This document shows positions 1-64,000 of a DNA stretch of 64,000 bases, piece after piece. The stretch's first letter is position 1; each line of letters begins with the position of its first letter. Below the pieces are notes generated by a model that searched no databases, was not told where the DNA came from, and saw only the letters and a list, made by a program, of their open reading frames with translations. The position numbers and the translations under genes are program-made. This DNA comes from an uncultured delta proteobacterium (GTDB lineage: Bacteria > Desulfobacterota > Desulfobacteria > Desulfobacterales > SG8-13). The stretch lies in the NCBI GenBank assembly GCA_963792945.1, contig CAWBYM010000019.1:66158-130157 (forward strand), in the 5' to 3' direction.

Positions 1-1770
1 TTTACCCCCGAAAATCACCGTACGAGGGACGGGATTCTCGTTTGTCCCGGCCTTCAGGCGATTGTAGAGGGTGATCACATGCAGGACGTTCAATAGTTGG
101 CGCTTGTACTCATGGATCCGTTTGACCTGAACGTCGAAGAGCGAATCCGCTGCAACCGGCAGGCTGATTTTGCGCTGAATGTAGCGGACAAGCAGTTCTT
201 TGTTGATTCTTTTCACTTCCATCCATTGCGTCATAAACGATCCATCTTCGGTCAGCGCCTCCAGTTCGCGCAGCCGGTCTAAATCATTGGGCCAGGAGTC
301 GCCGATGCGAGAGGTGATGAGGTCCGCCAGAGACGGATTGGCCTGTAGAAGCCATCGGCGGGGGGTGACGCCGTTGGTGATATTTAGGAACTTCCCGGGA
401 TAGTATGCGTCGAAGTCCTTGAACAATCGTTCCCTGATGATGCGGGAGTGGAGCTCGGAAACCCCGTTGACCGAGTGGCTGCCGACAATGGCCAGGTGAG
501 CCATCCGAATCGTTTTATCCTTGATGATGGCCATCCGCGCCAGGAGTTGATCATCTCCGGGGTGTCGGGTGGCGATCTCGGCGGTGAAACGGCGGTCGAT
601 TTCGTTGATGATCGCCAGATGCCGCGGCAGGACCTGGTTCAAGAGGTCAACCGGCCAGGTTTCCAAAGCTTCCGGCAGGACGGTATGGTTCGTATAGGCA
701 AAACACCGGGTGCCGATTTTCCAGGCCGAATCCCAGTCCAATCCCTCCTCGTCCAGCAGGATTCTCATCAACTCGGGAATTCCGATGCAAGGATGGGTAT
801 CGTTGAGCTGGATGGCGACGGCTTCCGGAAGTTCGGTGAAATCCGTATGAAAACGCTTGAAACGCCGAATGATGTCTTGAAAGGTGGCCGACACCAAAAA
901 ATACTGCTGTTTGAGCCGCAACTCCTTTCCGGCGAAACTTTCATCACGCGGATAGAGGACTTTCGATATGGACTCGCTGAGGACCTTCGCCTCCACCGCA
1001 CCGATGTAGTCTCCTTCATTGAATTCCTGGAGGTCGAACTCCCGGCTGGACATCGCCTGCCATACACGCATGTTGTTGGTATTGCGGTTGTTGTGACCGG
1101 GAATCAGGAAATCGCAGGCCATGGCCATGACGTTGCCGGTATCGACCCAGCGGTAGCGCGTCGTTCCATTCTCGTCAGTGTATGATTCGGTCCGCCCATA
1201 GAACTGAACCTTGTACAAGTAGCCTGGACGTTTGATTTCCCAGGGGCTGCCGGTTCTGATCCAGCTGTCGGCTCTCTCGACTTGAAACCCGTCGATAATT
1301 TCCTGGTAGAATATCCCGTAGTCGTAGCGGATGCCGCAGCCGTAACCGGGTATTCCCAGAGTGGCCATGGAATCGAGAAAGCACGAGGCCAGGCGACCGA
1401 GGCCCCCGTTGCCCAGACCCGGGTCCCATTCTTCTTCTTCTATTTCTTCCAGTTTCATGCCGACACTATCAAGGGTGCTCCGGCAGACGCCCTCCAGGTC
1501 CAGTTTCAGAATGTTGTTCATCAGAAAACGACCGGGTAAAAATTCCATGGAGAGGTAGTAGACCCGCTTGGCACGCTGATCGTTGACTTTCCGTTGGGTT
1601 TTCAGCCATTGTTCGATGAGCCGGTCCCGAATGCTCAAGGATAAGCCGTAATAGTAGGTGTCCTTGCGGGGAGGCTTGAAGTCGTTTCCAAGATAAGACA
1701 TAATATGATGCTGGATATCTTCGATCAAGTGTTCAGGCTGTTCGTTGGCGGGTGGCTTATCGGCGTGCAT
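1..1770 (-). CDS. glgP: glycogen/alpha-glucan phosphorylase (GT35); C-terminus runs off the window start
   Basis: Absent from the ORF track because it is open at the window edge. Reverse translation from ATG at 1770 gives MHADKPPANEQPEHLIEDIQHHIMSYLGNDFKPPRKDTYYYGLSLSIRDRLIEQW...EEEWDPGLGNGGLGRLASCFLDSMATLGIPGYGCGIRYDYGIFYQEI, the hallmark phosphorylase motifs. AGGAGG lies 4 nt upstream of the ATG. The + strand ORFs in this span are antisense shadows. Confidence 0.9.
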   Translation of the reverse strand, partial: MHADKPPANEQPEHLIEDIQHHIMSYLGNDFKPPRKDTYYYGLSLSIRDRLIEQWLKTQRKVNDQRAKRVYYLSMEFLPGRFLMNNILKLDLEGVCRSTLDSVGMKLEEIEEEEWDPGLGNGGLGRLASCFLDSMATLGIPGYGCGIRYDYGIFYQEIIDGFQVERADSWIRTGSPWEIKRPGYLYKVQFYGRTESYTDENGTTRYRWVDTGNVMAMACDFLIPGHNNRNTNNMRVWQAMSSREFDLQEFNEGDYIGAVEAKVLSESISKVLYPRDESFAGKELRLKQQYFLVSATFQDIIRRFKRFHTDFTELPEAVAIQLNDTHPCIGIPELMRILLDEEGLDWDSAWKIGTRCFAYTNHTVLPEALETWPVDLLNQVLPRHLAIINEIDRRFTAEIATRHPGDDQLLARMAIIKDKTIRMAHLAIVGSHSVNGVSELHSRIIRERLFKDFDAYYPGKFLNITNGVTPRRWLLQANPSLADLITSRIGDSWPNDLDRLRELEALTEDGSFMTQWMEVKRINKELLVRYIQRKISLPVAADSLFDVQVKRIHEYKRQLLNVLHVITLYNRLKAGTNENPVPRTVIFGGK

Positions 1771-1933
1771 GGGGCCTCCTGAGGGATGCGGTGGTGGGTT
1801 GGATCGGCCCTGACACCCGGAATCGCATCGCTGTATGAATCAATCGATGATGCCGGGGGTACCGGTTGGCCGGGATCATATCGACCAGGGGCGCCAAAAG
1901 CAACAAAAATAGAATTCGCTATCTTGGTTACGG

Positions 1934-1943
1934 CCCCCCCCCC
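1934..1943. repeat. C10 homopolymer tract in the glgP / flavin-reductase divergent intergenic region
   Basis: Read directly: cggCCCCCCCCCCgagc, ten consecutive C at 1934-1943. Confidence 0.9.
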
Positions 1944-2122
1944 GAGCGTTACCGCCTCAGAATGCCCGGCCAAGGCCGCATCCGCTGCTGTGGGTATGGC
2001 CGTCTTCAGGTTTGGATTTGTCGCTTTACGGACAAGCAATTATCGGGTAAGTGTGATCGATCAGGTTCGGTAGTGAGATCGGCTTCACACATTCTGAAAC
2101 GGTTACACAAGGAAGGTGTCGC

Positions 2123-2596
2123 ATGAATACAGAATGGTTGCGCGCATTTGGAACGATGACCTACGGCATTTACATTTTGACGACGGCTCTTGAAAGCCGG
2201 ATTAACGGCATGGTCGCCTCCTGGGTCTCCCAGGTTTCTTATGAGCCGCCGTTGATTGCCGTGGCGGTTCACAAAAACCGTTATTCCCATCAGCTCATCA
2301 AAGAGAGCGGCCGTTTTGCCATGCACGTGCTGAGCCACAACCAAAGGGACCTCGTCCAAAAATTCATGGGAACGGATCCTGAATCCAAGTTCTCCGGGAC
2401 AAACTGGCAACCCGGGGTAACGGGCTGTCCGATTTTGCCCGATTGCATCGCCGGCTTCGAGTGCGAAGTCGAAACGACCATCGAACCCGGCAATCACACC
2501 GTGTTTATCGGCCAGGTGGTCAGCGCCTCGACCGGCCTCGGTTCCGATGCGCTAACGACACTCGATTTTCGCGGGCAGTATATCGGCAAGATGTAA
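2123..2596 (+). CDS. flavin reductase-like (FMN-binding split-barrel) domain protein
   Basis: 157 aa. The sequence YGIYILTTALESRINGMVASWVSQVSYEPPLIAVAVHKNRYSHQLIKESGRFAMHVL is typical of flavin reductase domain proteins. Confidence 0.8.
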   Translation: MNTEWLRAFGTMTYGIYILTTALESRINGMVASWVSQVSYEPPLIAVAVHKNRYSHQLIKESGRFAMHVLSHNQRDLVQKFMGTDPESKFSGTNWQPGVTGCPILPDCIAGFECEVETTIEPGNHTVFIGQVVSASTGLGSDALTTLDFRGQYIGKM

Positions 2597-2704
2597 CCCT
2601 GAGCTTTTCGTTGCGGCGGCCGGCTCAAACCGTGAAGAAAAGGTCCACAGTTGCCGGTTTGCCGGCGAATCGTAGGGGTAAGCCGCTCCATTTTTTTACC
2701 ACTG

Positions 2705-3691
2705 TCAGTGGACACCACCGAAGTGTTTCATGAACTGCATGCGTTCATAGGCGGCCGGATTGCTGCTCTTTGCCTGACTCATTCGGCCTCTGAAATCGTT
2801 CAGGCTGCCGAAACCTTTTTGTTCCATCCACCCCTCCAGTGTTTCGAGCATCTTTCCAATCTGTCCCTTGCCGTTTTGATAGAGTGTGGACGCCACCTGG
2901 ACCGCATTGGCACCGGCCAGAATCTGTTTGATGAGCGCTATGCCGTCGTGAACGCCCGTCGATGCCGCCAGGTCGCACTCGACCCGTTGGGCCATGATGG
3001 CGATCCAGCGCAAAGAAATCGACAAGTCCGACGGTTTGCTGAAAACATTTGAGGATATGACCTCAAACTTATCGATATCGAAATCCGGGCTGTAGAAACG
3101 GTTGAACAAGACCAGTCCCGCGATTCCGGTACCGGATAACTGCTGGATCATCGGTCCCAGATTTGAAAAGTAGGGGCTTATTTTCAACGCAATCGGTATG
3201 GAAATTTCCTTCAGAACTTTATTGATTATCTGGAAATAGGCCTGATCTTTTTCTTCCGTCGTGCGGTCGAAATCCGACGGTAAAAAAAACATGTTCAATT
3301 CCAAGGCATCGGCCCCGGCATCCTGCAGCTGTTTGGCGAACGACGTCCATTCATGTGAAAAAACGCAGTTAATACTGGCGATGACGGGAATGGAAACTTC
3401 CTTTTTGCTTCCCGTGATCAAATCGGTGTATTTCTTGATCCGGTTGCTTTTCAGGTCGAGGTCGAAGTAGTCAAATTGATCGAGGTTGACGCCTTCGTCA
3501 CTGGCTTCCCTCAGGATATCTTCGTATTCGAGCATGATTTCTTCTTCAAAAATGGATTTCAAAACCACGGCGGCGGCACCGTTTTCTTCGAGTTCCACCA
3601 CCCCTTTCACCGTTCCGCTTAGCCCCGAGCTTCCGGCAATAATCGGATTCTTCAGATTCAAGCCAATGTATTCGGTCGTTAAATCAGCCAT
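2705..3691 (-). CDS. dihydroorotate dehydrogenase-like (class 1 PyrD family TIM-barrel) protein
   Basis: 328 aa. It has LKNPIIAGSSGLSG at the N-terminus, then IPVIASIN, ADALELNMF, IPIALKISPYF and the AGANAVQVASTLY glycine/alanine-rich FMN-binding end. Confidence 0.75.
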   Translation of the reverse strand: MADLTTEYIGLNLKNPIIAGSSGLSGTVKGVVELEENGAAAVVLKSIFEEEIMLEYEDILREASDEGVNLDQFDYFDLDLKSNRIKKYTDLITGSKKEVSIPVIASINCVFSHEWTSFAKQLQDAGADALELNMFFLPSDFDRTTEEKDQAYFQIINKVLKEISIPIALKISPYFSNLGPMIQQLSGTGIAGLVLFNRFYSPDFDIDKFEVISSNVFSKPSDLSISLRWIAIMAQRVECDLAASTGVHDGIALIKQILAGANAVQVASTLYQNGKGQIGKMLETLEGWMEQKGFGSLNDFRGRMSQAKSSNPAAYERMQFMKHFGGVH

Positions 3692-3787
3692 TTCGTTTTT
3701 TCCTTTCCCGGGCTGTTAAGGTTGCTGAAGGGTTTCTTCCTCCCTGCATATAATTGGGAATCAACAGTAGAATTGTCAACCACAAAC

Positions 3788-4732
3788 TCAGGCGGATTTA
3801 TTTTGGTTTGCTTTGGCAATGACGCTTGTCGCCGTTGCAATCAATCCGGAAAGATCGGTCATGGACTGCGGAATGATCATTGTATTGTTGGTTTTTGCCA
3901 GGTTGCCGAATTCCTTGATGTACTGTTCGGCCACCCTCAGATTGACAGCCTCGGTCCCTCCAGGCAGGTTGATGGCTTCGGCAACTATCTGGATTCCCTT
4001 CGCCGTCGCCTGGGTTACCAGCAATATTTCCCTGGCCCGACCTTCGGCTTCGTTGATGCGGCGCTGCTTTTCGCCTTCCGATTTCATGATCGCTTCCTGT
4101 TTTTCCCCATCGGCCACGTTTATTTTGGCCTGCCGGTCGCCTTCCGACTCGGCTATGGCCGCGCGTTTCTCTCTTTCCGCCCGCATCTGTTTTTCAAGGG
4201 CGTCGGTGACGCTCCGCGGCGGAGTGATGTTTTTGATCTCGTAGCGGGTAATTTTGACACCCCAGGGATCCGAGGCCTTGTCGACGGCCTGGATAATAGC
4301 GGCATTGATGGCCTCCCTTTCCTCAAAAGTGCGGTCCAGTTCGAGTTTTCCGATTTCAGAACGCATGGTGGTCTGGGCCAGCTGGGACGATGCGAATAAA
4401 AAATTGTCGATGCCGTAGCTGGCTTTCACTGGGTCGATAACCTGCAGGTAGAGCACACCGTCCACCTCGACGGCGATATTGTCTCTGGTGATGCAGGTCT
4501 GTGACGGCACATCGACGGCGAACTCCTTGAGGGAATGCTTGTAAGCCACGTTATCGAGGAATGGCACCAGGATGTGGAAGCCGGCATCCAGGGTATTGGA
4601 ATACTTGCCCAGACGCTCGACGATGAAGGCCGATTTTTGAGGCACGATTCTGGCGGTCTTCAACAGTGCGATGACCACAAGAATAACGAGGCCGACAGCC
4701 ACGACCAGGCCGAAACTGATTTCAAAATCCAT
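3788..4732 (-). CDS. SPFH/band-7 (stomatin/paraslipin-like) membrane protein
   Basis: 314 aa with an N-terminal TM helix, then IVPQKSAFIVERLGKYSNTLDAGFHILVPFLD and an EAEGRAREIL coiled-coil region. It sits immediately downstream of an NfeD gene, the classic pair. Confidence 0.9.
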   Translation of the reverse strand: MDFEISFGLVVAVGLVILVVIALLKTARIVPQKSAFIVERLGKYSNTLDAGFHILVPFLDNVAYKHSLKEFAVDVPSQTCITRDNIAVEVDGVLYLQVIDPVKASYGIDNFLFASSQLAQTTMRSEIGKLELDRTFEEREAINAAIIQAVDKASDPWGVKITRYEIKNITPPRSVTDALEKQMRAEREKRAAIAESEGDRQAKINVADGEKQEAIMKSEGEKQRRINEAEGRAREILLVTQATAKGIQIVAEAINLPGGTEAVNLRVAEQYIKEFGNLAKTNNTMIIPQSMTDLSGLIATATSVIAKANQNKSA

Positions 4733-4734
4733 TC

Positions 4735-5208
4735 TCAGCGTTCCTCCTCTTTCCTTCGTATCTTGAGTGTCAGCCCATCCAATTTCGACACCGTGGCGAT
4801 TTCACCGGCCTTAATCGGCTCGTCGGAAACCGCGTTCCAGGTGGCCCCCTTGAGCTCCGCCTGGCCTCCCGTCTGACCGGGCATGACATCCCGCAATACC
4901 AGAACCTCTTTACCGGTGAATTCATCCAGGTTCACACTGAGGTCCTGATTTCGGCTCACATGGCCGTGGAATTTGTCCTTTAGCCACCGACGCAGAGCGA
5001 AAAGCAGCAGAATCGAGGCGATGCAGAAAAGGAGCAGTTGGGATTGTAAAGTGGGAGTCCATTCGAGGTATACCGCCGCACTGACGACCCAGGCTCCGGC
5101 GCCGAAAAATATGATAATCAGGCCGGGCATGGCGAATTCCACCAGTATCAATATCAACCCGGCGATAAACCATAGGATTGCCGCGAAGTTGGCCGAGGGG
5201 AAGTCCAA
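4735..5208 (-). CDS. NfeD-family membrane protein (partner of the SPFH protein)
   Basis: Hydrophobic N-terminal half (ILWFIAGLILILVEFAMPGLIIIFFGAGAWVV) and a C-terminal OB-like NfeD domain (GKEVLVLRDVMPGQTGGQAELKGATWNAVSDEPIKAGEIATV). I place the start at TTG 5208, preceded by AAGGAG with 6-nt spacing, rather than the GTG at 5274 used by the track. Confidence 0.8.
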   Translation of the reverse strand: MDFPSANFAAILWFIAGLILILVEFAMPGLIIIFFGAGAWVVSAAVYLEWTPTLQSQLLLFCIASILLLFALRRWLKDKFHGHVSRNQDLSVNLDEFTGKEVLVLRDVMPGQTGGQAELKGATWNAVSDEPIKAGEIATVSKLDGLTLKIRRKEEER

Positions 5209-5254
5209 ATAGTACTCCTTTCTCCACGTTATCCCAATTATATAGGTGGGGTTG

Positions 5255-5629
5255 CTACCTGGGGGGTTTAGCACATTTTTCTTGTTTGTGGAATCGATTC
5301 AGGAGGTCTTGCAATTCAACATATGCAGGAGGGCGATGAAGGAGAACGGGTTCAATCCCATTATCCAGATCCGGCATCGTGGATTCGCTGATTGAACTCG
5401 CGGCCATTCTGGCTGGTGTGGCTGAATAGTCGTTGACCCCCATATCCTGGGAGTGCAGCCGGGCCGCGACAGTCAATTCATCACTGTAAGAGAGGGGATG
5501 GAGGTTGACAGACGCCCGATGCGTATTGACCAGGCCGATAACCTCCGACTCGAAGTCAGCAATGGCCGAAAAGGGGGATAAAAACAACAAAGAGAAGATG
5601 ATTACGGCGGTCGTGCGTTTACAAGTCAT
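5255..5629 (-). pseudogene. CAP/SCP (YkwD-like) domain secreted protein, frameshifted and decayed
   Basis: Signal peptide plus LVNTHRASVNLHPLSYSDELTVAARLHSQDMGVNDY matches the CAP-domain start. The expected continuation (F)SHTSQNGREFNQRIHDAGSG is in another frame from about 5427 (TATTC where TATTTC is expected) and soon hits a stop. The C-terminal half of the domain is barely recognisable. Confidence 0.45.
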
Positions 5630-5947
5630 GGTATGTTCCCGGATTGCAAGTCGTTTTAAAACCGATCGATTCGAATGGGATCGACACAGGATGTAATTTT
5701 ATCACGGATCGATCCGGCACACAAAATTCGGCCTCTATGCGGAAGGGCCACGTTCCGCTTGCGGGTTTATCCGGTTCTCCAGCCAGGACAAACAGATTGG
5801 AAAAAACAGTCGAAATATGCTAAAAATAAGGTTCGGCGTCTCTGAGAACCCGCTTCGATACGACCGAATGCGATGGTTCAATCTGAGGCAGGCGGTGAAT
5901 ATGGATCTGTTCAGTGGTGCGGGTGAAACCAACCGGAGACACTGCGA

Positions 5948-6196
5948 ATGAGCGACGGGGACGAGCCGGTTAATAAAGTTAATTCAGTAGGATATAAAGG
6001 GCCGGAAAGAAGGTCGAACCGGGTGTGGGACAGAAGAATCCCCCACATGCCGATGGGTATGGGGCTCTTCTTGCGGTTCATGTACAAGACGCCCAGAAGG
6101 TTCTGGATCCTGTTTGTTCTGGCGTGCATTGGTTGGATCTGGATGATCGCACATATTTCCATCATTCTTTATGTCAAATTCTTCAACCCCTCCTGA
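5948..6196 (+). CDS. hypothetical small membrane protein (82 aa)
   Basis: GGAGA lies 8 nt upstream of the ATG. Basic N-terminal part (GPERRSNRVWDRRIPH) followed by one clear TM helix (FWILFVLACIGWIWMIAHISIILYV). No family recognised. Confidence 0.3.
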   Translation: MSDGDEPVNKVNSVGYKGPERRSNRVWDRRIPHMPMGMGLFLRFMYKTPRRFWILFVLACIGWIWMIAHISIILYVKFFNPS

Positions 6197-6468
6197 TCAA
6201 CGAGCGTACCCCATCCGTTGTGTATAAACACGGCACATCCCTCTCCACACATTCCCCTTCAGCCGCAGCTGTTGGGCCACATCCCTCAGCGGCATGGGTC
6301 ATATGGCTCAGCCAACGGCGAATCCCTATTCTGCAGACACGCCCATAAATGTTTCAACCAATTGAAAATATTTAGTTAATCGTCAATGATGAGAGCTGGC
6401 ACATCTCTTGTAATGGATAAGCGGCGGTTATATTTGCAACCAACGACATATTCTTTCAGGAGGATCCC

Positions 6469-6741
6469 TTGCAAACAGAATTGAAAAAAGTTTTGATTCG
6501 AAAAATTAATCAGATGGACTGTCTCGACCGCATGGAACTTCTGAACAAATACACCGCCTACACTGAAAATATTTATTGTAACCTGCCAAAGGAGCGCATC
6601 AGCGGGATAATCGGCAAAATTCTGCAGTTTAAATTCGACAAGCAAGCAATGATAGAGGGTCTGTGTGCCGGAGAGCCGATTGTCGACCGGCCCGGATATC
6701 GTCTGGCAGACTTTCTGATCGCGGAACTGGAATGGATATAG
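6469..6741 (+). CDS. hypothetical protein (90 aa) in an AT-rich patch
   Basis: AGGAGG lies 6 nt upstream of a TTG start. No recognisable domain. Local composition is lower in GC than the flanks. Confidence 0.35.
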   Translation: MQTELKKVLIRKINQMDCLDRMELLNKYTAYTENIYCNLPKERISGIIGKILQFKFDKQAMIEGLCAGEPIVDRPGYRLADFLIAELEWI

Positions 6742-6898
6742 AAATTATCTCAAAATTAGGATTTTGGTCCAAGGTCAAGGCGAAGCCGAGTCGCAACCCG
6801 CGGGCATACTGAAGAATGTCGAGGACTGGAAACGAGGAGCCAACGCGGAGATTGGGGGGAAAACTTATTTGAGATCGCTTCTAATCGTCAAGAGGGTG

Positions 6899-8356
6899 TC
6901 AGGCGGATAAGGACGCGAGCAGCCGAACAAGAAACACCCACACTTTTTCAATGGATGGCACAAACAGCCTCTCGCCCGGTGAATGCGGGAAGCGGATGGT
7001 CGGTCCGAAGGATATCATGTCCATTCCGCTTTTTTTGGCACCGATAAGGCCGCATTCCAGGCCGGCATGGATCGCAATGACTCGCGGATCTGTTCCGAAT
7101 TGATCTTTATAGACGCTCCGGCAACGTTTGAGCAGCGGCGATGACATGTCCGGCTCCCAAGCCGGGTAGCTGTTTTGATTCTCTGCCGTTGCCCCGGCCA
7201 ACTCTGCGATCGACTCGATACCGGCAGTGAGTTCGGCGAGTCGCGACATGACCGCACTGCGTTGACTAGACAATAGGGTCAGGAAATTGTTCGAAGGGGT
7301 ATAGTCGATCGTTGCCAGATTGGCCGATGTTTCCACCAGATTGGCCACATCGGCCGACATGCGGGCCACACCGTGGGGCAAAGCGAGCAGAAGGCGGATG
7401 GCTTTGCGGGTGTCGGCCACCGTCATCGCCAAAGGGTTTTCCGGAGGGGCATCCAGCGGTTCGAGCATTAAATCGAGGGCCGGTTCATGGGGGCCGTATT
7501 CATTGTTGAATGTGTCCCTGCAGGTATCGATCACTCGGCGGAGGGTGTCCCCTTCCTTCGGTTTCGCGATTAATCTGCAAACGGCGTCACGGGCGATGGC
7601 ATTGTGAACCGTCCCGCCTTTCAATGAGACGATCTGAATTTCAGACGAGACGGGTATCGCGGCCAGAGTCCGGCTTATCAGTTTATTGGCACTGGCTCGC
7701 GGTTTATTGATATCGATACCCGAATGGCCTCCCTTTAGTCCCTTGACCGCCAGATCATAGAGCCCGCACCTGGCCGGCCACGCCTCCGGTTCTACTGCGA
7801 GGCGGATGCGGGTTTCCTGCCCTCCGGCACATCCGACCGTGAAAACGCCTTCGTCTTCGGAATCCAGATTCAGCAGAACCTTACCTTCGATCAGTGCGGG
7901 ATCGAGGTCCCTGGCCCCGATCAACCCCGACTCCTCATCTACGGTGAACAGCAGCTCAAGGGGGCCATGAGTGCATGAAGAATCTTCGGCTAGCGCCATA
8001 GCCAGAGCCAGGGCAATGCCGTTGTCGGCCCCCAATGTCGTTTCCTCGGCGGTTACCCAATCGCCGTCGTGGACCAGGCGGATCGAATCTTTGTTAAAGT
8101 CGTGGCCCGAAGCCGGAGTTTTTTCACAAACCATATCCATGTGCCCCTGGATAACCACGCCCGGTCGTGTCTCATACCCTTTGGTGGCGGGCACCTTGAT
8201 GCACAGGTTCCCGGCGGTATCGCGGTCAGCCGCGTAATTCCATTTGGTCGCCCAATCGCTGAGCCATGCGGCAATCTGTCCTTCCCGTTTCGAGCAGCGC
8301 GGAATGCGGTTGATGTCGGTGAATCGGTCTAAAACCTTGCGGGTTAAATCGTCCAT
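6899..8356 (-). CDS. pepD: aminoacyl-histidine dipeptidase (Xaa-His dipeptidase, peptidase M20C)
   Basis: The sequences FTDINRIPRCSKREGQIAAWLSDWA, VVIQGHMDMVCEK, GADNGIALALAMA and LLFTVDEESGLIGA are PepD signatures. The ATG at 8356 (MDDLTRKVLDRF) has AGGAG upstream and gives a typical 485-aa length. The track start at 8440 is an upstream extension. Confidence 0.9.
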   Translation of the reverse strand: MDDLTRKVLDRFTDINRIPRCSKREGQIAAWLSDWATKWNYAADRDTAGNLCIKVPATKGYETRPGVVIQGHMDMVCEKTPASGHDFNKDSIRLVHDGDWVTAEETTLGADNGIALALAMALAEDSSCTHGPLELLFTVDEESGLIGARDLDPALIEGKVLLNLDSEDEGVFTVGCAGGQETRIRLAVEPEAWPARCGLYDLAVKGLKGGHSGIDINKPRASANKLISRTLAAIPVSSEIQIVSLKGGTVHNAIARDAVCRLIAKPKEGDTLRRVIDTCRDTFNNEYGPHEPALDLMLEPLDAPPENPLAMTVADTRKAIRLLLALPHGVARMSADVANLVETSANLATIDYTPSNNFLTLLSSQRSAVMSRLAELTAGIESIAELAGATAENQNSYPAWEPDMSSPLLKRCRSVYKDQFGTDPRVIAIHAGLECGLIGAKKSGMDMISFGPTIRFPHSPGERLFVPSIEKVWVFLVRLLASLSA

Positions 8357-8482
8357 AACGCTCCTGTTTTGTTTACGCAAATGGCCATTGGCGGCCACAT
8401 TTTCCTGCGACGGGCCATCAACCATGCGCCCTCGTTCCAACCAATCGGCCCACCGGCAGAATGAATGCCGCCGGGTTCTGAA

Positions 8483-9274
8483 TCAGCAGTACCATTCACC
8501 GAATGCCGCCAGGGCCGGCTCCCTGATTTGCGGCTCATCGTAGCTCATGAAATGGCCGCTCCATTCATGAGGCGCATGCAGTACCATCCAGGCAATCGAT
8601 CGCGCCGGAACTTCGGCCGGTTCCAGTCGGCCGTCGGTTTTTAGATTCACATAATAGTCCGCTTGTTCCGACGGCATTTTTTGAGGGCCTAGTTCACGGA
8701 GCATAACCTGCATGCCGGTGTCCACCACGCCGGGGCGCACCGCAACGGCGGTGAGTTCCGGTTCTTCGGCCGCCAGGACCCGAGTGAACTGATTCAAGCC
8801 CGCCTTGGCGGCGCAGTATGCGCTGGCAGCCGCGATGACGTGATGCGCGGCGCCGCTACTGACGTTGATGATGCGCCCCCGGCTTCGTCGCAGGGCCGTT
8901 ATGGCTGCCATGCTCAGGTAGACCGGGCCGAGCAGGTTGACCGCGGTATTGTAGTGCCAGTCTTCGGCCTGCGAAAGGGCCACGGTTTCCAGTGGCGGCA
9001 GAATGCCGGCATTGTTTACGAGTCCGGTAAGGCCCCCAAACCTGTCGGTGGTTTTTTCCACTATGCCGCGACAGGCATCCGGGTCCGAGACATCGGCTGC
9101 AATCACAAGTGGGGTCCCGCCTCGATCTCGAACTGCGGAAGCGGTCTTCTCGAGGGCGGATTCCGTCCGAGAGACCAGGGTTAATTTTGCGTTCCTGATG
9201 CCGAGCCAACAGGCCACTGCGGCTCCGACACCACGAGACGCACCGGTGACGATGACGATCGGCTTGTGGTTCAT
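8483..9274 (-). CDS. SDR-family oxidoreductase
   Basis: TGASRGVG cofactor motif, NNAG, and YCAAK catalytic Y-x3-K; 263 aa. Confidence 0.85.
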   Translation of the reverse strand: MNHKPIVIVTGASRGVGAAVACWLGIRNAKLTLVSRTESALEKTASAVRDRGGTPLVIAADVSDPDACRGIVEKTTDRFGGLTGLVNNAGILPPLETVALSQAEDWHYNTAVNLLGPVYLSMAAITALRRSRGRIINVSSGAAHHVIAAASAYCAAKAGLNQFTRVLAAEEPELTAVAVRPGVVDTGMQVMLRELGPQKMPSEQADYYVNLKTDGRLEPAEVPARSIAWMVLHAPHEWSGHFMSYDEPQIREPALAAFGEWYC

Positions 9275-9354
9275 CTCTTGTTCCTTTGGGGGTCGGGTGC
9301 CGCTATGTCATTTCGTTGGGATGAGAAATCGGGCGGGGAAAGCCCTCCGACCTG

Positions 9355-10575
9355 TCATTTGTTCCGGCGATGCGATTCTTTCGGAATCGCCGGCAGATAG
9401 GAAAATGTCGGAGACCTTTGGTCGTTCAGAATCCTTTTCAGATGTTCCAGGAGCAGCAGAGCCTGCATTTGGTCCCGGTCGAGGGTGTCCAAGTACTGCT
9501 CGTCGACAAACAATTCCGCCACTTGTTTATCGGACATCATTCCGCTGGTGCCACACCTTTGCTCGAGTTCGGCCAGATGGTTCCGCGTGATTTGCCTCAA
9601 TTTTTCATCCGGTAGTGTTTTTATGGTTTTCCATGCCCTTTCAATGGTCGAGGTATCGGCGACGCGCGGATTTTCGAGTATCTGCTTGAATCCGCGTGAA
9701 AAACGGATCATGCCGCTGTGGATGTGTTTCGGCCGAGCCAGGTTTATTCCCCCGAAACCGGCACTGACCCATTTGAAGCCGCCGAAACGGACTTTAGGGC
9801 GGTCCGTATCCAATTCGTAATAAAATGAAACCGAATAGGAATCGTACATGTAGGATTTGACCCAACCGAACCCGTTTCTGTTTACACCGGGAACGCCGGT
9901 ATAGATGTAATCCCAGTTTTCATCCGGCCCGATGACGATGCCCTTTTTACCGACATCCGATATGTCCACCTGTTTGGAGAGGCTGATCAATACCTTACGC
10001 CCTTTATGCTTCAGAACGATCAGCGTACGGTAAAGATCGTATTCGAAATAGGCGCCGGAACTGAAATCAGGAGAATTGACGATATGTTCGATGCCGGTAA
10101 CAAATAGCGGGGATACCCAACGGGGAAAAAACTCCCAGAGTTTCGGCAATTTGTTGTCAGGCGTATCGATTGATTTCCATTGGGACAAACGGAGCGTTGA
10201 CGGCATTGTGACGATGGAAGGAATGTCCTGGTTGTATGTCAGGCGCAGAATGGGCTCGATTTCCTCCTCGATGTCGATTTCGTGGTAGGCAGAGGCCGCC
10301 CTATTGATATTGGCCGCATGGTAAATAATCTTTTCGTCTTTGGGGGTTGCGACGAATTCCAAAAGGCCTGAAATCTTTTCAGCCGAAAACGATCGCGGGT
10401 CTGCAGCCTCTGCACCGACAAAGGCGAGCAGGTAAACCAATTCCTCATCAAGGTTTTCATCGAGGGATTGCTTCGGTCCGTCTGAAGAACCAAAGCCGTC
10501 AACCGGGGGTATCAGAAGCATCAGGACAACTATAACGCATCGTAAAGCGTCGCCTGCGACGATATTCGTTTTCAT
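9355..10575 (-). CDS. exported hypothetical protein (406 aa)
   Basis: Long uninterrupted ORF with an N-terminal hydrophobic signal-like segment (LRCVIVVLMLLIPPVDG). No family recognised from sequence. Confidence 0.65.
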   Translation of the reverse strand: MKTNIVAGDALRCVIVVLMLLIPPVDGFGSSDGPKQSLDENLDEELVYLLAFVGAEAADPRSFSAEKISGLLEFVATPKDEKIIYHAANINRAASAYHEIDIEEEIEPILRLTYNQDIPSIVTMPSTLRLSQWKSIDTPDNKLPKLWEFFPRWVSPLFVTGIEHIVNSPDFSSGAYFEYDLYRTLIVLKHKGRKVLISLSKQVDISDVGKKGIVIGPDENWDYIYTGVPGVNRNGFGWVKSYMYDSYSVSFYYELDTDRPKVRFGGFKWVSAGFGGINLARPKHIHSGMIRFSRGFKQILENPRVADTSTIERAWKTIKTLPDEKLRQITRNHLAELEQRCGTSGMMSDKQVAELFVDEQYLDTLDRDQMQALLLLEHLKRILNDQRSPTFSYLPAIPKESHRRNK

Positions 10576-10856
10576 AGGTCAAGGCAATTTTGTCGAGTTC
10601 AGAGTAATCGATTGTATAAAAGAAGAATCTACCAGATCCTCAGCGGGATCTCAATCGTTCTTTCTTCCATTTTGATTATTGTGCAAGGCCACGCACTATC
10701 GCGCGGTGTGTGTGGCTACACTTTTTCTTGTGGGGCCGATGACGGACAGATATTCGCGTGAGTGCCGCTTTCGTAACTAAACCGATGCCGTACTATGGCA
10801 ACCGAGCAACTGAATCACCGTTTACCGTATAAAAACATCGGCTGGGGGTTTCAGAT

Positions 10857-10880
10857 GAAAACGCCCGGAGAGTACCGGGC
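10857..10880 (-). terminator. possible intrinsic terminator downstream of the small Cys-rich ORF
   Basis: On the minus strand, GCCCGG-tactct-CCGGGC is followed by GTTTTC. The stem is short and the U-tract weak. Confidence 0.3.
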
Positions 10881-10930
10881 GCTGGTGTCGTCGAGATCCT
10901 GAGCGATCACGGGTTGCCGTTATCATTACC

Positions 10931-11107
10931 TTATCCCACGACGCAAGACCTGGCCCGCTGGCCGCTGGTCCGTGCGGCGCTGCGATAACAATAATGGAGA
11001 TCCTCGTAAGGTTCAGAACAGAAATCACATGTCTTTATTTCTTTGGCCAGATGCTGTTTCTCGATAGAGCAGCAGCGAGCGGCTTTTTTATCAGGAGATT
11101 TGGACAT
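10931..11107 (-). CDS. candidate small Cys-rich protein (58 aa), below the ORF-track size cut-off
   Basis: Hand translation gives MSKSPDKKAARCCSIEKQHLAKEIKTCDFCSEPYEDLHYCYRSAARTSGQRARSCVVG. GGAGGTG lies 5 nt upstream of the ATG at 11107, and there is a hairpin about 50 nt after the TAA. Six Cys, including CC and CxxC. Confidence 0.3.
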   Translation of the reverse strand: MSKSPDKKAARCCSIEKQHLAKEIKTCDFCSEPYEDLHYCYRSAARTSGQRARSCVVG

Positions 11108-11704
11108 AAGTCACCTCCGGTGGAATCGGATTTTCCTGACTCATCCGGCAGTTTAATGTTGATTTGGATCGTCAGTCCACGGAGGTCGCTTACCGTCTCG
11201 ACATCCGCGGTCCGTCAGGGCAGCCTGCGCTTACCCGGCAGCGTTACCGGTTATTTGCCGCAACTGACCGGCATGGACAGGCAACGTATCCGCTCCGGGA
11301 AGGTTGTCCCTGTTGGATGGCGAAAACGTAAGGACTGGCAATTAAAAGTCAACCGGTGACCGCTGCTTCATATCCGTGGAGACGGAGGAAGAAACATGGA
11401 ACGCTCCGACGATCTTGATGGTTTGTTCTCAGACCGGGGCGCTGCAACCGGTGACAACCGCAACATTTGACGCACTCACGTGCTCCTGATTTTCCGGCCG
11501 ATGACCGGAAATCCACGCCCACCCTCTTTGCGGGCGGCCGTTGACTCGCGGAAACCTCTCTGTTACACCCCGGGAGGCACTCCCGAAACCATTGCGGGAT
11601 GACGGGAAATTCCGAGGTGGTGAAGGGGAGGGCATAGGGATAGTTCGCACCTATGATGATGATGATTCTTCATACCATGGCTGGCAAGTATTTTCAGGCC
11701 CATC

Positions 11705-12952
11705 GTGTCGCAGAATATCAAAGGAACCGACCCTGTGTCTCCACCCATTGACAAGTTCACAGCCGGTGATGACGGGGAGCCCGCACGCAGACTGTTCAAA
11801 AGCATACTGGCTGCCAGTGTGTGTCGCATTCTTCTGAATACAGCCAGGAGATTTGCCTACCCGTTCGCCCCGGTCCTCAGCCGGGGCCTCGATGTCAATC
11901 TGACTGCGGTGACATCATTGATAGCCGTCAACCAGGCCACCGGCGTGGTTGCCATGTTTTTCGGACCGCTGGCCGATCGCCTCGGCTATCGTTTGATGAT
12001 GATGGCCGCCATGGGAATGCTCGTCGTCGGCATGCTGGCATCCGGTCTTCTGCCATTTTTCGGCGTGGTCATGGCCAGTCTCTTTCTGGCCGGTCTTGGT
12101 AAGAATATTTTCGACCCATCGATCCAGGCCTATGCCGGTGAACGCATACCCTATGAACGCCGAGGACTGATCATCGGCGTATTGGAATTCAGCTGGGCCG
12201 GGAGCACCCTCATCGGCGTCCCCTTGATGGGCCTGCTGATCGACCGTTTCGGGTGGCAATCGCCGTTTTTTGCCCTGGCTATAGGCGGTTTCATGGGGCT
12301 GATGGGTTTGATGGCCACCATCGGAGGCAACCGCCCCAAAACCAGGGAGTCCCCATCGGCCGGAAGCTTGTGGGACGCCTGGCGCCTCGTCTTGAGACGG
12401 CGGGAGGCACTCGGCGCCTTGGGGTTCGGCTTCTTCATCAGCGCTGCCAATGACAACCTGTTTGTGATTTACGGGGTATGGTTGGAGCAGTCGTTTTCAC
12501 TGGGTATCGTTGCCTTGGGGCTGGGAACCGGCATGATCGGCCTGGCCGAGCTTCTGGGAGAAATTATGACGGCTTCCCTGGCGGATAGGATCGGCCTCAA
12601 GACGGCCGTCGGGGGAGGACTGGTCGCGTCAATGATCGGTTACCTGATCCTTCCTGTTGTCGGGTTGAATGTGCATGGGGCGCTGGCCGGTCTTTTCATC
12701 GTTTTCCTGGTATTCGAGTTTACCATGGTCTGTTTTCTCTCGTTATCCACGGAGTTGATACCGGCGCAACGCGCCACCATGATGTCGATTATACTGGCGG
12801 CGGCCGGAATGGGACGCGTCGTCGGGGCACTGGTCGGCGGACCGGTTTGGCTGGCCGGTGGCATTCTGGCCACGTCTGCTACATCGGCGCTGATCAGCGC
12901 TCTGGGATTCGTTTTTTTATTTTGGGGGCTGAGAGGCTGGCGGCCGGCTTAA
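11705..12952 (+). CDS. MFS transporter
   Basis: 415 aa with about 12 hydrophobic segments and an MFS-like GPLADRLGYR loop motif. The true start may be downstream of 11705. Confidence 0.85.
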   Translation: MSQNIKGTDPVSPPIDKFTAGDDGEPARRLFKSILAASVCRILLNTARRFAYPFAPVLSRGLDVNLTAVTSLIAVNQATGVVAMFFGPLADRLGYRLMMMAAMGMLVVGMLASGLLPFFGVVMASLFLAGLGKNIFDPSIQAYAGERIPYERRGLIIGVLEFSWAGSTLIGVPLMGLLIDRFGWQSPFFALAIGGFMGLMGLMATIGGNRPKTRESPSAGSLWDAWRLVLRRREALGALGFGFFISAANDNLFVIYGVWLEQSFSLGIVALGLGTGMIGLAELLGEIMTASLADRIGLKTAVGGGLVASMIGYLILPVVGLNVHGALAGLFIVFLVFEFTMVCFLSLSTELIPAQRATMMSIILAAAGMGRVVGALVGGPVWLAGGILATSATSALISALGFVFLFWGLRGWRPA

Positions 12953-13456
12953 GTCCAGTGGGACTCCGTCCCCGTTGGCTTTCAATTCTGCCGATCCGCC
13001 GGGCTGGGTAAAACTGCCGATGGCCTCAAGGTAGCTTTTCTGCGGGCGCAGTCCCATGAGGCTGTATACCAGGGTTTGATTCTTGACGAAGGCAACGAAC
13101 GGAATCCCGCGAACCCCCATCAATTCCGCTAGGGAATTGTTTTCATCGTAGTTGATCCTGTAAACGTCTGCCACGCCCTTCTTCTGCCAGGCAACGGCTT
13201 CAAGGATCGGTTCCAGCTCTTTGCAGGGCGGGCACCAGTTGGCGTAAAAATCGAACAGCAACAGCCGATCGCCTGCAGCCGATACGATCCGGCGGAACTC
13301 GTCCATGTTTTTGATCTCGGCAAGGGGCAATCGCTCCTGCTTCTCTGGACGGCTGCCCACCGGTCCGCTTTCGCAGGCCGACAGGGCCAGAGCGATTGCC
13401 ATCGAGAGCACCAGATGGTGCATGGCTCTTCCAAGAATAGAAGTTTTAGTGATCAT
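12917..13456 (-). CDS. thioredoxin-fold lipoprotein (TlpA/ResA-like thiol:disulfide oxidoreductase)
   Basis: Lipobox LALSAC and the WCPPCK active site in LLFDFYANWCPPCKELEPIL. Its 3' end overlaps the convergent MFS gene by 36 nt. Confidence 0.8.
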   Translation of the reverse strand: MITKTSILGRAMHHLVLSMAIALALSACESGPVGSRPEKQERLPLAEIKNMDEFRRIVSAAGDRLLLFDFYANWCPPCKELEPILEAVAWQKKGVADVYRINYDENNSLAELMGVRGIPFVAFVKNQTLVYSLMGLRPQKSYLEAIGSFTQPGGSAELKANGDGVPLDLSRPPASQPPK

Positions 13457-14073
13457 TTGGTGTCTTGAAGGTTTTTCTTGTAGATAACCACCAACTCGTC
13501 CACCGACTTTCCATTCGGGGCCATGGCCAATGGATTGATCGTCAATAATTCTTCCCAGGCCTCGATGCCGCTTTGCGGTTCATTGAGATCGTGCAGCAGA
13601 ACAATCCCCTTGTTGAACCGGGCGATTTCATGTTTGGGATCGGCCCGGATCGCTTCGTCAAAGGCTGCGATGGCCTCCCGCGGCTGATTGCTGCGGCGGT
13701 ACATGACACCCATGTCGGTCCAGACATTCGCGTTCTTGGGATCGAGGTCCAAAGATTTTCTATAGGCCCAAATCGATTTGTCGAATTGTTCGGTGTCGAA
13801 ATAGAGGTTGCCCAGTTGGACCCAGGCGGTCACGTTGTTGGGGTTTTGGGAGGTTTCCCTGGTCAAAGCGTCAAGCTCCCGGCTGCGATCGGCGACATCG
13901 GCCTGAACCGGCGCCTGCGGCGTGACCGGGGCTTGGCTCGATTTGTAGCTACTGAAAACGACGCCACCGAAAAATCCAGCCGCGAGGCAGAGGACCGCCA
14001 CGCCGTACACGGTCGTTTTTTTGACCATGCCATCATGGGTATTCGTTCTCTTTGTCATCATTCCTCCCGGCAA
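13453..14073 (-). CDS. membrane-anchored TPR-repeat protein (NrfG/CcmH-like)
   Basis: One N-terminal TM helix followed by TPR repeats (AWVQLGNLYFDTEQFDKSIWAYRKSLDLDPKNANVWTDMGVMY...). There is a 4-nt start/stop overlap with the thioredoxin-like gene. Confidence 0.75.
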   Translation of the reverse strand: MPGGMMTKRTNTHDGMVKKTTVYGVAVLCLAAGFFGGVVFSSYKSSQAPVTPQAPVQADVADRSRELDALTRETSQNPNNVTAWVQLGNLYFDTEQFDKSIWAYRKSLDLDPKNANVWTDMGVMYRRSNQPREAIAAFDEAIRADPKHEIARFNKGIVLLHDLNEPQSGIEAWEELLTINPLAMAPNGKSVDELVVIYKKNLQDTK

Positions 14074-14171
14074 CAGACCATTTGACTCTTCCCCCCGTCA
14101 TTGAGTAAATCCCGGCGGCGGAAGGCGCCGTTTTTTATGTCCACCCAACATAAAGCGTGCCCTCTTGGTAA

Positions 14172-14759
14172 TCAAGCCGCCGGCTTGCCCGTTGGTTTAA
14201 AAAAATTGGCGAGTGAAAGCTGGGGTGAACCGGCATGGCCGCCGTTTGGGTGCAGATATTCCCGGAGCTGGCGGCAAACCAGAAGGTCAGTCGGAAATGC
14301 CATCGGCTCCGGCAGGCGGTCAATTGGGAAGTAGCCGAGGTCGGCAGCGTCCGATCCGGCCAACAGTCGGCCGCCGGTCGGTCGGCCCCAGAACCAAATC
14401 CCCACGGTCTGATTGTCGGGATCATGGAAGTTGGAGTGCACATCAAATACGGATCCGATGTCGGCCTCCAGGCCGGTTTCCTCTTTGAGTTCTCTCCCTG
14501 CGGCCCGGCGGACATCTTCGTTCCATTCGACATAGCCGCAGGGAATGCACCATGCGCCGGCATATGAACGGTTGCGTTGGACCAGAAGGATGCGCGGCCA
14601 CTGGAGGATCAGGACCGCCACACCGACAATCGGGTTACGGTATTGAATTCGCTGGCACCGGTTGCAGTACAGGCGTCTTCTATCACCTATCGTCTGATTC
14701 TGCAGCCGGCTGCCGCAGGCAGAACAGAAATCGGTTGTCATCTTTTTATAAGTCTTCAA
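14172..14759 (-). CDS. NUDIX hydrolase with N-terminal zinc ribbon
   Basis: CSACGSRL...CNRCQ zinc ribbon, then a Nudix box GYVEWNEDVRRAAGRELKEETGL. Confidence 0.8.
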   Translation of the reverse strand: MKTYKKMTTDFCSACGSRLQNQTIGDRRRLYCNRCQRIQYRNPIVGVAVLILQWPRILLVQRNRSYAGAWCIPCGYVEWNEDVRRAAGRELKEETGLEADIGSVFDVHSNFHDPDNQTVGIWFWGRPTGGRLLAGSDAADLGYFPIDRLPEPMAFPTDLLVCRQLREYLHPNGGHAGSPQLSLANFFKPTGKPAA

Positions 14760-15120
14760 TTTTCGGGAACAATATGGGTGATACGGGATGGTGCGTTACC
14801 GGTGCGGGCTCCGTCAGCGTCCCTGAACCTCATGCGATCTCCACCAAGGTATGATCAATTTACTTATTTCATCCAGACAGCGACTGTCAAGGTCGTTCGG
14901 CGGGGGGCCTCTTGCCGAACTTGAGGCGATTTTGACAATCACGGTTATCGTCTTAGTTTTTTAGCGAAGCGCTCAACGCGCCTGTGTTTCGATTTATACG
15001 GGGTGCGTTCGCGGTTCGAAGGTTTCATGAACAGCCGTGTTCGTGACTTCCGGTAACGATAAGCCGGCATCAATTCGGCATGCCTGATCGAACAAGGCCC
15101 ATCGTATCACCAGCCGGCAA

Positions 15121-15520
15121 ATGGATGAGCGAAGAGTGAAACGGAAGCTTCTACTGGTCACTTGCCTGCTTGCATTCGGCGTGGCACCGGCCGATGCGTT
15201 GCATGTTCACCACGAAATGCGCATCAGGCTCGATCCGGACCACCGCCGGATAGAAGGTGTCGATACCCTGTCGATCCGACCGGCCCCAATTGCTTCTCCG
15301 ATCCTGTACCTTTTTCGGCGTATTCGATCATCGCTTCGACTCCGGGAGGACGGTGGCCCTGTTTTTGCTCTTATCTACCGCTTCAGCAGAGGAGGCGGCA
15401 CGTAAAATTACCCATCATGGCCAGTACAGTTACCTGGTTTTCAGCGGCGGCCGAAATCGGACCAAAGGGACCTGGCCCATTGAAAAGTCACCCCTGATGC
15501 ATCGGTTCATTAAACAATAA
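15121..15520 (+). pseudogene. possible remnant of an M1-type peptidase-like gene (N- and C-terminal ends only, in different frames)
   Basis: Frame 1 gives a signal peptide plus ALHVHHEMRIRLDPDHRRIEGVDTLSIRP, a typical start of M1-family proteins. Another frame ends with EEAARKITHHGQYSYLVFSGGRNRTKGTW. Only about 400 bp are present, so the catalytic core is missing. From memory of family termini; weak. Confidence 0.3.
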
Positions 15521-15612
15521 CCACCAAAGGAGCTCAGGGCGGCTGCTCGCATCCTTTGTCAACCAGGCCGTCGCCATGCGGCTCTATGTGTTCAGGAGAA
15601 AGCCGATCGTTA

Positions 15613-16464
15613 ATGAATAAAATACTTATCCTTGTGATCATTTCTACCGCCATGTTCGCGGGCGGTTGTACAGCGAGCGAAAAGACCGTCAGCCAAAGGT
15701 TTTGGGACTTGAACAGCCAAGACGAGCGCCCGGCCGGCGAGGTGGTTGCAGAGCTGAAAAAAGCCCGCCTCGTCCTAGTGGGAGAACACCACACCAATGA
15801 AGGACACCACCGGGCCCAGCTGGCAGTGATCCGCATGCTTCATGAGGCCGGAGTGAAGGTTGCCATCGGTATGGAAATGTTCAGGCGCGGCAGCCAGAAC
15901 GATTTGGACGGCTGGGTGTCGGGCCGGCTCGGCGAAGCGGCGTTCGAGAAGGTCTTCTACGACAACTGGACCTATTCCTATTCATTTTACAGGCCGATCC
16001 TGGTTTATGCCCGGGACAACATGATTCCTGTGGTTGGCCTCAACGTACCCGGCGACATTACGCGCCAGGTTGCACGGATGGGCTATCAGTCGCTGTCGGA
16101 CGAGCAGCGAGGTCATCTGGGAGAAGTCGCCTGTCGCGTAGACAAGGAATACATGGCGTTTATCCGGGAAGCCTTTGGGGGACATACCCACGACCATCTG
16201 AACTTCGTTTACTTCTGTGAGGCCCAGATGGTCTGGGATACCGTAATGGCCGTTACCGCCCTGGATTACCTGTCGAAAAAACCGGACACCGCGATGGTGA
16301 TTCTGGCCGGGACCGGGCACGTGCGCAAACAGGCGATTCCCAGCCAAATCCGCAGCCGATCGGCGCTCCCGTTTTCTGTGATCCTGCCGGAAGCTCCCGG
16401 AAGCATCGACAAAACCACCGTCGACGGTGAGGATGCCGACTACATTCTGTTGGCTCCGAATTGA
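15613..16464 (+). CDS. ChaN-family (haem-binding uptake / Tiki superfamily) lipoprotein
   Basis: MNKILILVIISTAMFAGGC lipobox at ATG 15613. LVLVGEHHTNEGHHRAQLAVIRML matches the ChaN GEHH motif. Confidence 0.75.
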   Translation: MNKILILVIISTAMFAGGCTASEKTVSQRFWDLNSQDERPAGEVVAELKKARLVLVGEHHTNEGHHRAQLAVIRMLHEAGVKVAIGMEMFRRGSQNDLDGWVSGRLGEAAFEKVFYDNWTYSYSFYRPILVYARDNMIPVVGLNVPGDITRQVARMGYQSLSDEQRGHLGEVACRVDKEYMAFIREAFGGHTHDHLNFVYFCEAQMVWDTVMAVTALDYLSKKPDTAMVILAGTGHVRKQAIPSQIRSRSALPFSVILPEAPGSIDKTTVDGEDADYILLAPN

Positions 16465-16514
16465 CATTATGGCCGCTTTTTCCTTCGTGGCCATCAATGG
16501 GGAAGGATATCGGT

Positions 16515-17093
16515 ATGAAGTATTGCAGCCGGTGTGGCTCAACTGTGACCTTGGAAATCCCTGCCGGCGACGACCGCCCGCGGTATACGTGTCACGCCTG
16601 CGGCATGATCCACTATCAGAATCCCAGGGTCGTGGTCGGTTGCATACCCGAATGGCAGGACAAGATCCTGTTTTGCCGGCGGGCGATCGAACCCCGTTAC
16701 GGGTATTGGACCCTACCGGCCGGCTACCTTGAAAATGGAGAAACTGTCGCAGAGGGCGCCAGACGGGAAACCTTAGAGGAGGCCGGAGCCGCCGTTCACG
16801 AACTGAGTCCTTACGGGCTCTACAACATCTGCTACGTCAACCAGATTTACCTGATGTTCAGGGGCCGTCTCGCCGGTCCGGATGCCACCGCCGGCAATGA
16901 AAGTTTGGATGCCCGGCTCTTAGGCGTCCACGAAATTCCATGGGACGATTTGGCCTTCCCAGTGATCGAGAAAACATTGATCCGCTATGTCAAGGATCGA
17001 TCCCGGTCTGAATTCACTTTTCATATCGACGACATAGAACGCCGGGATATCCAATCAGTGACACTCCCGTTCACACGCCCACAAAGCCGGTGA
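16515..17093 (+). CDS. NUDIX hydrolase with N-terminal zinc ribbon
   Basis: MKYCSRCGS...CHACG zinc ribbon and Nudix box GYLENGETVAEGARRETLEEAGA. The ATG at 16515 is preceded by GGAAGGA. Confidence 0.85.
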   Translation: MKYCSRCGSTVTLEIPAGDDRPRYTCHACGMIHYQNPRVVVGCIPEWQDKILFCRRAIEPRYGYWTLPAGYLENGETVAEGARRETLEEAGAAVHELSPYGLYNICYVNQIYLMFRGRLAGPDATAGNESLDARLLGVHEIPWDDLAFPVIEKTLIRYVKDRSRSEFTFHIDDIERRDIQSVTLPFTRPQSR

Positions 17094-17379
17094 AGTTCAA
17101 ATAAATTTCTAAAGCATTCGATCTTCCGGAATACGGATTCATTTCGATTTTCGTATGCGGTGCCTCGGTCTTTCCCAACGGGGGAGGTACAACCGCATCG
17201 GGTCCTCTACCAAAGGCGGAGGTTTGAGTTCGAGATTATCAGGCTGTTGAAAAACTATTGCGCTTGACCATACGGTGTTAAAATCCTCCTCAAAAGGCTC
17301 ATTCATTACACATAAACTCCGCTTTTCGTCGGATTTTGCCTTGTCTTGCCTTAGCCCATGACGTTTTTCATTACCCTTG

Positions 17380-17736
17380 TTAAAGAAGGTTTTCCTTTTT
17401 CAGGTAGCTCATGGATCGCTGGCCGATATCGGTGACGCAGCTCAGAGCCTTCGTAAGGTGATATACGGCTTCGGAGGCCACGCCGGAATCGAGCATGACA
17501 AGGGCCAAGTCGACGTTCTTTTCCACTTCCCGCCACTTCTGGTCAGCGGCCACCCGGCTGGCCAAGTGAACATCATGCAGGAGCGAACCGATAAAAACGT
17601 GCGCCATCCGTTCGCCGCTGCGGCGGTTTTTTTCAGGCAGCCGGATGAGTAAGGCGAGCGCTTGAGTGACCCAGATTATGCCGGCTTTTATTTTTTCGCT
17701 CTGCGTGAATGCGAGAATCGCTTCTTTTGAATCCAT
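17380..17736 (-). CDS. hypothetical helical protein (118 aa)
   Basis: Only sizeable ORF in this gap. No clear SD and no family recognised. Confidence 0.35.
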   Translation of the reverse strand: MDSKEAILAFTQSEKIKAGIIWVTQALALLIRLPEKNRRSGERMAHVFIGSLLHDVHLASRVAADQKWREVEKNVDLALVMLDSGVASEAVYHLTKALSCVTDIGQRSMSYLKKENLL

Positions 17737-17827
17737 ATGGGTGTCACGATCTGTGCTATTGACATACTTTCAAACAATATTTTATGTTTCGGCCTGACAG
17801 TACCGGGTTGAATCCGGTAGGCAAAAG

Positions 17828-18592
17828 ATGTCGAAACGATTAATGGGAAAAGGACACCCCCAGTCTATGCGCTTGTTCGCTATGATAAAATGTTTCCGCC
17901 CGGCCGTGTTGGCCGGGTTGATCGGACTGGCAGCCTTCCTAGTGACGGGCTGTTCAAGTGAGGAGAAGACGTCACCGCACGCTCCGAGCACAGAGGGTTT
18001 TACCTTTTTCGATGTCGGAGCGGAGACACTGTTTTCTGACGGGCTGCGTGAACGCTTGAGAGGCAGCCTCGGAGCCGATGCCATCGAAAAACGCAACATC
18101 ATCAACTTGGAAGTCAACTGGAAGGGCTTTCTCAAAAATTACTTCCCCGATTTGCACCAGCTGAACCTTCGGCTGAACTCCCCTCCGGGCGAGCGGATCG
18201 AACACGACACCGTCAAGCTCATGTATCGCTATGCCCGAAACAAAGACCTCCCTTTCAACTATGTCGAGCTGGTCTTTTCGAACCGCAGCGGGCGCCCACT
18301 GTTCATTCACCTCTACTCCCGTAAAGATATAAACGATATTTTCCGCACCCTCGAAGACAAATTCGGTCAGCCGATGAGGGTCGATCTACCGCCAGATAAC
18401 GGTCGGGCGATGTATTGGCAGGATGAGAAAGATCTGCTGCTCGCCACGGTCGCCCCAACGCGCCGCGGCGATGAGCTGTACCGAATCGTGATCTACTTTT
18501 CCGGCAACATCGAAGACCTCGTTGCCGTGGAAGAAAAAGAACGGCGGGAGAAAGAGGACAGCCGGCGTCGCACCGGCGAAAGGGCCTTCTGA
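17828..18592 (+). CDS. hypothetical lipoprotein
   Basis: Lipobox AAFLVTGCSS, so the start is probably at an internal Met, e.g. 17882 MIKCF. Charged EKERREKEDSRRR tail. Confidence 0.6.
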   Translation: MSKRLMGKGHPQSMRLFAMIKCFRPAVLAGLIGLAAFLVTGCSSEEKTSPHAPSTEGFTFFDVGAETLFSDGLRERLRGSLGADAIEKRNIINLEVNWKGFLKNYFPDLHQLNLRLNSPPGERIEHDTVKLMYRYARNKDLPFNYVELVFSNRSGRPLFIHLYSRKDINDIFRTLEDKFGQPMRVDLPPDNGRAMYWQDEKDLLLATVAPTRRGDELYRIVIYFSGNIEDLVAVEEKERREKEDSRRRTGERAF

Positions 18593-18665
18593 CTCCCCCA
18601 TGAATCTCCACAATCACCGCTATTGAGCGCTATATCACTTCCTGATCGCCCGCTCCCATAGGTAA

Positions 18666-21413
18666 TCACGATTCTTTCTCTATTTTCTTCTCTTTCAGTG
18701 CCGCGTGAGCAGCCGCCAGGCGAGCGATCGGTACCCGGAACGGCGAGCAGGACACATACGTCAGCCCGAGATCGTGGCACACTCGAATCGATTGAGGGTC
18801 TCCGCCGTGTTCTCCGCAGATGCCGCATTCGAGGTCGGCTTTGACACTGCGTCCTTTTTGCACGGCGATGGCCATCAGCTCACCGACACCGTCGCGGTCG
18901 ATCGTGGCGAACGGGTTGTCGGTCAGAATGCCCTTTTCCATATATTCGATCAGAAAACCGGCCTCTGCATCGTCCCGTGATATGCCGAAGGTGGTCTGGG
19001 TCAGATCGTTGGTGCCGAAAGAAAAGAATTCGGCTTGGCTGGCAATCTGGTCGGCCGTAAGGGCGGCGCGGGGAATCTCGATCATGGTGCCGAATTTGTA
19101 ATCGATGACCATGCCCTGTTCATCCATGACTTTGCGGGCTTCGGCCTCCAGGATTCCGCGCTGAATTTCGAGCTCTTTCACGTGGCTGGTGAGCGGGATC
19201 ATGACCTCCGGATGGACAGCGCCCCCTTCTTTGGCGACCTCACAGGCGGCTTCGAATATGGCCCGCACCTGCATGATGGTCAGTTCGGGAATGTGAATGC
19301 CGAGACGCACCCCGCGCAGTCCGAGCATCGGGTTGGCTTCCTGTAAGGATTCCACCCGTCGAAGGATCCTCTCCTTTGTTCGGACCTTCTGAATCAATTC
19401 ATCGATATCGCTCAGATTGGCGGCGTGCTTCAGCCGAATTTTCAAATCAGCCAAATCGCGCATCAGCTCGACATGGTTGGGAAGGAACTCGTGCAGGGGC
19501 GGATCGATCAGGCGGATAATCACCGGCAGGCCGTCCATGGCCCGGAACAGTCCGGCGAAATCTTCCCTTTGAAAAGGCAGCAAGGCTTCTAAAGCCTCAC
19601 TTTGATCGAGGCGCCGGTCGGACATGATCATTTTTTGCACGATCGGCAGCCGTTCCGCCTCGAAAAACATGTGTTCGGTGCGACACAATCCGATGCCCTC
19701 GGCGCCGTATTCGCGCGCCCGCGTGGCATCACGGGGATAGTCGGCATTGGCCCACACGCCCAGACGCCGGTATTCATCGGCCCAGGAAAGCAACTTCAGC
19801 AACCATGGGTCCTTGATATCGGGCACTGTCATCGCGACTTGTCCCAGATAGACTTCGCCAGATGAGCCGTCGACCGAAATCCAATCACCTTCCTGCACAA
19901 CGGTTTCTCCGACGCTCATCCGGCGTTTGGCGATATCGATGCTCAGGCTTGAGACGCCGACCACAGCCGGTTTGCCGAATTGGCGGGCCACGAGAGCGGC
20001 ATGGCTGGTTCGGCCGCCCCGGCTCGTGAGAATACCGCGCGCGGCCAACATGCCGTGAACATCATCCGGTTTGGTTTCCGGCCGCACCATGATCACCTGC
20101 TTGCCGCTTTTCTTGGACCAGGATTCGGCCAGATCGGCATCGAATGCCACCACCCCACAGGCGGCCCCGGGCGATACGTTGAGGCCTTTGGCCAACAAAA
20201 GCCCTTTGTTCCGGGCCGACCGGGTGGCTTCGATGTTGAACTGCGGGTGCAGGAAGAAATCGACCTGTTCCGGAGACACCCGCAGGACGGCTTCCTCCTT
20301 TGTGATCAACCCCTCCTCGACCATATCGACGGCAATGCGGACGGCGGCCTGGGCGGTGCGCTTCCCGTCGCGCGTCTGAAGCATCCAGAGTTTTCCGCGC
20401 TCGATCGTGAATTCAACATCCTGCATCTCGCGATAGTGGTGTTCGAGCTTTTGGGCGATCTCCTCGAATTCGGCATAGGCGGCAGGCATTTCGGATTTCA
20501 GTTCTGCGAGATCTTTGGTCAGACGGATACCGGCGACCACGTCCTCTCCCTGGGCATTGGTGAGGTAGTCGCCTTCGATGGTCTTCTCCCCGGTGGAACC
20601 GTCGCGGGTCATGGCCACCCCGGTGGCGCTGTCGGCGCCCATGTTGCCGAAGACCATGGTCACGATGCTGACCGCTGTTCCCAGATCGTGCGGAATACCG
20701 GCGGCTTTGCGGTAATCGATGGCCCGTTTCCCGTCCCAGCTTTTGAAAACCGCTTCGGTGGCCAGCTTCAACTGTTCGACGGGGTCAGTGGGGAATTCAT
20801 GATGGGTGTGGTGCCGGTAAATATCCTTGAACTTCCCGGTGATGACACGCCATTGATCGGCACTCAGTTCCGAGTCGGTCTTGACACCCGCTTCCCTGCG
20901 TGCGGCGGTGAGAACCTCTTCGTAGAAATCGTCGGGCACACCCATGACGACGCTACCGAACATCTGGATTAACCGCCGATAGGCATCGAAGGCGAATCTG
21001 TCGTCGCCGGTCAAAACGGCCATCCCCTTGACCGTGTCATCGTTCAAGCCGATGTTGAGAACGGTATCCATCATTCCGGGCATGGAGTACTTGGCTCCGG
21101 AACGGCAGGAAATCAATAGCGGGTTCTTCGGGTCGCCGAATTTTTTGCCTGTCGCGGCTTCAATGCTGGTCAACGCCTCGATTTCCTGTTCCCACATTCC
21201 GAGGGGCAAGGTTCCTCCGCCGGCAAGGTAGGCATTGCAGGCTTCGGTGGTAACAGTGAAGCCCGGTGGCACCGGTATCCCCAACCGCACCATTTCCGCC
21301 AGGTTGGCGCCTTTGCCGCCTAGCAAGGCGCGGACTTTTTCCCAGTTTCCACAGACATATTCTCGAACCTGATCGAGCTCATCGAAAAGATAAACCCATT
21401 TTTTTTCTGCCAT
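18666..21413 (-). CDS. ppdK: pyruvate, phosphate dikinase
   Basis: MAEKKWVYLFDELDQ...LLGGKGANLAEM ATP-grasp start, GGRTSHAALVARQFGKP phospho-histidine motif, and CGEHGGDP near the C-terminus. 915 aa from ATG 21413; the 980-aa track ORF is an upstream extension. Confidence 0.95.
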   Translation of the reverse strand: MAEKKWVYLFDELDQVREYVCGNWEKVRALLGGKGANLAEMVRLGIPVPPGFTVTTEACNAYLAGGGTLPLGMWEQEIEALTSIEAATGKKFGDPKNPLLISCRSGAKYSMPGMMDTVLNIGLNDDTVKGMAVLTGDDRFAFDAYRRLIQMFGSVVMGVPDDFYEEVLTAARREAGVKTDSELSADQWRVITGKFKDIYRHHTHHEFPTDPVEQLKLATEAVFKSWDGKRAIDYRKAAGIPHDLGTAVSIVTMVFGNMGADSATGVAMTRDGSTGEKTIEGDYLTNAQGEDVVAGIRLTKDLAELKSEMPAAYAEFEEIAQKLEHHYREMQDVEFTIERGKLWMLQTRDGKRTAQAAVRIAVDMVEEGLITKEEAVLRVSPEQVDFFLHPQFNIEATRSARNKGLLLAKGLNVSPGAACGVVAFDADLAESWSKKSGKQVIMVRPETKPDDVHGMLAARGILTSRGGRTSHAALVARQFGKPAVVGVSSLSIDIAKRRMSVGETVVQEGDWISVDGSSGEVYLGQVAMTVPDIKDPWLLKLLSWADEYRRLGVWANADYPRDATRAREYGAEGIGLCRTEHMFFEAERLPIVQKMIMSDRRLDQSEALEALLPFQREDFAGLFRAMDGLPVIIRLIDPPLHEFLPNHVELMRDLADLKIRLKHAANLSDIDELIQKVRTKERILRRVESLQEANPMLGLRGVRLGIHIPELTIMQVRAIFEAACEVAKEGGAVHPEVMIPLTSHVKELEIQRGILEAEARKVMDEQGMVIDYKFGTMIEIPRAALTADQIASQAEFFSFGTNDLTQTTFGISRDDAEAGFLIEYMEKGILTDNPFATIDRDGVGELMAIAVQKGRSVKADLECGICGEHGGDPQSIRVCHDLGLTYVSCSPFRVPIARLAAAHAALKEKKIEKES

Positions 21414-21675
21414 CCTTGACCTCCCCAGAAAATGGAATGAATTAGTGGTTGACGACGGATTGACGACCTCATTCGGTGTATACTTTCCTCTGCAGCCACT
21501 TCTTAAAGCGCCGGTAAAATGTTTGTCAAGACAGAGATGCAGAGTCAGTCGACAATTTCTTGACAACATAGGACCGATTTTCATAGGATACGGCCAGTTA
21601 CCCACCATTTAGACATACATTGCGGATGTGCGTCGCATTCCCGGTAAAAAGGACATCGCGGTGCCCCCTGCCGTG

Positions 21676-22944
21676 ATGACAGAGGAGACAGCCTTGGAAG
21701 ATGTGGTGATTGTATCGGCATGCCGCACCGCTATCGGCGCATTCGGCGGCACCCTGCGCGAGAGCAATGCCGCCCGAATCGCCAGTGTGACCATGGCTGA
21801 GGCCGTTGCGCGATCCGGCATCGATCCGGCCTTGATCGACGATATCCGCTACGGGTGCTGCATGGAGCCGACCGATGCGTTGAACGTCACCCGGGTCGGG
21901 GCGTTGCTGGCCGGCATTCCGGACACCGTTCCGGCCGTGACCATCAATCGGGTGTGTATATCCGGCATGGAAGCCGTCGTTTCCGGCATGGCCATGATTC
22001 AGGCCGGAATGGCCGACATCATTCTGGCCGGCGGCGTCGAGCACATGTCGGGCGTTTCTTACGAAGTCCCCTCAGCCCGGTGGGGATGCCGTTTGCAGGA
22101 CCAGGTGTTGGTCGATGCTATGATCCACGCTCTGCACTGCGGTTCTCACATCATTCCGCACCCGGAAGATGGGCCGGTGGATGCCGATAAGCCGCCGCTC
22201 AGCTACTTCAAGGGCAAACCCTACCTCATGGGCCATACGGCGGAGTTTCTAGCCCAGCACTTCGAAATCAGTCGCGAGGAAATGGATGAAGTCGCCCTGC
22301 GAAGTCAGAACAATGCCGAACGGTCGAACCGGGACGGCTCATTCGATGCCGAAATCGTTCCCATGCTTATTCCACAGCAGCGGGAAAGGGCGCTCGTTTT
22401 TTCCCGGGACGAGCATTTTCGGCCCGGTTTGACCATGGAGGATTTGAAAAAACTGCCGCCGGTCTTTGTCCCGGACATCGGGAAAGTCACCGTCGGCAAT
22501 GCCAGCGGCATCAACGACGGTTCGGCCGGAATGGTGATCATGGAACGTGCAAAAGCCGCGGAACTTAAAGTTCGCCCATTGGCCAGAATCAGGGCCGTGG
22601 GCAGAGGCGCCTGCCATCCGTCGATCATGGGGCTGTCTCCCGTGCCGGCCGTAAAAGATTTGCTCGCCAGGAGTGGCCTGAAAATCGATGACTTCGAGCT
22701 GATAGAAGTCAATGAGGCGTTTGCCTCCCAATACATTGCCGTCGAAAGGGAGCTGGGCCTGAATCGAGATATCACCAATGTCAACGGTTCCGGCATCGGT
22801 CTGGGCCATCCGGTAGGTGCGACCGGCGCCCGGATTTTAGTGACCCTGGTGCACGCGCTGCAGCAAAGGCGCAAAACCCTTGGACTGGCCACTTTGTGCG
22901 GTGGAGGTGGGGTCGCCATGGCCTGCGCCATTGAGATGCTTTAG
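21676..22944 (+). CDS. acetyl-CoA C-acetyltransferase (thiolase II)
   Basis: VVIVSACRTAIGAFGG, NRVCISGMEAV (active-site Cys), GNASGINDG, NVNGSGIGLGHPVGATG and LCGGGG. Confidence 0.9.
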   Translation: MTEETALEDVVIVSACRTAIGAFGGTLRESNAARIASVTMAEAVARSGIDPALIDDIRYGCCMEPTDALNVTRVGALLAGIPDTVPAVTINRVCISGMEAVVSGMAMIQAGMADIILAGGVEHMSGVSYEVPSARWGCRLQDQVLVDAMIHALHCGSHIIPHPEDGPVDADKPPLSYFKGKPYLMGHTAEFLAQHFEISREEMDEVALRSQNNAERSNRDGSFDAEIVPMLIPQQRERALVFSRDEHFRPGLTMEDLKKLPPVFVPDIGKVTVGNASGINDGSAGMVIMERAKAAELKVRPLARIRAVGRGACHPSIMGLSPVPAVKDLLARSGLKIDDFELIEVNEAFASQYIAVERELGLNRDITNVNGSGIGLGHPVGATGARILVTLVHALQQRRKTLGLATLCGGGGVAMACAIEML

Positions 22945-23084
22945 ACCGCCCGCGGCGGCCGACCAGGTTGGCGGGCGGTTCGGTCGGCTGGACCTGCCGG
23001 GAGTGCCAACTGATGGAATGGACAAGTGAACTAACCGAATCAACCTCATAACAGGCCAGCAGGCCTAACCGATTGGGGGGGGAC

Positions 23085-24197
23085 ATGATCGTAGGAATAC
23101 TGAAGGAGATCAAGGCGGAAGAAAACCGGGTGTCCATGACGCCGGCCGGTGTGGAAGTGATGAAGCAGCACGGCCACACCGTCCTAGTAGAAAAAGATGC
23201 CGGGATCGGCAGTGGATTCAACAATACCGATTACCGCAGCGCCGGAGCCAAAATCGTGAAATCGCCCCAGGAAGTGTTTGCCAAATCGGAGATGGTCATG
23301 CATGTCAAAGAGCCGCTGCCGCCGGAGTACGATTTGATTCGCGAAGACCAGATCGTCTTCACCTACCTGCATCTGGCGGCTGTAAAGGAACTGACCCGGG
23401 TGCTGATGAAACGCCGCAGCATCAACATTGCCTACGAAACCATTCAAAAGGCCGATGGCTCACTGCCTCTTCTGACTCCCATGAGCGAAGTCGCCGGTCG
23501 CATGGCGATTCAGCAGGGGGCGATGTATTTGGAAATGAGCAAAGGCGGCGCCGGAGTTCTTCTGGGTGGTGTTCCGGGTGTGGATCCGGGGACTGTCGTT
23601 ATCATCGGGGGCGGTGTCGTGGGCATCAATGCCGCCAAGATAGCCTGCGGTCTGGGGGCCCGGGTGTATATCCTCGACATGCGGCTCGACCGGTTGCGCT
23701 ATCTGAGCGATGTCATGCCCAGCAACTGTATTCCGCTGATGTCGAGCCCGGTCACTGTCCGCGAGCTGATACGGGAGGCCGATGTGGTCGTCGGAGCCGT
23801 ACTGATTCCCGGGGCCAAGGCACCCAAACTGATCACCCGCGACATGCTGAAAACCATGAAAAGAGGCTCGGTGCTGGTGGACGTGGCCATCGATCAGGGC
23901 GGTTGCTTCGAGACGTCGAAGCCGACCACACACGCCAATCCGACTTATGTCGTCGAAGGGGTGGTGCACTATTGCGTGGCCAACATGCCCGGTGCAGTGC
24001 CCAAAACCTCGACCATCGCCCTGACCAATGCCACGCTCCCTTACGCGGTGGAAATCGCCAACAAGGGTTGGAAAAATGCATTCGACAGCAATCCGGAAAT
24101 CAGGCTCGGTGCTAACGTCGTGCGGGGCAAGGTCACTTACAAGGGGGTTGCCGAGGCTTTCGGCATGAAATACGAGGCGGTGGAGGCGCTCATTTGA
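23085..24197 (+). CDS. ald: alanine dehydrogenase
   Basis: MIVGILKEIKAEENRVSMTPAGV..., VIIGGGVVGINAAKIA Rossmann motif, and HYCVANMPGAVP. A G8 run (23075-23082) forms the SD. Confidence 0.95.
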   Translation: MIVGILKEIKAEENRVSMTPAGVEVMKQHGHTVLVEKDAGIGSGFNNTDYRSAGAKIVKSPQEVFAKSEMVMHVKEPLPPEYDLIREDQIVFTYLHLAAVKELTRVLMKRRSINIAYETIQKADGSLPLLTPMSEVAGRMAIQQGAMYLEMSKGGAGVLLGGVPGVDPGTVVIIGGGVVGINAAKIACGLGARVYILDMRLDRLRYLSDVMPSNCIPLMSSPVTVRELIREADVVVGAVLIPGAKAPKLITRDMLKTMKRGSVLVDVAIDQGGCFETSKPTTHANPTYVVEGVVHYCVANMPGAVPKTSTIALTNATLPYAVEIANKGWKNAFDSNPEIRLGANVVRGKVTYKGVAEAFGMKYEAVEALI

Positions 24198-24269
24198 GCC
24201 GCGCCGCCCGATCAGCTATGGTGGCATAAAGGGCCTGATGCCGGACATGTCCAAAAAGAAACTCGAACC

Positions 24270-25436
24270 GTGACGGATTCTCCTCTCATCTGGGCTGAAA
24301 TCGATCTGTCGGCCATCGCTGCAAACGTGCGCGAATTACGGCGCATCACTCATCCGCAGGCTCGCCTATTGGTGGCCGTCAAGGCGAATGCGTACGGGCA
24401 TGGATTGGTGGAGGTCGCCCGCCGGTCGGTTGCGAGCGGCGCCGATGCGCTGGGAGTCGCCCGCCTGCCCGAAGCCCTTGCCCTGCGTCAGGCGGGTGTC
24501 GACGCGCCGATACTTGTTCTCGGGTACACGCCGCCCAATGGCGCCGACGCGCTGGTCCGCCACGGTCTGATCCAAACCGTTTATTCCGTAGACACCGCCA
24601 GGGGCTACGCCGAGCGCCTCGCCCGGACGGGGGGACGCCTCAGGGTTCACATGAAAGTCGACAGCGGCATGGGGCGATTGGGACTCCTGCCCGATGCCCG
24701 CCGGTACGCACCGCCGGGCGTGGATATCGCCGGAAACGCGGTGAAGGAAACCCTGGAGATTGCCCGCTTGAAGGGATTGGACCTGGAAGGGGTCTTTACG
24801 CATTTTGCCAGCGCCGACAGTGCCGACAAGACCTATGCTGAACAGCAGTTCGCTGTCTACCTGGATTTTCTCGACCACCTGAAAAATGCCGGACTCGAGA
24901 TCCCGGTCCGGCATGCCGCCAACAGCGGCGCCATCATCGATATGCCCCACACCCACCTGGACATGGTCCGCGCCGGTATTTCCCTCTACGGCCTGTATCC
25001 ATCCGAGGAGGTCGATCGAAGCAAGATCGCCCTTAAGCCTGCCCTGAGCCTCAAGGCCCGGATCATCCACCTGAAAGCGGTTGCGGCCGGTTTTCCCGTG
25101 AGCTACGGAATGACCCACACCACCGCGAAGCCCACCACCATCGCGACGGTTCCCGTGGGTTATGCCGATGGTTACAACCGCCGTCTATCCAACCGGGGCA
25201 GCATGCTGGTCAACGGGGTCCGGGCGCCGATCGTCGGCCGGGTCTGTATGGATCTGACCATGCTCGATGTCGGCCGCATTCCGGATGTCCAGCTCGAGGA
25301 CGAGGTAGTCGTGTTAGGCCGTCAGGGAAACGACGTCATTTCCGCCGGTGAGATCGCCGGCCTGCTCGGCACCATCAACTACGAGGTCACCTCCGCCATT
25401 ACCGCCCGCGTCCAGCGAGTTTACCTGAAAAAATAA
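24270..25436 (+). CDS. alr: alanine racemase
   Basis: VKANAYGHG PLP-lysine motif, GISLYGLYP, and RVCMDLTMLDV. GTG start. Confidence 0.9.
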   Translation: MTDSPLIWAEIDLSAIAANVRELRRITHPQARLLVAVKANAYGHGLVEVARRSVASGADALGVARLPEALALRQAGVDAPILVLGYTPPNGADALVRHGLIQTVYSVDTARGYAERLARTGGRLRVHMKVDSGMGRLGLLPDARRYAPPGVDIAGNAVKETLEIARLKGLDLEGVFTHFASADSADKTYAEQQFAVYLDFLDHLKNAGLEIPVRHAANSGAIIDMPHTHLDMVRAGISLYGLYPSEEVDRSKIALKPALSLKARIIHLKAVAAGFPVSYGMTHTTAKPTTIATVPVGYADGYNRRLSNRGSMLVNGVRAPIVGRVCMDLTMLDVGRIPDVQLEDEVVVLGRQGNDVISAGEIAGLLGTINYEVTSAITARVQRVYLKK

Positions 25437-25652
25437 GCACCCGCTCGATAGCTGGAGATTTGCGGCGATCGAACCCAGTGCCTCTGCGCTTGTAAAACAC
25501 TCTTGATCACGCCAATCGATAAAGCCTTACAGAAACCGGCTGAATAGTGAGAGAGAAAACTTGAAAAAGAGTATACTCAGCATTATCCCCAATTGGATTC
25601 TCTGAATAACGTTTTAAGTTTGTATCTCTTTACGGCCGAAGGTTTCGATAGA

Positions 25653-26600
25653 TCATCTACTGGCTTGAAGAAATGCTTCGATTCTCGGGTATAGTTCGGT
25701 AATATTCTCCGGCGAACACCAGACGATTTCCCTGTCGGCCCTGAACCAGGAGAGCTGACGTTTGGCAAAACGACGGGTGTCGCGTTTCATGGTGCGCACG
25801 GCCTCATCCCACAGCAGACGGCCTTGCAGAAAATCGACCATGTGCCGGTAGCCCAGTGACCGCATCGCCTTCGTCCCTCCATAGACGCCTTCTCCGAGAA
25901 GTGTCCTGACTTCATCCACCAGACCTGAGGCAATCATGGCATCGACCCGGCGGTTGATGCGTTCGTAGAGACGTTTGCGTTCCATGTCGAGACCGATTTT
26001 CAGGGTCCTGAAAGGGGACTCTCGGAACCCGTGGCGGCGGTGATATTCGCTGATCGGTTGACCCGTGGCGACAACCGTCTCCAGGGCCCGAATGATTCGG
26101 AAGGTGTCATTGACGTGAATACGTACAGCGGCTTCGGCATCGATGCCCATAAGGCGTCGATGCAAATCCGCAGAACCCAAGGCTTTGGCTTCCGCCCGGA
26201 GTTTTCTGCGGATAGACGGATCCGGCGGATCCGCCTGAAACAGGCCGTAGATCATCGCTTTGATATATAGGCCGGTACCGCCGGCGACCACCGGTAGCAC
26301 TCCGCGTTGGTGGAGTTCGTTAGCGATTTTGCGGGCCTCTAATGAATACCGGGCGGCATCGAAATCTTCCTCCGGATCGACGATGTCAACCAAATGGTGG
26401 GGAATAAGGGCCCGCTCCTGCGCGGTCGGTTTGGCGGTGCCTATGGTCATCGATCGGTAGACCTGCATCGAATCGGCATTGATGATTTCGCCGCCAAATG
26501 CCTTCGCCACAGCAATGGCGGCGGAGGTTTTACCGATACCGGTCGGTCCGCAAATGACGATGAGTTTCTGATTTTCCGGCGGGCCAATCAATCCGATCAC
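25653..26600 (-). CDS. miaA: tRNA dimethylallyltransferase
   Basis: ICGPTGIGKTSAAIAVA P-loop, INADSMQVYRSMTIGTAKP, and PVVAGGTGLYIKA. GTG start. Confidence 0.9.
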   Translation of the reverse strand: MIGLIGPPENQKLIVICGPTGIGKTSAAIAVAKAFGGEIINADSMQVYRSMTIGTAKPTAQERALIPHHLVDIVDPEEDFDAARYSLEARKIANELHQRGVLPVVAGGTGLYIKAMIYGLFQADPPDPSIRRKLRAEAKALGSADLHRRLMGIDAEAAVRIHVNDTFRIIRALETVVATGQPISEYHRRHGFRESPFRTLKIGLDMERKRLYERINRRVDAMIASGLVDEVRTLLGEGVYGGTKAMRSLGYRHMVDFLQGRLLWDEAVRTMKRDTRRFAKRQLSWFRADREIVWCSPENITELYPRIEAFLQASR

Positions 26601-26673
26601 CTCAATGAATTACATCTGTTTTTTAGTTTGCAGATTCGACGGAACCCATCTTGGTCGTGAAACCAATTCAATT

Positions 26674-26710
26674 AAAAGAAAAACCGGCACAGGAAAACAC
26701 GCTGTGCCGG
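26674..26710 (-). terminator. intrinsic terminator ending the tmc/response-regulator transcription unit
   Basis: On the minus strand, CCGGCACAG-cgtgttttc-CTGTGCCGG (9-bp GC-rich stem) is followed by TTTTTCTTTT, 32 nt after the receiver-gene stop. Confidence 0.6.
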
Positions 26711-26741
26711 TCAGCAAACGAGCGCCATTTGAACCACCCAG

Positions 26742-27091
26742 CTATCCGATCGTCTTCTTAATGATACCCAACAGTTTATTGGAATCGAAAGGTTTTGCCA
26801 GAAATGCCACTGCGTCCTTGATGGCGTGGTCACCGTCGATTCCTCGGATGCTGATGACGGGGGTTTCCCGCAAATCTTTGTCTTTACGAAGTTTGCGGTA
26901 AAAACGCGGTCCCCATTCGCCCGGTATCTAAAGATCGAGGGTGATCAGATCCGGCCGTTCTTTTCTCACCACTTATAGTCCCTCCGAAGTGCTGGAGGCA
27001 TTGCAGGTCGAACGCCATTGTCGTCCAAAAGGGTTTCGAGATATTTTACGACAACCAGATCGTCATCGATGATCAGGATTTTCCTTGCCAT
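26742..27091 (-). pseudogene. CheY-like response-regulator receiver domain, inactivated (1 frameshift + TAA + TAG)
   Basis: From ATG 27091: MARKILIIDDDLVVVKYLETLLDDNG, then a frame change near 27010-27013. The sequence continues STCNASSTSEGL-TAA(26973-26975)-VVRKERPDLITLDL-TAG(26928-26930)-IPGEWGPRFYRKLRKDKDLRETPVISIRGIDGDHAIKDAVAFLAKPFDSNKLLGIIKKTIG. The phospho-acceptor context LITLDL and the K in LAKPF are recognisable. Confidence 0.7.
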
Positions 27092-27124
27092 GTCAGATCT
27101 CTCCGGCAAAACAATATTCGGGAT

Positions 27125-27508
27125 TTAACCACGCACGTGACATTCACCGCACATGATCGGTCCTTTATTTTGCTGCAGATGACAGCCTTTGCAGTTGCTG
27201 TGAAAGGCTTTGGTCAGGTTCGGGGTGTTGCCCGAATTCTTGAAATCATGACATTCCGAGCATCTCTGATCTTCCGACGATTCATCATCCAGTTTTTTGC
27301 CTTCTTCGTAAATATGGTGACATTCGTTACACTCCTCAATTCCCGCCATCTCGTTGTGCTCTTCATGGTTGAACACGGAGGGTGTGCGCTGCGGGTTGCG
27401 ATACACGCTGTTGTCGACATGGGTCATGTCGTCTTGGGAATACGCCATCACGATGGCCAAGAGGGAAACGGTCAGGGCGGCGAGGAACAGTTGGGCGGTC
27501 TTGTACAT
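27125..27508 (-). CDS. tmcA: periplasmic tetrahaem cytochrome c3 (TmcA / type II c3-like)
   Basis: Signal peptide plus four CxxCH sites (CNECH, CSECH, CKGCH, CGECH) in about 100 mature residues. ATG 27508 has AAGGAG upstream. Confidence 0.8.
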
Positions 27509-27525
27509 TTTCTTCTCCTTACCGT

Positions 27526-28884
27526 TCAAGCCTCCAAAGCTCCCGGCTTTTCCATGAGTTCGTAAATTAGATCGCCGAAAAACTTGATCTCAAGTCCGAT
27601 GCCGTAATGGTGAACGATGTCGTGCAGCCCGCTGTGGCAGTTGTGGCAGGGGGCGATCAGCACCTTGGCGCCGCGGGCCTTGGCGGCGAACAGCTGCTCG
27701 GCCTTGATGCGGTTGCCCTCGATACGTTTCATCTTGTATGGCGGGCCGCAGTTGATCACCCCCCCGCCGGCGCAACAGCAGTAGTTGTGCTCCCGGTTCG
27801 GGGTCATCTCGACCACTTTCTCGCAGACGGCATCGGCGACGTAGCGGGCCATTTCATGCAATCCGCCGCCCCGCACGACATTGCAGGGGTCATGTAGGGT
27901 TACCGGTTTGTCGTACTTTTTGGCAATTTTGATTTTGCCGTCTTTGAGCAGATCGAAATAGAACTCGATGGCATGCACGATGGGAATCGGCGGCATCCTC
28001 CACCCCAGCCAGCGATTACCCATGTCGTAGACCGACCGGAAGGCATGACCGCATTCGCCCATGACAATTTTCTTGACCTTGAGGCGGAATGCGGTTTCGA
28101 AGTGGGTGCGCTTGATTCGGCCCATCAGCTCATTGTCGCCGGAGAACATCGCCATGTCGCTGTTGTCCCACCCGATGGTGGCCGGCATGGTCCAGTTGAC
28201 CCCGGCCGCATCCATGATGACGGCTGCCTGGTAAATCAGCTGGGCCTGAAATTTGGGTTCAGGGGCGATGACGGAGTACATGATGTCGGCGCCTTCCTTT
28301 TCCAACGGGATCCTCAGGTTGGGGATCTCGGCCTGGGCCTCTTCTTCCTGCCACTGGAGCGTATCGGGCCATTCGTCTCCTTTGACCCACATCTGGTTCA
28401 TGTGGACCGAATGGCTGTGGGCGGTGTCCTGAAGATAGAGTGGTGTGGCGCCGAGGCGATGGATGATTCGTCGCACTACGCTGATGATGTAGGCGATATC
28501 GATGCCGAAGGGGCAATACTGGGCGCAGCGCTTGCACAGGTTGCACTCGGTGTGGGCGATCTCCGCCGCACGCTTTATGAAGTCAGCGTCGACCCGGCCC
28601 TTTCTTCTCAACATCTCCCACATGGTTTGTTTGACTTTGCCGACCGGGGCAAAGCGTGGATCACCGTCGTGGGAAAGATAATAGTGGCACGCCTCGGAGC
28701 AAAGACCGCAGTGGATGCAGGTCTCGACATAGGTCGCGAGCCGCGCGCCGGTTTCGCCCTTGATGACGCTGTTGATGACCTTCTCGATTTTTTCCGGCGT
28801 CAGTCGGGAGACACCGATTTCAATGCCGTCGTCGAGAGCCTTTTCTTTGCTCTTTTCCCCGATGGTTTCAGCGGGTTCAGCCAT
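27526..28884 (-). CDS. tmcB: cytoplasmic Fe-S protein of the HdrD/DsrK family with CCG domains (TmcB-like)
   Basis: Two ferredoxin-type motifs ([14 protein letters not shown]; [14 protein letters not shown]) and C-terminal Cys-rich CCG-type motifs ([11 protein letters not shown]; NYCCCAGGG; APCHNCH). Confidence 0.8.
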
Positions 28885-28950
28885 GATAACGATCTCCCGT
28901 TAGTTTAAAATAAGGTATCCGTTTCGTGGGTATCGACCACCGCCAGCGTC

Positions 28951-29610
28951 TCACCAGTCTCTGGCATGCCTGACCTTGCCGAACTCAGAACCCATGTAGG
29001 CTCTTGTGAATATGGAAAATATCATGTGGCTCAGGCGGGTGAAGGGGATGGCCACCAGCATGATCTGCCCGGCGATGATGTGCAGCACCATTATCACAGG
29101 GTAGGCGAACCATTGGTGGTAGGCCAGGAAACCGGTGACAAAAGGCGCCGCCACAATGGATAAGATAACGAAATCCGACGCCGAGGTGACGTATCGCACT
29201 TCCGGCAACTTGAGCCGGCGCAACAGGAAGAAGATGCTGCCGGCGATGACGAGTACCGTCATGACATCCGCAAGGGCATCCGGAATGGACCACCAACTGA
29301 TGCCGAAAGACTCCTCCCACAGAACGATGTGGGACAGAAGGAAAATCGGGGTGGCGATCAAACAGATGTGAAAAGTGAACGTGACTATCGTCAGCACGGG
29401 ATGCCGGCGCCAGTTCTCCGTGCCGAAAGGGGTGATCCAGTGCAGGATCGACCGGAAGCTGTAATACCAGCTCATATAGCTGAAGATGAACGGTTCTTTC
29501 AGCTTGACGAGTCGAATCAGTCGGGTCACGCGATAGAGGCAACCGCCGAAGAAAAGAACGAACGCCACCCAGGTCAACGGCCCGCTCACGAAATTATAAA
29601 TTTCATGCAT
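28951..29610 (-). CDS. tmcC: integral-membrane NarI/DsrM/HdrE-like cytochrome b subunit (TmcC-like)
   Basis: 219 aa with about 5-6 TM helices and conserved His in the helices (ILHWITPF, TFHICLIA, VLHIIAGQ). It lies between the Trp-rich and CCG proteins. Confidence 0.75.
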   Translation of the reverse strand: MHEIYNFVSGPLTWVAFVLFFGGCLYRVTRLIRLVKLKEPFIFSYMSWYYSFRSILHWITPFGTENWRRHPVLTIVTFTFHICLIATPIFLLSHIVLWEESFGISWWSIPDALADVMTVLVIAGSIFFLLRRLKLPEVRYVTSASDFVILSIVAAPFVTGFLAYHQWFAYPVIMVLHIIAGQIMLVAIPFTRLSHMIFSIFTRAYMGSEFGKVRHARDW

Positions 29611-29619
29611 GTATCCCCC

Positions 29620-30885
29620 CTATCGCTTGACCAGATCGGTTAAGGGTACGACGCGTCGAAAGAAGGAGCCTTCTTCGAGTGATTTGAATAGGATCTTGCG
29701 GCTGTCGGGGCTGAACACAGGATCCCAGACCGCTTCGCAAGAATGGGACCACAGGATGTCGTTTACAGCAATGGTATACATGCCCTTTTTTTCCACTTTG
29801 GCGGCCACAAATTGATTGTCGGGGCTGATGACCGGCTTCCAGGCCATATCGAAGGTGCTGGACCATGGGACCCCGTCGACGGCGATGGTATATTTTCCGT
29901 TATGTTTGGCAACGACGGCGATCCGGCTTTCGTCGGGACTGAACACCAGGTCCGTGACCAGTTCGTTGAATGTGATCTTCCAGGGGGTGCCATCCACGGC
30001 TACGGTCCACAGGCCGTATTTGGGAGCGACGAGGGCGGCCAGTTTCCCCCCGAGGGGCCCGAATGTCTGGTGCCACAGCTGCACGAACCGCCGTTCCCAC
30101 AGGGCGTCGCCGTTTTCGGCCAGCATCCATTTTCCCTCGATGCGAACCGGTGCTACGACGGAATGCTTCCGAGGATGAAAAATTGGTTCCCAGACGCTGC
30201 TGTATGTTTTATCCCAGGGGTTCCCGTTGACGGCGATCGTGTAGTCGTAGAGGTTGAGTCGGACTTCGGCGGCCAGATTCTGGCCATCGGGGCTGAGGGC
30301 CAGGTGCCATACATTGACGAAATGGCTGTCCCACGCCTTTCCTTGGAGAGCGGCGGTGAATGTTCCTTCCTGGAACTTGTGCACTTGGCCGGAATCGGCT
30401 GTTTTGACTTGAACAGCCCCTGCGGTTCCGGTGCCATCCGGGCTCAGAGCGAAGTATGTGATGTTGTCAAACGTGTTTTCCCACGCGATATCGTTCAGCG
30501 CCATTCCATACTGCATGTCCTTTTGGAACGCTATCGCAATATTCTCTCCGGAGCGGTCGAAGAGGGGATTCCAGACGTAACCGAACGTGTTTTCCCAAGC
30601 CGTTCCGTCGACGGCCACCGTCCACTCGCCTGTATCCGATACGATGGCGGCCAGGCGGCCGGATGGCGAAAATCTAAGGTTCCAGGCCTTGTCGAAAACG
30701 GCGTCCCATGGATCCCCGTTTACACAGACGGTGAACTGGCCTTCGTCGATGTTGGTGATAGCGGCAATTTTCTCCCCGTCGGGGCTGACATAGGGTTCTT
30801 CGACCCACCGGAATTTTTCCGACCAGTCGCCGAACGGAACCTGTTTCTCACCGGAATCCCAATCCCAGTTCTTCGCATCGGCCAT
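29620..30885 (-). CDS. tmcD: tryptophan-rich repeat protein (TmcD-like, probable beta-propeller)
   Basis: About 9 tandem ~45-aa units of the form (N/D)G.(A/P)W(D/E)..F...W.(P/L).FSPDG..(A/I)A..V. ATG 30885 (MADAKNWDWD) is preceded by GAGGTGGAG. Confidence 0.7.
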   Translation of the reverse strand: MADAKNWDWDSGEKQVPFGDWSEKFRWVEEPYVSPDGEKIAAITNIDEGQFTVCVNGDPWDAVFDKAWNLRFSPSGRLAAIVSDTGEWTVAVDGTAWENTFGYVWNPLFDRSGENIAIAFQKDMQYGMALNDIAWENTFDNITYFALSPDGTGTAGAVQVKTADSGQVHKFQEGTFTAALQGKAWDSHFVNVWHLALSPDGQNLAAEVRLNLYDYTIAVNGNPWDKTYSSVWEPIFHPRKHSVVAPVRIEGKWMLAENGDALWERRFVQLWHQTFGPLGGKLAALVAPKYGLWTVAVDGTPWKITFNELVTDLVFSPDESRIAVVAKHNGKYTIAVDGVPWSSTFDMAWKPVISPDNQFVAAKVEKKGMYTIAVNDILWSHSCEAVWDPVFSPDSRKILFKSLEEGSFFRRVVPLTDLVKR

Positions 30886-31112
30886 TTCTCCACCTCTCTT
30901 TCGACCTATTGAGCCGTGGCACAAGGCACAGACACTCGCTGAGTTCTATTCTATAGCGGATCGGGTACAAAAATGCAACACATGCCGGCAAGGTTATTGG
31001 ATATGTCTCATAAAATCCCGACATCGTTTGGAAATATGTAACAGATTGTAATCAAACGATAAAAACTGTTGCCGCTGGCCCCAACAAAGCCGAAATCAGA
31101 GGCTGATTTCTG

Positions 31113-31141
31113 TTGACAAGGATAGGCCAAGCCGTTATGTA
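31113..31141 (+). promoter_or_regulatory. candidate sigma70-type promoter for the hdrA operon, abutted by an 8-bp inverted repeat
   Basis: TTGACA (31113-31118), 17-nt spacer, TATGTA (31136-31141). GAAATCAG-agg-CTGATTTC at 31092-31110 lies immediately upstream. The -10 element is weak. Confidence 0.3.
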
Positions 31142-31272
31142 TCCAATTTCCTTTTCTGACTGCCGCTGTTGCCACGCTGGGGTCAGGACATAATCATTCC
31201 GGTCGGAAGGTTGTTTTCGAACCGTTACATACAACCCTCGGACTGGTTATCCAGCACGCAGGAGAACGAAGA

Positions 31273-34200
31273 ATGTCACAAGATGTCATCGGATCCGTAA
31301 TGGTCGTCGGCGGAGGTATTGCCGGAATGCAAGCCGCACTGGATCTGGCCGATTCAGGTTACTACGTGTTCCTCGTCGAGAGGGGGCCCTCTATCGGCGG
31401 GGTCATGGCGCAACTCGACAAGACGTTTCCCACCAACGACTGCGCGATGTGAATTATCTCGCCGAAACTGGTCGAGGTCGGCCGGCACCTGAACATAGAG
31501 TTGAGAACCCTCAGCGAAGTCAAGGACATCAAAGGGGAAGTCGGGAATTTCGAAGTCCAGATCACCCAGCACCCTCGATACATCAATGAAAACCTCTGTA
31601 TTGGCTGTGGTGCCTGCGCGGAGAAATGCCCTAAGAAAATTGTCGACACCTATAACGCCGGGTTGTCCAAGCGGCGCTCGGCCTACGTCGAATACGCCCA
31701 GGCGGTGCCGCTGAAATACTGCATCGATGGTGACAGCTGCATCTACCTGCAGAAGGGGAAGTGCGGCGCCTGCAAAAAAATCTGCCCGGTCGATGCGGTC
31801 GACTTCGATCAGAAGCCGCAGACCTCCACCGTCCAGGTCGGTTCGGTGGTGCTGGCTCCGGGATACCAGGCCTTCGATCCTTCTCGGTTCGATAACTACA
31901 ATTACACCAAGCTGCCCAATGTCATCACCTCGGTGGAGTTCGAACGCATGCTGTCGGCCTCCGGTCCGACCCAGGGGCATGTCACCCGCCAGTCCAAAGA
32001 CCGTCGCGAACCGAAAAAGATCGCCTGGTTCCAGTGTGTCGGCTCCCGCGACGTGAATCGCTGCGACAACGCTCACTGCTCATCGGTCTGCTGCATGTAC
32101 GCTATCAAGGAAGCGGTCATCGCCAAGGAACATATCGGTGATCAGTTGGACTGCGCCATTTTTTACATGGATATGCGTACCCACGGCAAGGAGTTCGAAC
32201 GATTCTACAACAGCGCCCGGGACAAAAACGGAGTCCGCTTCATCCGCAGCCGGGTGCATTCCATCGACCCGGTGGGCGACACCGATGATCTGGAAGTCCG
32301 TTATATAAATGAAGCCGGAGAAATAGCATCCGAAGTCTTCGATCTCATCGTTTTGTCGGTGGGGATGGAAACCTCTCCCCAGGTGATCGACCTTGCCAAA
32401 CGCCTCGGAATCGAATTGACGGCCGGAAACTTCTGCAACACGGCTTCTTTCGCGCCGGTGACGACATCCCGCAGCGGCATATTCGCCTGCGGAGCCTTTC
32501 AGAGCCCCAAGGACATCCCCCAAGCCGTGGTCGATGCCAGCGCGGCGGCGGCAGCGGCGGGTGAAGCCTTGGCCGCTGCTCGAAACACGCTCACTAAAAC
32601 CGCCGAAGTCGTTCCCGAAACCAACGTCGGCGGCGAGCGTCCCCGGATCGGGGTCTTCGTCTGTCGCTGCGGCATCAATATCGCCGGGGTCGTAGACGTG
32701 CCGTCCGTGGCCGAGTATGCTGCCACGCTGCCTTTTGTGGAGTTTGCCACCGACAACCTGTATTCCTGCAGCCAAGACACCCAGGAGACGATTTCAAAGA
32801 TTATCAAGGAGAAAAACCTGAACCGCGTGGTCGTGGCGGCCTGCACTCCCAAAACTCACGAACCATTGTTTCAGGAAACCCTCATTAATGCAGGGCTGAA
32901 CAAATACCTGTTTGAAATGGCCAATATCCGCAACCAGGACTCCTGGGTCCACAAGAACACGCCGGATCTGGCCACACGTAAGGCCAAGGATCTCGTTCGC
33001 ATGGCGGTCTCGAAAGTCGCCCTGACCGAGCCCCTCAAGGAGGCCGAACTGCAGGTCAACCAGACCGCCGTGGTCATCGGCGGCGGTATATCCGGCATGG
33101 CCGCCGCCCGCAGCCTGTCCCGCCAAGGATATGACACCTGCATCGTCGAGCGCGGCGATCGATTGGGCGGCCAGGCCCTCAACCTTTTCCGCACCGCCAA
33201 AGGCGAGGATGTCCAGGAGAAACTGGGCGCCCTGATCGCAGACGTAGAAGACGACGAAAAAATCAAGGTCCACCTGAACGCTGCCGTCAAAAAGGTGGAG
33301 GGGTTTGTGGGCAGTTTCAAGACCACCCTGGCCATCAATGGCCATGAAGAAGAGCTCGAACACGGGGTGGTGATCATGGCTACCGGTGGATCGGCTTTCG
33401 AACCCGATGAATACCATTACGGGGACGACCCCCGGATCGTCACCAGCCTTGAGCTCGACCGCAAGCTGATTGACGCCGATCCGTCCTTAAGGGATATCGG
33501 CACCGCCGTATTCATCCAATGCGTGGGATCCCGTGAACCCCATCGGCCTTACTGCTCGCGGGTGTGCTGCACCCATTCGGTGGACAATGCCCTGGCGCTC
33601 AAGCGCTTGAATCCGAACATGGACGTATTTGTCCTTTATCGTGACGTGCGCACCTATGGCGAACGCGAACGGCTCTACAAGGAAGCCCGGGAGGCCGGTG
33701 TCATTTTCATCCGTTTCAGCCTCGAAGGCAAACCCGAGGTCGACCTCAGAGACGGTAAACTTCAGGTGCGGGTGACCGACCATATTCTGGGACGGCCCAT
33801 CGAACTGGAAACCGACCTGCTGACTCTGGCGACTGCGGTTCTGCCCAACAAGGACGAGCAACTGGCCGCTTTTTTCAAAGTTCCCCTGAACGCCGACGGG
33901 TTTTTCGTGGAGCGCCATGCCAAACTGGGGCCCTCGGAATTTGCCACCGACGGGGTCTTTCTGTGCGGATTGGCTCACTATCCCAAGCCGATCGATGAGG
34001 CCGTCGCCCAAGCTCAAGCCGCTGCATCCCGTGCGGTGACGCTGCTGGCGCGCAAATCGATTTTCACCAGCGGGGCTGTGGCCAAGACCGATCCATTTCT
34101 GTGCAGCCGCTGTGGGGTGTGCGTTTCCATTTGTCCATACTCGGCACCGTCTTTCACCGAATCCGGTCCACAGGCCGGAAAAGCGGAAATCAATCCGGTG

Positions 34201-34320
34201 CTCTGCAAGGGATGCGGCCTTTGTGTCGCCTCCTGCCGCTCCGGCGCCATTCATTTGAAGGGTTTTGACAACAACCAGATTTTTGCCCAGATCTTTTCCT
34301 TCGGCGAAGACTTGGGGTAA
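31273..34320 (+). CDS. hdrA: HdrA-like FAD/Fe-S flavoprotein, large (1015 codons), selenocysteine-containing (UGA at 31450-31452)
   Basis: ATG 31273 (GGAG upstream) opens [82 protein letters not shown], in frame with the 31501 track ORF (228 nt = 76 codons). The TGA sits at the Cys of the HdrA NDC(S/A)MCIL(A/S)PK motif. A second Rossmann motif ([16 protein letters not shown]) and several CxxCxxCxxxCP ferredoxin motifs follow. Confidence 0.85.
31456..31478 (+). promoter_or_regulatory. candidate bacterial SECIS stem-loop for the hdrA UGA
   Basis: AUCUCGCC-GAAACU-GG(U)CGAGGU is an 8-bp stem with one G-U pair and one bulged U. It starts 4 nt after the UGA. Folded by eye only. Confidence 0.4.
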
Positions 34321-34343
34321 CAGAAAAATAAAAGGAGTGATCC

Positions 34344-34775
34344 ATGTCGGAATGGGAGCCGAAAATAGCCGCCTTCCTGTGCAACTGGTGCAGTTACGGT
34401 GCGGCGGATCTGGCCGGTGTCGGCCGGATGGAATATCCGCCTAACATCCGCGTCATCCGCATTCCCTGCACCGGGCGGATGAGCCCCAAGTTTTTTCTGG
34501 CCGCCTTACGCGAAGGTGCCGACGGTGTCTGGGTGTCCGGGTGACATCCCGGCGAATGCCATTACCTGGAAGGTAATTACTACGCCCGCAGAAAGTTCGC
34601 TTTGTTCCAGAACCTGATGGAACATATGGGGATCGAACCCGGCAGACTGCAATTTTCGTGGGTTTCGTCCGCCGAGTCCACCAAGTTTGTCGAGGTCGTC
34701 AATGACGTCACGGCAGCGGTCAAATCGTTGGGGCCGAATCGAACCTTCGTAAAAACCGAGAGCAAGGTGGCTTAG
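34344..34775 (+). CDS. mvhD: MvhD-like (methyl-viologen-reducing hydrogenase delta subunit family) protein, selenocysteine-containing (UGA at 34542-34544)
   Basis: The track ORF stops at TGA 34542, but the frame continues open to TAG 34773-34775 (143 codons). The sequence reads ...[75 protein letters not shown]...[17 protein letters not shown] replaces the first Cys of the conserved GCHxGDCHY motif. Confidence 0.85.
34551..34586 (+). promoter_or_regulatory. candidate SECIS stem-loop for the mvhD UGA
   Basis: GGCG...AUUACC-UGGAA-GGUAAU...CGCC is a perfect 6-bp apical stem (34561-34577) closed by an outer 4-bp helix, 7 nt after the UGA. Folded by eye only. Confidence 0.35.
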
Positions 34776-34776
34776 C

Positions 34777-35721
34777 ATGTCATACATCGCCAAGATAAAA
34801 GAAGTTTCCGCAAAAATCCTGAAAAACTGTACGGTGGAGATGGTCATCGGCTTTCGGAAGGGGACCGTGCCGATGATGAACGAGCCATGCTTTGCCAGGG
34901 CGCCGGAAGATGTCGACAAGTTCGTTTGGGACGGCAGTTGCGGTATCAATCTGGTCAATTATTTGAGCGACCGCACAGAAAAGATCGGCATCGTTGCCAA
35001 AGGTTGCGATTCCCGCAACATCGTCACCCACATTCTCGAAAACAAGATCAAGCGCGAGCAGCTGTACATCATCGGAGTTCCCTGCTTGGGGATGATCGAC
35101 AGACGCCGCATTTCCGCCAGTTTTGGATCGGAAATCGCCGAAGTTCGGGAAGATGGAGACCAGGTCACCGTCAAAGGTGCCGGCAAAGAGAAAACATTCA
35201 TCCGGACCGACGTTATGCAGGAAAACTGCACGATTTGCATTCATCGCAATCCAGTCATCTTCGATGAGATGATCAGCGATCCTGTGGAGGAACAAAAGGA
35301 TGTTGACCGTTACGCGGATGTGCGTCGCATCGAAGCCCTGGCGCCTGAAGGGAAGTGGGACCTGTTTGAGGGAATGCTGGCTTCCTGCATCCGGTGCTAC
35401 GCCTGCCGCAATGCCTGCCCGCTGTGCTACTGCCCGACCTGCTTCGTTGACGAGCATCGTCCCCAGTGGGTCGGCAAAAGCCAGGATCCGGTCGATATCC
35501 GAACCTTTCATTTCCTGCGGGCTTATCATTGCGCCGGCCGCTGTACCGACTGCGGGGCCTGCGAAAGGGCCTGCCCGGTAGGCATTCCGATGCGGCAGTT
35601 CACTAAAAAGCTCGAGAAGGACTGCCTCGAGCTGTTTGAATGGGAAGCCGGTATGTCCTTGGACAATCGTCCGGTGCTCGATTTTTACCGGCCCAACGAC
35701 CCGGACGAATTTATTAAATAA
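34777..35721 (+). CDS. Fe-S cluster protein (two 4Fe-4S ferredoxin-type motifs; FrhB/hydrogenase Fe-S subunit-like N-terminal part)
   Basis: CIRCYACRNACPLCYCPTC and CTDCGACERACPVG. The ATG is 1 nt after the mvhD stop. Confidence 0.8.
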   Translation: MSYIAKIKEVSAKILKNCTVEMVIGFRKGTVPMMNEPCFARAPEDVDKFVWDGSCGINLVNYLSDRTEKIGIVAKGCDSRNIVTHILENKIKREQLYIIGVPCLGMIDRRRISASFGSEIAEVREDGDQVTVKGAGKEKTFIRTDVMQENCTICIHRNPVIFDEMISDPVEEQKDVDRYADVRRIEALAPEGKWDLFEGMLASCIRCYACRNACPLCYCPTCFVDEHRPQWVGKSQDPVDIRTFHFLRAYHCAGRCTDCGACERACPVGIPMRQFTKKLEKDCLELFEWEAGMSLDNRPVLDFYRPNDPDEFIK

Positions 35722-35769
35722 GCACGCTGTTTGGTTCTTGACGGCGGGCTAAGTATCGGCGAATTTTTT

Positions 35770-35801
35770 CACCAAACACCAAACACCAAAACACCAAACA
35801 C
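35770..35801 (+). repeat. CA-rich heptamer tandem repeat (CACCAAA x4) in an intra-operon spacer
   Basis: caccaaa caccaaa caccaaaa caccaaa cac, read directly, about 30 nt upstream of the ATG at 35831. Confidence 0.8.
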
Positions 35802-35830
35802 TACACAATCAGCATCCAAGGTATCCACCC

Positions 35831-36892
35831 ATGAAGCTTGTAAAGATCGACAAGAAATCGTTGAGCGCCGATCTCGACCGTCTCCGTGAAACCTATCGCC
35901 TGTTCGGGCCGGTCAAAGGTCCGCAGTATCACGATTTCCAGCCGCTGGAGCCAGGCCAGGCCCCTGATTTCGACTGCCTGAACACGCGCATGTCTCCCAA
36001 AGCAATGATTTACCCTCAGTCGGAGACGATGTTCGAATACAGTCTCGAAGAGAATCGAGAAGACCACCATCGGTTGAGAGAGGTGCCCGCGGATGAGACG
36101 CCACGAGCGGTTTTTGGCATCCGGCCTTGTGACATCAAAGCGTTCTTGTTGGTCGGCAAGAATTTCGACACGCCCGAATACAAAGATCCGTATTGGATCA
36201 AGGCGTTTGAGGCCACGACGTTCATCGGCTATGCCTGCAATGATCCCTGCAGCACCTGCTTCTGCACCACTGCCGGCTGCGGTCCGTTTCACGAGGAAGG
36301 CCTGGATATTCTTTTGGTGGACACCGGCGAGGCCTGGCTGGCGAAGATCCTCACCGACAAGGGTGAAAAACTGGCCCAAGCGGCCGGGTGGAACACCCCG
36401 GCACCAGATGCCGCAGCCCCGCTTGCCGCGCTGAGAAAGGCCGCCGAAGACAAGATTGTCTCCCATGTGACCACGGACCGGCTCAAAGACCAGGATACCA
36501 TTTCGCTTTATGACGCATCATTCTGGGAAGACGTATCGTTTTCATGCATCAACTGCGGGACCTGCACTTTCGTATGCCCCACTTGCTGGTGCTTTGACAT
36601 CCAGGATGAAAGCCGCGGTAAAAGCGGCCGGCGCATGCGTAACTGGGACAGCTGCATGTTTCCGCTGTTTACCCTGCATGGGTCCGGCCACAATCCCCGG
36701 GGAACGAAGCTCCACCGGGTTCGGCAGCGGTTCATGCACAAGCTCAAATATTACGTCGATAAATACGATGAAGGCATTCAGTGCGTAGGGTGCGGCCGCT
36801 GTGTGCGTTTATGCCCGGTAAACATAGATATTCGCCGGGTGTGTGAACTGATGAACAGCCATGGTGAGGCGGCTGTTTGTGAGGTCAAGTGA
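35831..36892 (+). CDS. Fe-S subunit related to sulfhydrogenase beta (HydB) / anaerobic sulfite reductase subunit A (AsrA)
   Basis: 353 aa. VFGIRPCDIKAF, CINCGTCTFVCPTCWCFD, and CVGCGRCVRLCPVNIDI. Confidence 0.8.
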   Translation: MKLVKIDKKSLSADLDRLRETYRLFGPVKGPQYHDFQPLEPGQAPDFDCLNTRMSPKAMIYPQSETMFEYSLEENREDHHRLREVPADETPRAVFGIRPCDIKAFLLVGKNFDTPEYKDPYWIKAFEATTFIGYACNDPCSTCFCTTAGCGPFHEEGLDILLVDTGEAWLAKILTDKGEKLAQAAGWNTPAPDAAAPLAALRKAAEDKIVSHVTTDRLKDQDTISLYDASFWEDVSFSCINCGTCTFVCPTCWCFDIQDESRGKSGRRMRNWDSCMFPLFTLHGSGHNPRGTKLHRVRQRFMHKLKYYVDKYDEGIQCVGCGRCVRLCPVNIDIRRVCELMNSHGEAAVCEVK

Positions 36893-36911
36893 CGATAGAG
36901 GAGGAATTTTC

Positions 36912-37757
36912 GTGCTGAATCCATATTTGCCATATCCGGTCCGTATCGATCAGATAACCACCGAAACAGAAGACCGGAATCTGAAGACTTTCAAACTTGT
37001 TTTCCTGAACCCGGATGATGAGGAAAAATTTGCCTACAAAGCCGGTCAATTTGCCGAACTGTCCCTCGCCGGCAAAGGGGAAATCCCGATCGGCATCGCC
37101 TCATCACCATCGGAGAAGGGGTTTCTCCTGTTCACGGTCAACAAGGTCGGCTTGGTCTCTTCCGCGCTGCACAACATGAATGTCGGTGATGTCATGGGGG
37201 TGCGGGGGCCGCTGGGGAACTGGTATCCGTGGGAGGTCATGGAAGGCCAGAACATTCTTATTATCGGCGGCGGTTTTGCCTTTACGACCCTGCGTTCCTC
37301 GATCGTCTATATGTTGGACCCTATCAACCGTCCGAAATTCAGAGACATACATGTCGTATACGGTGCTCGGTCACCAGGCATGCTGCTCTACCGGGATGAA
37401 CTGGCGGCGTGGGAGAAACGCACCGACATCCACATGCACATCACCGTGGATGCGACTGACGATCCGGCTTGGAAATACAATACCGGATTCGTTCCAATGA
37501 TTACTGAAAAGAAAGCGCCGCAGGCCGACGGCGGCACCTTCGCGATCGTGTGTGGTCCGCCGATTATGATAAAATTTACCCAGCCGGTCCTGGAAAATCT
37601 CGGTTATGCGGAAGACCACATCATCATGTCGTTGGAGAACCGTATGAAGTGCGGTATCGGCATCTGCGGTCGCTGCAATATCGGCAAAGAGTTCGTGTGC
37701 AAAGACGGACCGGTATTCACGCTGGAACAACTCAACCATATGCCCAAAGAATATTGA
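36912..37757 (+). CDS. FAD/NAD(P)H-binding oxidoreductase with C-terminal 2Fe-2S site (HydG / AsrB / NfnA-like)
   Basis: GTG 36912 is preceded by AGAGGAGGA. Ferredoxin-NADP reductase-like fold (GQFAELSLAGKGEIPIGIASSP; ILIIGGGFAFTTL) and MKCGIGICGRCNIG. Confidence 0.8.
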   Translation: MLNPYLPYPVRIDQITTETEDRNLKTFKLVFLNPDDEEKFAYKAGQFAELSLAGKGEIPIGIASSPSEKGFLLFTVNKVGLVSSALHNMNVGDVMGVRGPLGNWYPWEVMEGQNILIIGGGFAFTTLRSSIVYMLDPINRPKFRDIHVVYGARSPGMLLYRDELAAWEKRTDIHMHITVDATDDPAWKYNTGFVPMITEKKAPQADGGTFAIVCGPPIMIKFTQPVLENLGYAEDHIIMSLENRMKCGIGICGRCNIGKEFVCKDGPVFTLEQLNHMPKEY

Positions 37758-37794
37758 TCCTCCGCCCTTTTCAGGTTCCGTCCCGACGCGGAAA

Positions 37795-37821
37795 GCTGGC
37801 TGGAAAAATTTTCCAGCCAGC
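37795..37821 (+). terminator. perfect 13-bp inverted repeat after the hdr-type operon (no U-tract)
   Basis: GCTGGCTGGAAAA-a-TTTTCCAGCCAGC, 38 nt after the stop at 37757. It could be a terminator/processing hairpin or an operator. Confidence 0.35.
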
Positions 37822-37853
37822 CGCCATGGCGGGAGAAAACTTGCCTTTTAAGG

Positions 37854-37883
37854 TTGACATCGGAGGGCCAATACGTTAATAAT
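37854..37883 (+). promoter_or_regulatory. candidate sigma70 promoter for dsrC
   Basis: TTGACA (37854-37859), 17/18-nt spacer, TAATAAT (37877-37883). AAGGAGG lies 7 nt upstream of the ATG at 37958. Confidence 0.4.
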
Positions 37884-37957
37884 CCAACTTTGAATATTTT
37901 ACCAGGCGGACTGGCAATAAGCCATTGGAATAATTAAATTTTAAAGGAGGTTATTGT

Positions 37958-38275
37958 ATGCCGACAGTTGAATTCATGGGGAAGTCATTTAGCGTAGACG
38001 AGGACGGGTTCATCGATTCTTATACCAACTGGAGCCAAGAGTGGGTCCAGTGGGTCAAGAAAGAAGAAGGGATCGACGAACTCAACGAAGAGCACCAGAA
38101 GGTGATCAAGGTCCTTCGTGAATACTACGAGAAGAATGGTATTGCCCCGATGGTTCGGGTACTTTCCAAGGTTACCGGTTTCAAACTGAAACATATCTAC
38201 GAGCTGTTTCCCTCCGGACCGGGCAAGGGAGCTTGTAAAATGGCCGGTCTTCCAAAACCGACCGGGTGTGTATAA
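37958..38275 (+). CDS. dsrC: DsrC (dissimilatory sulfite reductase-associated sulfur carrier)
   Basis: 105 aa. Near-identical architecture to Desulfovibrio DsrC: GKSFSVDEDGF...NGIAPMVRVLSKVTGFKLKHIYELFPSGPGKGACKMAGLPKPTGCV, with both redox Cys (C-x10-C-V at the C-terminus). Confidence 0.92.
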   Translation: MPTVEFMGKSFSVDEDGFIDSYTNWSQEWVQWVKKEEGIDELNEEHQKVIKVLREYYEKNGIAPMVRVLSKVTGFKLKHIYELFPSGPGKGACKMAGLPKPTGCV

Positions 38276-38315
38276 AACCCATCCGACGGATAAAGACCCG
38301 ACGATTTATTACGGG

Positions 38316-38347
38316 AAAAGGCCCTGCATGCTCTGCAGGGCCTTTTC
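38316..38347 (+). terminator. intrinsic (symmetric, potentially bidirectional) terminator after dsrC
   Basis: AAAAGGCCCTGCA-tgctc-TGCAGGGCCTTTT is a 9-bp GC-rich stem flanked by an A-tract and a T-tract. Confidence 0.6.
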
Positions 38348-38366
38348 TGCATTGAGGAGATGTCCC

Positions 38367-38768
38367 ATGGTTGAGCTCACCGTTCATACCAGTGCCAGGA
38401 CGGAATTCATCGATGTCACGGCCGAGGTTCAGGAAGCTGTCGCTGCGACTGGGGTCGAAAACGGTCTCTGCATGCTCTACGTCCCGCACACCACCGCCGC
38501 TCTCACCATAAATGAAAGCGCCGATCCCAGCGTCAGGGCCGACATTTTAAAAATCATAAACGACATCGTTCCCTGGGATGACGGCTACCGTCACCTGGAA
38601 GGCAACTCCGCCGCCCATATCAAAACCACGCTTGTCGGATCTTCGGAAATGCTCATGATCGAAAGGGGCCGCCTGGTCCTGGGTACGTGGCAGGGCATTT
38701 TCTTTTGTGAGTTCGACGGACCCAGAACACGGAAACTGCACGTGAATCTGATACCGGCTGTAAAATAA
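38367..38768 (+). CDS. yjbQ: YjbQ/UPF0047 family protein (secondary thiamine-phosphate synthase-like)
   Basis: MVELTVHTSARTEFIDVTAEV...LYVPHTTAALTINESADPSV...EGNSAAHIKTTLVGSS...GTWQGIFFCEFDGPR. ATG 38367 has GAGGAGA upstream. Confidence 0.85.
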   Translation: MVELTVHTSARTEFIDVTAEVQEAVAATGVENGLCMLYVPHTTAALTINESADPSVRADILKIINDIVPWDDGYRHLEGNSAAHIKTTLVGSSEMLMIERGRLVLGTWQGIFFCEFDGPRTRKLHVNLIPAVK

Positions 38769-38934
38769 TCGACGGGGATCCCCCGGACTGTCTGGGGAGA
38801 TTCAATGCATTCGGCCATCCCGGCAGGTAACGAACAATGCAGACGGTGATCATCACATGCCATTGCTCCGGCTCTACCGGAGATCATTGATTCCCGCTTT
38901 CTAAACAATCGGAAGCAAAGGGGGGGCGGATCGC

Positions 38935-39387
38935 ATGATTCTTGACGATACGGACCGACGCATATTGAACCGGATACAGACACGCTTTCCGATTTTGCTG
39001 CGACCCTATAAAGCGATTGCCGATGACCTGGGGCTGAGCGAAGACGATGTCATTGGACGTGTCAGGAAACTGAAGGAAAAAGGTGTCATCCGACGGATAG
39101 GCGGGAACTTTGTGCCGGAAAAAGTCGGATTTGTGAGCACACTTTGTGCCGCGAAAGTCCCCGAGGACGCGATCGACCGTTTTGCGGCTGTCGTCAACCG
39201 CTATGCTGGTGTGACGCACAATTATCAACGCGACCATGAGGTCAATATCTGGTTTACCTTTATCGCGCCGTCGATGACGGAAATCGAATCCAATCTCGAG
39301 CAGATTTCGAGGGAGACGGGTGTCGGCGGCATCCTGAATTTACCGGCGACCCGGGTTTTCAAAATCAAGGCCAAGTTCGACCTGTAA
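38935..39387 (+). CDS. Lrp/AsnC-type protein of the siroheme decarboxylase AhbA/AhbB (NirD/L/G/H) family
   Basis: LDDTDRRILNRIQTRFPILLRPYKAIADDLGLSEDDVIGRVRKLKEKGVIRRIG...VTHNYQR...N(I/L)WFT pattern. Confidence 0.65.
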   Translation: MILDDTDRRILNRIQTRFPILLRPYKAIADDLGLSEDDVIGRVRKLKEKGVIRRIGGNFVPEKVGFVSTLCAAKVPEDAIDRFAAVVNRYAGVTHNYQRDHEVNIWFTFIAPSMTEIESNLEQISRETGVGGILNLPATRVFKIKAKFDL

Positions 39388-39421
39388 TTTTAGTTTCCCG
39401 TGATGTCATCTGGAAAGTCAA

Positions 39422-40306
39422 ATGAAAAAAGGGGCGACGCCTGTTCGCCCCGTGGATCACTTCCAAATCAAACCCTTAGACTCGTTTCGGTGCGCCATGC
39501 GTGATATCCGTTTGGCTCTAGCGGTGGCCAACTGCCCAGTGGCAGCCATAGAAAAAAATCTGGAAAGCGTGGCCCGATGGTCCGAGAAGGCCGCCCAGCA
39601 GGGAGCGGAGGTGATTTGTTTCCCCGAGTTGAACGTCACCGGATATGGCGCCGGCAAGTCGCCGGCCCAAACGGTTCTGCCGATACCCGGTCCTGAGACC
39701 GAGAGGCTGGTTGAAATTGCCCGGGCATCATCGCTGGTGGTTCTCGCGGGAATGGCGGAAAAGGATAAACAGGGCCGGGTTTTCGCCACGCACCTGGTTG
39801 CCACACCCCAAGGATTGGCAGGCATTTACCGAAAGCTTCACGTGGCACCGCCGGAACAGGCGATTTTTAGCCACGGCAACCGAATTTTAATCCACGCCCT
39901 CCGGGGGGTGACCTTCGGCATTCAGCTCTGTTATGATGCTCACTTCCCGGAGCTCGCCACCCGCATGGCTCTGGAAGGGTGTGACCTGATTGTCATCCCG
40001 CATGCTTCCCCACGGGGGAGCCCCAAGAAAAAATTGGCCTCCTGGATGCGCCACCTGTCGGCGCGGGCCTTCGACAACGGCGTCTTCGTCGCGGCCTGCA
40101 ACCAGGTCGGCGGCAACGGCAACGGGCTCGAGTTTCCGGGGGTTGCCGTGGTTATCGGCCCCGACGGTCGTATCCTGCAACAATGTGTTGACGATCAGGA
40201 GGGGCTTCTCCTGGTTGACCTCAAGTCCACGCTCTTGTCCAGCGTGAGGCGGCACCGGATGAGATACTTTTTGCCCCACCGCCGCCCGGATGCTTACCGA
40301 CTTTAG
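39422..40306 (+). CDS. carbon-nitrogen hydrolase (nitrilase superfamily)
   Basis: ICFPELNVTGY (catalytic Glu), YRKLH (Lys), and GIQLCYDAHFPE (Cys). The start is possibly at ATG 39497 (MRDIRLALAV). Confidence 0.8.
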   Translation: MKKGATPVRPVDHFQIKPLDSFRCAMRDIRLALAVANCPVAAIEKNLESVARWSEKAAQQGAEVICFPELNVTGYGAGKSPAQTVLPIPGPETERLVEIARASSLVVLAGMAEKDKQGRVFATHLVATPQGLAGIYRKLHVAPPEQAIFSHGNRILIHALRGVTFGIQLCYDAHFPELATRMALEGCDLIVIPHASPRGSPKKKLASWMRHLSARAFDNGVFVAACNQVGGNGNGLEFPGVAVVIGPDGRILQQCVDDQEGLLLVDLKSTLLSSVRRHRMRYFLPHRRPDAYRL

Positions 40307-40372
40307 CTTGGGGTTGACCGGGCCCGCACTGTTGACAGAACGATTATGCCGACGGAACTGATAGACTAACCG

Positions 40373-41362
40373 TCAATTCGGGATTGATCGGTGCCGCCGA
40401 TAGTAAGCCACCGAGTCGAGAGTATAGATGAGCAGGGCAGACCAGATCAGCACGAAAGTCCACAACTGAACTGTGCGGAACGGTTCTCCGTATGCGAAGA
40501 CGGCCAGCAGAAAAGTACAGCTGGGTGCAATGTACTGCAGAATGCCGATCGTCGAAAAATGGATCCGGCGAGCGCCGATCGTAAACAGCAGCAAGGGCAG
40601 GGCCGTGACCAGGGCGGCTGCAAGCAGCAAGAGGTCGATCCGGAAGTCGCCTTTCAGAAACGCCCCTCCGCCTTGAACATGAACATATAAAAGGTAGAAC
40701 ACTGCCGGGCAGGACAGCAACAGTGTTTCAACCGTCAAACCGACCAGCGCGTTGACTTCCGCCACCTTGCGTATCAAGCCGTAAAACCCGAAAGTGAGTG
40801 CCAGAAACAGGGCGATCCAGGGCGGGTGGCCGATGTCGATGGTCATGTAGATGACGCCGATGGCTGCCAGGCTGACCGCCGTAATCTGGGCCGGGCGCAG
40901 CCGTTCCTTCAGAAACAACAGACCCAAGACCACGTTGAAAAGAGGATTGATATAGTATCCCAGAGAGGTCTGGAGGATCAGGTCGTTGTTGATGGCCCAG
41001 ATGAATACGAACCAGTTGCCGGCGACCAGCAGCGTTGTTGACAGCAGGATCAGAATGGTCCGGCGGGATGTGAGAGCCGCTTTGAATTCCTTTCGGCGCC
41101 GGGTCAACAAGACCAGCGGCAGGAGGAACAGGAAGGACCACACCATGCGGTGCATCAGGATTTCGAAGGGCGGGACCGAGCGCAGCGCCTTGAAGTAAAT
41201 CGGGCTCAATCCCCAAATCAGAAAGGCGCCGACCGCGCAGGCCGCGCCGGCCAACGATTCCTTTTGAGCAGGGCTGTTGCGGTTTTTTTGAGGATTCACG
41301 CTTGACTCCTCCGATTGGATATCTTTTTGCCGCCCGAGTGTTCGAGGCGAAATCCGCACCAT
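40373..41362 (-). CDS. rarD: EamA/RarD-type DMT-superfamily transporter
   Basis: GAFLIWGLSPIYFKAL...PFEILMHRMVWS and 10 hydrophobic segments. The start is taken at ATG 41362; the track ORF extends 47 codons further upstream. Confidence 0.75.
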   Translation of the reverse strand: MVRISPRTLGRQKDIQSEESSVNPQKNRNSPAQKESLAGAACAVGAFLIWGLSPIYFKALRSVPPFEILMHRMVWSFLFLLPLVLLTRRRKEFKAALTSRRTILILLSTTLLVAGNWFVFIWAINNDLILQTSLGYYINPLFNVVLGLLFLKERLRPAQITAVSLAAIGVIYMTIDIGHPPWIALFLALTFGFYGLIRKVAEVNALVGLTVETLLLSCPAVFYLLYVHVQGGGAFLKGDFRIDLLLLAAALVTALPLLLFTIGARRIHFSTIGILQYIAPSCTFLLAVFAYGEPFRTVQLWTFVLIWSALLIYTLDSVAYYRRHRSIPN

Positions 41363-41534
41363 AGTCGAACCGCCAAAGGAAGTCAAAACTGAATCCAGAA
41401 TAGGTTGACTTTGTTTGACACTGGAACCGAGCTTTCCTATACTGCAGCGATATCGGCAACCGTGGCATCCGATTGCCGCTGTCAGCGTTTTCCGGTTGTC
41501 CACGGAGGATGCTACATTCTTTAGGAGAGGAAAC

Positions 41535-42341
41535 GTGTCCTGGAGCGATTATTTTACTAATGAATACAAAAACGGCGTCGCGTGGTTGACCCTCAACCGA
41601 CCGGAAAAGCGCAACGCCATGGATTTTGATTTCTTCGAAGGGCTGAAGGCGCTTTTCAGGCAGTTTGATGCCCGTACCGACGTCCGGGTCGTGGTGGTAA
41701 AGGCGAATGGTAAAAGCTTTACGGCCGGGACCGATCTGACGGCGGCGACGTCGATCTTTGGGAGCGGCGCGGCAGATGATCGCGACGCCTTGTTCCGGGC
41801 GATACGGGATCTTCAGCGGGGAATCCAGGCGATAGAGGATTGCTGCAAACCGGTTATTGCCGCTGTTCACGGACACTGCATCGGCGGTGGCGTCGATATG
41901 ATATGTGCCTGCGACATACGCCTGGCGGAGAAATCCTCCGTGTTCAGTATCCGAGAGACCCGCATGGGGATAATCGCTGATTTGGGGACCCTGCAACGAC
42001 TGCCCCGGATCGTTGGAGAGGGCTGCAGCCGGGAGCTGGCCTTTACCGGTCGGGACTTCGGTGCGCCGGAGGCCTTCGCCATGGGATTGGTCAACCGGGT
42101 TTGCGACGGCCGATCACAGCTGTACGATGAAGCTGAAGCCCTTGCCCGCCAGATAGCGGACAATCCGCCGTTAACCGTCCAGGGGGTCAAGGATGTCATC
42201 AACTACAGCCGTGATGCCGGCGTAGAAGCCGGTTTGAGGTACACCGCCCAGAAGAATGCCGCTGCGCTCCTTTCAGAAGATCTAATTGAAGCGATAACGG
42301 CTTTCAGGGAAAGGCGCCCACCGCACTTCAAGGGGAAATAG
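41535..42341 (+). CDS. enoyl-CoA hydratase/isomerase (crotonase) family protein
   Basis: VAWLTLNRPEKRNAM, FTAGTDL, and AAVHGHCIGGGVDM oxyanion-hole motifs. GTG 41535 is preceded by AGGAGAGG. Confidence 0.85.
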   Translation: MSWSDYFTNEYKNGVAWLTLNRPEKRNAMDFDFFEGLKALFRQFDARTDVRVVVVKANGKSFTAGTDLTAATSIFGSGAADDRDALFRAIRDLQRGIQAIEDCCKPVIAAVHGHCIGGGVDMICACDIRLAEKSSVFSIRETRMGIIADLGTLQRLPRIVGEGCSRELAFTGRDFGAPEAFAMGLVNRVCDGRSQLYDEAEALARQIADNPPLTVQGVKDVINYSRDAGVEAGLRYTAQKNAAALLSEDLIEAITAFRERRPPHFKGK

Positions 42342-42425
42342 CCGTAACCAACAGACAAGAAAGCGTCAAATGTCGACGTGGACGTTACAGTCTGCAAGCG
42401 ATAATCCTGCCGGAAAGGGGTATGC

Positions 42426-43580
42426 ATGCAACCGAGCCGGGGCGCATTGTCCGGTTTCACCGTTCTTGATCTGTCCCGCCTGTTGCCCGGGCCATTTTGC
42501 TCCATGATCCTTGCCGATCACGGAGCGCGGGTGATCGCCATCGAGGACAGACGCTATCGATCCGAAGATTTTCTTTTGGCAACGGTCAACCGCAACAAGC
42601 AGCATATGACCCTCAATCTCAAGGCCACCGAGGGTCGGTCCATATTTTACCGTTTGGTCCAAACGGCGGATGTGGTTCTGGAAGGGTTTCGTCCGGGAGT
42701 CGTCAAGCGGCTCGGGGTCGACTACGATGCGGTTCGGGTTTTCAACCCCGGCATCGTCTATTGTGCGGTGAGCGGCTACGGACAAACCGGTCCTCTGAGT
42801 GACAAGGCCGGCCACGACGTCAACTACTTGGCCCATTCTGGCGTTCTCGACGTGATCGGCGAGCCTGACCGGCCGCCGGTCATCCCCGGTATCCAAATTG
42901 CGGACATGGCCGGGGGGGGCTTGAATGCGGCGGTGGGGATCCTTCTGGCATTGCTTGCCCGCGAGAAGACCGGCCGGGGACAGTATATCGACATCTCCAT
43001 GACCGATGGATCGGTCAGCCTGCTCTCCCTTCTGCTTCATTTTCAGCAATCTCGCGGTGAAGCCCCCCGACGGGCCGACACACGTTTTTCGCATCGTTAT
43101 GCCTGCTACAATACCTACGAAACCCGAGACGGGCGCTATCTCTCGATCGGGGCGGTGGAAAAAAAGTTTTGGAAGAGGATCTGCGAAATCTTCGGCGTCG
43201 AAGAGTATTCTGCTCTTCAATACGATAACGAACGGAGAAAGGAGATCATCGAATCTCTGCGCCGCACGATTAAGACCCGGACACTGACGCAGTGGGAGGA
43301 ACTGCTGGCCGATGTCGATGCCTGCTGGGCGCCGGTCAGAACGCTGGAGGAAGTTCTGCAGGAGAAGCATTTCCGCGCAAGAGAGATGGTGGTCGATATG
43401 GACGACCGGCAGAAGGGGGTGCAGTCTCTTCTCTTCGGGACGCCGATCAAAATGAGTGATACTCCCGGGAGTCTTCGCACCCCGTCGCCCGGCTTCGGCG
43501 AGCATACCCGCGACATTCTTATCGAACTGGGGTATGCGACCCAAGACATTGACGCCATGGTGGAAAAAGGCATTGTATAA
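42426..43580 (+). CDS. family III CoA-transferase (CaiB/BaiF/racemase-like)
   Basis: LSGFTVLDLSRLLPGPFCSMILADHGARVI, GFRPGV, and GHDVNY. Confidence 0.9.
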   Translation: MQPSRGALSGFTVLDLSRLLPGPFCSMILADHGARVIAIEDRRYRSEDFLLATVNRNKQHMTLNLKATEGRSIFYRLVQTADVVLEGFRPGVVKRLGVDYDAVRVFNPGIVYCAVSGYGQTGPLSDKAGHDVNYLAHSGVLDVIGEPDRPPVIPGIQIADMAGGGLNAAVGILLALLAREKTGRGQYIDISMTDGSVSLLSLLLHFQQSRGEAPRRADTRFSHRYACYNTYETRDGRYLSIGAVEKKFWKRICEIFGVEEYSALQYDNERRKEIIESLRRTIKTRTLTQWEELLADVDACWAPVRTLEEVLQEKHFRAREMVVDMDDRQKGVQSLLFGTPIKMSDTPGSLRTPSPGFGEHTRDILIELGYATQDIDAMVEKGIV

Positions 43581-43626
43581 GACCAAACAGTGCTTAGCTT
43601 CTCGGCACCTGAGGTAACCTCATCCC

Positions 43627-45588
43627 ATGACCACATTTGAACGATACAGGGAACCGCTGTTCCGCCTCCGAGACATTGTGCCCGAACTGGTGGAAATGCT
43701 TCACATCGAAGGGGCGGTGTCAGGCGAGGCGTGGAGCAACCTCGATGCCCGGCTTTTGCCCTTGATCGACCCCAAACTACCCCTGATGGTAGCCATTTGC
43801 GGCGGCGCCAACGCGGGAAAGTCGACCCTCTTCAATTCCCTGTTGAACGTGAGAGTGTCTCCGGTACGAGGAAACGCCGGGAGCACCCGACGGGTGTTGA
43901 TCGCCGTTCATCCCCAAATGATCGAGCAAAAAAGAGTTCTTGCGAGTCTGTTTGATCCTTTCGGTCAGACACCTCTTCCCCTGGGAAACCCCTTGGACCT
44001 GTTGGATCCCGGGCCGCCTTTGGTTACCGTGCATCAGGATATACCTCAGGGGCAGATTTTGATGGACACCCCGGATTTCGATACCGGATCCGACGATCGA
44101 TTCATCAACCGGGATGTGGCCCGGGAGGTTCTGGAAGCCTGCAATGTCCTTGTCTACATCGTCACCAACACCACCTACAACAACCTTGATAACACCCGCT
44201 TCATGCGCCGGATTCTGACCGAAACGGGAATGCGACGGTGCATCCTGGTCTACAACTGCTCCCGCACCCTCGACGACCGGCAGGTCAGGGACCATTTAGA
44301 CACCACGGCCGCCAACCTATACGGGGCGGCCAAGGATGAATATCTCATCGGCACCTTTCGTACCGACACCAGCGATGCCGTGGCGGCGGGCGAAGAACTC
44401 ATGCACCTCAGACCGGTGCAGACCGGGTCGCCCGATATCATGACTCTTTTAGGAAGCCTGGATCCCCACCAGATCAGGGAGCGGCAGATTCAGACGATGC
44501 TGGAAGCCTTCGTCCGCCACGTCCGCCAGGTTGTCCGTGAGTCGGCGATCGTGAGGGACGAAATCGAGCTGTATACCGCCGCGCTGCATCTGGTGCTCGG
44601 ACGCGCTGTTCAGCAATCGCTGGTGTCATTTCCCCTGAAACGAATCATGCAGCGAATGAACGACATCTGGCTTGAGACCAGTCCAGCGCACCTTAAATTT
44701 TTTAGAGGCGTCGGCAGCCTCATCGGAAAACCGGCCAAGGCGATCCTTGCCCTCGTAAAACCGGCCAAGGCTGGTGACACTGAAAAAAACAAAGGGAGTT
44801 TCGGTGCGGTCGAACCCCTTGAACGCATCAAATCCGATCTGCTGGGTTCGGCATCGGAATTGCGGGACAACGTGCTGGCAGAGGAAATTATTGCTGAGAC
44901 CATTGCCAGGGATCCGACTGGGGAGAGCTTGGCCTCCCTGGTCGATCATATCCGGCGGCAGCGCCGGCTGAGTGAAAAGGAATTGCCCTTCTGCCACATC
45001 GCAGCGGCCACCGGCACCGTTACCGTGCATGTCGCTGCCCCGGCATGCTCGAAGGAAGTACGCCAAGGCTGCGGCAGTCGGCTCTGGTCCGACACCGCCG
45101 ACAGGATCATCGCCACAGCCGGAGACGTCCTGGACTTGTCTGAGGATGCGGCCCTCAACCAGGAATTGACCGATTTGGTCGGCCAGTTCCGTCAACGGAT
45201 GAATTTTCTGCAAAAAACCCGCGAATCTTTCTTCGCTTCTTTGAATGTCTTGCCGGCCACCCTCGGCATTGCCTATATTCTCACTACCGGCGACCCGGTG
45301 GGAGGCGGCGGCATATATGCCAAGCTGCACGGATTGTTCGGTGTGCACGACCTTTGGGCCCTGGTCTCTATTCCGGCTTCCGCCGGAATAGATGAAACCG
45401 GCCGAAAAGATCTCTCCGAGATGCTGGAGCCGGTGGTCAAACGGTGGATCGAAAACCGGGCCCGCATCGTCAAGCAGGTCTTCGAAGAAACCATCGTCGG
45501 AGAGGTGATCCATCAGATGGAAGCCACTGCGGAAAAGTCCGGTCAACTGATCCACGCGACTGAAGAAGCGCTTGATCCTTTCAGCTGA
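43627..45588 (+). CDS. large P-loop GTPase-like protein (653 aa), dynamin/BDLP-like architecture, first of a tandem pair
   Basis: Walker A/G1 ICGGANAGKSTLFNSL and G3-like ILMDTPDFDTGSD. The remainder is long and helical, with a short hydrophobic/Gly-rich segment (VLPATLGIAYILTTGDPVGGGGIY). No clean NKxD motif (VYNCSR). Confidence 0.7.
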   Translation: MTTFERYREPLFRLRDIVPELVEMLHIEGAVSGEAWSNLDARLLPLIDPKLPLMVAICGGANAGKSTLFNSLLNVRVSPVRGNAGSTRRVLIAVHPQMIEQKRVLASLFDPFGQTPLPLGNPLDLLDPGPPLVTVHQDIPQGQILMDTPDFDTGSDDRFINRDVAREVLEACNVLVYIVTNTTYNNLDNTRFMRRILTETGMRRCILVYNCSRTLDDRQVRDHLDTTAANLYGAAKDEYLIGTFRTDTSDAVAAGEELMHLRPVQTGSPDIMTLLGSLDPHQIRERQIQTMLEAFVRHVRQVVRESAIVRDEIELYTAALHLVLGRAVQQSLVSFPLKRIMQRMNDIWLETSPAHLKFFRGVGSLIGKPAKAILALVKPAKAGDTEKNKGSFGAVEPLERIKSDLLGSASELRDNVLAEEIIAETIARDPTGESLASLVDHIRRQRRLSEKELPFCHIAAATGTVTVHVAAPACSKEVRQGCGSRLWSDTADRIIATAGDVLDLSEDAALNQELTDLVGQFRQRMNFLQKTRESFFASLNVLPATLGIAYILTTGDPVGGGGIYAKLHGLFGVHDLWALVSIPASAGIDETGRKDLSEMLEPVVKRWIENRARIVKQVFEETIVGEVIHQMEATAEKSGQLIHATEEALDPFS

Positions 45589-45699
45589 CTCGGCAGGGCA
45601 TGTTTCCGGCGATTTTGTTCCTGGCCCTGAGAAACAAGAGCGATAACCGTACGTGACACTCTTTCCATAGATGCCGAACATTGACAGGCGAGGTGACAG

Positions 45700-47466
45700 G
45701 TGAATAACACTTTCGACGAGAAACTGCTCAAGGCCCGCGGCCAGATGCTGTACTACCGGGATTCCCTCTTGCGCATTCAGTCTGAGGCGGATGCAGCTTC
45801 TCGCTGGCGGCCTGCGCTCACCCTAAAAGCGGAATGTACCGCTGCCATCGACCTGCTGGACAAGATGACCGCGAGGCTGGACCGCAAACTGATCGTGACC
45901 TTGATCGGTCCCAGCGGCGCCGGAAAGTCGACCTTGTTAAACGCCCTGTCGGGCAATGACACGCTGTCCCGTACCGGCAATGACCGACCGACCACGCGGG
46001 AGGTTGTCGCTTTCTGCCGCTCGCGGGCGGATGCCGATATTCTGCTCAACGAATTTGGGACCGATAACCTAGCCGTGCTGCCCCAGCCGGGTGCCGAGGG
46101 CCTGGAGAGGGTCATCCTGGTCGACACGCCCGACATGGACAGCACGGAAAGTGAAGCGTTTCACCCCATTCTCGAGAAAATCATCGCCTTAACCGATGTA
46201 CTGGTCTGCGTGCTGAACGCCGAAAATCCGAAGCGTCGGGATACGATCGTATTTCTGAAACGATTCGTCGACCTTTTCCCCGGCTCGGCGCTTTACGTCG
46301 TACTGAACCGTTGTGACCGTCTGCCGTTGGACGAATTGACCGAGACCATTCTTCCGGATCTCAGAGGGCACCTCGAATCCTCCTGGCGGCGATCAGTGGA
46401 CAGCATATTTAGCACCAGCGCCCGCAGCCATCTCGGAGATCCCCGGTGGCCGGAGGGAGAAAAACCGCTCCACGACTACGACCAGTTTCTGCAGCTGCGG
46501 GACCTGATCTTCGGGAACCTGTCCCACAGCGGGCGTTTCGTCGATGTGCGTACCGAACGGGCAGAGCATCTGGTTGGTTTGGTTAGTCGATCGGCACGCC
46601 GCAGCGTTGCAGATGTGGCTGATGAGCTGTTGGAGGCCCGGAAGGACATCGTCGAGCTCGAACACCGGGCGACACTGGCAGCAACGACGACGCTCAGGGA
46701 GACCGGGGCCGAAATGCTGACCGGGATTCAGGCTATTTTTTACCAGAATCTTGCCGGCCGCTGGTGGGGTCCGATAGGTTGGCTCGTGGCTCTATGGGCC
46801 CGGTTTCTCATGGCCGGAGCCGGCGTTGTGGCCACACTGCGCTTCGGCAATCCCCTGGTGCAAATCTGGGGATTGCTTTCTTCTCTCGTGCGTTACCGGA
46901 AAACACGCCAGGCGGTTGAGGATGCCACGGCCGGCGGCGACATGGCCCCGGCGATACTCAGATATCGCAACACCATTCATCAAGGGTGGCCGGATATTGC
47001 TGCAAAGCTGATACGGGCGGGGTTCGACAGCCGGGTGCGCAGTACGGCGGCGGTGATGCCCGATGAAAAAGACCTGTTAAAAAGGCTGTCTGCCACTTGG
47101 AAATCGAAATTGGAAGCAGTGATGGAGCAGCGGGCCTCGGCGGTTTCGGGTTTTGTGCTGCAGCTGATTTTCAATTTGCCGACACTGGCCGTCATGGGAC
47201 TCTTCACCTACCAGAGTGTAACCAGCTTTCTGCTGCAAAAAACCCTGCCGCCGGGATACTTCCTGCATGCCGGCGTCAGTATTCTCATGGTGTGGCTGCT
47301 CTCTTTTGTCCTGCTTCAGGTCATCGTGCGGTTCGCCAGCAGTCGCAACCTGCTCGACAGCGCCTTCAAACAGCTTGTCGGTGAAGTGGATTTCAGCGGT
47401 CTCGAACTGCTCAGCCGCTCGATTGTAAATGAGGTCGACGCTGTTTTTCGATTGGGCGAAGAGTAA
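45700..47466 (+). CDS. large P-loop GTPase-like membrane protein (588 aa), second of the tandem pair
   Basis: G1 LIGPSGAGKSTLLNAL, G3-like ILVDTPDMDSTES, and G4-like VVLNRCD. Hydrophobic hairpin WWGPIGWLVALWARFLMAGAGVVATL and two C-terminal TM helices. GTG start with GAGGTGA upstream. Confidence 0.7.
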   Translation: MNNTFDEKLLKARGQMLYYRDSLLRIQSEADAASRWRPALTLKAECTAAIDLLDKMTARLDRKLIVTLIGPSGAGKSTLLNALSGNDTLSRTGNDRPTTREVVAFCRSRADADILLNEFGTDNLAVLPQPGAEGLERVILVDTPDMDSTESEAFHPILEKIIALTDVLVCVLNAENPKRRDTIVFLKRFVDLFPGSALYVVLNRCDRLPLDELTETILPDLRGHLESSWRRSVDSIFSTSARSHLGDPRWPEGEKPLHDYDQFLQLRDLIFGNLSHSGRFVDVRTERAEHLVGLVSRSARRSVADVADELLEARKDIVELEHRATLAATTTLRETGAEMLTGIQAIFYQNLAGRWWGPIGWLVALWARFLMAGAGVVATLRFGNPLVQIWGLLSSLVRYRKTRQAVEDATAGGDMAPAILRYRNTIHQGWPDIAAKLIRAGFDSRVRSTAAVMPDEKDLLKRLSATWKSKLEAVMEQRASAVSGFVLQLIFNLPTLAVMGLFTYQSVTSFLLQKTLPPGYFLHAGVSILMVWLLSFVLLQVIVRFASSRNLLDSAFKQLVGEVDFSGLELLSRSIVNEVDAVFRLGEE

Positions 47467-47669
47467 TCGACGACAAAATTATTGGCAGAATGATCACCCC
47501 ATCTTTGGGTAATAGCCGCAGGCGTGATTTCTATCAATGGGTGCAACGTCAGAACGGAGAAATAGTCAGGAGGTCCAAGAGCGGAATATATGCTTCTTGA
47601 TATAGCGTTCGGCCGCTCGGGGGGGCGCAACAATGACAGGAACACCAAGCAGAGCCATTGCTGGACCTG

Positions 47670-48080
47670 CTAACTCTCCCAGTCCACCAGTTTACGGATA
47701 TTTGTGACATCGAAAGCGGCGGCTGCAACGATCATCTTTGCTGCATCGGCGCCGGCGTGCTCGGCTATGGCAGTCTTGATGATATCGTACAAGGGGCCAG
47801 CTTTCTGGATCTCCTTCAATTTTAGATAGAGACGCAAACCAGGCGTCTGGAATCCTACGGGGCTCTCAGTGACGCAGAATAGAACGGCCAATGGGTTTTC
47901 TTGAAGATTTTTCAGACTGCGGTTGTTGCCAAGTCCCAGAACGACCGACCCGTCTTCCATTAACCGTAGGCTGCCAAAGTAAGCTGCGTTAGGCTGTCCT
48001 TTTCTGTCGGCGGTGCCCAATACTCCGACCCTGCCGGGCTTGTTTACTATTTCAAACACCTCTTTATCGATTTCTGCCAT
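47670..48080 (-). CDS. pyridoxamine 5'-phosphate oxidase-family FMN-binding protein
   Basis: 136 aa. The sequence VGVLGTADRKGQPNAAYFGSLRLMEDGSVVLGLG is a split-barrel pattern. Confidence 0.75.
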   Translation of the reverse strand: MAEIDKEVFEIVNKPGRVGVLGTADRKGQPNAAYFGSLRLMEDGSVVLGLGNNRSLKNLQENPLAVLFCVTESPVGFQTPGLRLYLKLKEIQKAGPLYDIIKTAIAEHAGADAAKMIVAAAAFDVTNIRKLVDWES

Positions 48081-48310
48081 GGTATCCTCTTAAAATAAAA
48101 TTGAGTGAAAGTGTCACAAAGGTTATGGAGTGCCGATTTATTGCCCAGAGGGAGCATCGCGGAATGTACCAGCTCTCTGCCCGGTCCCTTGTGACCGCTC
48201 GCCGCAGAAACACTTGTTCGCAGCAAGTCGAAAATTAAGATACGATCTGGTTGAGTCAGCACGATCGGCCGCAGGGTTGCTTTTAGGCCAGGGAAGTCAA
48301 CCGGTCGATG

Positions 48311-49165
48311 TTACTCTGGTGTCGAATTGAGTTGAACCATCGCATCGAATATGGGGAGCCTTTGTCGGGTAAACTCGCCAATCCATTTGTCGTAAATCTC
48401 AAAAATATTTTTTGAACGGCAAAGGTCAGATATCACCCGATCGGCCGCCAGACGAAAATCGGCATCGTTGCGTCGCACAGCAAGCGCAAAAGGCTCAAAG
48501 GAGAACACGGTCGATTTGATCGCAAAGGTTGTTGGGTCCTCCTCTTTCGAGGCCATACCGATGAGCACGATTTGATCAGAAGAAAAGGCGTCGATTTTCT
48601 TCTGACGCAGCGCATCGATACTTTCTTTTGCTGAATCGAATAAGACAACTTCCGCATTCGTTGATGTTTCTTGAATGAGTTTGTTCAATTCGGCTGCTGT
48701 GGTTGTACCTTTTACGACCCCGATTTTTGTTCCATCGAGACCGGAATCGAAGGCGCTGCTGTCCTTCCGGGTCATGAGCGACGCACCGGTGACAAATGTC
48801 AGCTGAGTGAAATCGACATGTTCGCTGCGGGATAGGGTCTTGGTGGTTGAACCGCATAATATGTCGATTTTCCTGTCCCTGAGAGCGTTAAAGCGTCCTT
48901 CGGCTGTCACGGGAACATACTCAACTTTGATATCCTTGCCGATTAGGGACCCGACCTCCGCTACAATTTTCTCGCAGATATCGATGGAATAACCCGCCGG
49001 ACGGCCGTCTTTACCTAAAAATGACATGGGAGGTTCGGCTTCACGATAGCCGATTCTGATTTTTCCCGATTTTTTAATCTGTTGAAGGGTTCCCTCGGGT
49101 TCCTGCGCGGCTATCGGGCTTGCCAGACAAACAATAAACAATATGACGGCCAATTTGCCTCTCAT
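48311..49165 (-). CDS. periplasmic amino-acid-binding protein (ABC substrate-binding protein family 3), orphan
   Basis: Signal peptide, then IKKSGKIRIGYREAEPPMSFLGKDGRPAGYSIDICEKI. No permease or ATPase gene is adjacent. Confidence 0.85.
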   Translation of the reverse strand: MRGKLAVILFIVCLASPIAAQEPEGTLQQIKKSGKIRIGYREAEPPMSFLGKDGRPAGYSIDICEKIVAEVGSLIGKDIKVEYVPVTAEGRFNALRDRKIDILCGSTTKTLSRSEHVDFTQLTFVTGASLMTRKDSSAFDSGLDGTKIGVVKGTTTAAELNKLIQETSTNAEVVLFDSAKESIDALRQKKIDAFSSDQIVLIGMASKEEDPTTFAIKSTVFSFEPFALAVRRNDADFRLAADRVISDLCRSKNIFEIYDKWIGEFTRQRLPIFDAMVQLNSTPE

Positions 49166-49431
49166 GATCGTTTTCTCCTGAATTGTTAAGGGTTAAATGA
49201 GGAGGAAGGATCTCTGACCCCGAAAAAAACCTTAGATGAATTCCTTTTAAGAGTCAATATACGGCGATGGCATTTGTGGCACCAAGCCCAATCGAGTTTT
49301 TCAGGATTGCCCCTTTTTAGCATAACGGGCAAAAGACGTATAAACGACGATTGTTGACGGCGCTATCGGTCAAGCCCTGCGGCCGCTAACGGATTATCAT
49401 TTAATCGATAGCGAACAGCCCGGTAAAAATA

Positions 49432-49460
49432 TTGACAAAGTATTGCAAAAAATATACAAT
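49432..49460 (+). promoter_or_regulatory. near-consensus sigma70 promoter, predicts a leaderless transcript for the RHH-PilZ gene
   Basis: TTGACA (49432-49437), exactly 17 nt, TACAAT (49455-49460). The ATG at 49467 is only 6 nt past the -10 hexamer and has no SD. Confidence 0.5.
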
Positions 49461-49466
49461 TATTGT

Positions 49467-49967
49467 ATGAAAAAAGATATCGTTTATTCCATTCGAATGG
49501 CCAGTCTAGTCCGTGACACTCTTAAGCGTGCAGCGACTAAAGAGCGGCGGACGGTTGCATCCCTGCTGGACAAGATCATCCTTAATTATCTCGAAGAGCA
49601 ACTCTATCTTTTACCGCATGAGATCGGTGATGACCGTCGTGCCCATCAAAGGAGCAAAATCACCCTTCCGGCCATGACGATCATGGAAAATGGTATCAAA
49701 AATTATTCATTTCCCTGTGTGATTACCGATATTGCCATGGGCGGCGTCAATATTACTTACCCCAAAGGATCAAAGGTCAAGGAAGTTTTACTGCGTGGTC
49801 AGGATGATTTCCGGCTATTGTTTAAACTTCCCGAAAATGGGGAGGAAATCGATTTCCATTGTGATGCCCGCCGTTTGGTGGACGAGGACAGAGAAATCCA
49901 TGTCGGTGCAAAGATAAACGACCCGAATCCTAACGACCTGAGCAAGTTGAAAACCTACCTGAGCTAA
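49467..49967 (+). CDS. ribbon-helix-helix (CopG/Arc-like) + PilZ domain fusion protein
   Basis: N-terminus IVYSIRMASLVRDTLKRAATKERRTVASLLDKIILNYLEE fits the beta-alpha-alpha RHH pattern. C-terminus has the PilZ motifs RRAHQR (RxxxR) and DIAMGG (DxSxxG with S->A) 27 residues apart. Confidence 0.7.
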   Translation: MKKDIVYSIRMASLVRDTLKRAATKERRTVASLLDKIILNYLEEQLYLLPHEIGDDRRAHQRSKITLPAMTIMENGIKNYSFPCVITDIAMGGVNITYPKGSKVKEVLLRGQDDFRLLFKLPENGEEIDFHCDARRLVDEDREIHVGAKINDPNPNDLSKLKTYLS

Positions 49968-50011
49968 CCCCTCTGAATCCAGAAATTTCAGTAGGCCGCA
50001 AGCGAGATCAT

Positions 50012-50053
50012 GGCCAATTTTTCTTTCCATCGAGAAAATGGCCTGGTTTATTA
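50012..50053 (+). terminator. possible terminator after the RHH-PilZ gene
   Basis: GGCCAATTTTTC / GAGAAAATGGCC is a 12-bp stem with 1 mismatch, followed by TGGTTTATTAT. Confidence 0.35.
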
Positions 50054-50182
50054 TGGCTTCCAGTCCATCATCGCTGTGGCGCGACCTCCGGACGCATTCG
50101 GCAATCCGGGTGCAGCAATCGTTGCGGAACGGTGAGAATGAGACAGCCGGAGGTAGACGGTGGGTCAGATGGTCTCAGACAT

Positions 50183-50686
50183 TCAATTCCCGAACATGGC
50201 CCCGGTAGGGCCCAGGTGACAGGAGTAGCAGCCAAACCCGGTTCGGGTGACCAGGCTGAAGGGTTTCAGACCTAAAGACTCGGCCATCATTGGCACGAGG
50301 CGGTTCAACTTCAACCGGGTCGTTTCGGGGTGTTTTTCGAACTCGGGTCCAAGAAGCAATTCGCCGCTGAGTTTGGGGAGATGGGCCGTGGGCATTTTAA
50401 AGTTTTCGGTGATCTGTCCAATACCATGGCACAGGCTGCAGTCCACATTGGCATAACGCTCGGGACGCCATTCGCCGAAAAGTGCGGCAGCACGCGGCAG
50501 GATCACGCTTTTCATGTGTTCTTTGCGCTGAGACAGGTTCATTGCGGCCCAAGTCAATTTCTTCCCGTCAAGCCCCGCGGGTCCCACGCCTTTCGGATAA
50601 CAACCCCAACAGACCAGCGCGACGGAAACCATCAAAAGAAAGAGGATGAAACGGTTGCGGTAACCCAAAAGAATGCCTTCCTTCAT
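50183..50686 (-). CDS. putative dihaem c-type cytochrome lipoprotein
   Basis: Lipobox-like LVCWGC and two CxxCH motifs (CSLCHG, CYSCHL). Confidence 0.6.
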   Translation of the reverse strand: MKEGILLGYRNRFILFLLMVSVALVCWGCYPKGVGPAGLDGKKLTWAAMNLSQRKEHMKSVILPRAAALFGEWRPERYANVDCSLCHGIGQITENFKMPTAHLPKLSGELLLGPEFEKHPETTRLKLNRLVPMMAESLGLKPFSLVTRTGFGCYSCHLGPTGAMFGN

Positions 50687-50799
50687 TTATATAAGCCCCT
50701 TTCACAAGATTAGAAAAACGCTCGCAAATTGGCATGTTCACTCTCTGGTGGGTATTGGTGGAAGAGCAACAGCCTGGAGGAGACCTTGGTGTCAATGAG

Positions 50800-51567
50800 T
50801 CAGCCAATTTTGACGGCAAGCATTGAAACTGAGCCTCCATCGAAACCCTGTACCGGAAAGTTCACCGGATCCGTTTCCCTGCGCAGCCCCAGCACATAAA
50901 TAAAAGGCAGATAGTGATCCGGCGTCGGAACGGACAATAAGGCGTCTTCGCCGAAACTTTTGTAATCGACAAGCGGTTCATATTCTCCTTTGAGCAACAT
51001 CTCACGCGCACTGCTTTCAAACCGAACCGCCCAGTCGAAATGCGGCCTATGCCTGTCGTTCCACGCATAGGCCGCCAGATTATGAACTAAATTTCCGCTG
51101 CCGATTACCAGTACACCTTCTTTGCGCAACGGCTTCAGCCGCTTTCCCATTTCAAAGTGGAATGCCGGCGGCTGCGTCTCGTCGATACTCAACTGGACCA
51201 CGGGAATTTCCGCCTGCGGGAACACATGTTTCAACACCGACCAGGTCCCATGATCCAGGCCCCAGCTCTCATCAAGCATCACCCTGACGGGTTTAAGCAG
51301 CTTTTGAACGCGCCGGACGAGGCCGGGGCTCCCCTGAGCGGGGTATTCCACTTGATTGAGTTCCTTGGGGAACCCGCTGAAATCATGTATCGTTGGAGGC
51401 GTTGGACTCGATGTCACCATACAGAAGGGAATGTAATAATGGGCAGATACCGAAAGTATGGCCTTGGGATGTGGGATGGATTGGCGAATTGACGCCCATC
51501 CCTCGGTATAATCATTTAAGGACAGGGCGTTCATGGGGTTGCCGTGCCCAATGAAAAATGCGGGCAT
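50800..51567 (-). CDS. ygiD: 4,5-DOPA dioxygenase extradiol (YgiD family)
   Basis: MPAFFIGHGNPMNAL...ILSVSAHY...DHGTWSVL...VIGSGNLVHNL. ATG 51567 lies 26 nt after the upstream gene's stop. Confidence 0.85.
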   Translation of the reverse strand: MPAFFIGHGNPMNALSLNDYTEGWASIRQSIPHPKAILSVSAHYYIPFCMVTSSPTPPTIHDFSGFPKELNQVEYPAQGSPGLVRRVQKLLKPVRVMLDESWGLDHGTWSVLKHVFPQAEIPVVQLSIDETQPPAFHFEMGKRLKPLRKEGVLVIGSGNLVHNLAAYAWNDRHRPHFDWAVRFESSAREMLLKGEYEPLVDYKSFGEDALLSVPTPDHYLPFIYVLGLRRETDPVNFPVQGFDGGSVSMLAVKIG

Positions 51568-51592
51568 CAAAATAGGTTTTCTTTCATTTTTC

Positions 51593-52444
51593 TTAACATT
51601 CTTTCCTGTTAACAAAAGCGATGATTTCCTCGACGATGCGCTGTGCGCCCTCACCAAACAGCATGGTCATATGGTTGCCGGGGACTTCTACGTAGTGCCC
51701 ATTTGCCACGGCATTGACTGTCTCCATTGCTTGTTCACGGGGCAAGACCGGGGGAGCGTCTTGCGGCCCAAAGGGACCCAACGCATTGAGCAACAGCATC
51801 GGCTGGCTGACGGCCGCGAGGTGCATGGCCCAATCTTCATCGAGGGCCTTTTCCACCGCTTCGATGATCGCTTCGGGGCGAGAGCGCGGTTTAACCGTCC
51901 CATCGGCACGGACGTCGACGTCTGCTCGATAGTAATTTTCGATAGCCGGGTCCCACCATCCCCGGTAGAAAGGCATCTGTTTCATGGCGGCGATGTATGC
52001 ATCCCAAGACGGCAGAACCTTGCCCAATCGGTCAACGGACGGTTTGATCAACTCCCGCACTTGCGGGTGCATCGAGCTTGCGGCATCGATCACCACCAAC
52101 TTGCTGACCCGACCAGGATAGTGGGCCGCCATGAAGAGACTCAGCAAGCCCCCAAACGAATGACCGCCAAGCACGACGCGCTCGAGTTTCAACCCATTGA
52201 GCAATCCAACGATGTCTGCGGCATGGTCGGCCATACTGTAACCGTCTTTGGGTTTGTCACTCAGGCCGCGTCCGCGCAGATCAACGGCCAACACCCGCAG
52301 CGCGGGACTCAGCCCAGACGCAATAAGACCGTCAAATGAATGGGCGTTGGCCGTCAAGCCCGGCATGAGCACTAAAGGGCCGTTTTCGCCGGCGTGATCC
52401 AGATAGTGCAATCGAATGTCGTTTACCTGCAGCCACCGATCCAA
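51593..52444 (-). CDS. alpha/beta-fold hydrolase
   Basis: LVLMPGLTANAHSF and the GHSFGG nucleophile elbow. Confidence 0.85.
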   Translation of the reverse strand: MDRWLQVNDIRLHYLDHAGENGPLVLMPGLTANAHSFDGLIASGLSPALRVLAVDLRGRGLSDKPKDGYSMADHAADIVGLLNGLKLERVVLGGHSFGGLLSLFMAAHYPGRVSKLVVIDAASSMHPQVRELIKPSVDRLGKVLPSWDAYIAAMKQMPFYRGWWDPAIENYYRADVDVRADGTVKPRSRPEAIIEAVEKALDEDWAMHLAAVSQPMLLLNALGPFGPQDAPPVLPREQAMETVNAVANGHYVEVPGNHMTMLFGEGAQRIVEEIIAFVNRKEC

Positions 52445-52524
52445 TGTCTATCTCCTCTGTCATAAATTATTGACTACCGAAGACTTTTTTAAACCCAAAT
52501 GGGTTGTTTCTCCAATAAAGCCAG

Positions 52525-53730
52525 TCACGATCCCTGGATATCGTATCCAGCGCTTTGCAGTGTTTCCGTAATTTCTTTGACATGCGCCGGCCCGCGGGTT
52601 TCCAGTTCCAGGTCCACATGGGTGACGTATAGGGGAATGCCCCTCACGTTGCGGTCGTGATAGATGTGGAGGACGTTGGCTTTGGTGCCGGCGATCAGCG
52701 CCAGCAAGCGGGACAGGGAGCCTGGAATATCGGCCATCCGAATACCGACCCGCATGACGCGTCCGTGCAGGGTCAGTCCCTGGCTGATAATCCGCCCCAG
52801 GAGCGGACTGTCGACATTGCCGCCGCTGATGACAAGGACCGTTTTACCCTCCCGAGGGAGCTTGACCGACCCGTTCATCAGCGCCGCCAAAGGGGCGGCT
52901 CCAGCGCCCTCGGCCAGAATTTTTTCACGTTCCAGCAGCAGCAGGATGGCCGCCGCGATCTGCTCCTCATCCGCCATGACAATGTCATCGACGCCTTTTT
53001 GAATGATATCGAAAGTCAGTCGGCCGATCTTTTTGACACTGATACCGTCGGCAATCGACGACCGGCCCTCGACCGGAGTGAGCTGTCCCGTCATAAATGA
53101 TTCGTAGGCCGACGGGCAGGCCGCCGCCTGTACGCCGACAACCCGGGTTTCAGGAGACAGGTTCATGGCCGCTGACACGATACCGGATATCAGACCACCG
53201 CCGCCGACGGGAACGAGAACCAGATCCGGACGCTCCAGTGCATCGAATATTTCGAGGCCGGTGGTCCCCTGTCCGATGATGATGTCTTCATCGTCAAAGG
53301 GGTGGACGAGCATTTTCCCGCTACGGGCCAGCCTCTGGGCTTCTTCGAGGCACTCTCCGATACTCTGACCGTAGGTGACCACCTCGGCACCGTACATGCG
53401 GGTGGCTTCCTCTTTGGTGATCGAAACCCATTCGGGCATGACAATGGTCGCCGTAATTTCGAGTTGTTTAGCCGCCAGGGCCAGACCTTGGGCGTGGTTG
53501 CCGGCCGATGCGGCGACCACGCCGCCGGGGCCGATGTCCGCCGAACATTTCAGCAGTTTGTTAGCGGCACCGCGGATTTTGAATGAACCTGTTTTCTGAA
53601 GGTTTTCCAATTTGAGATACACGTCGCCGCCGAACATGCGGCTGATGACCGGGGAATGAACCAGGGGCGTTTGGACGATCCAGTGCCGAACCCGTTCCGC
53701 GGCCTGCCTGAGAGTTTTCAGGGAAATCAT
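52525..53730 (-). CDS. ilvA: threonine ammonia-lyase (PLP-dependent, with C-terminal ACT-like domain)
   Basis: YLKLENLQKTGSFKIRGA PLP-lysine motif, ASAGNHAQG, and VPVGGGGLISG. Start taken at MISLKTL (53730). Confidence 0.88.
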   Translation of the reverse strand: MISLKTLRQAAERVRHWIVQTPLVHSPVISRMFGGDVYLKLENLQKTGSFKIRGAANKLLKCSADIGPGGVVAASAGNHAQGLALAAKQLEITATIVMPEWVSITKEEATRMYGAEVVTYGQSIGECLEEAQRLARSGKMLVHPFDDEDIIIGQGTTGLEIFDALERPDLVLVPVGGGGLISGIVSAAMNLSPETRVVGVQAAACPSAYESFMTGQLTPVEGRSSIADGISVKKIGRLTFDIIQKGVDDIVMADEEQIAAAILLLLEREKILAEGAGAAPLAALMNGSVKLPREGKTVLVISGGNVDSPLLGRIISQGLTLHGRVMRVGIRMADIPGSLSRLLALIAGTKANVLHIYHDRNVRGIPLYVTHVDLELETRGPAHVKEITETLQSAGYDIQGS

Positions 53731-54184
53731 GTGACACTCCATGGGGTGAAAGATGAGACGCGTTGTTCACCACCATACTGGGGGCATGTGGCCGTGGATG
53801 TCAAGCTCAGTGGTCTGAATACATATGGAATGGTTTGGGACCGATCTTGCCGGTTGATATTTGTTTGTTAATCTCTTATGAATTAAAAATCGATCTCCCG
53901 AATACGGTTTGGCGCTCCGATACCGATTGTCTCCTGAAAACCCTGCGGCAGCTAATCGATCGATTGATGACCAACCGGAGACGTCTCTTTATGAACAGGT
54001 CAATCCTGACTGACGTCAGCCTATAAACGGCCTTTATTTCCGTCGTGTGGGATTCACCGCAGGATTCCGGCTGCAAGCCACTGTGCCGCCCTACCGCCCG
54101 GTGGAATCTATTGCTGTGAAGAAACTGGTCACCCTATGCCCCCTCCATCCGCTAACGGATGGGGATGAACTGGGAGGTGATTCT

Positions 54185-55288
54185 ATGCCGTTTACTCTTC
54201 CTGAATATCGTTCCCCGGACTTCAACAGTCCGAGAATGGCCAATGCCCCTGAAGTCAAATTCGAACCGGTGGAGACCGCTGGCGTCGCTCCTGGAAATTA
54301 TCACGGGACCTCAGTCTATCCGGAATATATACACCTCGAAAAAGGGGAGTGGCGTCTGGTCGAGGCATCGCGTATGGATTGCGTGGTTGTGCGCGGTCCG
54401 GATGACCGGCTGCGGGTGACCGAGTTCAGAAATCTCAAGGCCGGCGATCTCGTGGCCGTGGGAAGGCGGGAAAACGGTGAGGACGGCATCTACGTCCATA
54501 CCGACGCCTTCGATTTCCCCGAATACGTGAAAGAAAAATTTGCCTTCCGATCGCATTTGACACGCGAAACCTCTTTTTCCATCGATTATGATGAACTCTA
54601 CGACTTGTTGAAGTTCGAGAAGAGTAACGGATTTGTTCTGTGGGTGCTGGGTCCGGCGGTGGTGTTCGACCACGACTCAAGGCAGGCTTTCGCAGCGCTC
54701 ACAGAGGCCGGGTTCGTTCACGGGTTGATGGCCGGCAACGCCCTTGCCACCCATGATCTGGAGGGGGCTCTGTTCGGCACGGCCCTCGGTCAGGAACTCT
54801 ACGCCAAGCGGTCCGTGACCATGGGGCACTACATGCATCTGGATGCGCTGAACACGATCCGCCGGATCGGATCGATTCGTGAGGCCATCGGCCAGGGGCG
54901 CATCGCGAACGGCATCATGCATGCCGTCATCCGCAAGAATATCCCTTATATTCTGGCCGGATCCATCCGTGACGACGGGCCCATGCCCGGAGTCGTCGCC
55001 GATGTTTACCAGGCGCAGGATGCCATGCGGCAGTTGACCCGGCGGGCGACGACGATCGTCTGCCTGGCCACGCAGCTGCATGCCATCGCCACCGGCAACA
55101 TGACGCCGTCTTATACGGTGACAAACGCCGGCCGGGTTCGGCCGGTATACTTTTACTCGGTGGATATGTCCGAATTTGCCGTCAGCAAGCTGGCGGATCG
55201 GGGGTCCCTGACGGCCCGATCCATCTTGACCAATGTCCAGGATTTCGTTGTCACCGTTGCCCGGGGGCTCACCGACCGCTGCGGTTAA
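54185..55288 (+). CDS. LOR/SDH-domain protein of the TIGR00300 type (archaeal-type ornithine cyclodeaminase / ArgZ C-terminal domain-like)
   Basis: ATG 54185 has GGGAGGTG upstream. GFVLWVLGPAVVFDHDSRQAF...AGNALATHDLE...IPYILAGSIRDDGPMPGV resembles this family (from memory, not searched). Confidence 0.65.
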   Translation: MPFTLPEYRSPDFNSPRMANAPEVKFEPVETAGVAPGNYHGTSVYPEYIHLEKGEWRLVEASRMDCVVVRGPDDRLRVTEFRNLKAGDLVAVGRRENGEDGIYVHTDAFDFPEYVKEKFAFRSHLTRETSFSIDYDELYDLLKFEKSNGFVLWVLGPAVVFDHDSRQAFAALTEAGFVHGLMAGNALATHDLEGALFGTALGQELYAKRSVTMGHYMHLDALNTIRRIGSIREAIGQGRIANGIMHAVIRKNIPYILAGSIRDDGPMPGVVADVYQAQDAMRQLTRRATTIVCLATQLHAIATGNMTPSYTVTNAGRVRPVYFYSVDMSEFAVSKLADRGSLTARSILTNVQDFVVTVARGLTDRCG

Positions 55289-55420
55289 GGGCCGGTCAAT
55301 CCAGTGGTCTGAAGCACATTGGACGTTGCCATCCTGTGAACCGATACGTTCGGCTATACGAGGGACATCCGTCCCCCGCTTATGGCTGTCGATGCCAAGG
55401 CGGCAGGTTCTCAGCTGCAA

Positions 55421-56376
55421 TCAGCGCGGCGGTTTTTCTCCTGCCGGGCGGATCTGTGTTCCGGCGTGTCCTCTGAGCGCGGCATCGATTTCTTCTATCG
55501 AACAGATGACGGCCCGCTTTTTCTTCTTTTCGACAAAATGAAGGGCCGCCTCGATTTTAGGGCCCATCGATCCCGCCGGGAAAGCCCCCTTCATGAGGTA
55601 CTTTCGCGCTTTCCTTGGTGACAGTTCATCGAGAAGGGTTTCATCCGGCCGGCCGAAGTTCAGCAAAGCGCCTTTAACGTCGGTGGCGATCATGAAAATG
55701 TCCACCCCGACTTCTTCAGCCAGCCTTACGCTGGCCAGATCCTTATCAATGACCGCATCCACTCCGCAAAAGGTCCGGCCTTCGCGGATGACGGGAATAC
55801 CGCCCCCCCCGCAACAGATGACGATAAACCCCATCTCGATCAGTTTTTTGATCTCCCGTTTTTCGACGATGGTCACCGGTTTGGGCGAGACCACCACACG
55901 GCGCCACCCTTTGGATGTCTGGAGGGTGGGGTAGGGCATTTCGGCTGCGCGTTGTGGCGAAAGAACCGGGCCGATCGGTTTTGTGGGTGCCTGAAAGGCC
56001 GGGTCACTTTCGTCCACGACAACGTAGCTGATGAGGCTCACCAAAGGCTTCTGGTGGATTCCCAATGCCATGAGTTCACTGTCGAGGGTCGATTCGATCA
56101 TATAGCCGATCTGGCCCTGAGTCTGCGCCACCAGGATCTCGAGCGGGTTGCGGGGAACGGCCGTGCAACTTTCCTGCTGCAGCAACAGATTGCCGACCTG
56201 CGGTCCATTGCCATGGGTGATGATAATCCTGTGATTTCGACTGATTTTAGCCAACTGGCGGATCGGAACCCTCAAGTTTTCAAATTGTTCTTCAATGGTT
56301 CCGGCCTGCCCTTGCGGATCAGGGCGTTGCCGCCTAAAGCCACCAGAAGGGTTTCTTTTTTCGGCGGGGGTTTCAT
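55421..56376 (-). pseudogene. arcC: carbamate kinase with an N-terminal frameshift
   Basis: ATG 56376 directly abuts the upstream stop (TGAATG) and gives MKPPPKKETLLVALGGNALIRKG, the canonical start. The conserved continuation QAGTIEEQFENLRVPIRQLAKISRNHRIIITHGNGPQVGNLLLQQ... is in the -1 frame from about 56303-56311 (AAGGGCAGGCC where AAGGGCCAGGCC is expected). The track ORF only stays open via an upstream GTG at 56386. Confidence 0.7.
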
Positions 56377-57696
56377 TCAGGTCCACTTCATTTTCTCGAG
56401 CAGTACGTTTTCGAGTGTCGGTTCTCCGTGATCCCGGTATTCGTACTGGACCCGGAGTGTCGGCTGGCTGATGTTAAGGACCAGCGGGAGGTGGATCGGC
56501 GTGGCAAACAAAACCAGATCGCAGTCGGCTGCGGCAATGGTCTTCTCTAGGTCGCCGATTTGGTTTGGACTGTATCCCATGGCCGGCAGCACGGGGCCGA
56601 TATGGAGATGCTTGTCGTACAAGGCTTTTAGAGACCCGACCGCAAACGGGCGCGGGTCGATGGCTTCAGCGGCCTTATGCTTTTGAGCGGCAATGAGCCC
56701 GGCACCGAAAGGCATTTCCCCGTGGGTCAGCGTCGGACCGTCTTCCACGACAAGGACACGTTTACCGGTGATCAATTCCGGTTGACTCACCAGGACCGCC
56801 GACTCCGCAAGGATGATCCGGGCTCCCGGAGCGAAGCGGCGGATGTTGCGTCGAACCTGTTCGACTTTTTCGTCCGGTGCGGTATCGACTTTGTTGATGA
56901 CGGCAATGTCCGCCATCAACATGTTGGTTTCCCCCGGATAATAGAGGCGCTCGTGGCCGGCCCGATGAGGATCGAAAAGCACGATGTGCACATTCGGGGT
57001 GTAAAAAGGCGTATCGTTGTTGCCGCCGTCCCAGACAATCACGTCCGCTTCATCCTCTGCGGATTTAAGTATTTTGCCATAATCGATTCCGGCATAAACA
57101 ACGATACCCATATCGACGAGCGGTTCGTATTCTTCGCGCTCTTCGATGGTGCAGCGGTGCTTATCAAAGTCCGCGTAACTGGAGAAGCGCTGAACTTCCT
57201 GCTGCCGCAGGTCACCGTAGGGCATCGGGTGCCGTACGGCGACCACCCTCTGGTTCCTTTGCCGGGCAATTTCGCAGACCTTGCGCGTTGTCTGTGACTT
57301 GCCGCAACCGGTCCGCACGGCGCATACGGCCACGACCGGTTTACGGGCCCGCAGCATCGTGTAGGTGGCCCCGATCAGGGTGAAGTCGGCTCCGCCGGCC
57401 ATTACCATAGACGCCTTGTGCATGACATCCGTGTGGGGCACATCACTATAAGAGAAGGCGACAAGGTCGATCTTGTGGCTTCGTATAAGATCAGGCAGCC
57501 GTTCTTCGGAAAATATGGGGATGCCATGCGGATAAAGGCTTCCGGCCAGTTCGGGTGGATATTGCCGCCCTTCGATATCGGGAATCTGAGCCGCGGTAAA
57601 GGCAATGACTTCATACCGGGTATTGTTCTTGAAGTAGACGTTGAAATTGTGAAAGTCGCGCCCGGCGGCTCCCATGATGATCACTTTCTCTACCAT
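56377..57696 (-). CDS. COG2403-type predicted GTPase (cyclic 2,3-diphosphoglycerate synthetase-like P-loop protein)
   Basis: 439 aa. MVEKVIIMGAAGRDFHNFNVYF..., P-loop VRTGCGKSQTT, and VINKVD (NKxD). Confidence 0.65.
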   Translation of the reverse strand: MVEKVIIMGAAGRDFHNFNVYFKNNTRYEVIAFTAAQIPDIEGRQYPPELAGSLYPHGIPIFSEERLPDLIRSHKIDLVAFSYSDVPHTDVMHKASMVMAGGADFTLIGATYTMLRARKPVVAVCAVRTGCGKSQTTRKVCEIARQRNQRVVAVRHPMPYGDLRQQEVQRFSSYADFDKHRCTIEEREEYEPLVDMGIVVYAGIDYGKILKSAEDEADVIVWDGGNNDTPFYTPNVHIVLFDPHRAGHERLYYPGETNMLMADIAVINKVDTAPDEKVEQVRRNIRRFAPGARIILAESAVLVSQPELITGKRVLVVEDGPTLTHGEMPFGAGLIAAQKHKAAEAIDPRPFAVGSLKALYDKHLHIGPVLPAMGYSPNQIGDLEKTIAAADCDLVLFATPIHLPLVLNISQPTLRVQYEYRDHGEPTLENVLLEKMKWT

Positions 57697-57885
57697 CGAG
57701 ACATCTCCCCCTGGCTGGCCGTTGATCCGGCAATGGATCCGTTCTTATTTACTTGACAGGCCGGTGCCATACTGGTGATACTCCAACGGTTTGCACTTGC
57801 ATGTTTCAGCATCGGCAAACAACGAATTTTTCTTACCATATAGCACCTTAGCGGGAGTGTAAAGACGTGCCGGAGAGGAGTACAC

Positions 57886-58641
57886 ATGCGGAAGATACTG
57901 CACCAGCGGCTGTTTGAAAAAGAAATATGCCTCGGGACCATCGTCAGCACCCCATCTCCCGAGGCGGCTGAAGTTCTGGCGCTGTGCGGCTTCGACTGGC
58001 TGTTTATCGACATGGAGCACGGTGCATTTGGTGTCGGGGCCTTGCAAAGCATTTTGCAGGCCGTAGGAGGCAGAACCCCATGCCTGGTCCGCGTGCCGGC
58101 CCTGGACGAAGCCTGGATTAAAAAAAGTCTGGACTGCGGTGCGGATGGCGTCATAGTGCCCCATATCTGTTCTGCGGGTGAAGCCGAGCGGGCGGTAGCG
58201 TACAGCAAATATCCGCCGGACGGCATCCGCAGCGTCGGACTGGCCAGGGCGCAGGGCTTCGGTACGTCGTTCGCATCTTATCTCGGCCGAGCCAATTCCG
58301 AAATTGCAGTGGTATTGCAGATAGAACACATCGATGCCGTATCACAAATCGAGGATATCACCCGTGTCGCGGGGGTCGACTGCCTTTTCATCGGCCCCTA
58401 CGATCTCTCGGCCAGCATGGGATTGACCGGGCAGGTCCGGGATCCCAGGGTCATCGAGGCGATCCATGCGGTGCGCCGCGCGGCCGCCGCAGCCGAAATT
58501 CCTTTGGGTATCTTTACGGCCTCCGCCGATGAAGCACCGGTTCACATCGACGACGGTTTCACACTCATTGCCGTGGGGGTCGATCTGATGCTTCTTTCCA
58601 GCGCCGCGCAACGGGTTGTCGAAACGCTGAAGCCCTCATAA
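57886..58641 (+). CDS. HpcH/HpaI-family aldolase
   Basis: GFDWLFIDMEHGAFG, VRVPALDEAWIKKSLDCGADGVIVP, and LFIGPYDLSASMG. Confidence 0.85.
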   Translation: MRKILHQRLFEKEICLGTIVSTPSPEAAEVLALCGFDWLFIDMEHGAFGVGALQSILQAVGGRTPCLVRVPALDEAWIKKSLDCGADGVIVPHICSAGEAERAVAYSKYPPDGIRSVGLARAQGFGTSFASYLGRANSEIAVVLQIEHIDAVSQIEDITRVAGVDCLFIGPYDLSASMGLTGQVRDPRVIEAIHAVRRAAAAAEIPLGIFTASADEAPVHIDDGFTLIAVGVDLMLLSSAAQRVVETLKPS

Positions 58642-58720
58642 CGGTGAACGGCTTTTGCGGAAAACGCACTATGGAAAGCGCACTATACCACTGATCAAAA
58701 GGTTACGAAGTGAGGTAATT

Positions 58721-58984
58721 ATGACGACAGAATTCAGACCCGATGTGCTCGGCCGGCCGGGGATCGATCTTAAAGACGTCGATCCGGCGGCGGCGATAAA
58801 AATGATGGAAGACGAACTGACAGAGATGGCCCGGTCGCTGCGCCAGATCCGCGGAGACTATGTATCGGGGATGGTGACGGAGGATGAGTTCGTGAAGATC
58901 GAATCACAGTTCATGGACAAGTTGTCCGAGCAACGCAACACGCTGCAGTTGCTGCGTAGTGCCGCCGGGAAGAAGGCGCAATGA
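58721..58984 (+). CDS. hypothetical small helical protein (87 aa)
   Basis: ATG 58721 is preceded by TGAGGT. No family recognised. Confidence 0.45.
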   Translation: MTTEFRPDVLGRPGIDLKDVDPAAAIKMMEDELTEMARSLRQIRGDYVSGMVTEDEFVKIESQFMDKLSEQRNTLQLLRSAAGKKAQ

Positions 58985-59030
58985 AACCGGGGTGTCGGAA
59001 TAGAAGAAGATTTGGGGGAGACGACCGGCG

Positions 59031-59759
59031 ATGTTGAAAGAAAAGGTTGTGGTACTCACCGGCGCCAGCAAGGGGATTGGAAGAGCCTCGGCTTTGAGGC
59101 TGGCCCGCGACGGGGCCGACCTGGTTATCGGCGCCACCAGCATGGATTTGCTGGAATCGGTCGGCAGGGAAATTGAAAACGCCGGAGCGCGGGCCGTGGT
59201 CCGCTATTGCGACGTAAGCCGGCGGGAGGATTGCGAGGCGCTTGCAGATGCCGCGAAAGACAGATTCGGCAAGATCGATATTCTCATAAACAATGCCGGC
59301 ATCGGGTATTCGGGCAAGGTCGTTGATTTGGCCCCCGAAGAAGCCGAAGAGATGGTTCAGGTAAACATTCTGGGCGTCTTCTATATGACGCGGGCGGTGC
59401 TGCCGGCGATGATCGCCCGCAACCAGGGAGACATCGTCAATGTCGGTTCGGTGGCCGGTCTCAAGTATTCACCCGGATTTGCCCTCTATTCGGCCACCAA
59501 ATTCGCGGTCAGGGCTTTCTCCGAAGGATTGCGCAACGAGGTTCAAGAACACGACATCCGTGTGACAACCGTGCATCCGGGCATGGTCGCCACCAATTTC
59601 TTCGATGCCTTCACCCGCGGCGGGATCGGCCTACCGGCCGGCAAAGGAAACCTTCTGCAGCCTGAGGATGTCGCCGAAAGCATTTACTTCGCCCTGACGC
59701 GGCCGCGCTCGGTGGCTCTGAATGAACTGACTGTCAGGCCTTACTGGCAGGAACGGTAG
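59031..59759 (+). CDS. SDR-family oxidoreductase
   Basis: TGASKGIGRA, NNAG, and YSATK. Confidence 0.9.
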   Translation: MLKEKVVVLTGASKGIGRASALRLARDGADLVIGATSMDLLESVGREIENAGARAVVRYCDVSRREDCEALADAAKDRFGKIDILINNAGIGYSGKVVDLAPEEAEEMVQVNILGVFYMTRAVLPAMIARNQGDIVNVGSVAGLKYSPGFALYSATKFAVRAFSEGLRNEVQEHDIRVTTVHPGMVATNFFDAFTRGGIGLPAGKGNLLQPEDVAESIYFALTRPRSVALNELTVRPYWQER

Positions 59760-59810
59760 GCGAAATCTGCCATCGATCGGTTCCGGCTGGGCCTTAATAA
59801 AGGAACCCCG

Positions 59811-60221
59811 TCATGAAGGACGCCCGCCGCCCTTAAATGCTTCGTCGAGATCGACCTGGTAGCCGAAGACAAGCGAATTGGTCTGGTTGGCCATGGCCAC
59901 TACGGCCATCAACTCCGAGAGCATGTCCTCGGTCAGGCCCTTTTTTCTGGCTGCGGCTGTATGGCTGTTGACGCAATATGTGCACCCGTTTGTCGCGCTC
60001 ACGGCAAGATAGAGCATTTCCTTGACCAGGGGATCAAGGGCCCCCGCTGCCATAACCGATTTGACTCCCTCCCAGGTCCGTTTCAGAAGCTCGGGCTGCA
60101 CCGCCAGCGTTTTCCAGAAGTTGTTGACCCAATCCACCTGGCGCGTCGCCATGATATCGTCGTAGACTTGGCGGACGGCCGGGCTGGCCTCTTCGTACTC
60201 GATCATTTTGACAGTCGGCAT
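59811..60221 (-). CDS. carboxymuconolactone decarboxylase / AhpD-like family protein
   Basis: CTYCVNSH CxxC-type motif. ATG 60221 (MPTVKMIEY) is preceded by GGAGGAG; the track's TTG at 60233 is probably not the start. Confidence 0.85.
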   Translation of the reverse strand: MPTVKMIEYEEASPAVRQVYDDIMATRQVDWVNNFWKTLAVQPELLKRTWEGVKSVMAAGALDPLVKEMLYLAVSATNGCTYCVNSHTAAARKKGLTEDMLSELMAVVAMANQTNSLVFGYQVDLDEAFKGGGRPS

Positions 60222-60233
60222 TTTCTCCTCCAA

Positions 60234-61196
60234 TCATATTGGCTTCCGTTCGATAATTCCCGTTAGGCACCCCACCGCGCCGGCGGCCTTGAGCAGTTCA
60301 CTGACATCGACCGTGAGACAGGAGAGGCCTATTTTTTCATAGAACGACTGGGTGACAGGGTTTCCAGTCGGCATCAGAATCTTGCCCGGCGCGATGGTGA
60401 CGAAGTTCAGGGCAAACCCATGCGTGGCTTCGACCGAGTCCGGGACAAAATGCACCGTGAAACCGTTTTCCCGCAACGCCTCCACGGCCGCATACGCCAG
60501 CCGGCCGGGCCACGCCAGCGCCAAGGCGCGATCGGCTATTCTCAACATCCCCATCAAATGCATGGTACCACAGGGCAAATCGACCTGGATAACGCGGACG
60601 CCCATTTCCTGCAGCAGACCAGTCACCTGTGACGCCCCTTCGGCATTGGTGCGAAGGCCGCGGCCCAGCAGCACTGTGGACGGATTGAGCCACATCGCAT
60701 CAGCCCCTTCGAATGTGCCTCGTCCACGAACGGATTTGAGGATCGGTATGCCGAGGTCGGCCAGGCGCCGCGCGACCCAGCGCTCTTCTCCGGCGCGGAC
60801 GGTGGATGCGGGGCGGGCTAAAATGGCCCCTTCGGGGGTCATGAAGAACAGATCGGCCACGAACATCAGGTTCGGGGAAGCCGCTCTATTCGGATCGACA
60901 TGACAGACCCTGACACCGGCTCCGGTAAAAGCGTCCACCAGCCGATCATGTTGGCGCCCGGCCTTTTGGGGATCCAATGTCGCCAGCATCTGGGCGGCAT
61001 CGGGCTCCTGTGCCGATTCCAACTCCGGGCCGGGGCGATGCAGCATAACAGACGTCAATGGGGCCCATTCAACCGCCTGGCCGAAACGGCCCCAGACGGT
61101 GCCGATTTCATCCCGCAAAGGCGCCGAGCGCGGTGACCAGCCGCCGCCTCCGTAAGCCGAAGCGTTGTTGAGGTCGTTGCTTTCCATCGTATTCAT
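60234..61196 (-). CDS. amidinotransferase-superfamily enzyme (arginine deiminase / DDAH-like)
   Basis: PNLMFVADLFFMTPEGAILARP, GTFEGADAMW, MHLMGMLRIAD, and a C-terminal AAGAVGCLTG (catalytic Cys). Start taken at MNTMESN (61196); the track ORF extends 91 codons upstream. Confidence 0.8.
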   Translation of the reverse strand: MNTMESNDLNNASAYGGGGWSPRSAPLRDEIGTVWGRFGQAVEWAPLTSVMLHRPGPELESAQEPDAAQMLATLDPQKAGRQHDRLVDAFTGAGVRVCHVDPNRAASPNLMFVADLFFMTPEGAILARPASTVRAGEERWVARRLADLGIPILKSVRGRGTFEGADAMWLNPSTVLLGRGLRTNAEGASQVTGLLQEMGVRVIQVDLPCGTMHLMGMLRIADRALALAWPGRLAYAAVEALRENGFTVHFVPDSVEATHGFALNFVTIAPGKILMPTGNPVTQSFYEKIGLSCLTVDVSELLKAAGAVGCLTGIIERKPI

Positions 61197-61423
61197 CGTT
61201 AATCTGTCGGAAATTTTATTTAATTTTAGAGGGTTTAGCTGTTTCAGCGGTTCTCTTATACCAGAGACGACAAGGATTAAAAAGCATTTGGCGATAAATT
61301 TGACTTTTACAGCCGATACAGTACAATCTACCCCAATAGTCCCTACAGACATATGACGACTCAACGCCGTCTGTGGGATTGATGCAACCCAGTCTCGAAT
61401 ACCAAACCCTCCAAGGAGGACCC

Positions 61424-61987
61424 ATGAAAACGATGACGGCAACAATTCGGCGGCTTCTTTTTTTCGCATTGTTTTTATTTATCGGTTGTGCCCCGCAAAC
61501 ACGGGTCGATTTGATTTACAAGCCATCTGGGGTCAAGGTGTCTCCCTGTCAAAAGAGTCTGGCCATTGTGTCCTTTACCGACCAGCGTGCAAACCAACCT
61601 GTCGGTGAAACCCTGAAAGGCATACCGATACGGGCCAATGACTCCATTGCCAACTGGGTGTCGAGGGCCTTTTATGACGATCTCCAACGCAGCGGCTGCA
61701 GGGTCGAATACCATGACACCGGTTCAAAGTTCGGCACCGATTTGAGGCTGAGCGGAGATATCAAGGATCTGAAGGTCGTTCAGGTGTCCCATACCGAATA
61801 TGACGGTCGACTGCGGCTCGATGTCGTCGTCCAAGACAATGGGAACCAGGTGTTCAAAAAAGAGTATGTCAGTGCTCTCACCAAAAAAACCATGCCGTCC
61901 TCCGAGGTACCCAAGGAGGTCCTGACCGAGCTGCTGCAAGGATTGATCAAGGAGGCCCTGTACGATTTGGGTGCTCACCTGAAATAG
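61424..61987 (+). CDS. hypothetical lipoprotein
   Basis: MKTMTATIRRLLFFALFLFIGC lipobox, with AAGGAGG upstream of ATG 61424. Confidence 0.6.
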   Translation: MKTMTATIRRLLFFALFLFIGCAPQTRVDLIYKPSGVKVSPCQKSLAIVSFTDQRANQPVGETLKGIPIRANDSIANWVSRAFYDDLQRSGCRVEYHDTGSKFGTDLRLSGDIKDLKVVQVSHTEYDGRLRLDVVVQDNGNQVFKKEYVSALTKKTMPSSEVPKEVLTELLQGLIKEALYDLGAHLK

Positions 61988-62235
61988 CCGGAGTGATGCC
62001 CTTCAATTTACCTGGCATGTTGCAGATAGGCCCTAATAGCCCTTACGGTTACAGCCGCTAAAGTATCCAGCGGATGGGCCGATAATATGGCAGGACCCAT
62101 GTCATACGCACCGGCCTGACCTTCCGTTCGTCCATTGATCACGAAATAGGTCACAGTGAACATCGCCCGCGGCAGGAGGGGATACGGCGGAGGGGAGGCG
62201 ATCACGCCGGTGGAGCCCGGAAAGGAGCTTATTGC

Positions 62236-63153
62236 ATGGCGAAACATGTAAAGCGCGGACCGGCGCCGACAGTCGGTATCGTGCAGCAGAAGATATTCGG
62301 CCTGCCAGTCGATACAGGGATTATCTTCAGCAATTACAGAGGGGTATACAAGAAAAGGATCGAAAAGCGCCAGCGGGAGTTTATTGTCAAGCTGTCATTT
62401 TTAAAGCCGTTCCTCGAGGGCGACGAAAAGATCTTGCTGGTCACCACCGGGCACTCGCCGCCGACGATTTTTGAGAAAATGGGGTTGGGGTGGCTCTTCG
62501 TATACCTTAAAAGATCCCTGCTGGTTTTTACAACGCGGCGGATCTTTCATGTCCCGACGACCCCGATCTACCGGTACCGCACCTCCATCGCCCAGATCCG
62601 CTACGACGGCTGCCAATCCATCACCATGAAGGGGCGATCGCTTATGGTCGCCTATAGCGACATGAAGGTTACCGATACGTTTTTCGGCCTGGCCGGCAGG
62701 GAGAAAAAGAAGATCAGACAGATATTGAAAACCCTGCCGGCCCTGGGCGAACAAAAGACCTCGTCCGGCAGGGTTCATCTCTGCCCCCGGTGTGCGGCAC
62801 CCCTGTCTGTGTCGCGCCCCATCTGCCAACATTGCCAACTGAAGTTCAAATCAAAGACCATGGCAACCCTGTTGGCGCTGTTTCTGCCGGGAGGAGGGTA
62901 CTTCTATGTCCGGCAGCCCTTCCTGGGCATCATGGCTGCTGTGCTGGAGGGCCAGCTGTTGGTGGGAATCGGCATTCTGCTGAAGGACATGCTCGGTGGG
63001 ATCGGCCCGGATGCGTTTCTGCTCGCGGGCGCTGCCGTCCTTTTTATCCTCGGAAAGGTTCTCGGAATCGTCCATGCGCGTGTCTTTACGCGCGAGTTTA
63101 TACCCTGCCGGAAGAACATCTCCTTCCAGGCACTGGACATGCAGGCCGCATGA
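62236..63153 (+). CDS. hypothetical membrane protein: PH-like (YokE/bPH-type) domain + zinc ribbon + C-terminal TM helices
   Basis: CPRCAAPLSVSRPICQHCQ zinc ribbon and hydrophobic LLALFLPGGGYFYV...AAVLFILGKVLGIV. The N-terminal domain assignment is tentative. Confidence 0.55.
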   Translation: MAKHVKRGPAPTVGIVQQKIFGLPVDTGIIFSNYRGVYKKRIEKRQREFIVKLSFLKPFLEGDEKILLVTTGHSPPTIFEKMGLGWLFVYLKRSLLVFTTRRIFHVPTTPIYRYRTSIAQIRYDGCQSITMKGRSLMVAYSDMKVTDTFFGLAGREKKKIRQILKTLPALGEQKTSSGRVHLCPRCAAPLSVSRPICQHCQLKFKSKTMATLLALFLPGGGYFYVRQPFLGIMAAVLEGQLLVGIGILLKDMLGGIGPDAFLLAGAAVLFILGKVLGIVHARVFTREFIPCRKNISFQALDMQAA

Positions 63154-63229
63154 ACGACCTGTTTTGCCGGTATGTGCGACGTCAGCCGGATATAATAGGC
63201 TGCCGCAGCTGTTTTTTGAGACCTCTCAA

Positions 63230-64000
63230 TCACCGATTCCAAGAAAACAGGGCCGCACCGAGCGACAGGAAACCCAATGTCATCAAGACCAAAACGGTAA
63301 TTTCCGGTATCACCTCGAGCAGGCCGGCCCCATCGTTCATGATCTTCCGCACCGCCTGCAGCAGATGGGTCAGAGGAAATATCTCCGCAATCGCCTTCAC
63401 CCAATAGGGGGCGCCCTCCAGCGAGAACCAGACTTCGGATAGAAACATCATCGGCCAGGAGATGAAATTCAAGATTCCGGTGGCGAATTCCTCGCTGGTT
63501 CCGCGTGAAGCCAAAACCAGGCCCAGTGACGTCAGGCTTAAACTGCCGAGGAGAAAAACCAGCACCAAATGGATGTAGGAGCCCTCCACGTGGAAGGAGA
63601 AAATCAGGTCGCAGCCGATCCACACCACCGTTATGGTGAACATCAGCAGGAAGATGCGGGAAAGCATCTGGGCGCTCAGGTATTCCAGGGCCGTCAAAGG
63701 TGTCGCTTTGAGGCGCTTCAAAACCCCGTTTTTGCGATAGCGCACAACGACGTAACCCACACCCCACAGGGCGCTGAACATCATGTTCATCGCCAGAATA
63801 CCCGGAAACAGCCAGTCGATGTAGCGGACCTGTCGGCCGGAAACTTCATGCCTTTGGGCCGGCAGGTCAACCCCGGCCGGAACCAAACTGCTCCTGAAGA
63901 TTTTCTCCAGGATGTATCCTTTTGGTGACGTTTCGTTGATCCAGTACTTGTAAGGCGGCGGCCCGATCTGGACCAGAAAATCGACCTTGTGGCTGCTGAG
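63230..64000 (-). CDS. ABC-2 type transporter permease; N-terminus beyond the window end
   Basis: YIDWLFPGILAMNMMFSALWGVGYVVVRYRKNGVLKRLKATPL is typical of ABC-2 permeases. The reading frame stays open to position 64000. Confidence 0.8.
   Translation of the reverse strand, partial: LSSHKVDFLVQIGPPPYKYWINETSPKGYILEKIFRSSLVPAGVDLPAQRHEVSGRQVRYIDWLFPGILAMNMMFSALWGVGYVVVRYRKNGVLKRLKATPLTALEYLSAQMLSRIFLLMFTITVVWIGCDLIFSFHVEGSYIHLVLVFLLGSLSLTSLGLVLASRGTSEEFATGILNFISWPMMFLSEVWFSLEGAPYWVKAIAEIFPLTHLLQAVRKIMNDGAGLLEVIPEITVLVLMTLGFLSLGAALFSWNR

Follow-up and report, generated by a model that had tools for sequence, protein, structure and literature searches.

A conserved Flx-Hdr operon of the Desulfobacterales, here encoding selenocysteine and lying beside tmc and dsrC, with an unproven link to DsrC

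The window analysed in this work is a stretch of 64,000 nucleotides from an uncultured member of the Desulfobacterales, and all coordinates are positions within this 64-kb sequence. Our analyses have confirmed all ten genes that a preliminary description had placed at this locus, each at the same coordinates or within a few codons of them. The layout described there, in which a minus-strand tmc operon is divergent from an hdrA-type operon that is followed 200 nt further on by dsrC, is real, the genes having been re-located and matched to their families. The genes are arranged in three transcription units (viz. tmcDCBA on the minus strand, hdrA-flxDCBA on the plus strand, and dsrC with its own promoter on the plus strand), and the plus-strand order is hdrA(Sec)-mvhD/flxD(Sec)-flxC-flxB-flxA and, after the 200 nt, dsrC. 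The label "island" was rejected, as this is a three-unit cluster among housekeeping genes whose composition is not distinct. For comparison, 317 relatives were detected and 80 species-representative Desulfobacterales loci from about 79 species (designated by L numbers) were surveyed; the five-gene core from hdrA to flxA is invariant in all 80.

The identities of the Tmc proteins were set by NCBIfam equivalog cut-offs, which TmcA–D all exceed, and their genes are transcribed in the order tmcD-C-B-A. The gene tmcD (29620..30924, minus strand) encodes a Trp-rich beta-propeller-like subunit (NF045725, 590 bits; cut-off 440) and, by sequence reading, its probable start is the ATG at 30885, which is preceded by GGAG. 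It is followed by tmcC (29610 to 28951; 28951..29610, minus strand), which encodes a NarI-like membrane cytochrome b subunit (NF045723, 342 bits; cut-off 240; PF02665), by tmcB (27526..28884, minus strand), which encodes a cytoplasmic Fe-S protein with Fer4_8 and PF02754 CCG domains (NF045724, 845 bits; cut-off 735), and by tmcA (27125..27529, minus strand), which encodes a periplasmic tetrahaem cytochrome c3 (NF045722, 160 bits; cut-off 114; PF02085) with four CxxCH motifs and a probable start at the ATG at 27508. The divergent intergenic region between tmc and hdrA (30925..31272) holds two weak candidate hdrA promoters, found by sequence reading and a promoter scan, viz. TTGACA (31113-31118) and TATGTA (31136-31141) separated by 17 nt, and TTGCCA-17-AATCAT (31169-31197). 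The segment TTGACAAGG of this region is common to L001 and similar boxes are present in L003 and L024, which constitutes weak promoter evidence.

The first gene of the plus-strand operon, hdrA (31273..34320), encodes a fused HdrA dimer of 1015 aa in which two TrxR/FAD domains are present, as indicated by structure-sequence alignments and by orthologues that are 56-89% identical. It aligns with the HdrA of 5ODC in three permuted stretches, its residues 600-924 match sHdrA 6TJR, and in its fused-dimer, permuted layout it resembles BamE (bioRxiv 10.64898/2026.04.10.717634). Sequence reading places Lys279 and Cys57-x-x-Sec60 in this protein; the Lys, in the motif CCMYAIK, is the equivalent of K409 of 5ODC and K280 of BamE. 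The Lys and the CxxC/U pair are found in the first TrxR domain only, and the second FAD domain, which is without the Lys, probably has a structural role. The next gene, mvhD/flxD (34344..34775, plus strand), encodes a [2Fe-2S] adaptor (PF02662, E 6.6e-53) whose relatives are 75-96% identical.

Both of these genes contain an in-frame TGA, at 31450-31452 in hdrA (Sec60, motif TNDCAM-U) and at 34542-34544 in mvhD (Sec67, motif VSG-U-HPGECH), and each TGA is followed by a SECIS hairpin identified from RNA folding and conservation (CUGGUCG-AGGU-CGGCCGG at 31468..31485 and AUUACCU-GGA-AGGUAAU at 34561..34577, both on the plus strand). The nucleotides of these hairpins do not vary, even at synonymous sites, among 26 and 49 distinct orthologous sequences of hdrA and mvhD, respectively, while the codons flanking them vary, and both hairpins decay in orthologues that have TGT or TGC (Cys) in place of TGA: L025, L031, and L068, which are Cys variants, have a relaxed hdrA hairpin, and in mvhD Cys variants a synonymous TAC-to-TAT change disrupts it. 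Hence, on this pattern of conservation, the two TGAs are Sec codons, as had been proposed.

The remaining genes of the operon encode a putative input module. The flxC product (34777..35721, plus strand) is an FdhB/FrhB-fold Fe-S adaptor with a Fer4_8 domain, the C-terminus of which matches FdhB (7bkb_E). Its AlphaFold2 model (pLDDT 77.5) has as best Foldseek matches 7bkb_E (TM 0.70) and 8rvu_E (TM 0.69), and FlxC shares its predicted fold with FdhB, which in methanogens belongs to the Fdh-Hdr and Elp-Hdr complexes and there wires the donor to MvhD-HdrA. Formate dehydrogenase associates with MvhD (PMC6085437). FlxB (35831..36892, plus strand) is a HydB/AsrA-like poly-Fe-S subunit (PF17179, Fer4_22, E 1e-33) that does not reach the NCBIfam HydB and AsrA cut-offs and matches 9nez_B, sulfhydrogenase I beta (E 2.8e-40). 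FlxA (36912..37757, plus strand) is a HydG/AsrB-like NAD(P)H/FAD/[2Fe-2S] subunit with FAD_binding_6, NAD_binding_1, and DHODB_Fe-S_bind domains that matches 9nez_C (E 2.8e-52); its open reading frame spans 36861-37757, and sequence reading suggests a GTG start at 36912 with GAGGAGG before it. Among sulfhydrogenase subunits, FlxB is similar to beta and FlxA to gamma. Identity among the loci is mostly 59-96% for MvhD and FlxCBA (FlxB 55% in two of them). The transcript probably ends at a strong hairpin after flxA (37781..37834, plus strand; -32.9 kcal/mol, z = -5.4), the free energy of which was reached by none of 200 shuffled sequences.

Beyond this hairpin lies dsrC (37958..38275, plus strand; PF04358, E 7.6e-36). 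It is a true dsrC, as described earlier: the C-terminal tail CKMAGLPKPTGCV contains both redox cysteines and is identical in 39 related loci and one residue off in 3. Its promoter, TTGACA-18-AATAAT (37854..37883, plus strand), matches at 11 of 12 positions and ranked first in the promoter scan, which covered 13.6 kb; its TTGACA and -10 box, as well as the ribosome-binding site AAGGAGG, align in 43 related loci. The very stable hairpin behind flxA, together with a promoter and ribosome-binding site before dsrC that nearly all relatives retain, indicates that dsrC is transcribed separately from the flx operon, and its co-expression with the operon is therefore not implied.

The dsrC gene is located directly 3' of flxA in 43 of the 60 informative species-representative loci and is absent in 18 informative loci, mostly from one clade. 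A survey of this neighbourhood had been proposed in the preliminary description; the linkage to dsrC proved widespread and is not confined to one genome, but that to tmc proved rare, as tmc adjoins the core in only 4 of 44 informative relatives' loci. However, dsrC is conserved together with the unrelated genes yjbQ, ahbA, and a C-N hydrolase (38268..40306, plus strand; TIGR00149, NF040708, and nitrilase-family matches), a trio that is complete in 34 of the 37 dsrC-linked loci whose sequence extends far enough, and the flxA-dsrC adjacency may therefore represent synteny inherited within one order and not functional linkage.

The earlier account of an operon that joins an NAD(P)H module to a bifurcation-type HdrA and MvhD core and lacks any CCG subunit is upheld by the domain matches. 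No HdrB or HdrC was found in the operon by domain scan, an HdrB-like profile built from relatives matched none of the ORFs of the window, and TmcB, previously noted as the only CCG protein nearby, was the only one found among the window proteins scanned. The core is kept without hdrBC in about 70 species, where other partner modules are recruited instead. Among 54 cores whose HdrA was typed, 18 are plain, as is that of the window, which has a single pyridine-nucleotide site; 19 carry a NuoG-like N-terminal fusion with NuoE and NuoF encoded upstream (gaps 9-50 nt); and 17 carry a GltD/NfnB-like insertion ("HdrL"; Fer4_20 and Pyr_redox_2). The dsrC linkage spans all three architectures. In eight loci, hdrA is closely preceded on its own strand by genes for a QmoC-like protein (membrane/Fe-S) and an HdrB-like one (2xCCG), a combination confined to plain HdrA (7/18 vs 0/36). 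In L025, L031, L068, and L070 the pair is tightly coupled to hdrA, with gaps of -8 to +15 nt. A CCG partner for the core is therefore realistic.

These observations are tentatively best explained, with a plausibility approaching an even chance, by Flx-Hdr flavin-based electron bifurcation in which an external CCG-type protein reduces DsrC. FlxA would oxidise NAD(P)H through its FAD and [2Fe-2S] cluster and pass electrons by way of FlxB and the FlxC adaptor to the [2Fe-2S] cluster of MvhD/FlxD, and from there to the first TrxR domain of the BamE-type HdrA, the domain with Lys279 and Cys57-x-x-Sec60, where the FAD would bifurcate them. The low-potential electron would travel through the ferredoxin-like domains of HdrA to ferredoxin, and the high-potential branch would be a plug-in position encoded outside the operon, most likely occupied by a separate CCG-type Fe-S protein (TmcB, DsrK, or HdrBC/HdrD from an unlinked locus) by which DsrC in its disulfide or trisulfide form would be reduced. 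Our analyses establish the gene content, the Sec decoding, the domain architecture, the conservation, and the separate transcription signals; which way the electrons flow, that they bifurcate, and which acceptor takes the high-potential electron are what we infer. The earlier suggestion of DsrC as the partner, directly or via TmcB, gains from the dsrC linkage and from the CCG pair in eight relatives, but is weakened by the rarity of tmc and by the separate dsrC promoter.

A possible but rather less probable alternative is that the core is a pyridine-nucleotide/ferredoxin hub whose third partner is not a thiol but a second NAD(P)(H) site, as in an Nfn/Stn-like transhydrogenase, or the menaquinone/cytochrome pool reached via membrane modules, the dsrC adjacency being inherited gene order. 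In 36 of the 54 typed cores a second NAD(P)H-type module and no thiol-reducing module is present, so that disulfide reduction may not be the function of the conserved core at all; the NuoG-like fusions with NuoE/NuoF point this way, the GltD/NfnB-like insertions together with an NfnA-like FlxA resemble NfnAB, and a membrane domain of NarI type makes the QmoC-like protein comparable to the quinone-linked HdrE, QmoC, and EMO-type proteins. The independent promoter of dsrC, its movement with unrelated genes, and the clade that is without it are also consistent with such a hub. However, the plain core of the window, with one pyridine-nucleotide site, offers no second site for a transhydrogenase; plain cores pair with an HdrB-like 2xCCG protein, and the known chemistry of HdrB is disulfide reduction; and NAD(P)+ is thermodynamically unsuitable as the high-potential acceptor for bifurcation driven by NAD(P)H.

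It is somewhat unlikely that this is a canonical Flx-Hdr system with its HdrBC or HdrD genes at another genomic locus, so that "HdrBC-less" would describe the operon only. Methanogens routinely encode hdrA apart from hdrBC, co-localisation not being required (PMC6085437, Table 1 footnote), and therefore an operon without hdrBC is not equivalent to a complex without HdrBC. Hdr paralogues are numerous in the Desulfobacteraceae (e.g. D. autotrophicum, with 15 Hdr genes at nine loci, hdrD1-5 among them; PMC2702500), and HdrD takes the place of HdrBC in the Hdr/Flox cluster of S. fumaroxidans (PMC5947623). Against this, the 64 kb inspected contain no HdrB-like gene. The retention of the core without hdrBC across so many species, with alternative modules recruited in its place, argues against a fixed HdrBC partner.

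More doubtful is the proposal that Tmc is the docking partner, the "via TmcB" option of the preliminary description, with TmcB/TmcC taking the high-potential electron or delivering electrons; DsrC, NAD(P)H, and ferredoxin would thereby be connected with the cytochrome c pool of the periplasm. The tmc genes and hdrA are divergent neighbours in the window, L001, L003, and L024 (in L069, nuoEF separates hdrA from a tmc located further upstream), and the slot between miaA and hdrA holds tmc or alternatively, as in L053 and L072, the QmoC-like (cytochrome b and Fe-S) and HdrB-like (CCG) pair, an architectural analogue of tmc; the Fe-S part of the QmoC-like profile also matches the N-terminal domain of TmcB (E 7e-8). 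Against this, adjacency of tmc is rare, tmc is a separate, divergent operon, its association with plain HdrA is not significant (3/18 vs 2/36 for the other types), and TmcB was not detected by the HdrB-like profile. Direct, thioredoxin-reductase-style reduction of DsrC by HdrA at an FAD-proximal Cys57-x-x-Sec60 selenenylsulfide, without any CCG subunit, is suggested by the position of the CxxU pair beside the FAD in a TrxR-fold domain, the strict retention of Sec with its SECIS element, and the adjoining dsrC, but is highly improbable, since in BamE the equivalent Cys59-Cys62 pair serves as an internal relay close to an Fe-S cluster and not as a substrate site (bioRxiv 10.64898/2026.04.10.717634), and NuoG-fused cores have lost the CxxU segment, yet 17 of 19 keep an adjacent dsrC (the contigs of the other two end too early to tell).

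In terms of known systems, its gene complement marks the operon as a probable Desulfobacterales variant of the published FlxABCD-HdrABC system that is without the disulfide-reducing subunits of that system. Its layout is real and common in the Desulfobacterales, and its link to DsrC is unproven. The reading in which DsrC is the partner is plausible and is already in the literature: a Flx-Hdr/DsrC hub model has been published (PMC5539420, PMC10553843, PMC10504309), Flx-Hdr has been proposed to reduce DsrC, and the D. vulgaris complex binds DsrC (PMC5539420; PMC10504309 and PMC10553843, which both cite Ferreira 2023). As early as 2009, the D. autotrophicum genome paper inferred electron flow from NADH to sulfite from an hdrL1-mvhD-...-dsrC cluster (PMC2702500).

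Listing and translation of the open reading frames (ORFs) around the redox genes of the window resolve four minus-strand and six plus-strand genes. The minus-strand genes are transcribed in the order tmcD-C-B-A, being separated by 9 and 66 nt and overlapping by 4 nt at one junction, and their products TmcA, TmcB, TmcC, and TmcD all score above the NCBIfam equivalog cut-offs (NF045722, NF045724, NF045723, and NF045725, respectively), so that the tmcDCBA cluster which the preliminary description had placed on this strand is confirmed for all four subunits at the curated equivalog level. TmcA carries four CxxCH motifs, TmcB contains Fer4 and CCG domains, and TmcC is NarI-like. No QmoC was found in the window, TmcC reaching just 35.7 bits against the qmoC model (cut-off 300), and an identity as QmoABC (two HdrA-like flavoproteins plus the membrane protein QmoC) was rejected. 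The plus-strand genes comprise a five-gene core, hdrA-mvhD-flxC-flxB-flxA, followed by dsrC, and the predicted subunit set of the operon is FlxABCD (FlxD being MvhD) plus HdrA without HdrBC. The lack of HdrB and HdrC claimed from the first inspection stands, in that no CCG domain was detected in the operon by Pfam matches and a profile built from the HdrB-like proteins of relatives had no match in any ORF of the window; a plain CCG regular expression is too crude for this search (the CCG region of TmcB reads CCCAGGG). The true dsrC with both redox cysteines, described as lying 200 nt further on, was likewise recovered: it starts 200 nt past flxA, matches PF04358 (E 7.6e-36), and ends in the tail CKMAGLPKPTGCV with both C-terminal cysteines (a Cys-X10-Cys-Val end). 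Judged by the fold match and both cysteines, the window DsrC is predicted to be of the functional type and not TusE/RspA-like.

The hdrA gene (31273-34320, plus strand) starts at ATG 31273 behind AGGAGA and encodes a protein whose alignment with the Methanothermococcus HdrA (5ODC_A, E 1.4e-191) falls into three permuted pieces, viz. a TrxR/FAD domain with an inserted ferredoxin domain (residues 9-383), the HdrA N-terminal domain (residues 455-609), and the C-terminal ferredoxin domain (residues 826-1010). A second FAD domain, like that of sHdrA (6TJR), occupies residues 600-924. The flavin-adjacent Lys is confined to the first TrxR domain, where it lies in CCMYAIK (Lys279, the counterpart of K409 in 5ODC and of K280 in BamE), and the second FAD domain reads CCTHSVD in its place; the first TrxR domain also holds a CxxC-type pair, Cys57-x-x-Sec60, corresponding to Cys59-Cys62 of BamE. 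When matched to the BamE description, the predicted HdrA is a BamE-type fused dimer with domain permutation. The contiguous mvhD gene (34344-34775, plus strand) encodes an adaptor of ordinary length (143 aa; PF02662, E 6.6e-53).

Both genes are interrupted by an in-frame TGA, which in hdrA is the sole interruption (31450-31452, in TNDCAM-U) and in mvhD lies at 34542-34544 (in VSG-U-HPGECH). Each aligns with the Cys codons (TGT/TGC) of homologues and is followed at the expected distance by a hairpin; we take the hdrA site, TNDCxxU, to be the Sec position of Methanococcus HdrA. Folding energy alone gives neither hairpin significance (z 0.0 and -0.3). The hairpins CATTACCTGGAAGGTAATTA (among 49 distinct mvhD sequences) and AAACTGGTCGAGGTCGGCCGGCA (among 26 distinct hdrA sequences) are invariant, including at synonymous positions, while the codons beside them vary freely among the same orthologues, and orthologues with TGT/TGC (at the related loci L025, L031, L038, L042, L049, L059, and L068) keep the amino acids of this stretch but have synonymous substitutions by which the stems are disrupted. 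This invariance, together with the decay of the stems in the Cys orthologues, provides a comparative signal that is decisive: both TGAs are, on these alignments, selenocysteine codons with SECIS elements, as had been proposed for hdrA and mvhD. The seven loci with Cys in MvhD form one clade, in which HdrA also has Cys wherever the 5' end of hdrA is visible (L025, L031, and L068), and they constitute a clean natural series of Sec-to-Cys reversion with SECIS elements decaying at synonymous sites.

The remaining core proteins are FlxA, FlxB, and FlxC. FlxA, the probable start of which is GTG 36912 behind GAGGAGG, matches PF00970, PF00175, and PF10418 and thus combines FAD- and NAD(P)-binding domains with a [2Fe-2S] domain, and the Fe-S proteins FlxB (Fer4_22) and FlxC (Fer4_8) stand between it and FlxD. 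In the Fdh-Hdr/Elp-Hdr supercomplexes, FdhB wires the donor enzyme to MvhD-HdrA. The AlphaFold2 model of FlxC (pLDDT 77.5) matches the fold of FdhB in 7BKB (TM 0.70) and 8RVU (TM 0.69). Sulfhydrogenase I of Pyrococcus provides the best matches of the other two, its beta subunit (9nez_B) for FlxB and its gamma subunit (9nez_C, E 2.8e-52) for FlxA. The scores of FlxB and FlxA fall far under the NCBIfam cut-offs (HydB 159/750, HydG 175/650, AsrA 132/323, and AsrB 156/289 bits), and the window yielded no catalytic partner (sulfhydrogenase alpha/delta or AsrC); identities as sulfhydrogenase (HydBG) or anaerobic sulfite reductase (AsrAB) were rejected on both grounds. No Flx-Hdr or BamE structure occurs among the PDB matches to HdrA, FlxC, FlxB, and FlxA. 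The flxC-flxB spacer (35722-35830, 109 nt) contains a CA-rich run of near-repeats at 35775-35806, CACCAAACACCAAACACCAAAACACCAAACAC, and in relatives this spacer ranges from <20 nt to ~540 nt, though identity in the genes on either side is mostly 59-89%.

When genomes were scanned with FlxC, 317 species-representative relatives were identified, and the best 80 of these loci were fetched, making this a census of the Desulfobacterales. The 80 loci derive from ~79 species-level MAGs, each of Desulfobacterales type, are all at least 69% identical in FlxC, and include relatives of bacteria that partner methane- and ethane-oxidising archaea. The order hdrA-mvhD-flxC-flxB-flxA is invariant across the best 80 of the 317 loci. 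In 43 of 60 informative loci the gene immediately after flxA is dsrC, at a gap of 111-247 nt and always with both Cys, and tmc is present in the flank of 4 of 44. Conservation of the neighbourhood beyond the window genome, which the preliminary description had proposed as a check, thus extends to dsrC, and close linkage with tmc is rare. The 18 informative loci without dsrC belong mostly to one clade, in which flxA is followed by rseC and then by divergently oriented nuoG/F/E-like genes; at L016, L021, L048, L057, L066, and L071 the series reads flxA, rseC-like, and divergent nuoG-N-terminal-like, nuoF-like, and nuoE-like, and the hdrA, which is of the HdrL type, has MTAP and amidohydrolase genes upstream of it.

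The upstream regions of dsrC in the relatives align, with TTGACA, the -10 box, and AAGGAGG conserved, and the window dsrC promoter outranks every other sigma-70 match across 13.6 kb and is preceded by a hairpin of -32.9 kcal/mol (z -5.4). Downstream of dsrC lie yjbQ, ahbA (siroheme decarboxylase alpha subunit), and a C-N hydrolase gene (38268-40306, plus strand), and these three stay with dsrC in 34 of 37 loci. Because dsrC has its own promoter behind a hairpin and is kept with these genes, its linkage to flxA, although old and widespread within the order, is by this sequence evidence non-operonic and indistinguishable from inherited synteny. The listed yjbQ ORF overlaps the end of dsrC and its family match begins at residue 36, so the real yjbQ start is probably downstream.

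The other annotated genes of the window are housekeeping or unrelated (miaA, alr, ald, ppdK, thiolase, yjbQ, ahbA, and C-N hydrolase genes, and genes for dynamin-like GTPases and arginine-catabolism-like functions). A genomic island was rejected, the composition being flat and the flanks consisting of housekeeping genes (miaA, alr, ald, ppdK, thiolase, yjbQ, and ahbA). Rfam and tRNA scans of the whole window gave no match. Two minus-strand ORFs of 422 and 406 aa (40728-41996 and 42366-43586), with no Pfam or NCBIfam match, adjoin two tandem genes for dynamin-like GTPases (653 and 588 aa; 43627-47466, plus strand), and at 48001-50000, where a solute-binding protein gene and small ORFs are located, GC falls to 0.47 vs 0.53-0.59 elsewhere.

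Three HdrA architectures were distinguished among the typed cores. The plain fused dimer with the layout of the window HdrA is found in 18 cores including the window. In 19 others, a NuoG-like 2Fe-2S/4Fe-4S domain (Fer2_4/Fer4 at L002, L005, L006, L009, L011, L013, and L015, among others) takes the place of the first ~100 residues and with them of the FAD motif and CxxU, and nuoE- and nuoF-like genes precede every such hdrA at gaps of 9-50 nt, except for 150 nt at L013. Since the NuoG-fused HdrA is without the Rossmann FAD motif and CxxU, its presumed bifurcating domain may have lost FAD binding, and bifurcation in these cores may have moved to the NuoF-like flavin. The third type, named HdrL in D. 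autotrophicum (PMC2702500), has a GltD/NfnB-like insertion (Fer4_20 and Pyr_redox_2) and occurs in 17 cores, of which L003, L007, L010, L028, L037, and L046 have both flxCBA and dsrC.

Eight relatives (L025, L031, L042, L053, L068, L070, L072, and L077) carry two extra same-strand genes just upstream of hdrA, one encoding a protein of 588 aa with a NarI-like and two dicluster domains in a QmoC/HdrE-C architecture, found just in these eight, and the other an HdrB-like protein of 291 aa with two CCG domains. The pair lies at 363-3003 of L025, and gaps of -8 to +15 nt separate the pair genes from each other or from hdrA at L025, L031, L068, and L070. This split membrane module resembles QmoC plus HdrB, or proteins of the HdrF/EMO type. 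The pair is present in 7 of 18 plain cores and in 0 of 36 others, a contrast that is suggestive and not a proper statistic, since the loci with the pair are phylogenetically clustered. The slot between miaA and hdrA is occupied by tmc in four loci and by the QmoC-like/HdrB-like pair in two (L053 and L072), and is empty in six.

By homology, FlxA would oxidise NAD(P)H, and electrons would pass through FlxB, FlxC, and MvhD to a bifurcating FAD in the first TrxR domain of HdrA, from which one electron would reach ferredoxin. The operon itself does not encode the high-potential outlet, a part taken by HdrC/HdrB in methanogens and by BamD in BCRII. DsrC is accepted as the 'bacterial heterodisulfide'. 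The recruitment of an HdrB-type protein by plain cores, this role of DsrC, and the binding of DsrC by the D. vulgaris Flx-Hdr (as stated in the passages of PMC10504309 and PMC10553843 that cite Ferreira 2023) lead us to favour, tentatively, a separately encoded CCG protein that reduces DsrC as the most likely outlet, the candidates being TmcB, DsrK, and an unlinked HdrBC/HdrD. In two-thirds of the typed cores a second pyridine-nucleotide module is found instead, and the membrane module could as well lead to quinone or cytochromes; both points suit the main alternative, rather unlikely in our estimate, that the conserved core is something other than a thiol system. A broader proposal, which we consider doubtful, is that HdrA-MvhD-FlxCBA may serve as a universal cassette for NAD(P)H/ferredoxin bifurcation with an exchangeable high-potential port, the plain cores docking a membrane cytochrome b plus CCG module (TmcBC in the window and the QmoC-like/HdrB-like pair in relatives). 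If true, it would imply a membrane-associated, selenium-dependent complex joining NAD(P)H, ferredoxin, DsrC, and the periplasmic cytochrome or quinone pool, and we know of no description of such an arrangement in sulfate reducers. A coupling specific to Tmc, the genes of which adjoin the window core and seldom those of relatives, is improbable and ranks below both the CCG-protein outlet and its main alternative. Direct reduction of DsrC at the CxxU site of HdrA ranks below them too and is very improbable, as NuoG-fused cores are without that segment and still have dsrC adjacent in 17 of 19 cases, the other two contigs ending too soon.

In complete-oxidising marine sulfate reducers, DsrC is regarded as the probable hub between the cytoplasmic pools of NAD(P)H and ferredoxin and the reduction of sulfite. 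The strong conservation of the cassette and the cost of two selenocysteines suggest that it probably carries a substantial electron flux. The core is constant while its third partner is swapped (the CCG/membrane pair, NuoEF, or the NfnB-like insert), which makes the question of the partner concrete, and if that partner is not a thiol, Flx-Hdr annotations in metabolic models of the Desulfobacterales would need revising. A DsrC-hub model with Tmc and Flx-Hdr has already been published (PMC5539420, PMC5947290, PMC10553843), and non-canonical Hdr/Flox variants are known (PMC5947623); neither the BamE-type nature of the Flx-linked HdrA, nor the order-wide but non-operonic dsrC linkage, nor the exchangeable third-partner modules were found in the papers searched.

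Among known systems, BamE of class II benzoyl-CoA reductase is a fused HdrA dimer with extensive domain permutation (bioRxiv 10.64898/2026.04.10.717634). The window HdrA is like it, by the BamE description, in being a permuted fused dimer with the presumed bifurcating FAD in the N-terminal TrxR domain, a Lys at ~280, a CxxC(U) pair at ~57-62, and a second FAD domain without the Lys; an MvhD-type selenoprotein adaptor is shared with BamE/BamF, and relatives of the window core have NuoE/F/G-like modules attached as BamGHI is in BamB-I. Unlike Bam, the window uses FlxABC and not BamGHI for input, its MvhD has 143 aa where BamF is >100 aa longer, and it lacks both the BamB/C tungsten enzyme and BamD (HdrBC-like). 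A Bam or aromatic reductase partner was rejected, the BamB/C tungsten AOR module, BamD, and CoA-ester genes being absent from the window and the 80 related loci; the window likewise yielded no genes for aromatic degradation. The methanogen Mvh/Fdh/Elp-HdrABC complexes (5ODC, 7BKB, 8RVU) give the best sequence matches of the window HdrA domains and share the MvhD adaptor, and FlxC has the fold of their FdhB, which joins the donor module to MvhD; they differ from the window in that its predicted donor is NAD(P)H via HydB/HydG-like subunits, not H2 or formate, and in that its HdrA is fused, not dimeric, and without HdrBC.

In Syntrophobacter fumaroxidans, the Flox proteins of which are formed constitutively, HdrD replaces HdrBC in the Hdr/Flox system and two separate hdrA genes are present (PMC5947623); both systems are Flx-Hdr variants with a non-canonical Hdr part, whereas the window cluster has no CCG protein and one fused hdrA. 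Desulfobacterium autotrophicum HRM2 has an HdrL1-MvhD-...-DsrC cluster from which its authors infer an NADH-to-sulfite route (PMC2702500, 2009), and belongs to the same bacterial order as the window; by that description the two clusters share a Sec HdrA-type protein and MvhD followed by dsrC and differ in that the window HdrA is without the GltD/NfnB-like insertion of HdrL1. Related Seep-SRB clusters have already been labelled Flx-Hdr (PMC5539420, PMC5947290). In comparison with FlxABCD-HdrABC of D. vulgaris (DVU2399-2404; described by Ramos et al., 2015, with its DsrC interaction in Ferreira et al., 2023, as cited in PMC10553843 and PMC10504309), the window cluster has no hdrB or hdrC, its HdrA is a fused dimer of 1015 aa vs ~650 aa, its HdrA and MvhD are selenoproteins, and the order is hdrA-flxDCBA with dsrC adjacent. 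By subunit set, the two systems have FlxA, FlxB, FlxC, FlxD (MvhD), and HdrA in common, and a bifurcation driven by NADH toward ferredoxin and DsrC, proposed for D. vulgaris in the sources as cited, is predicted for the window as well.
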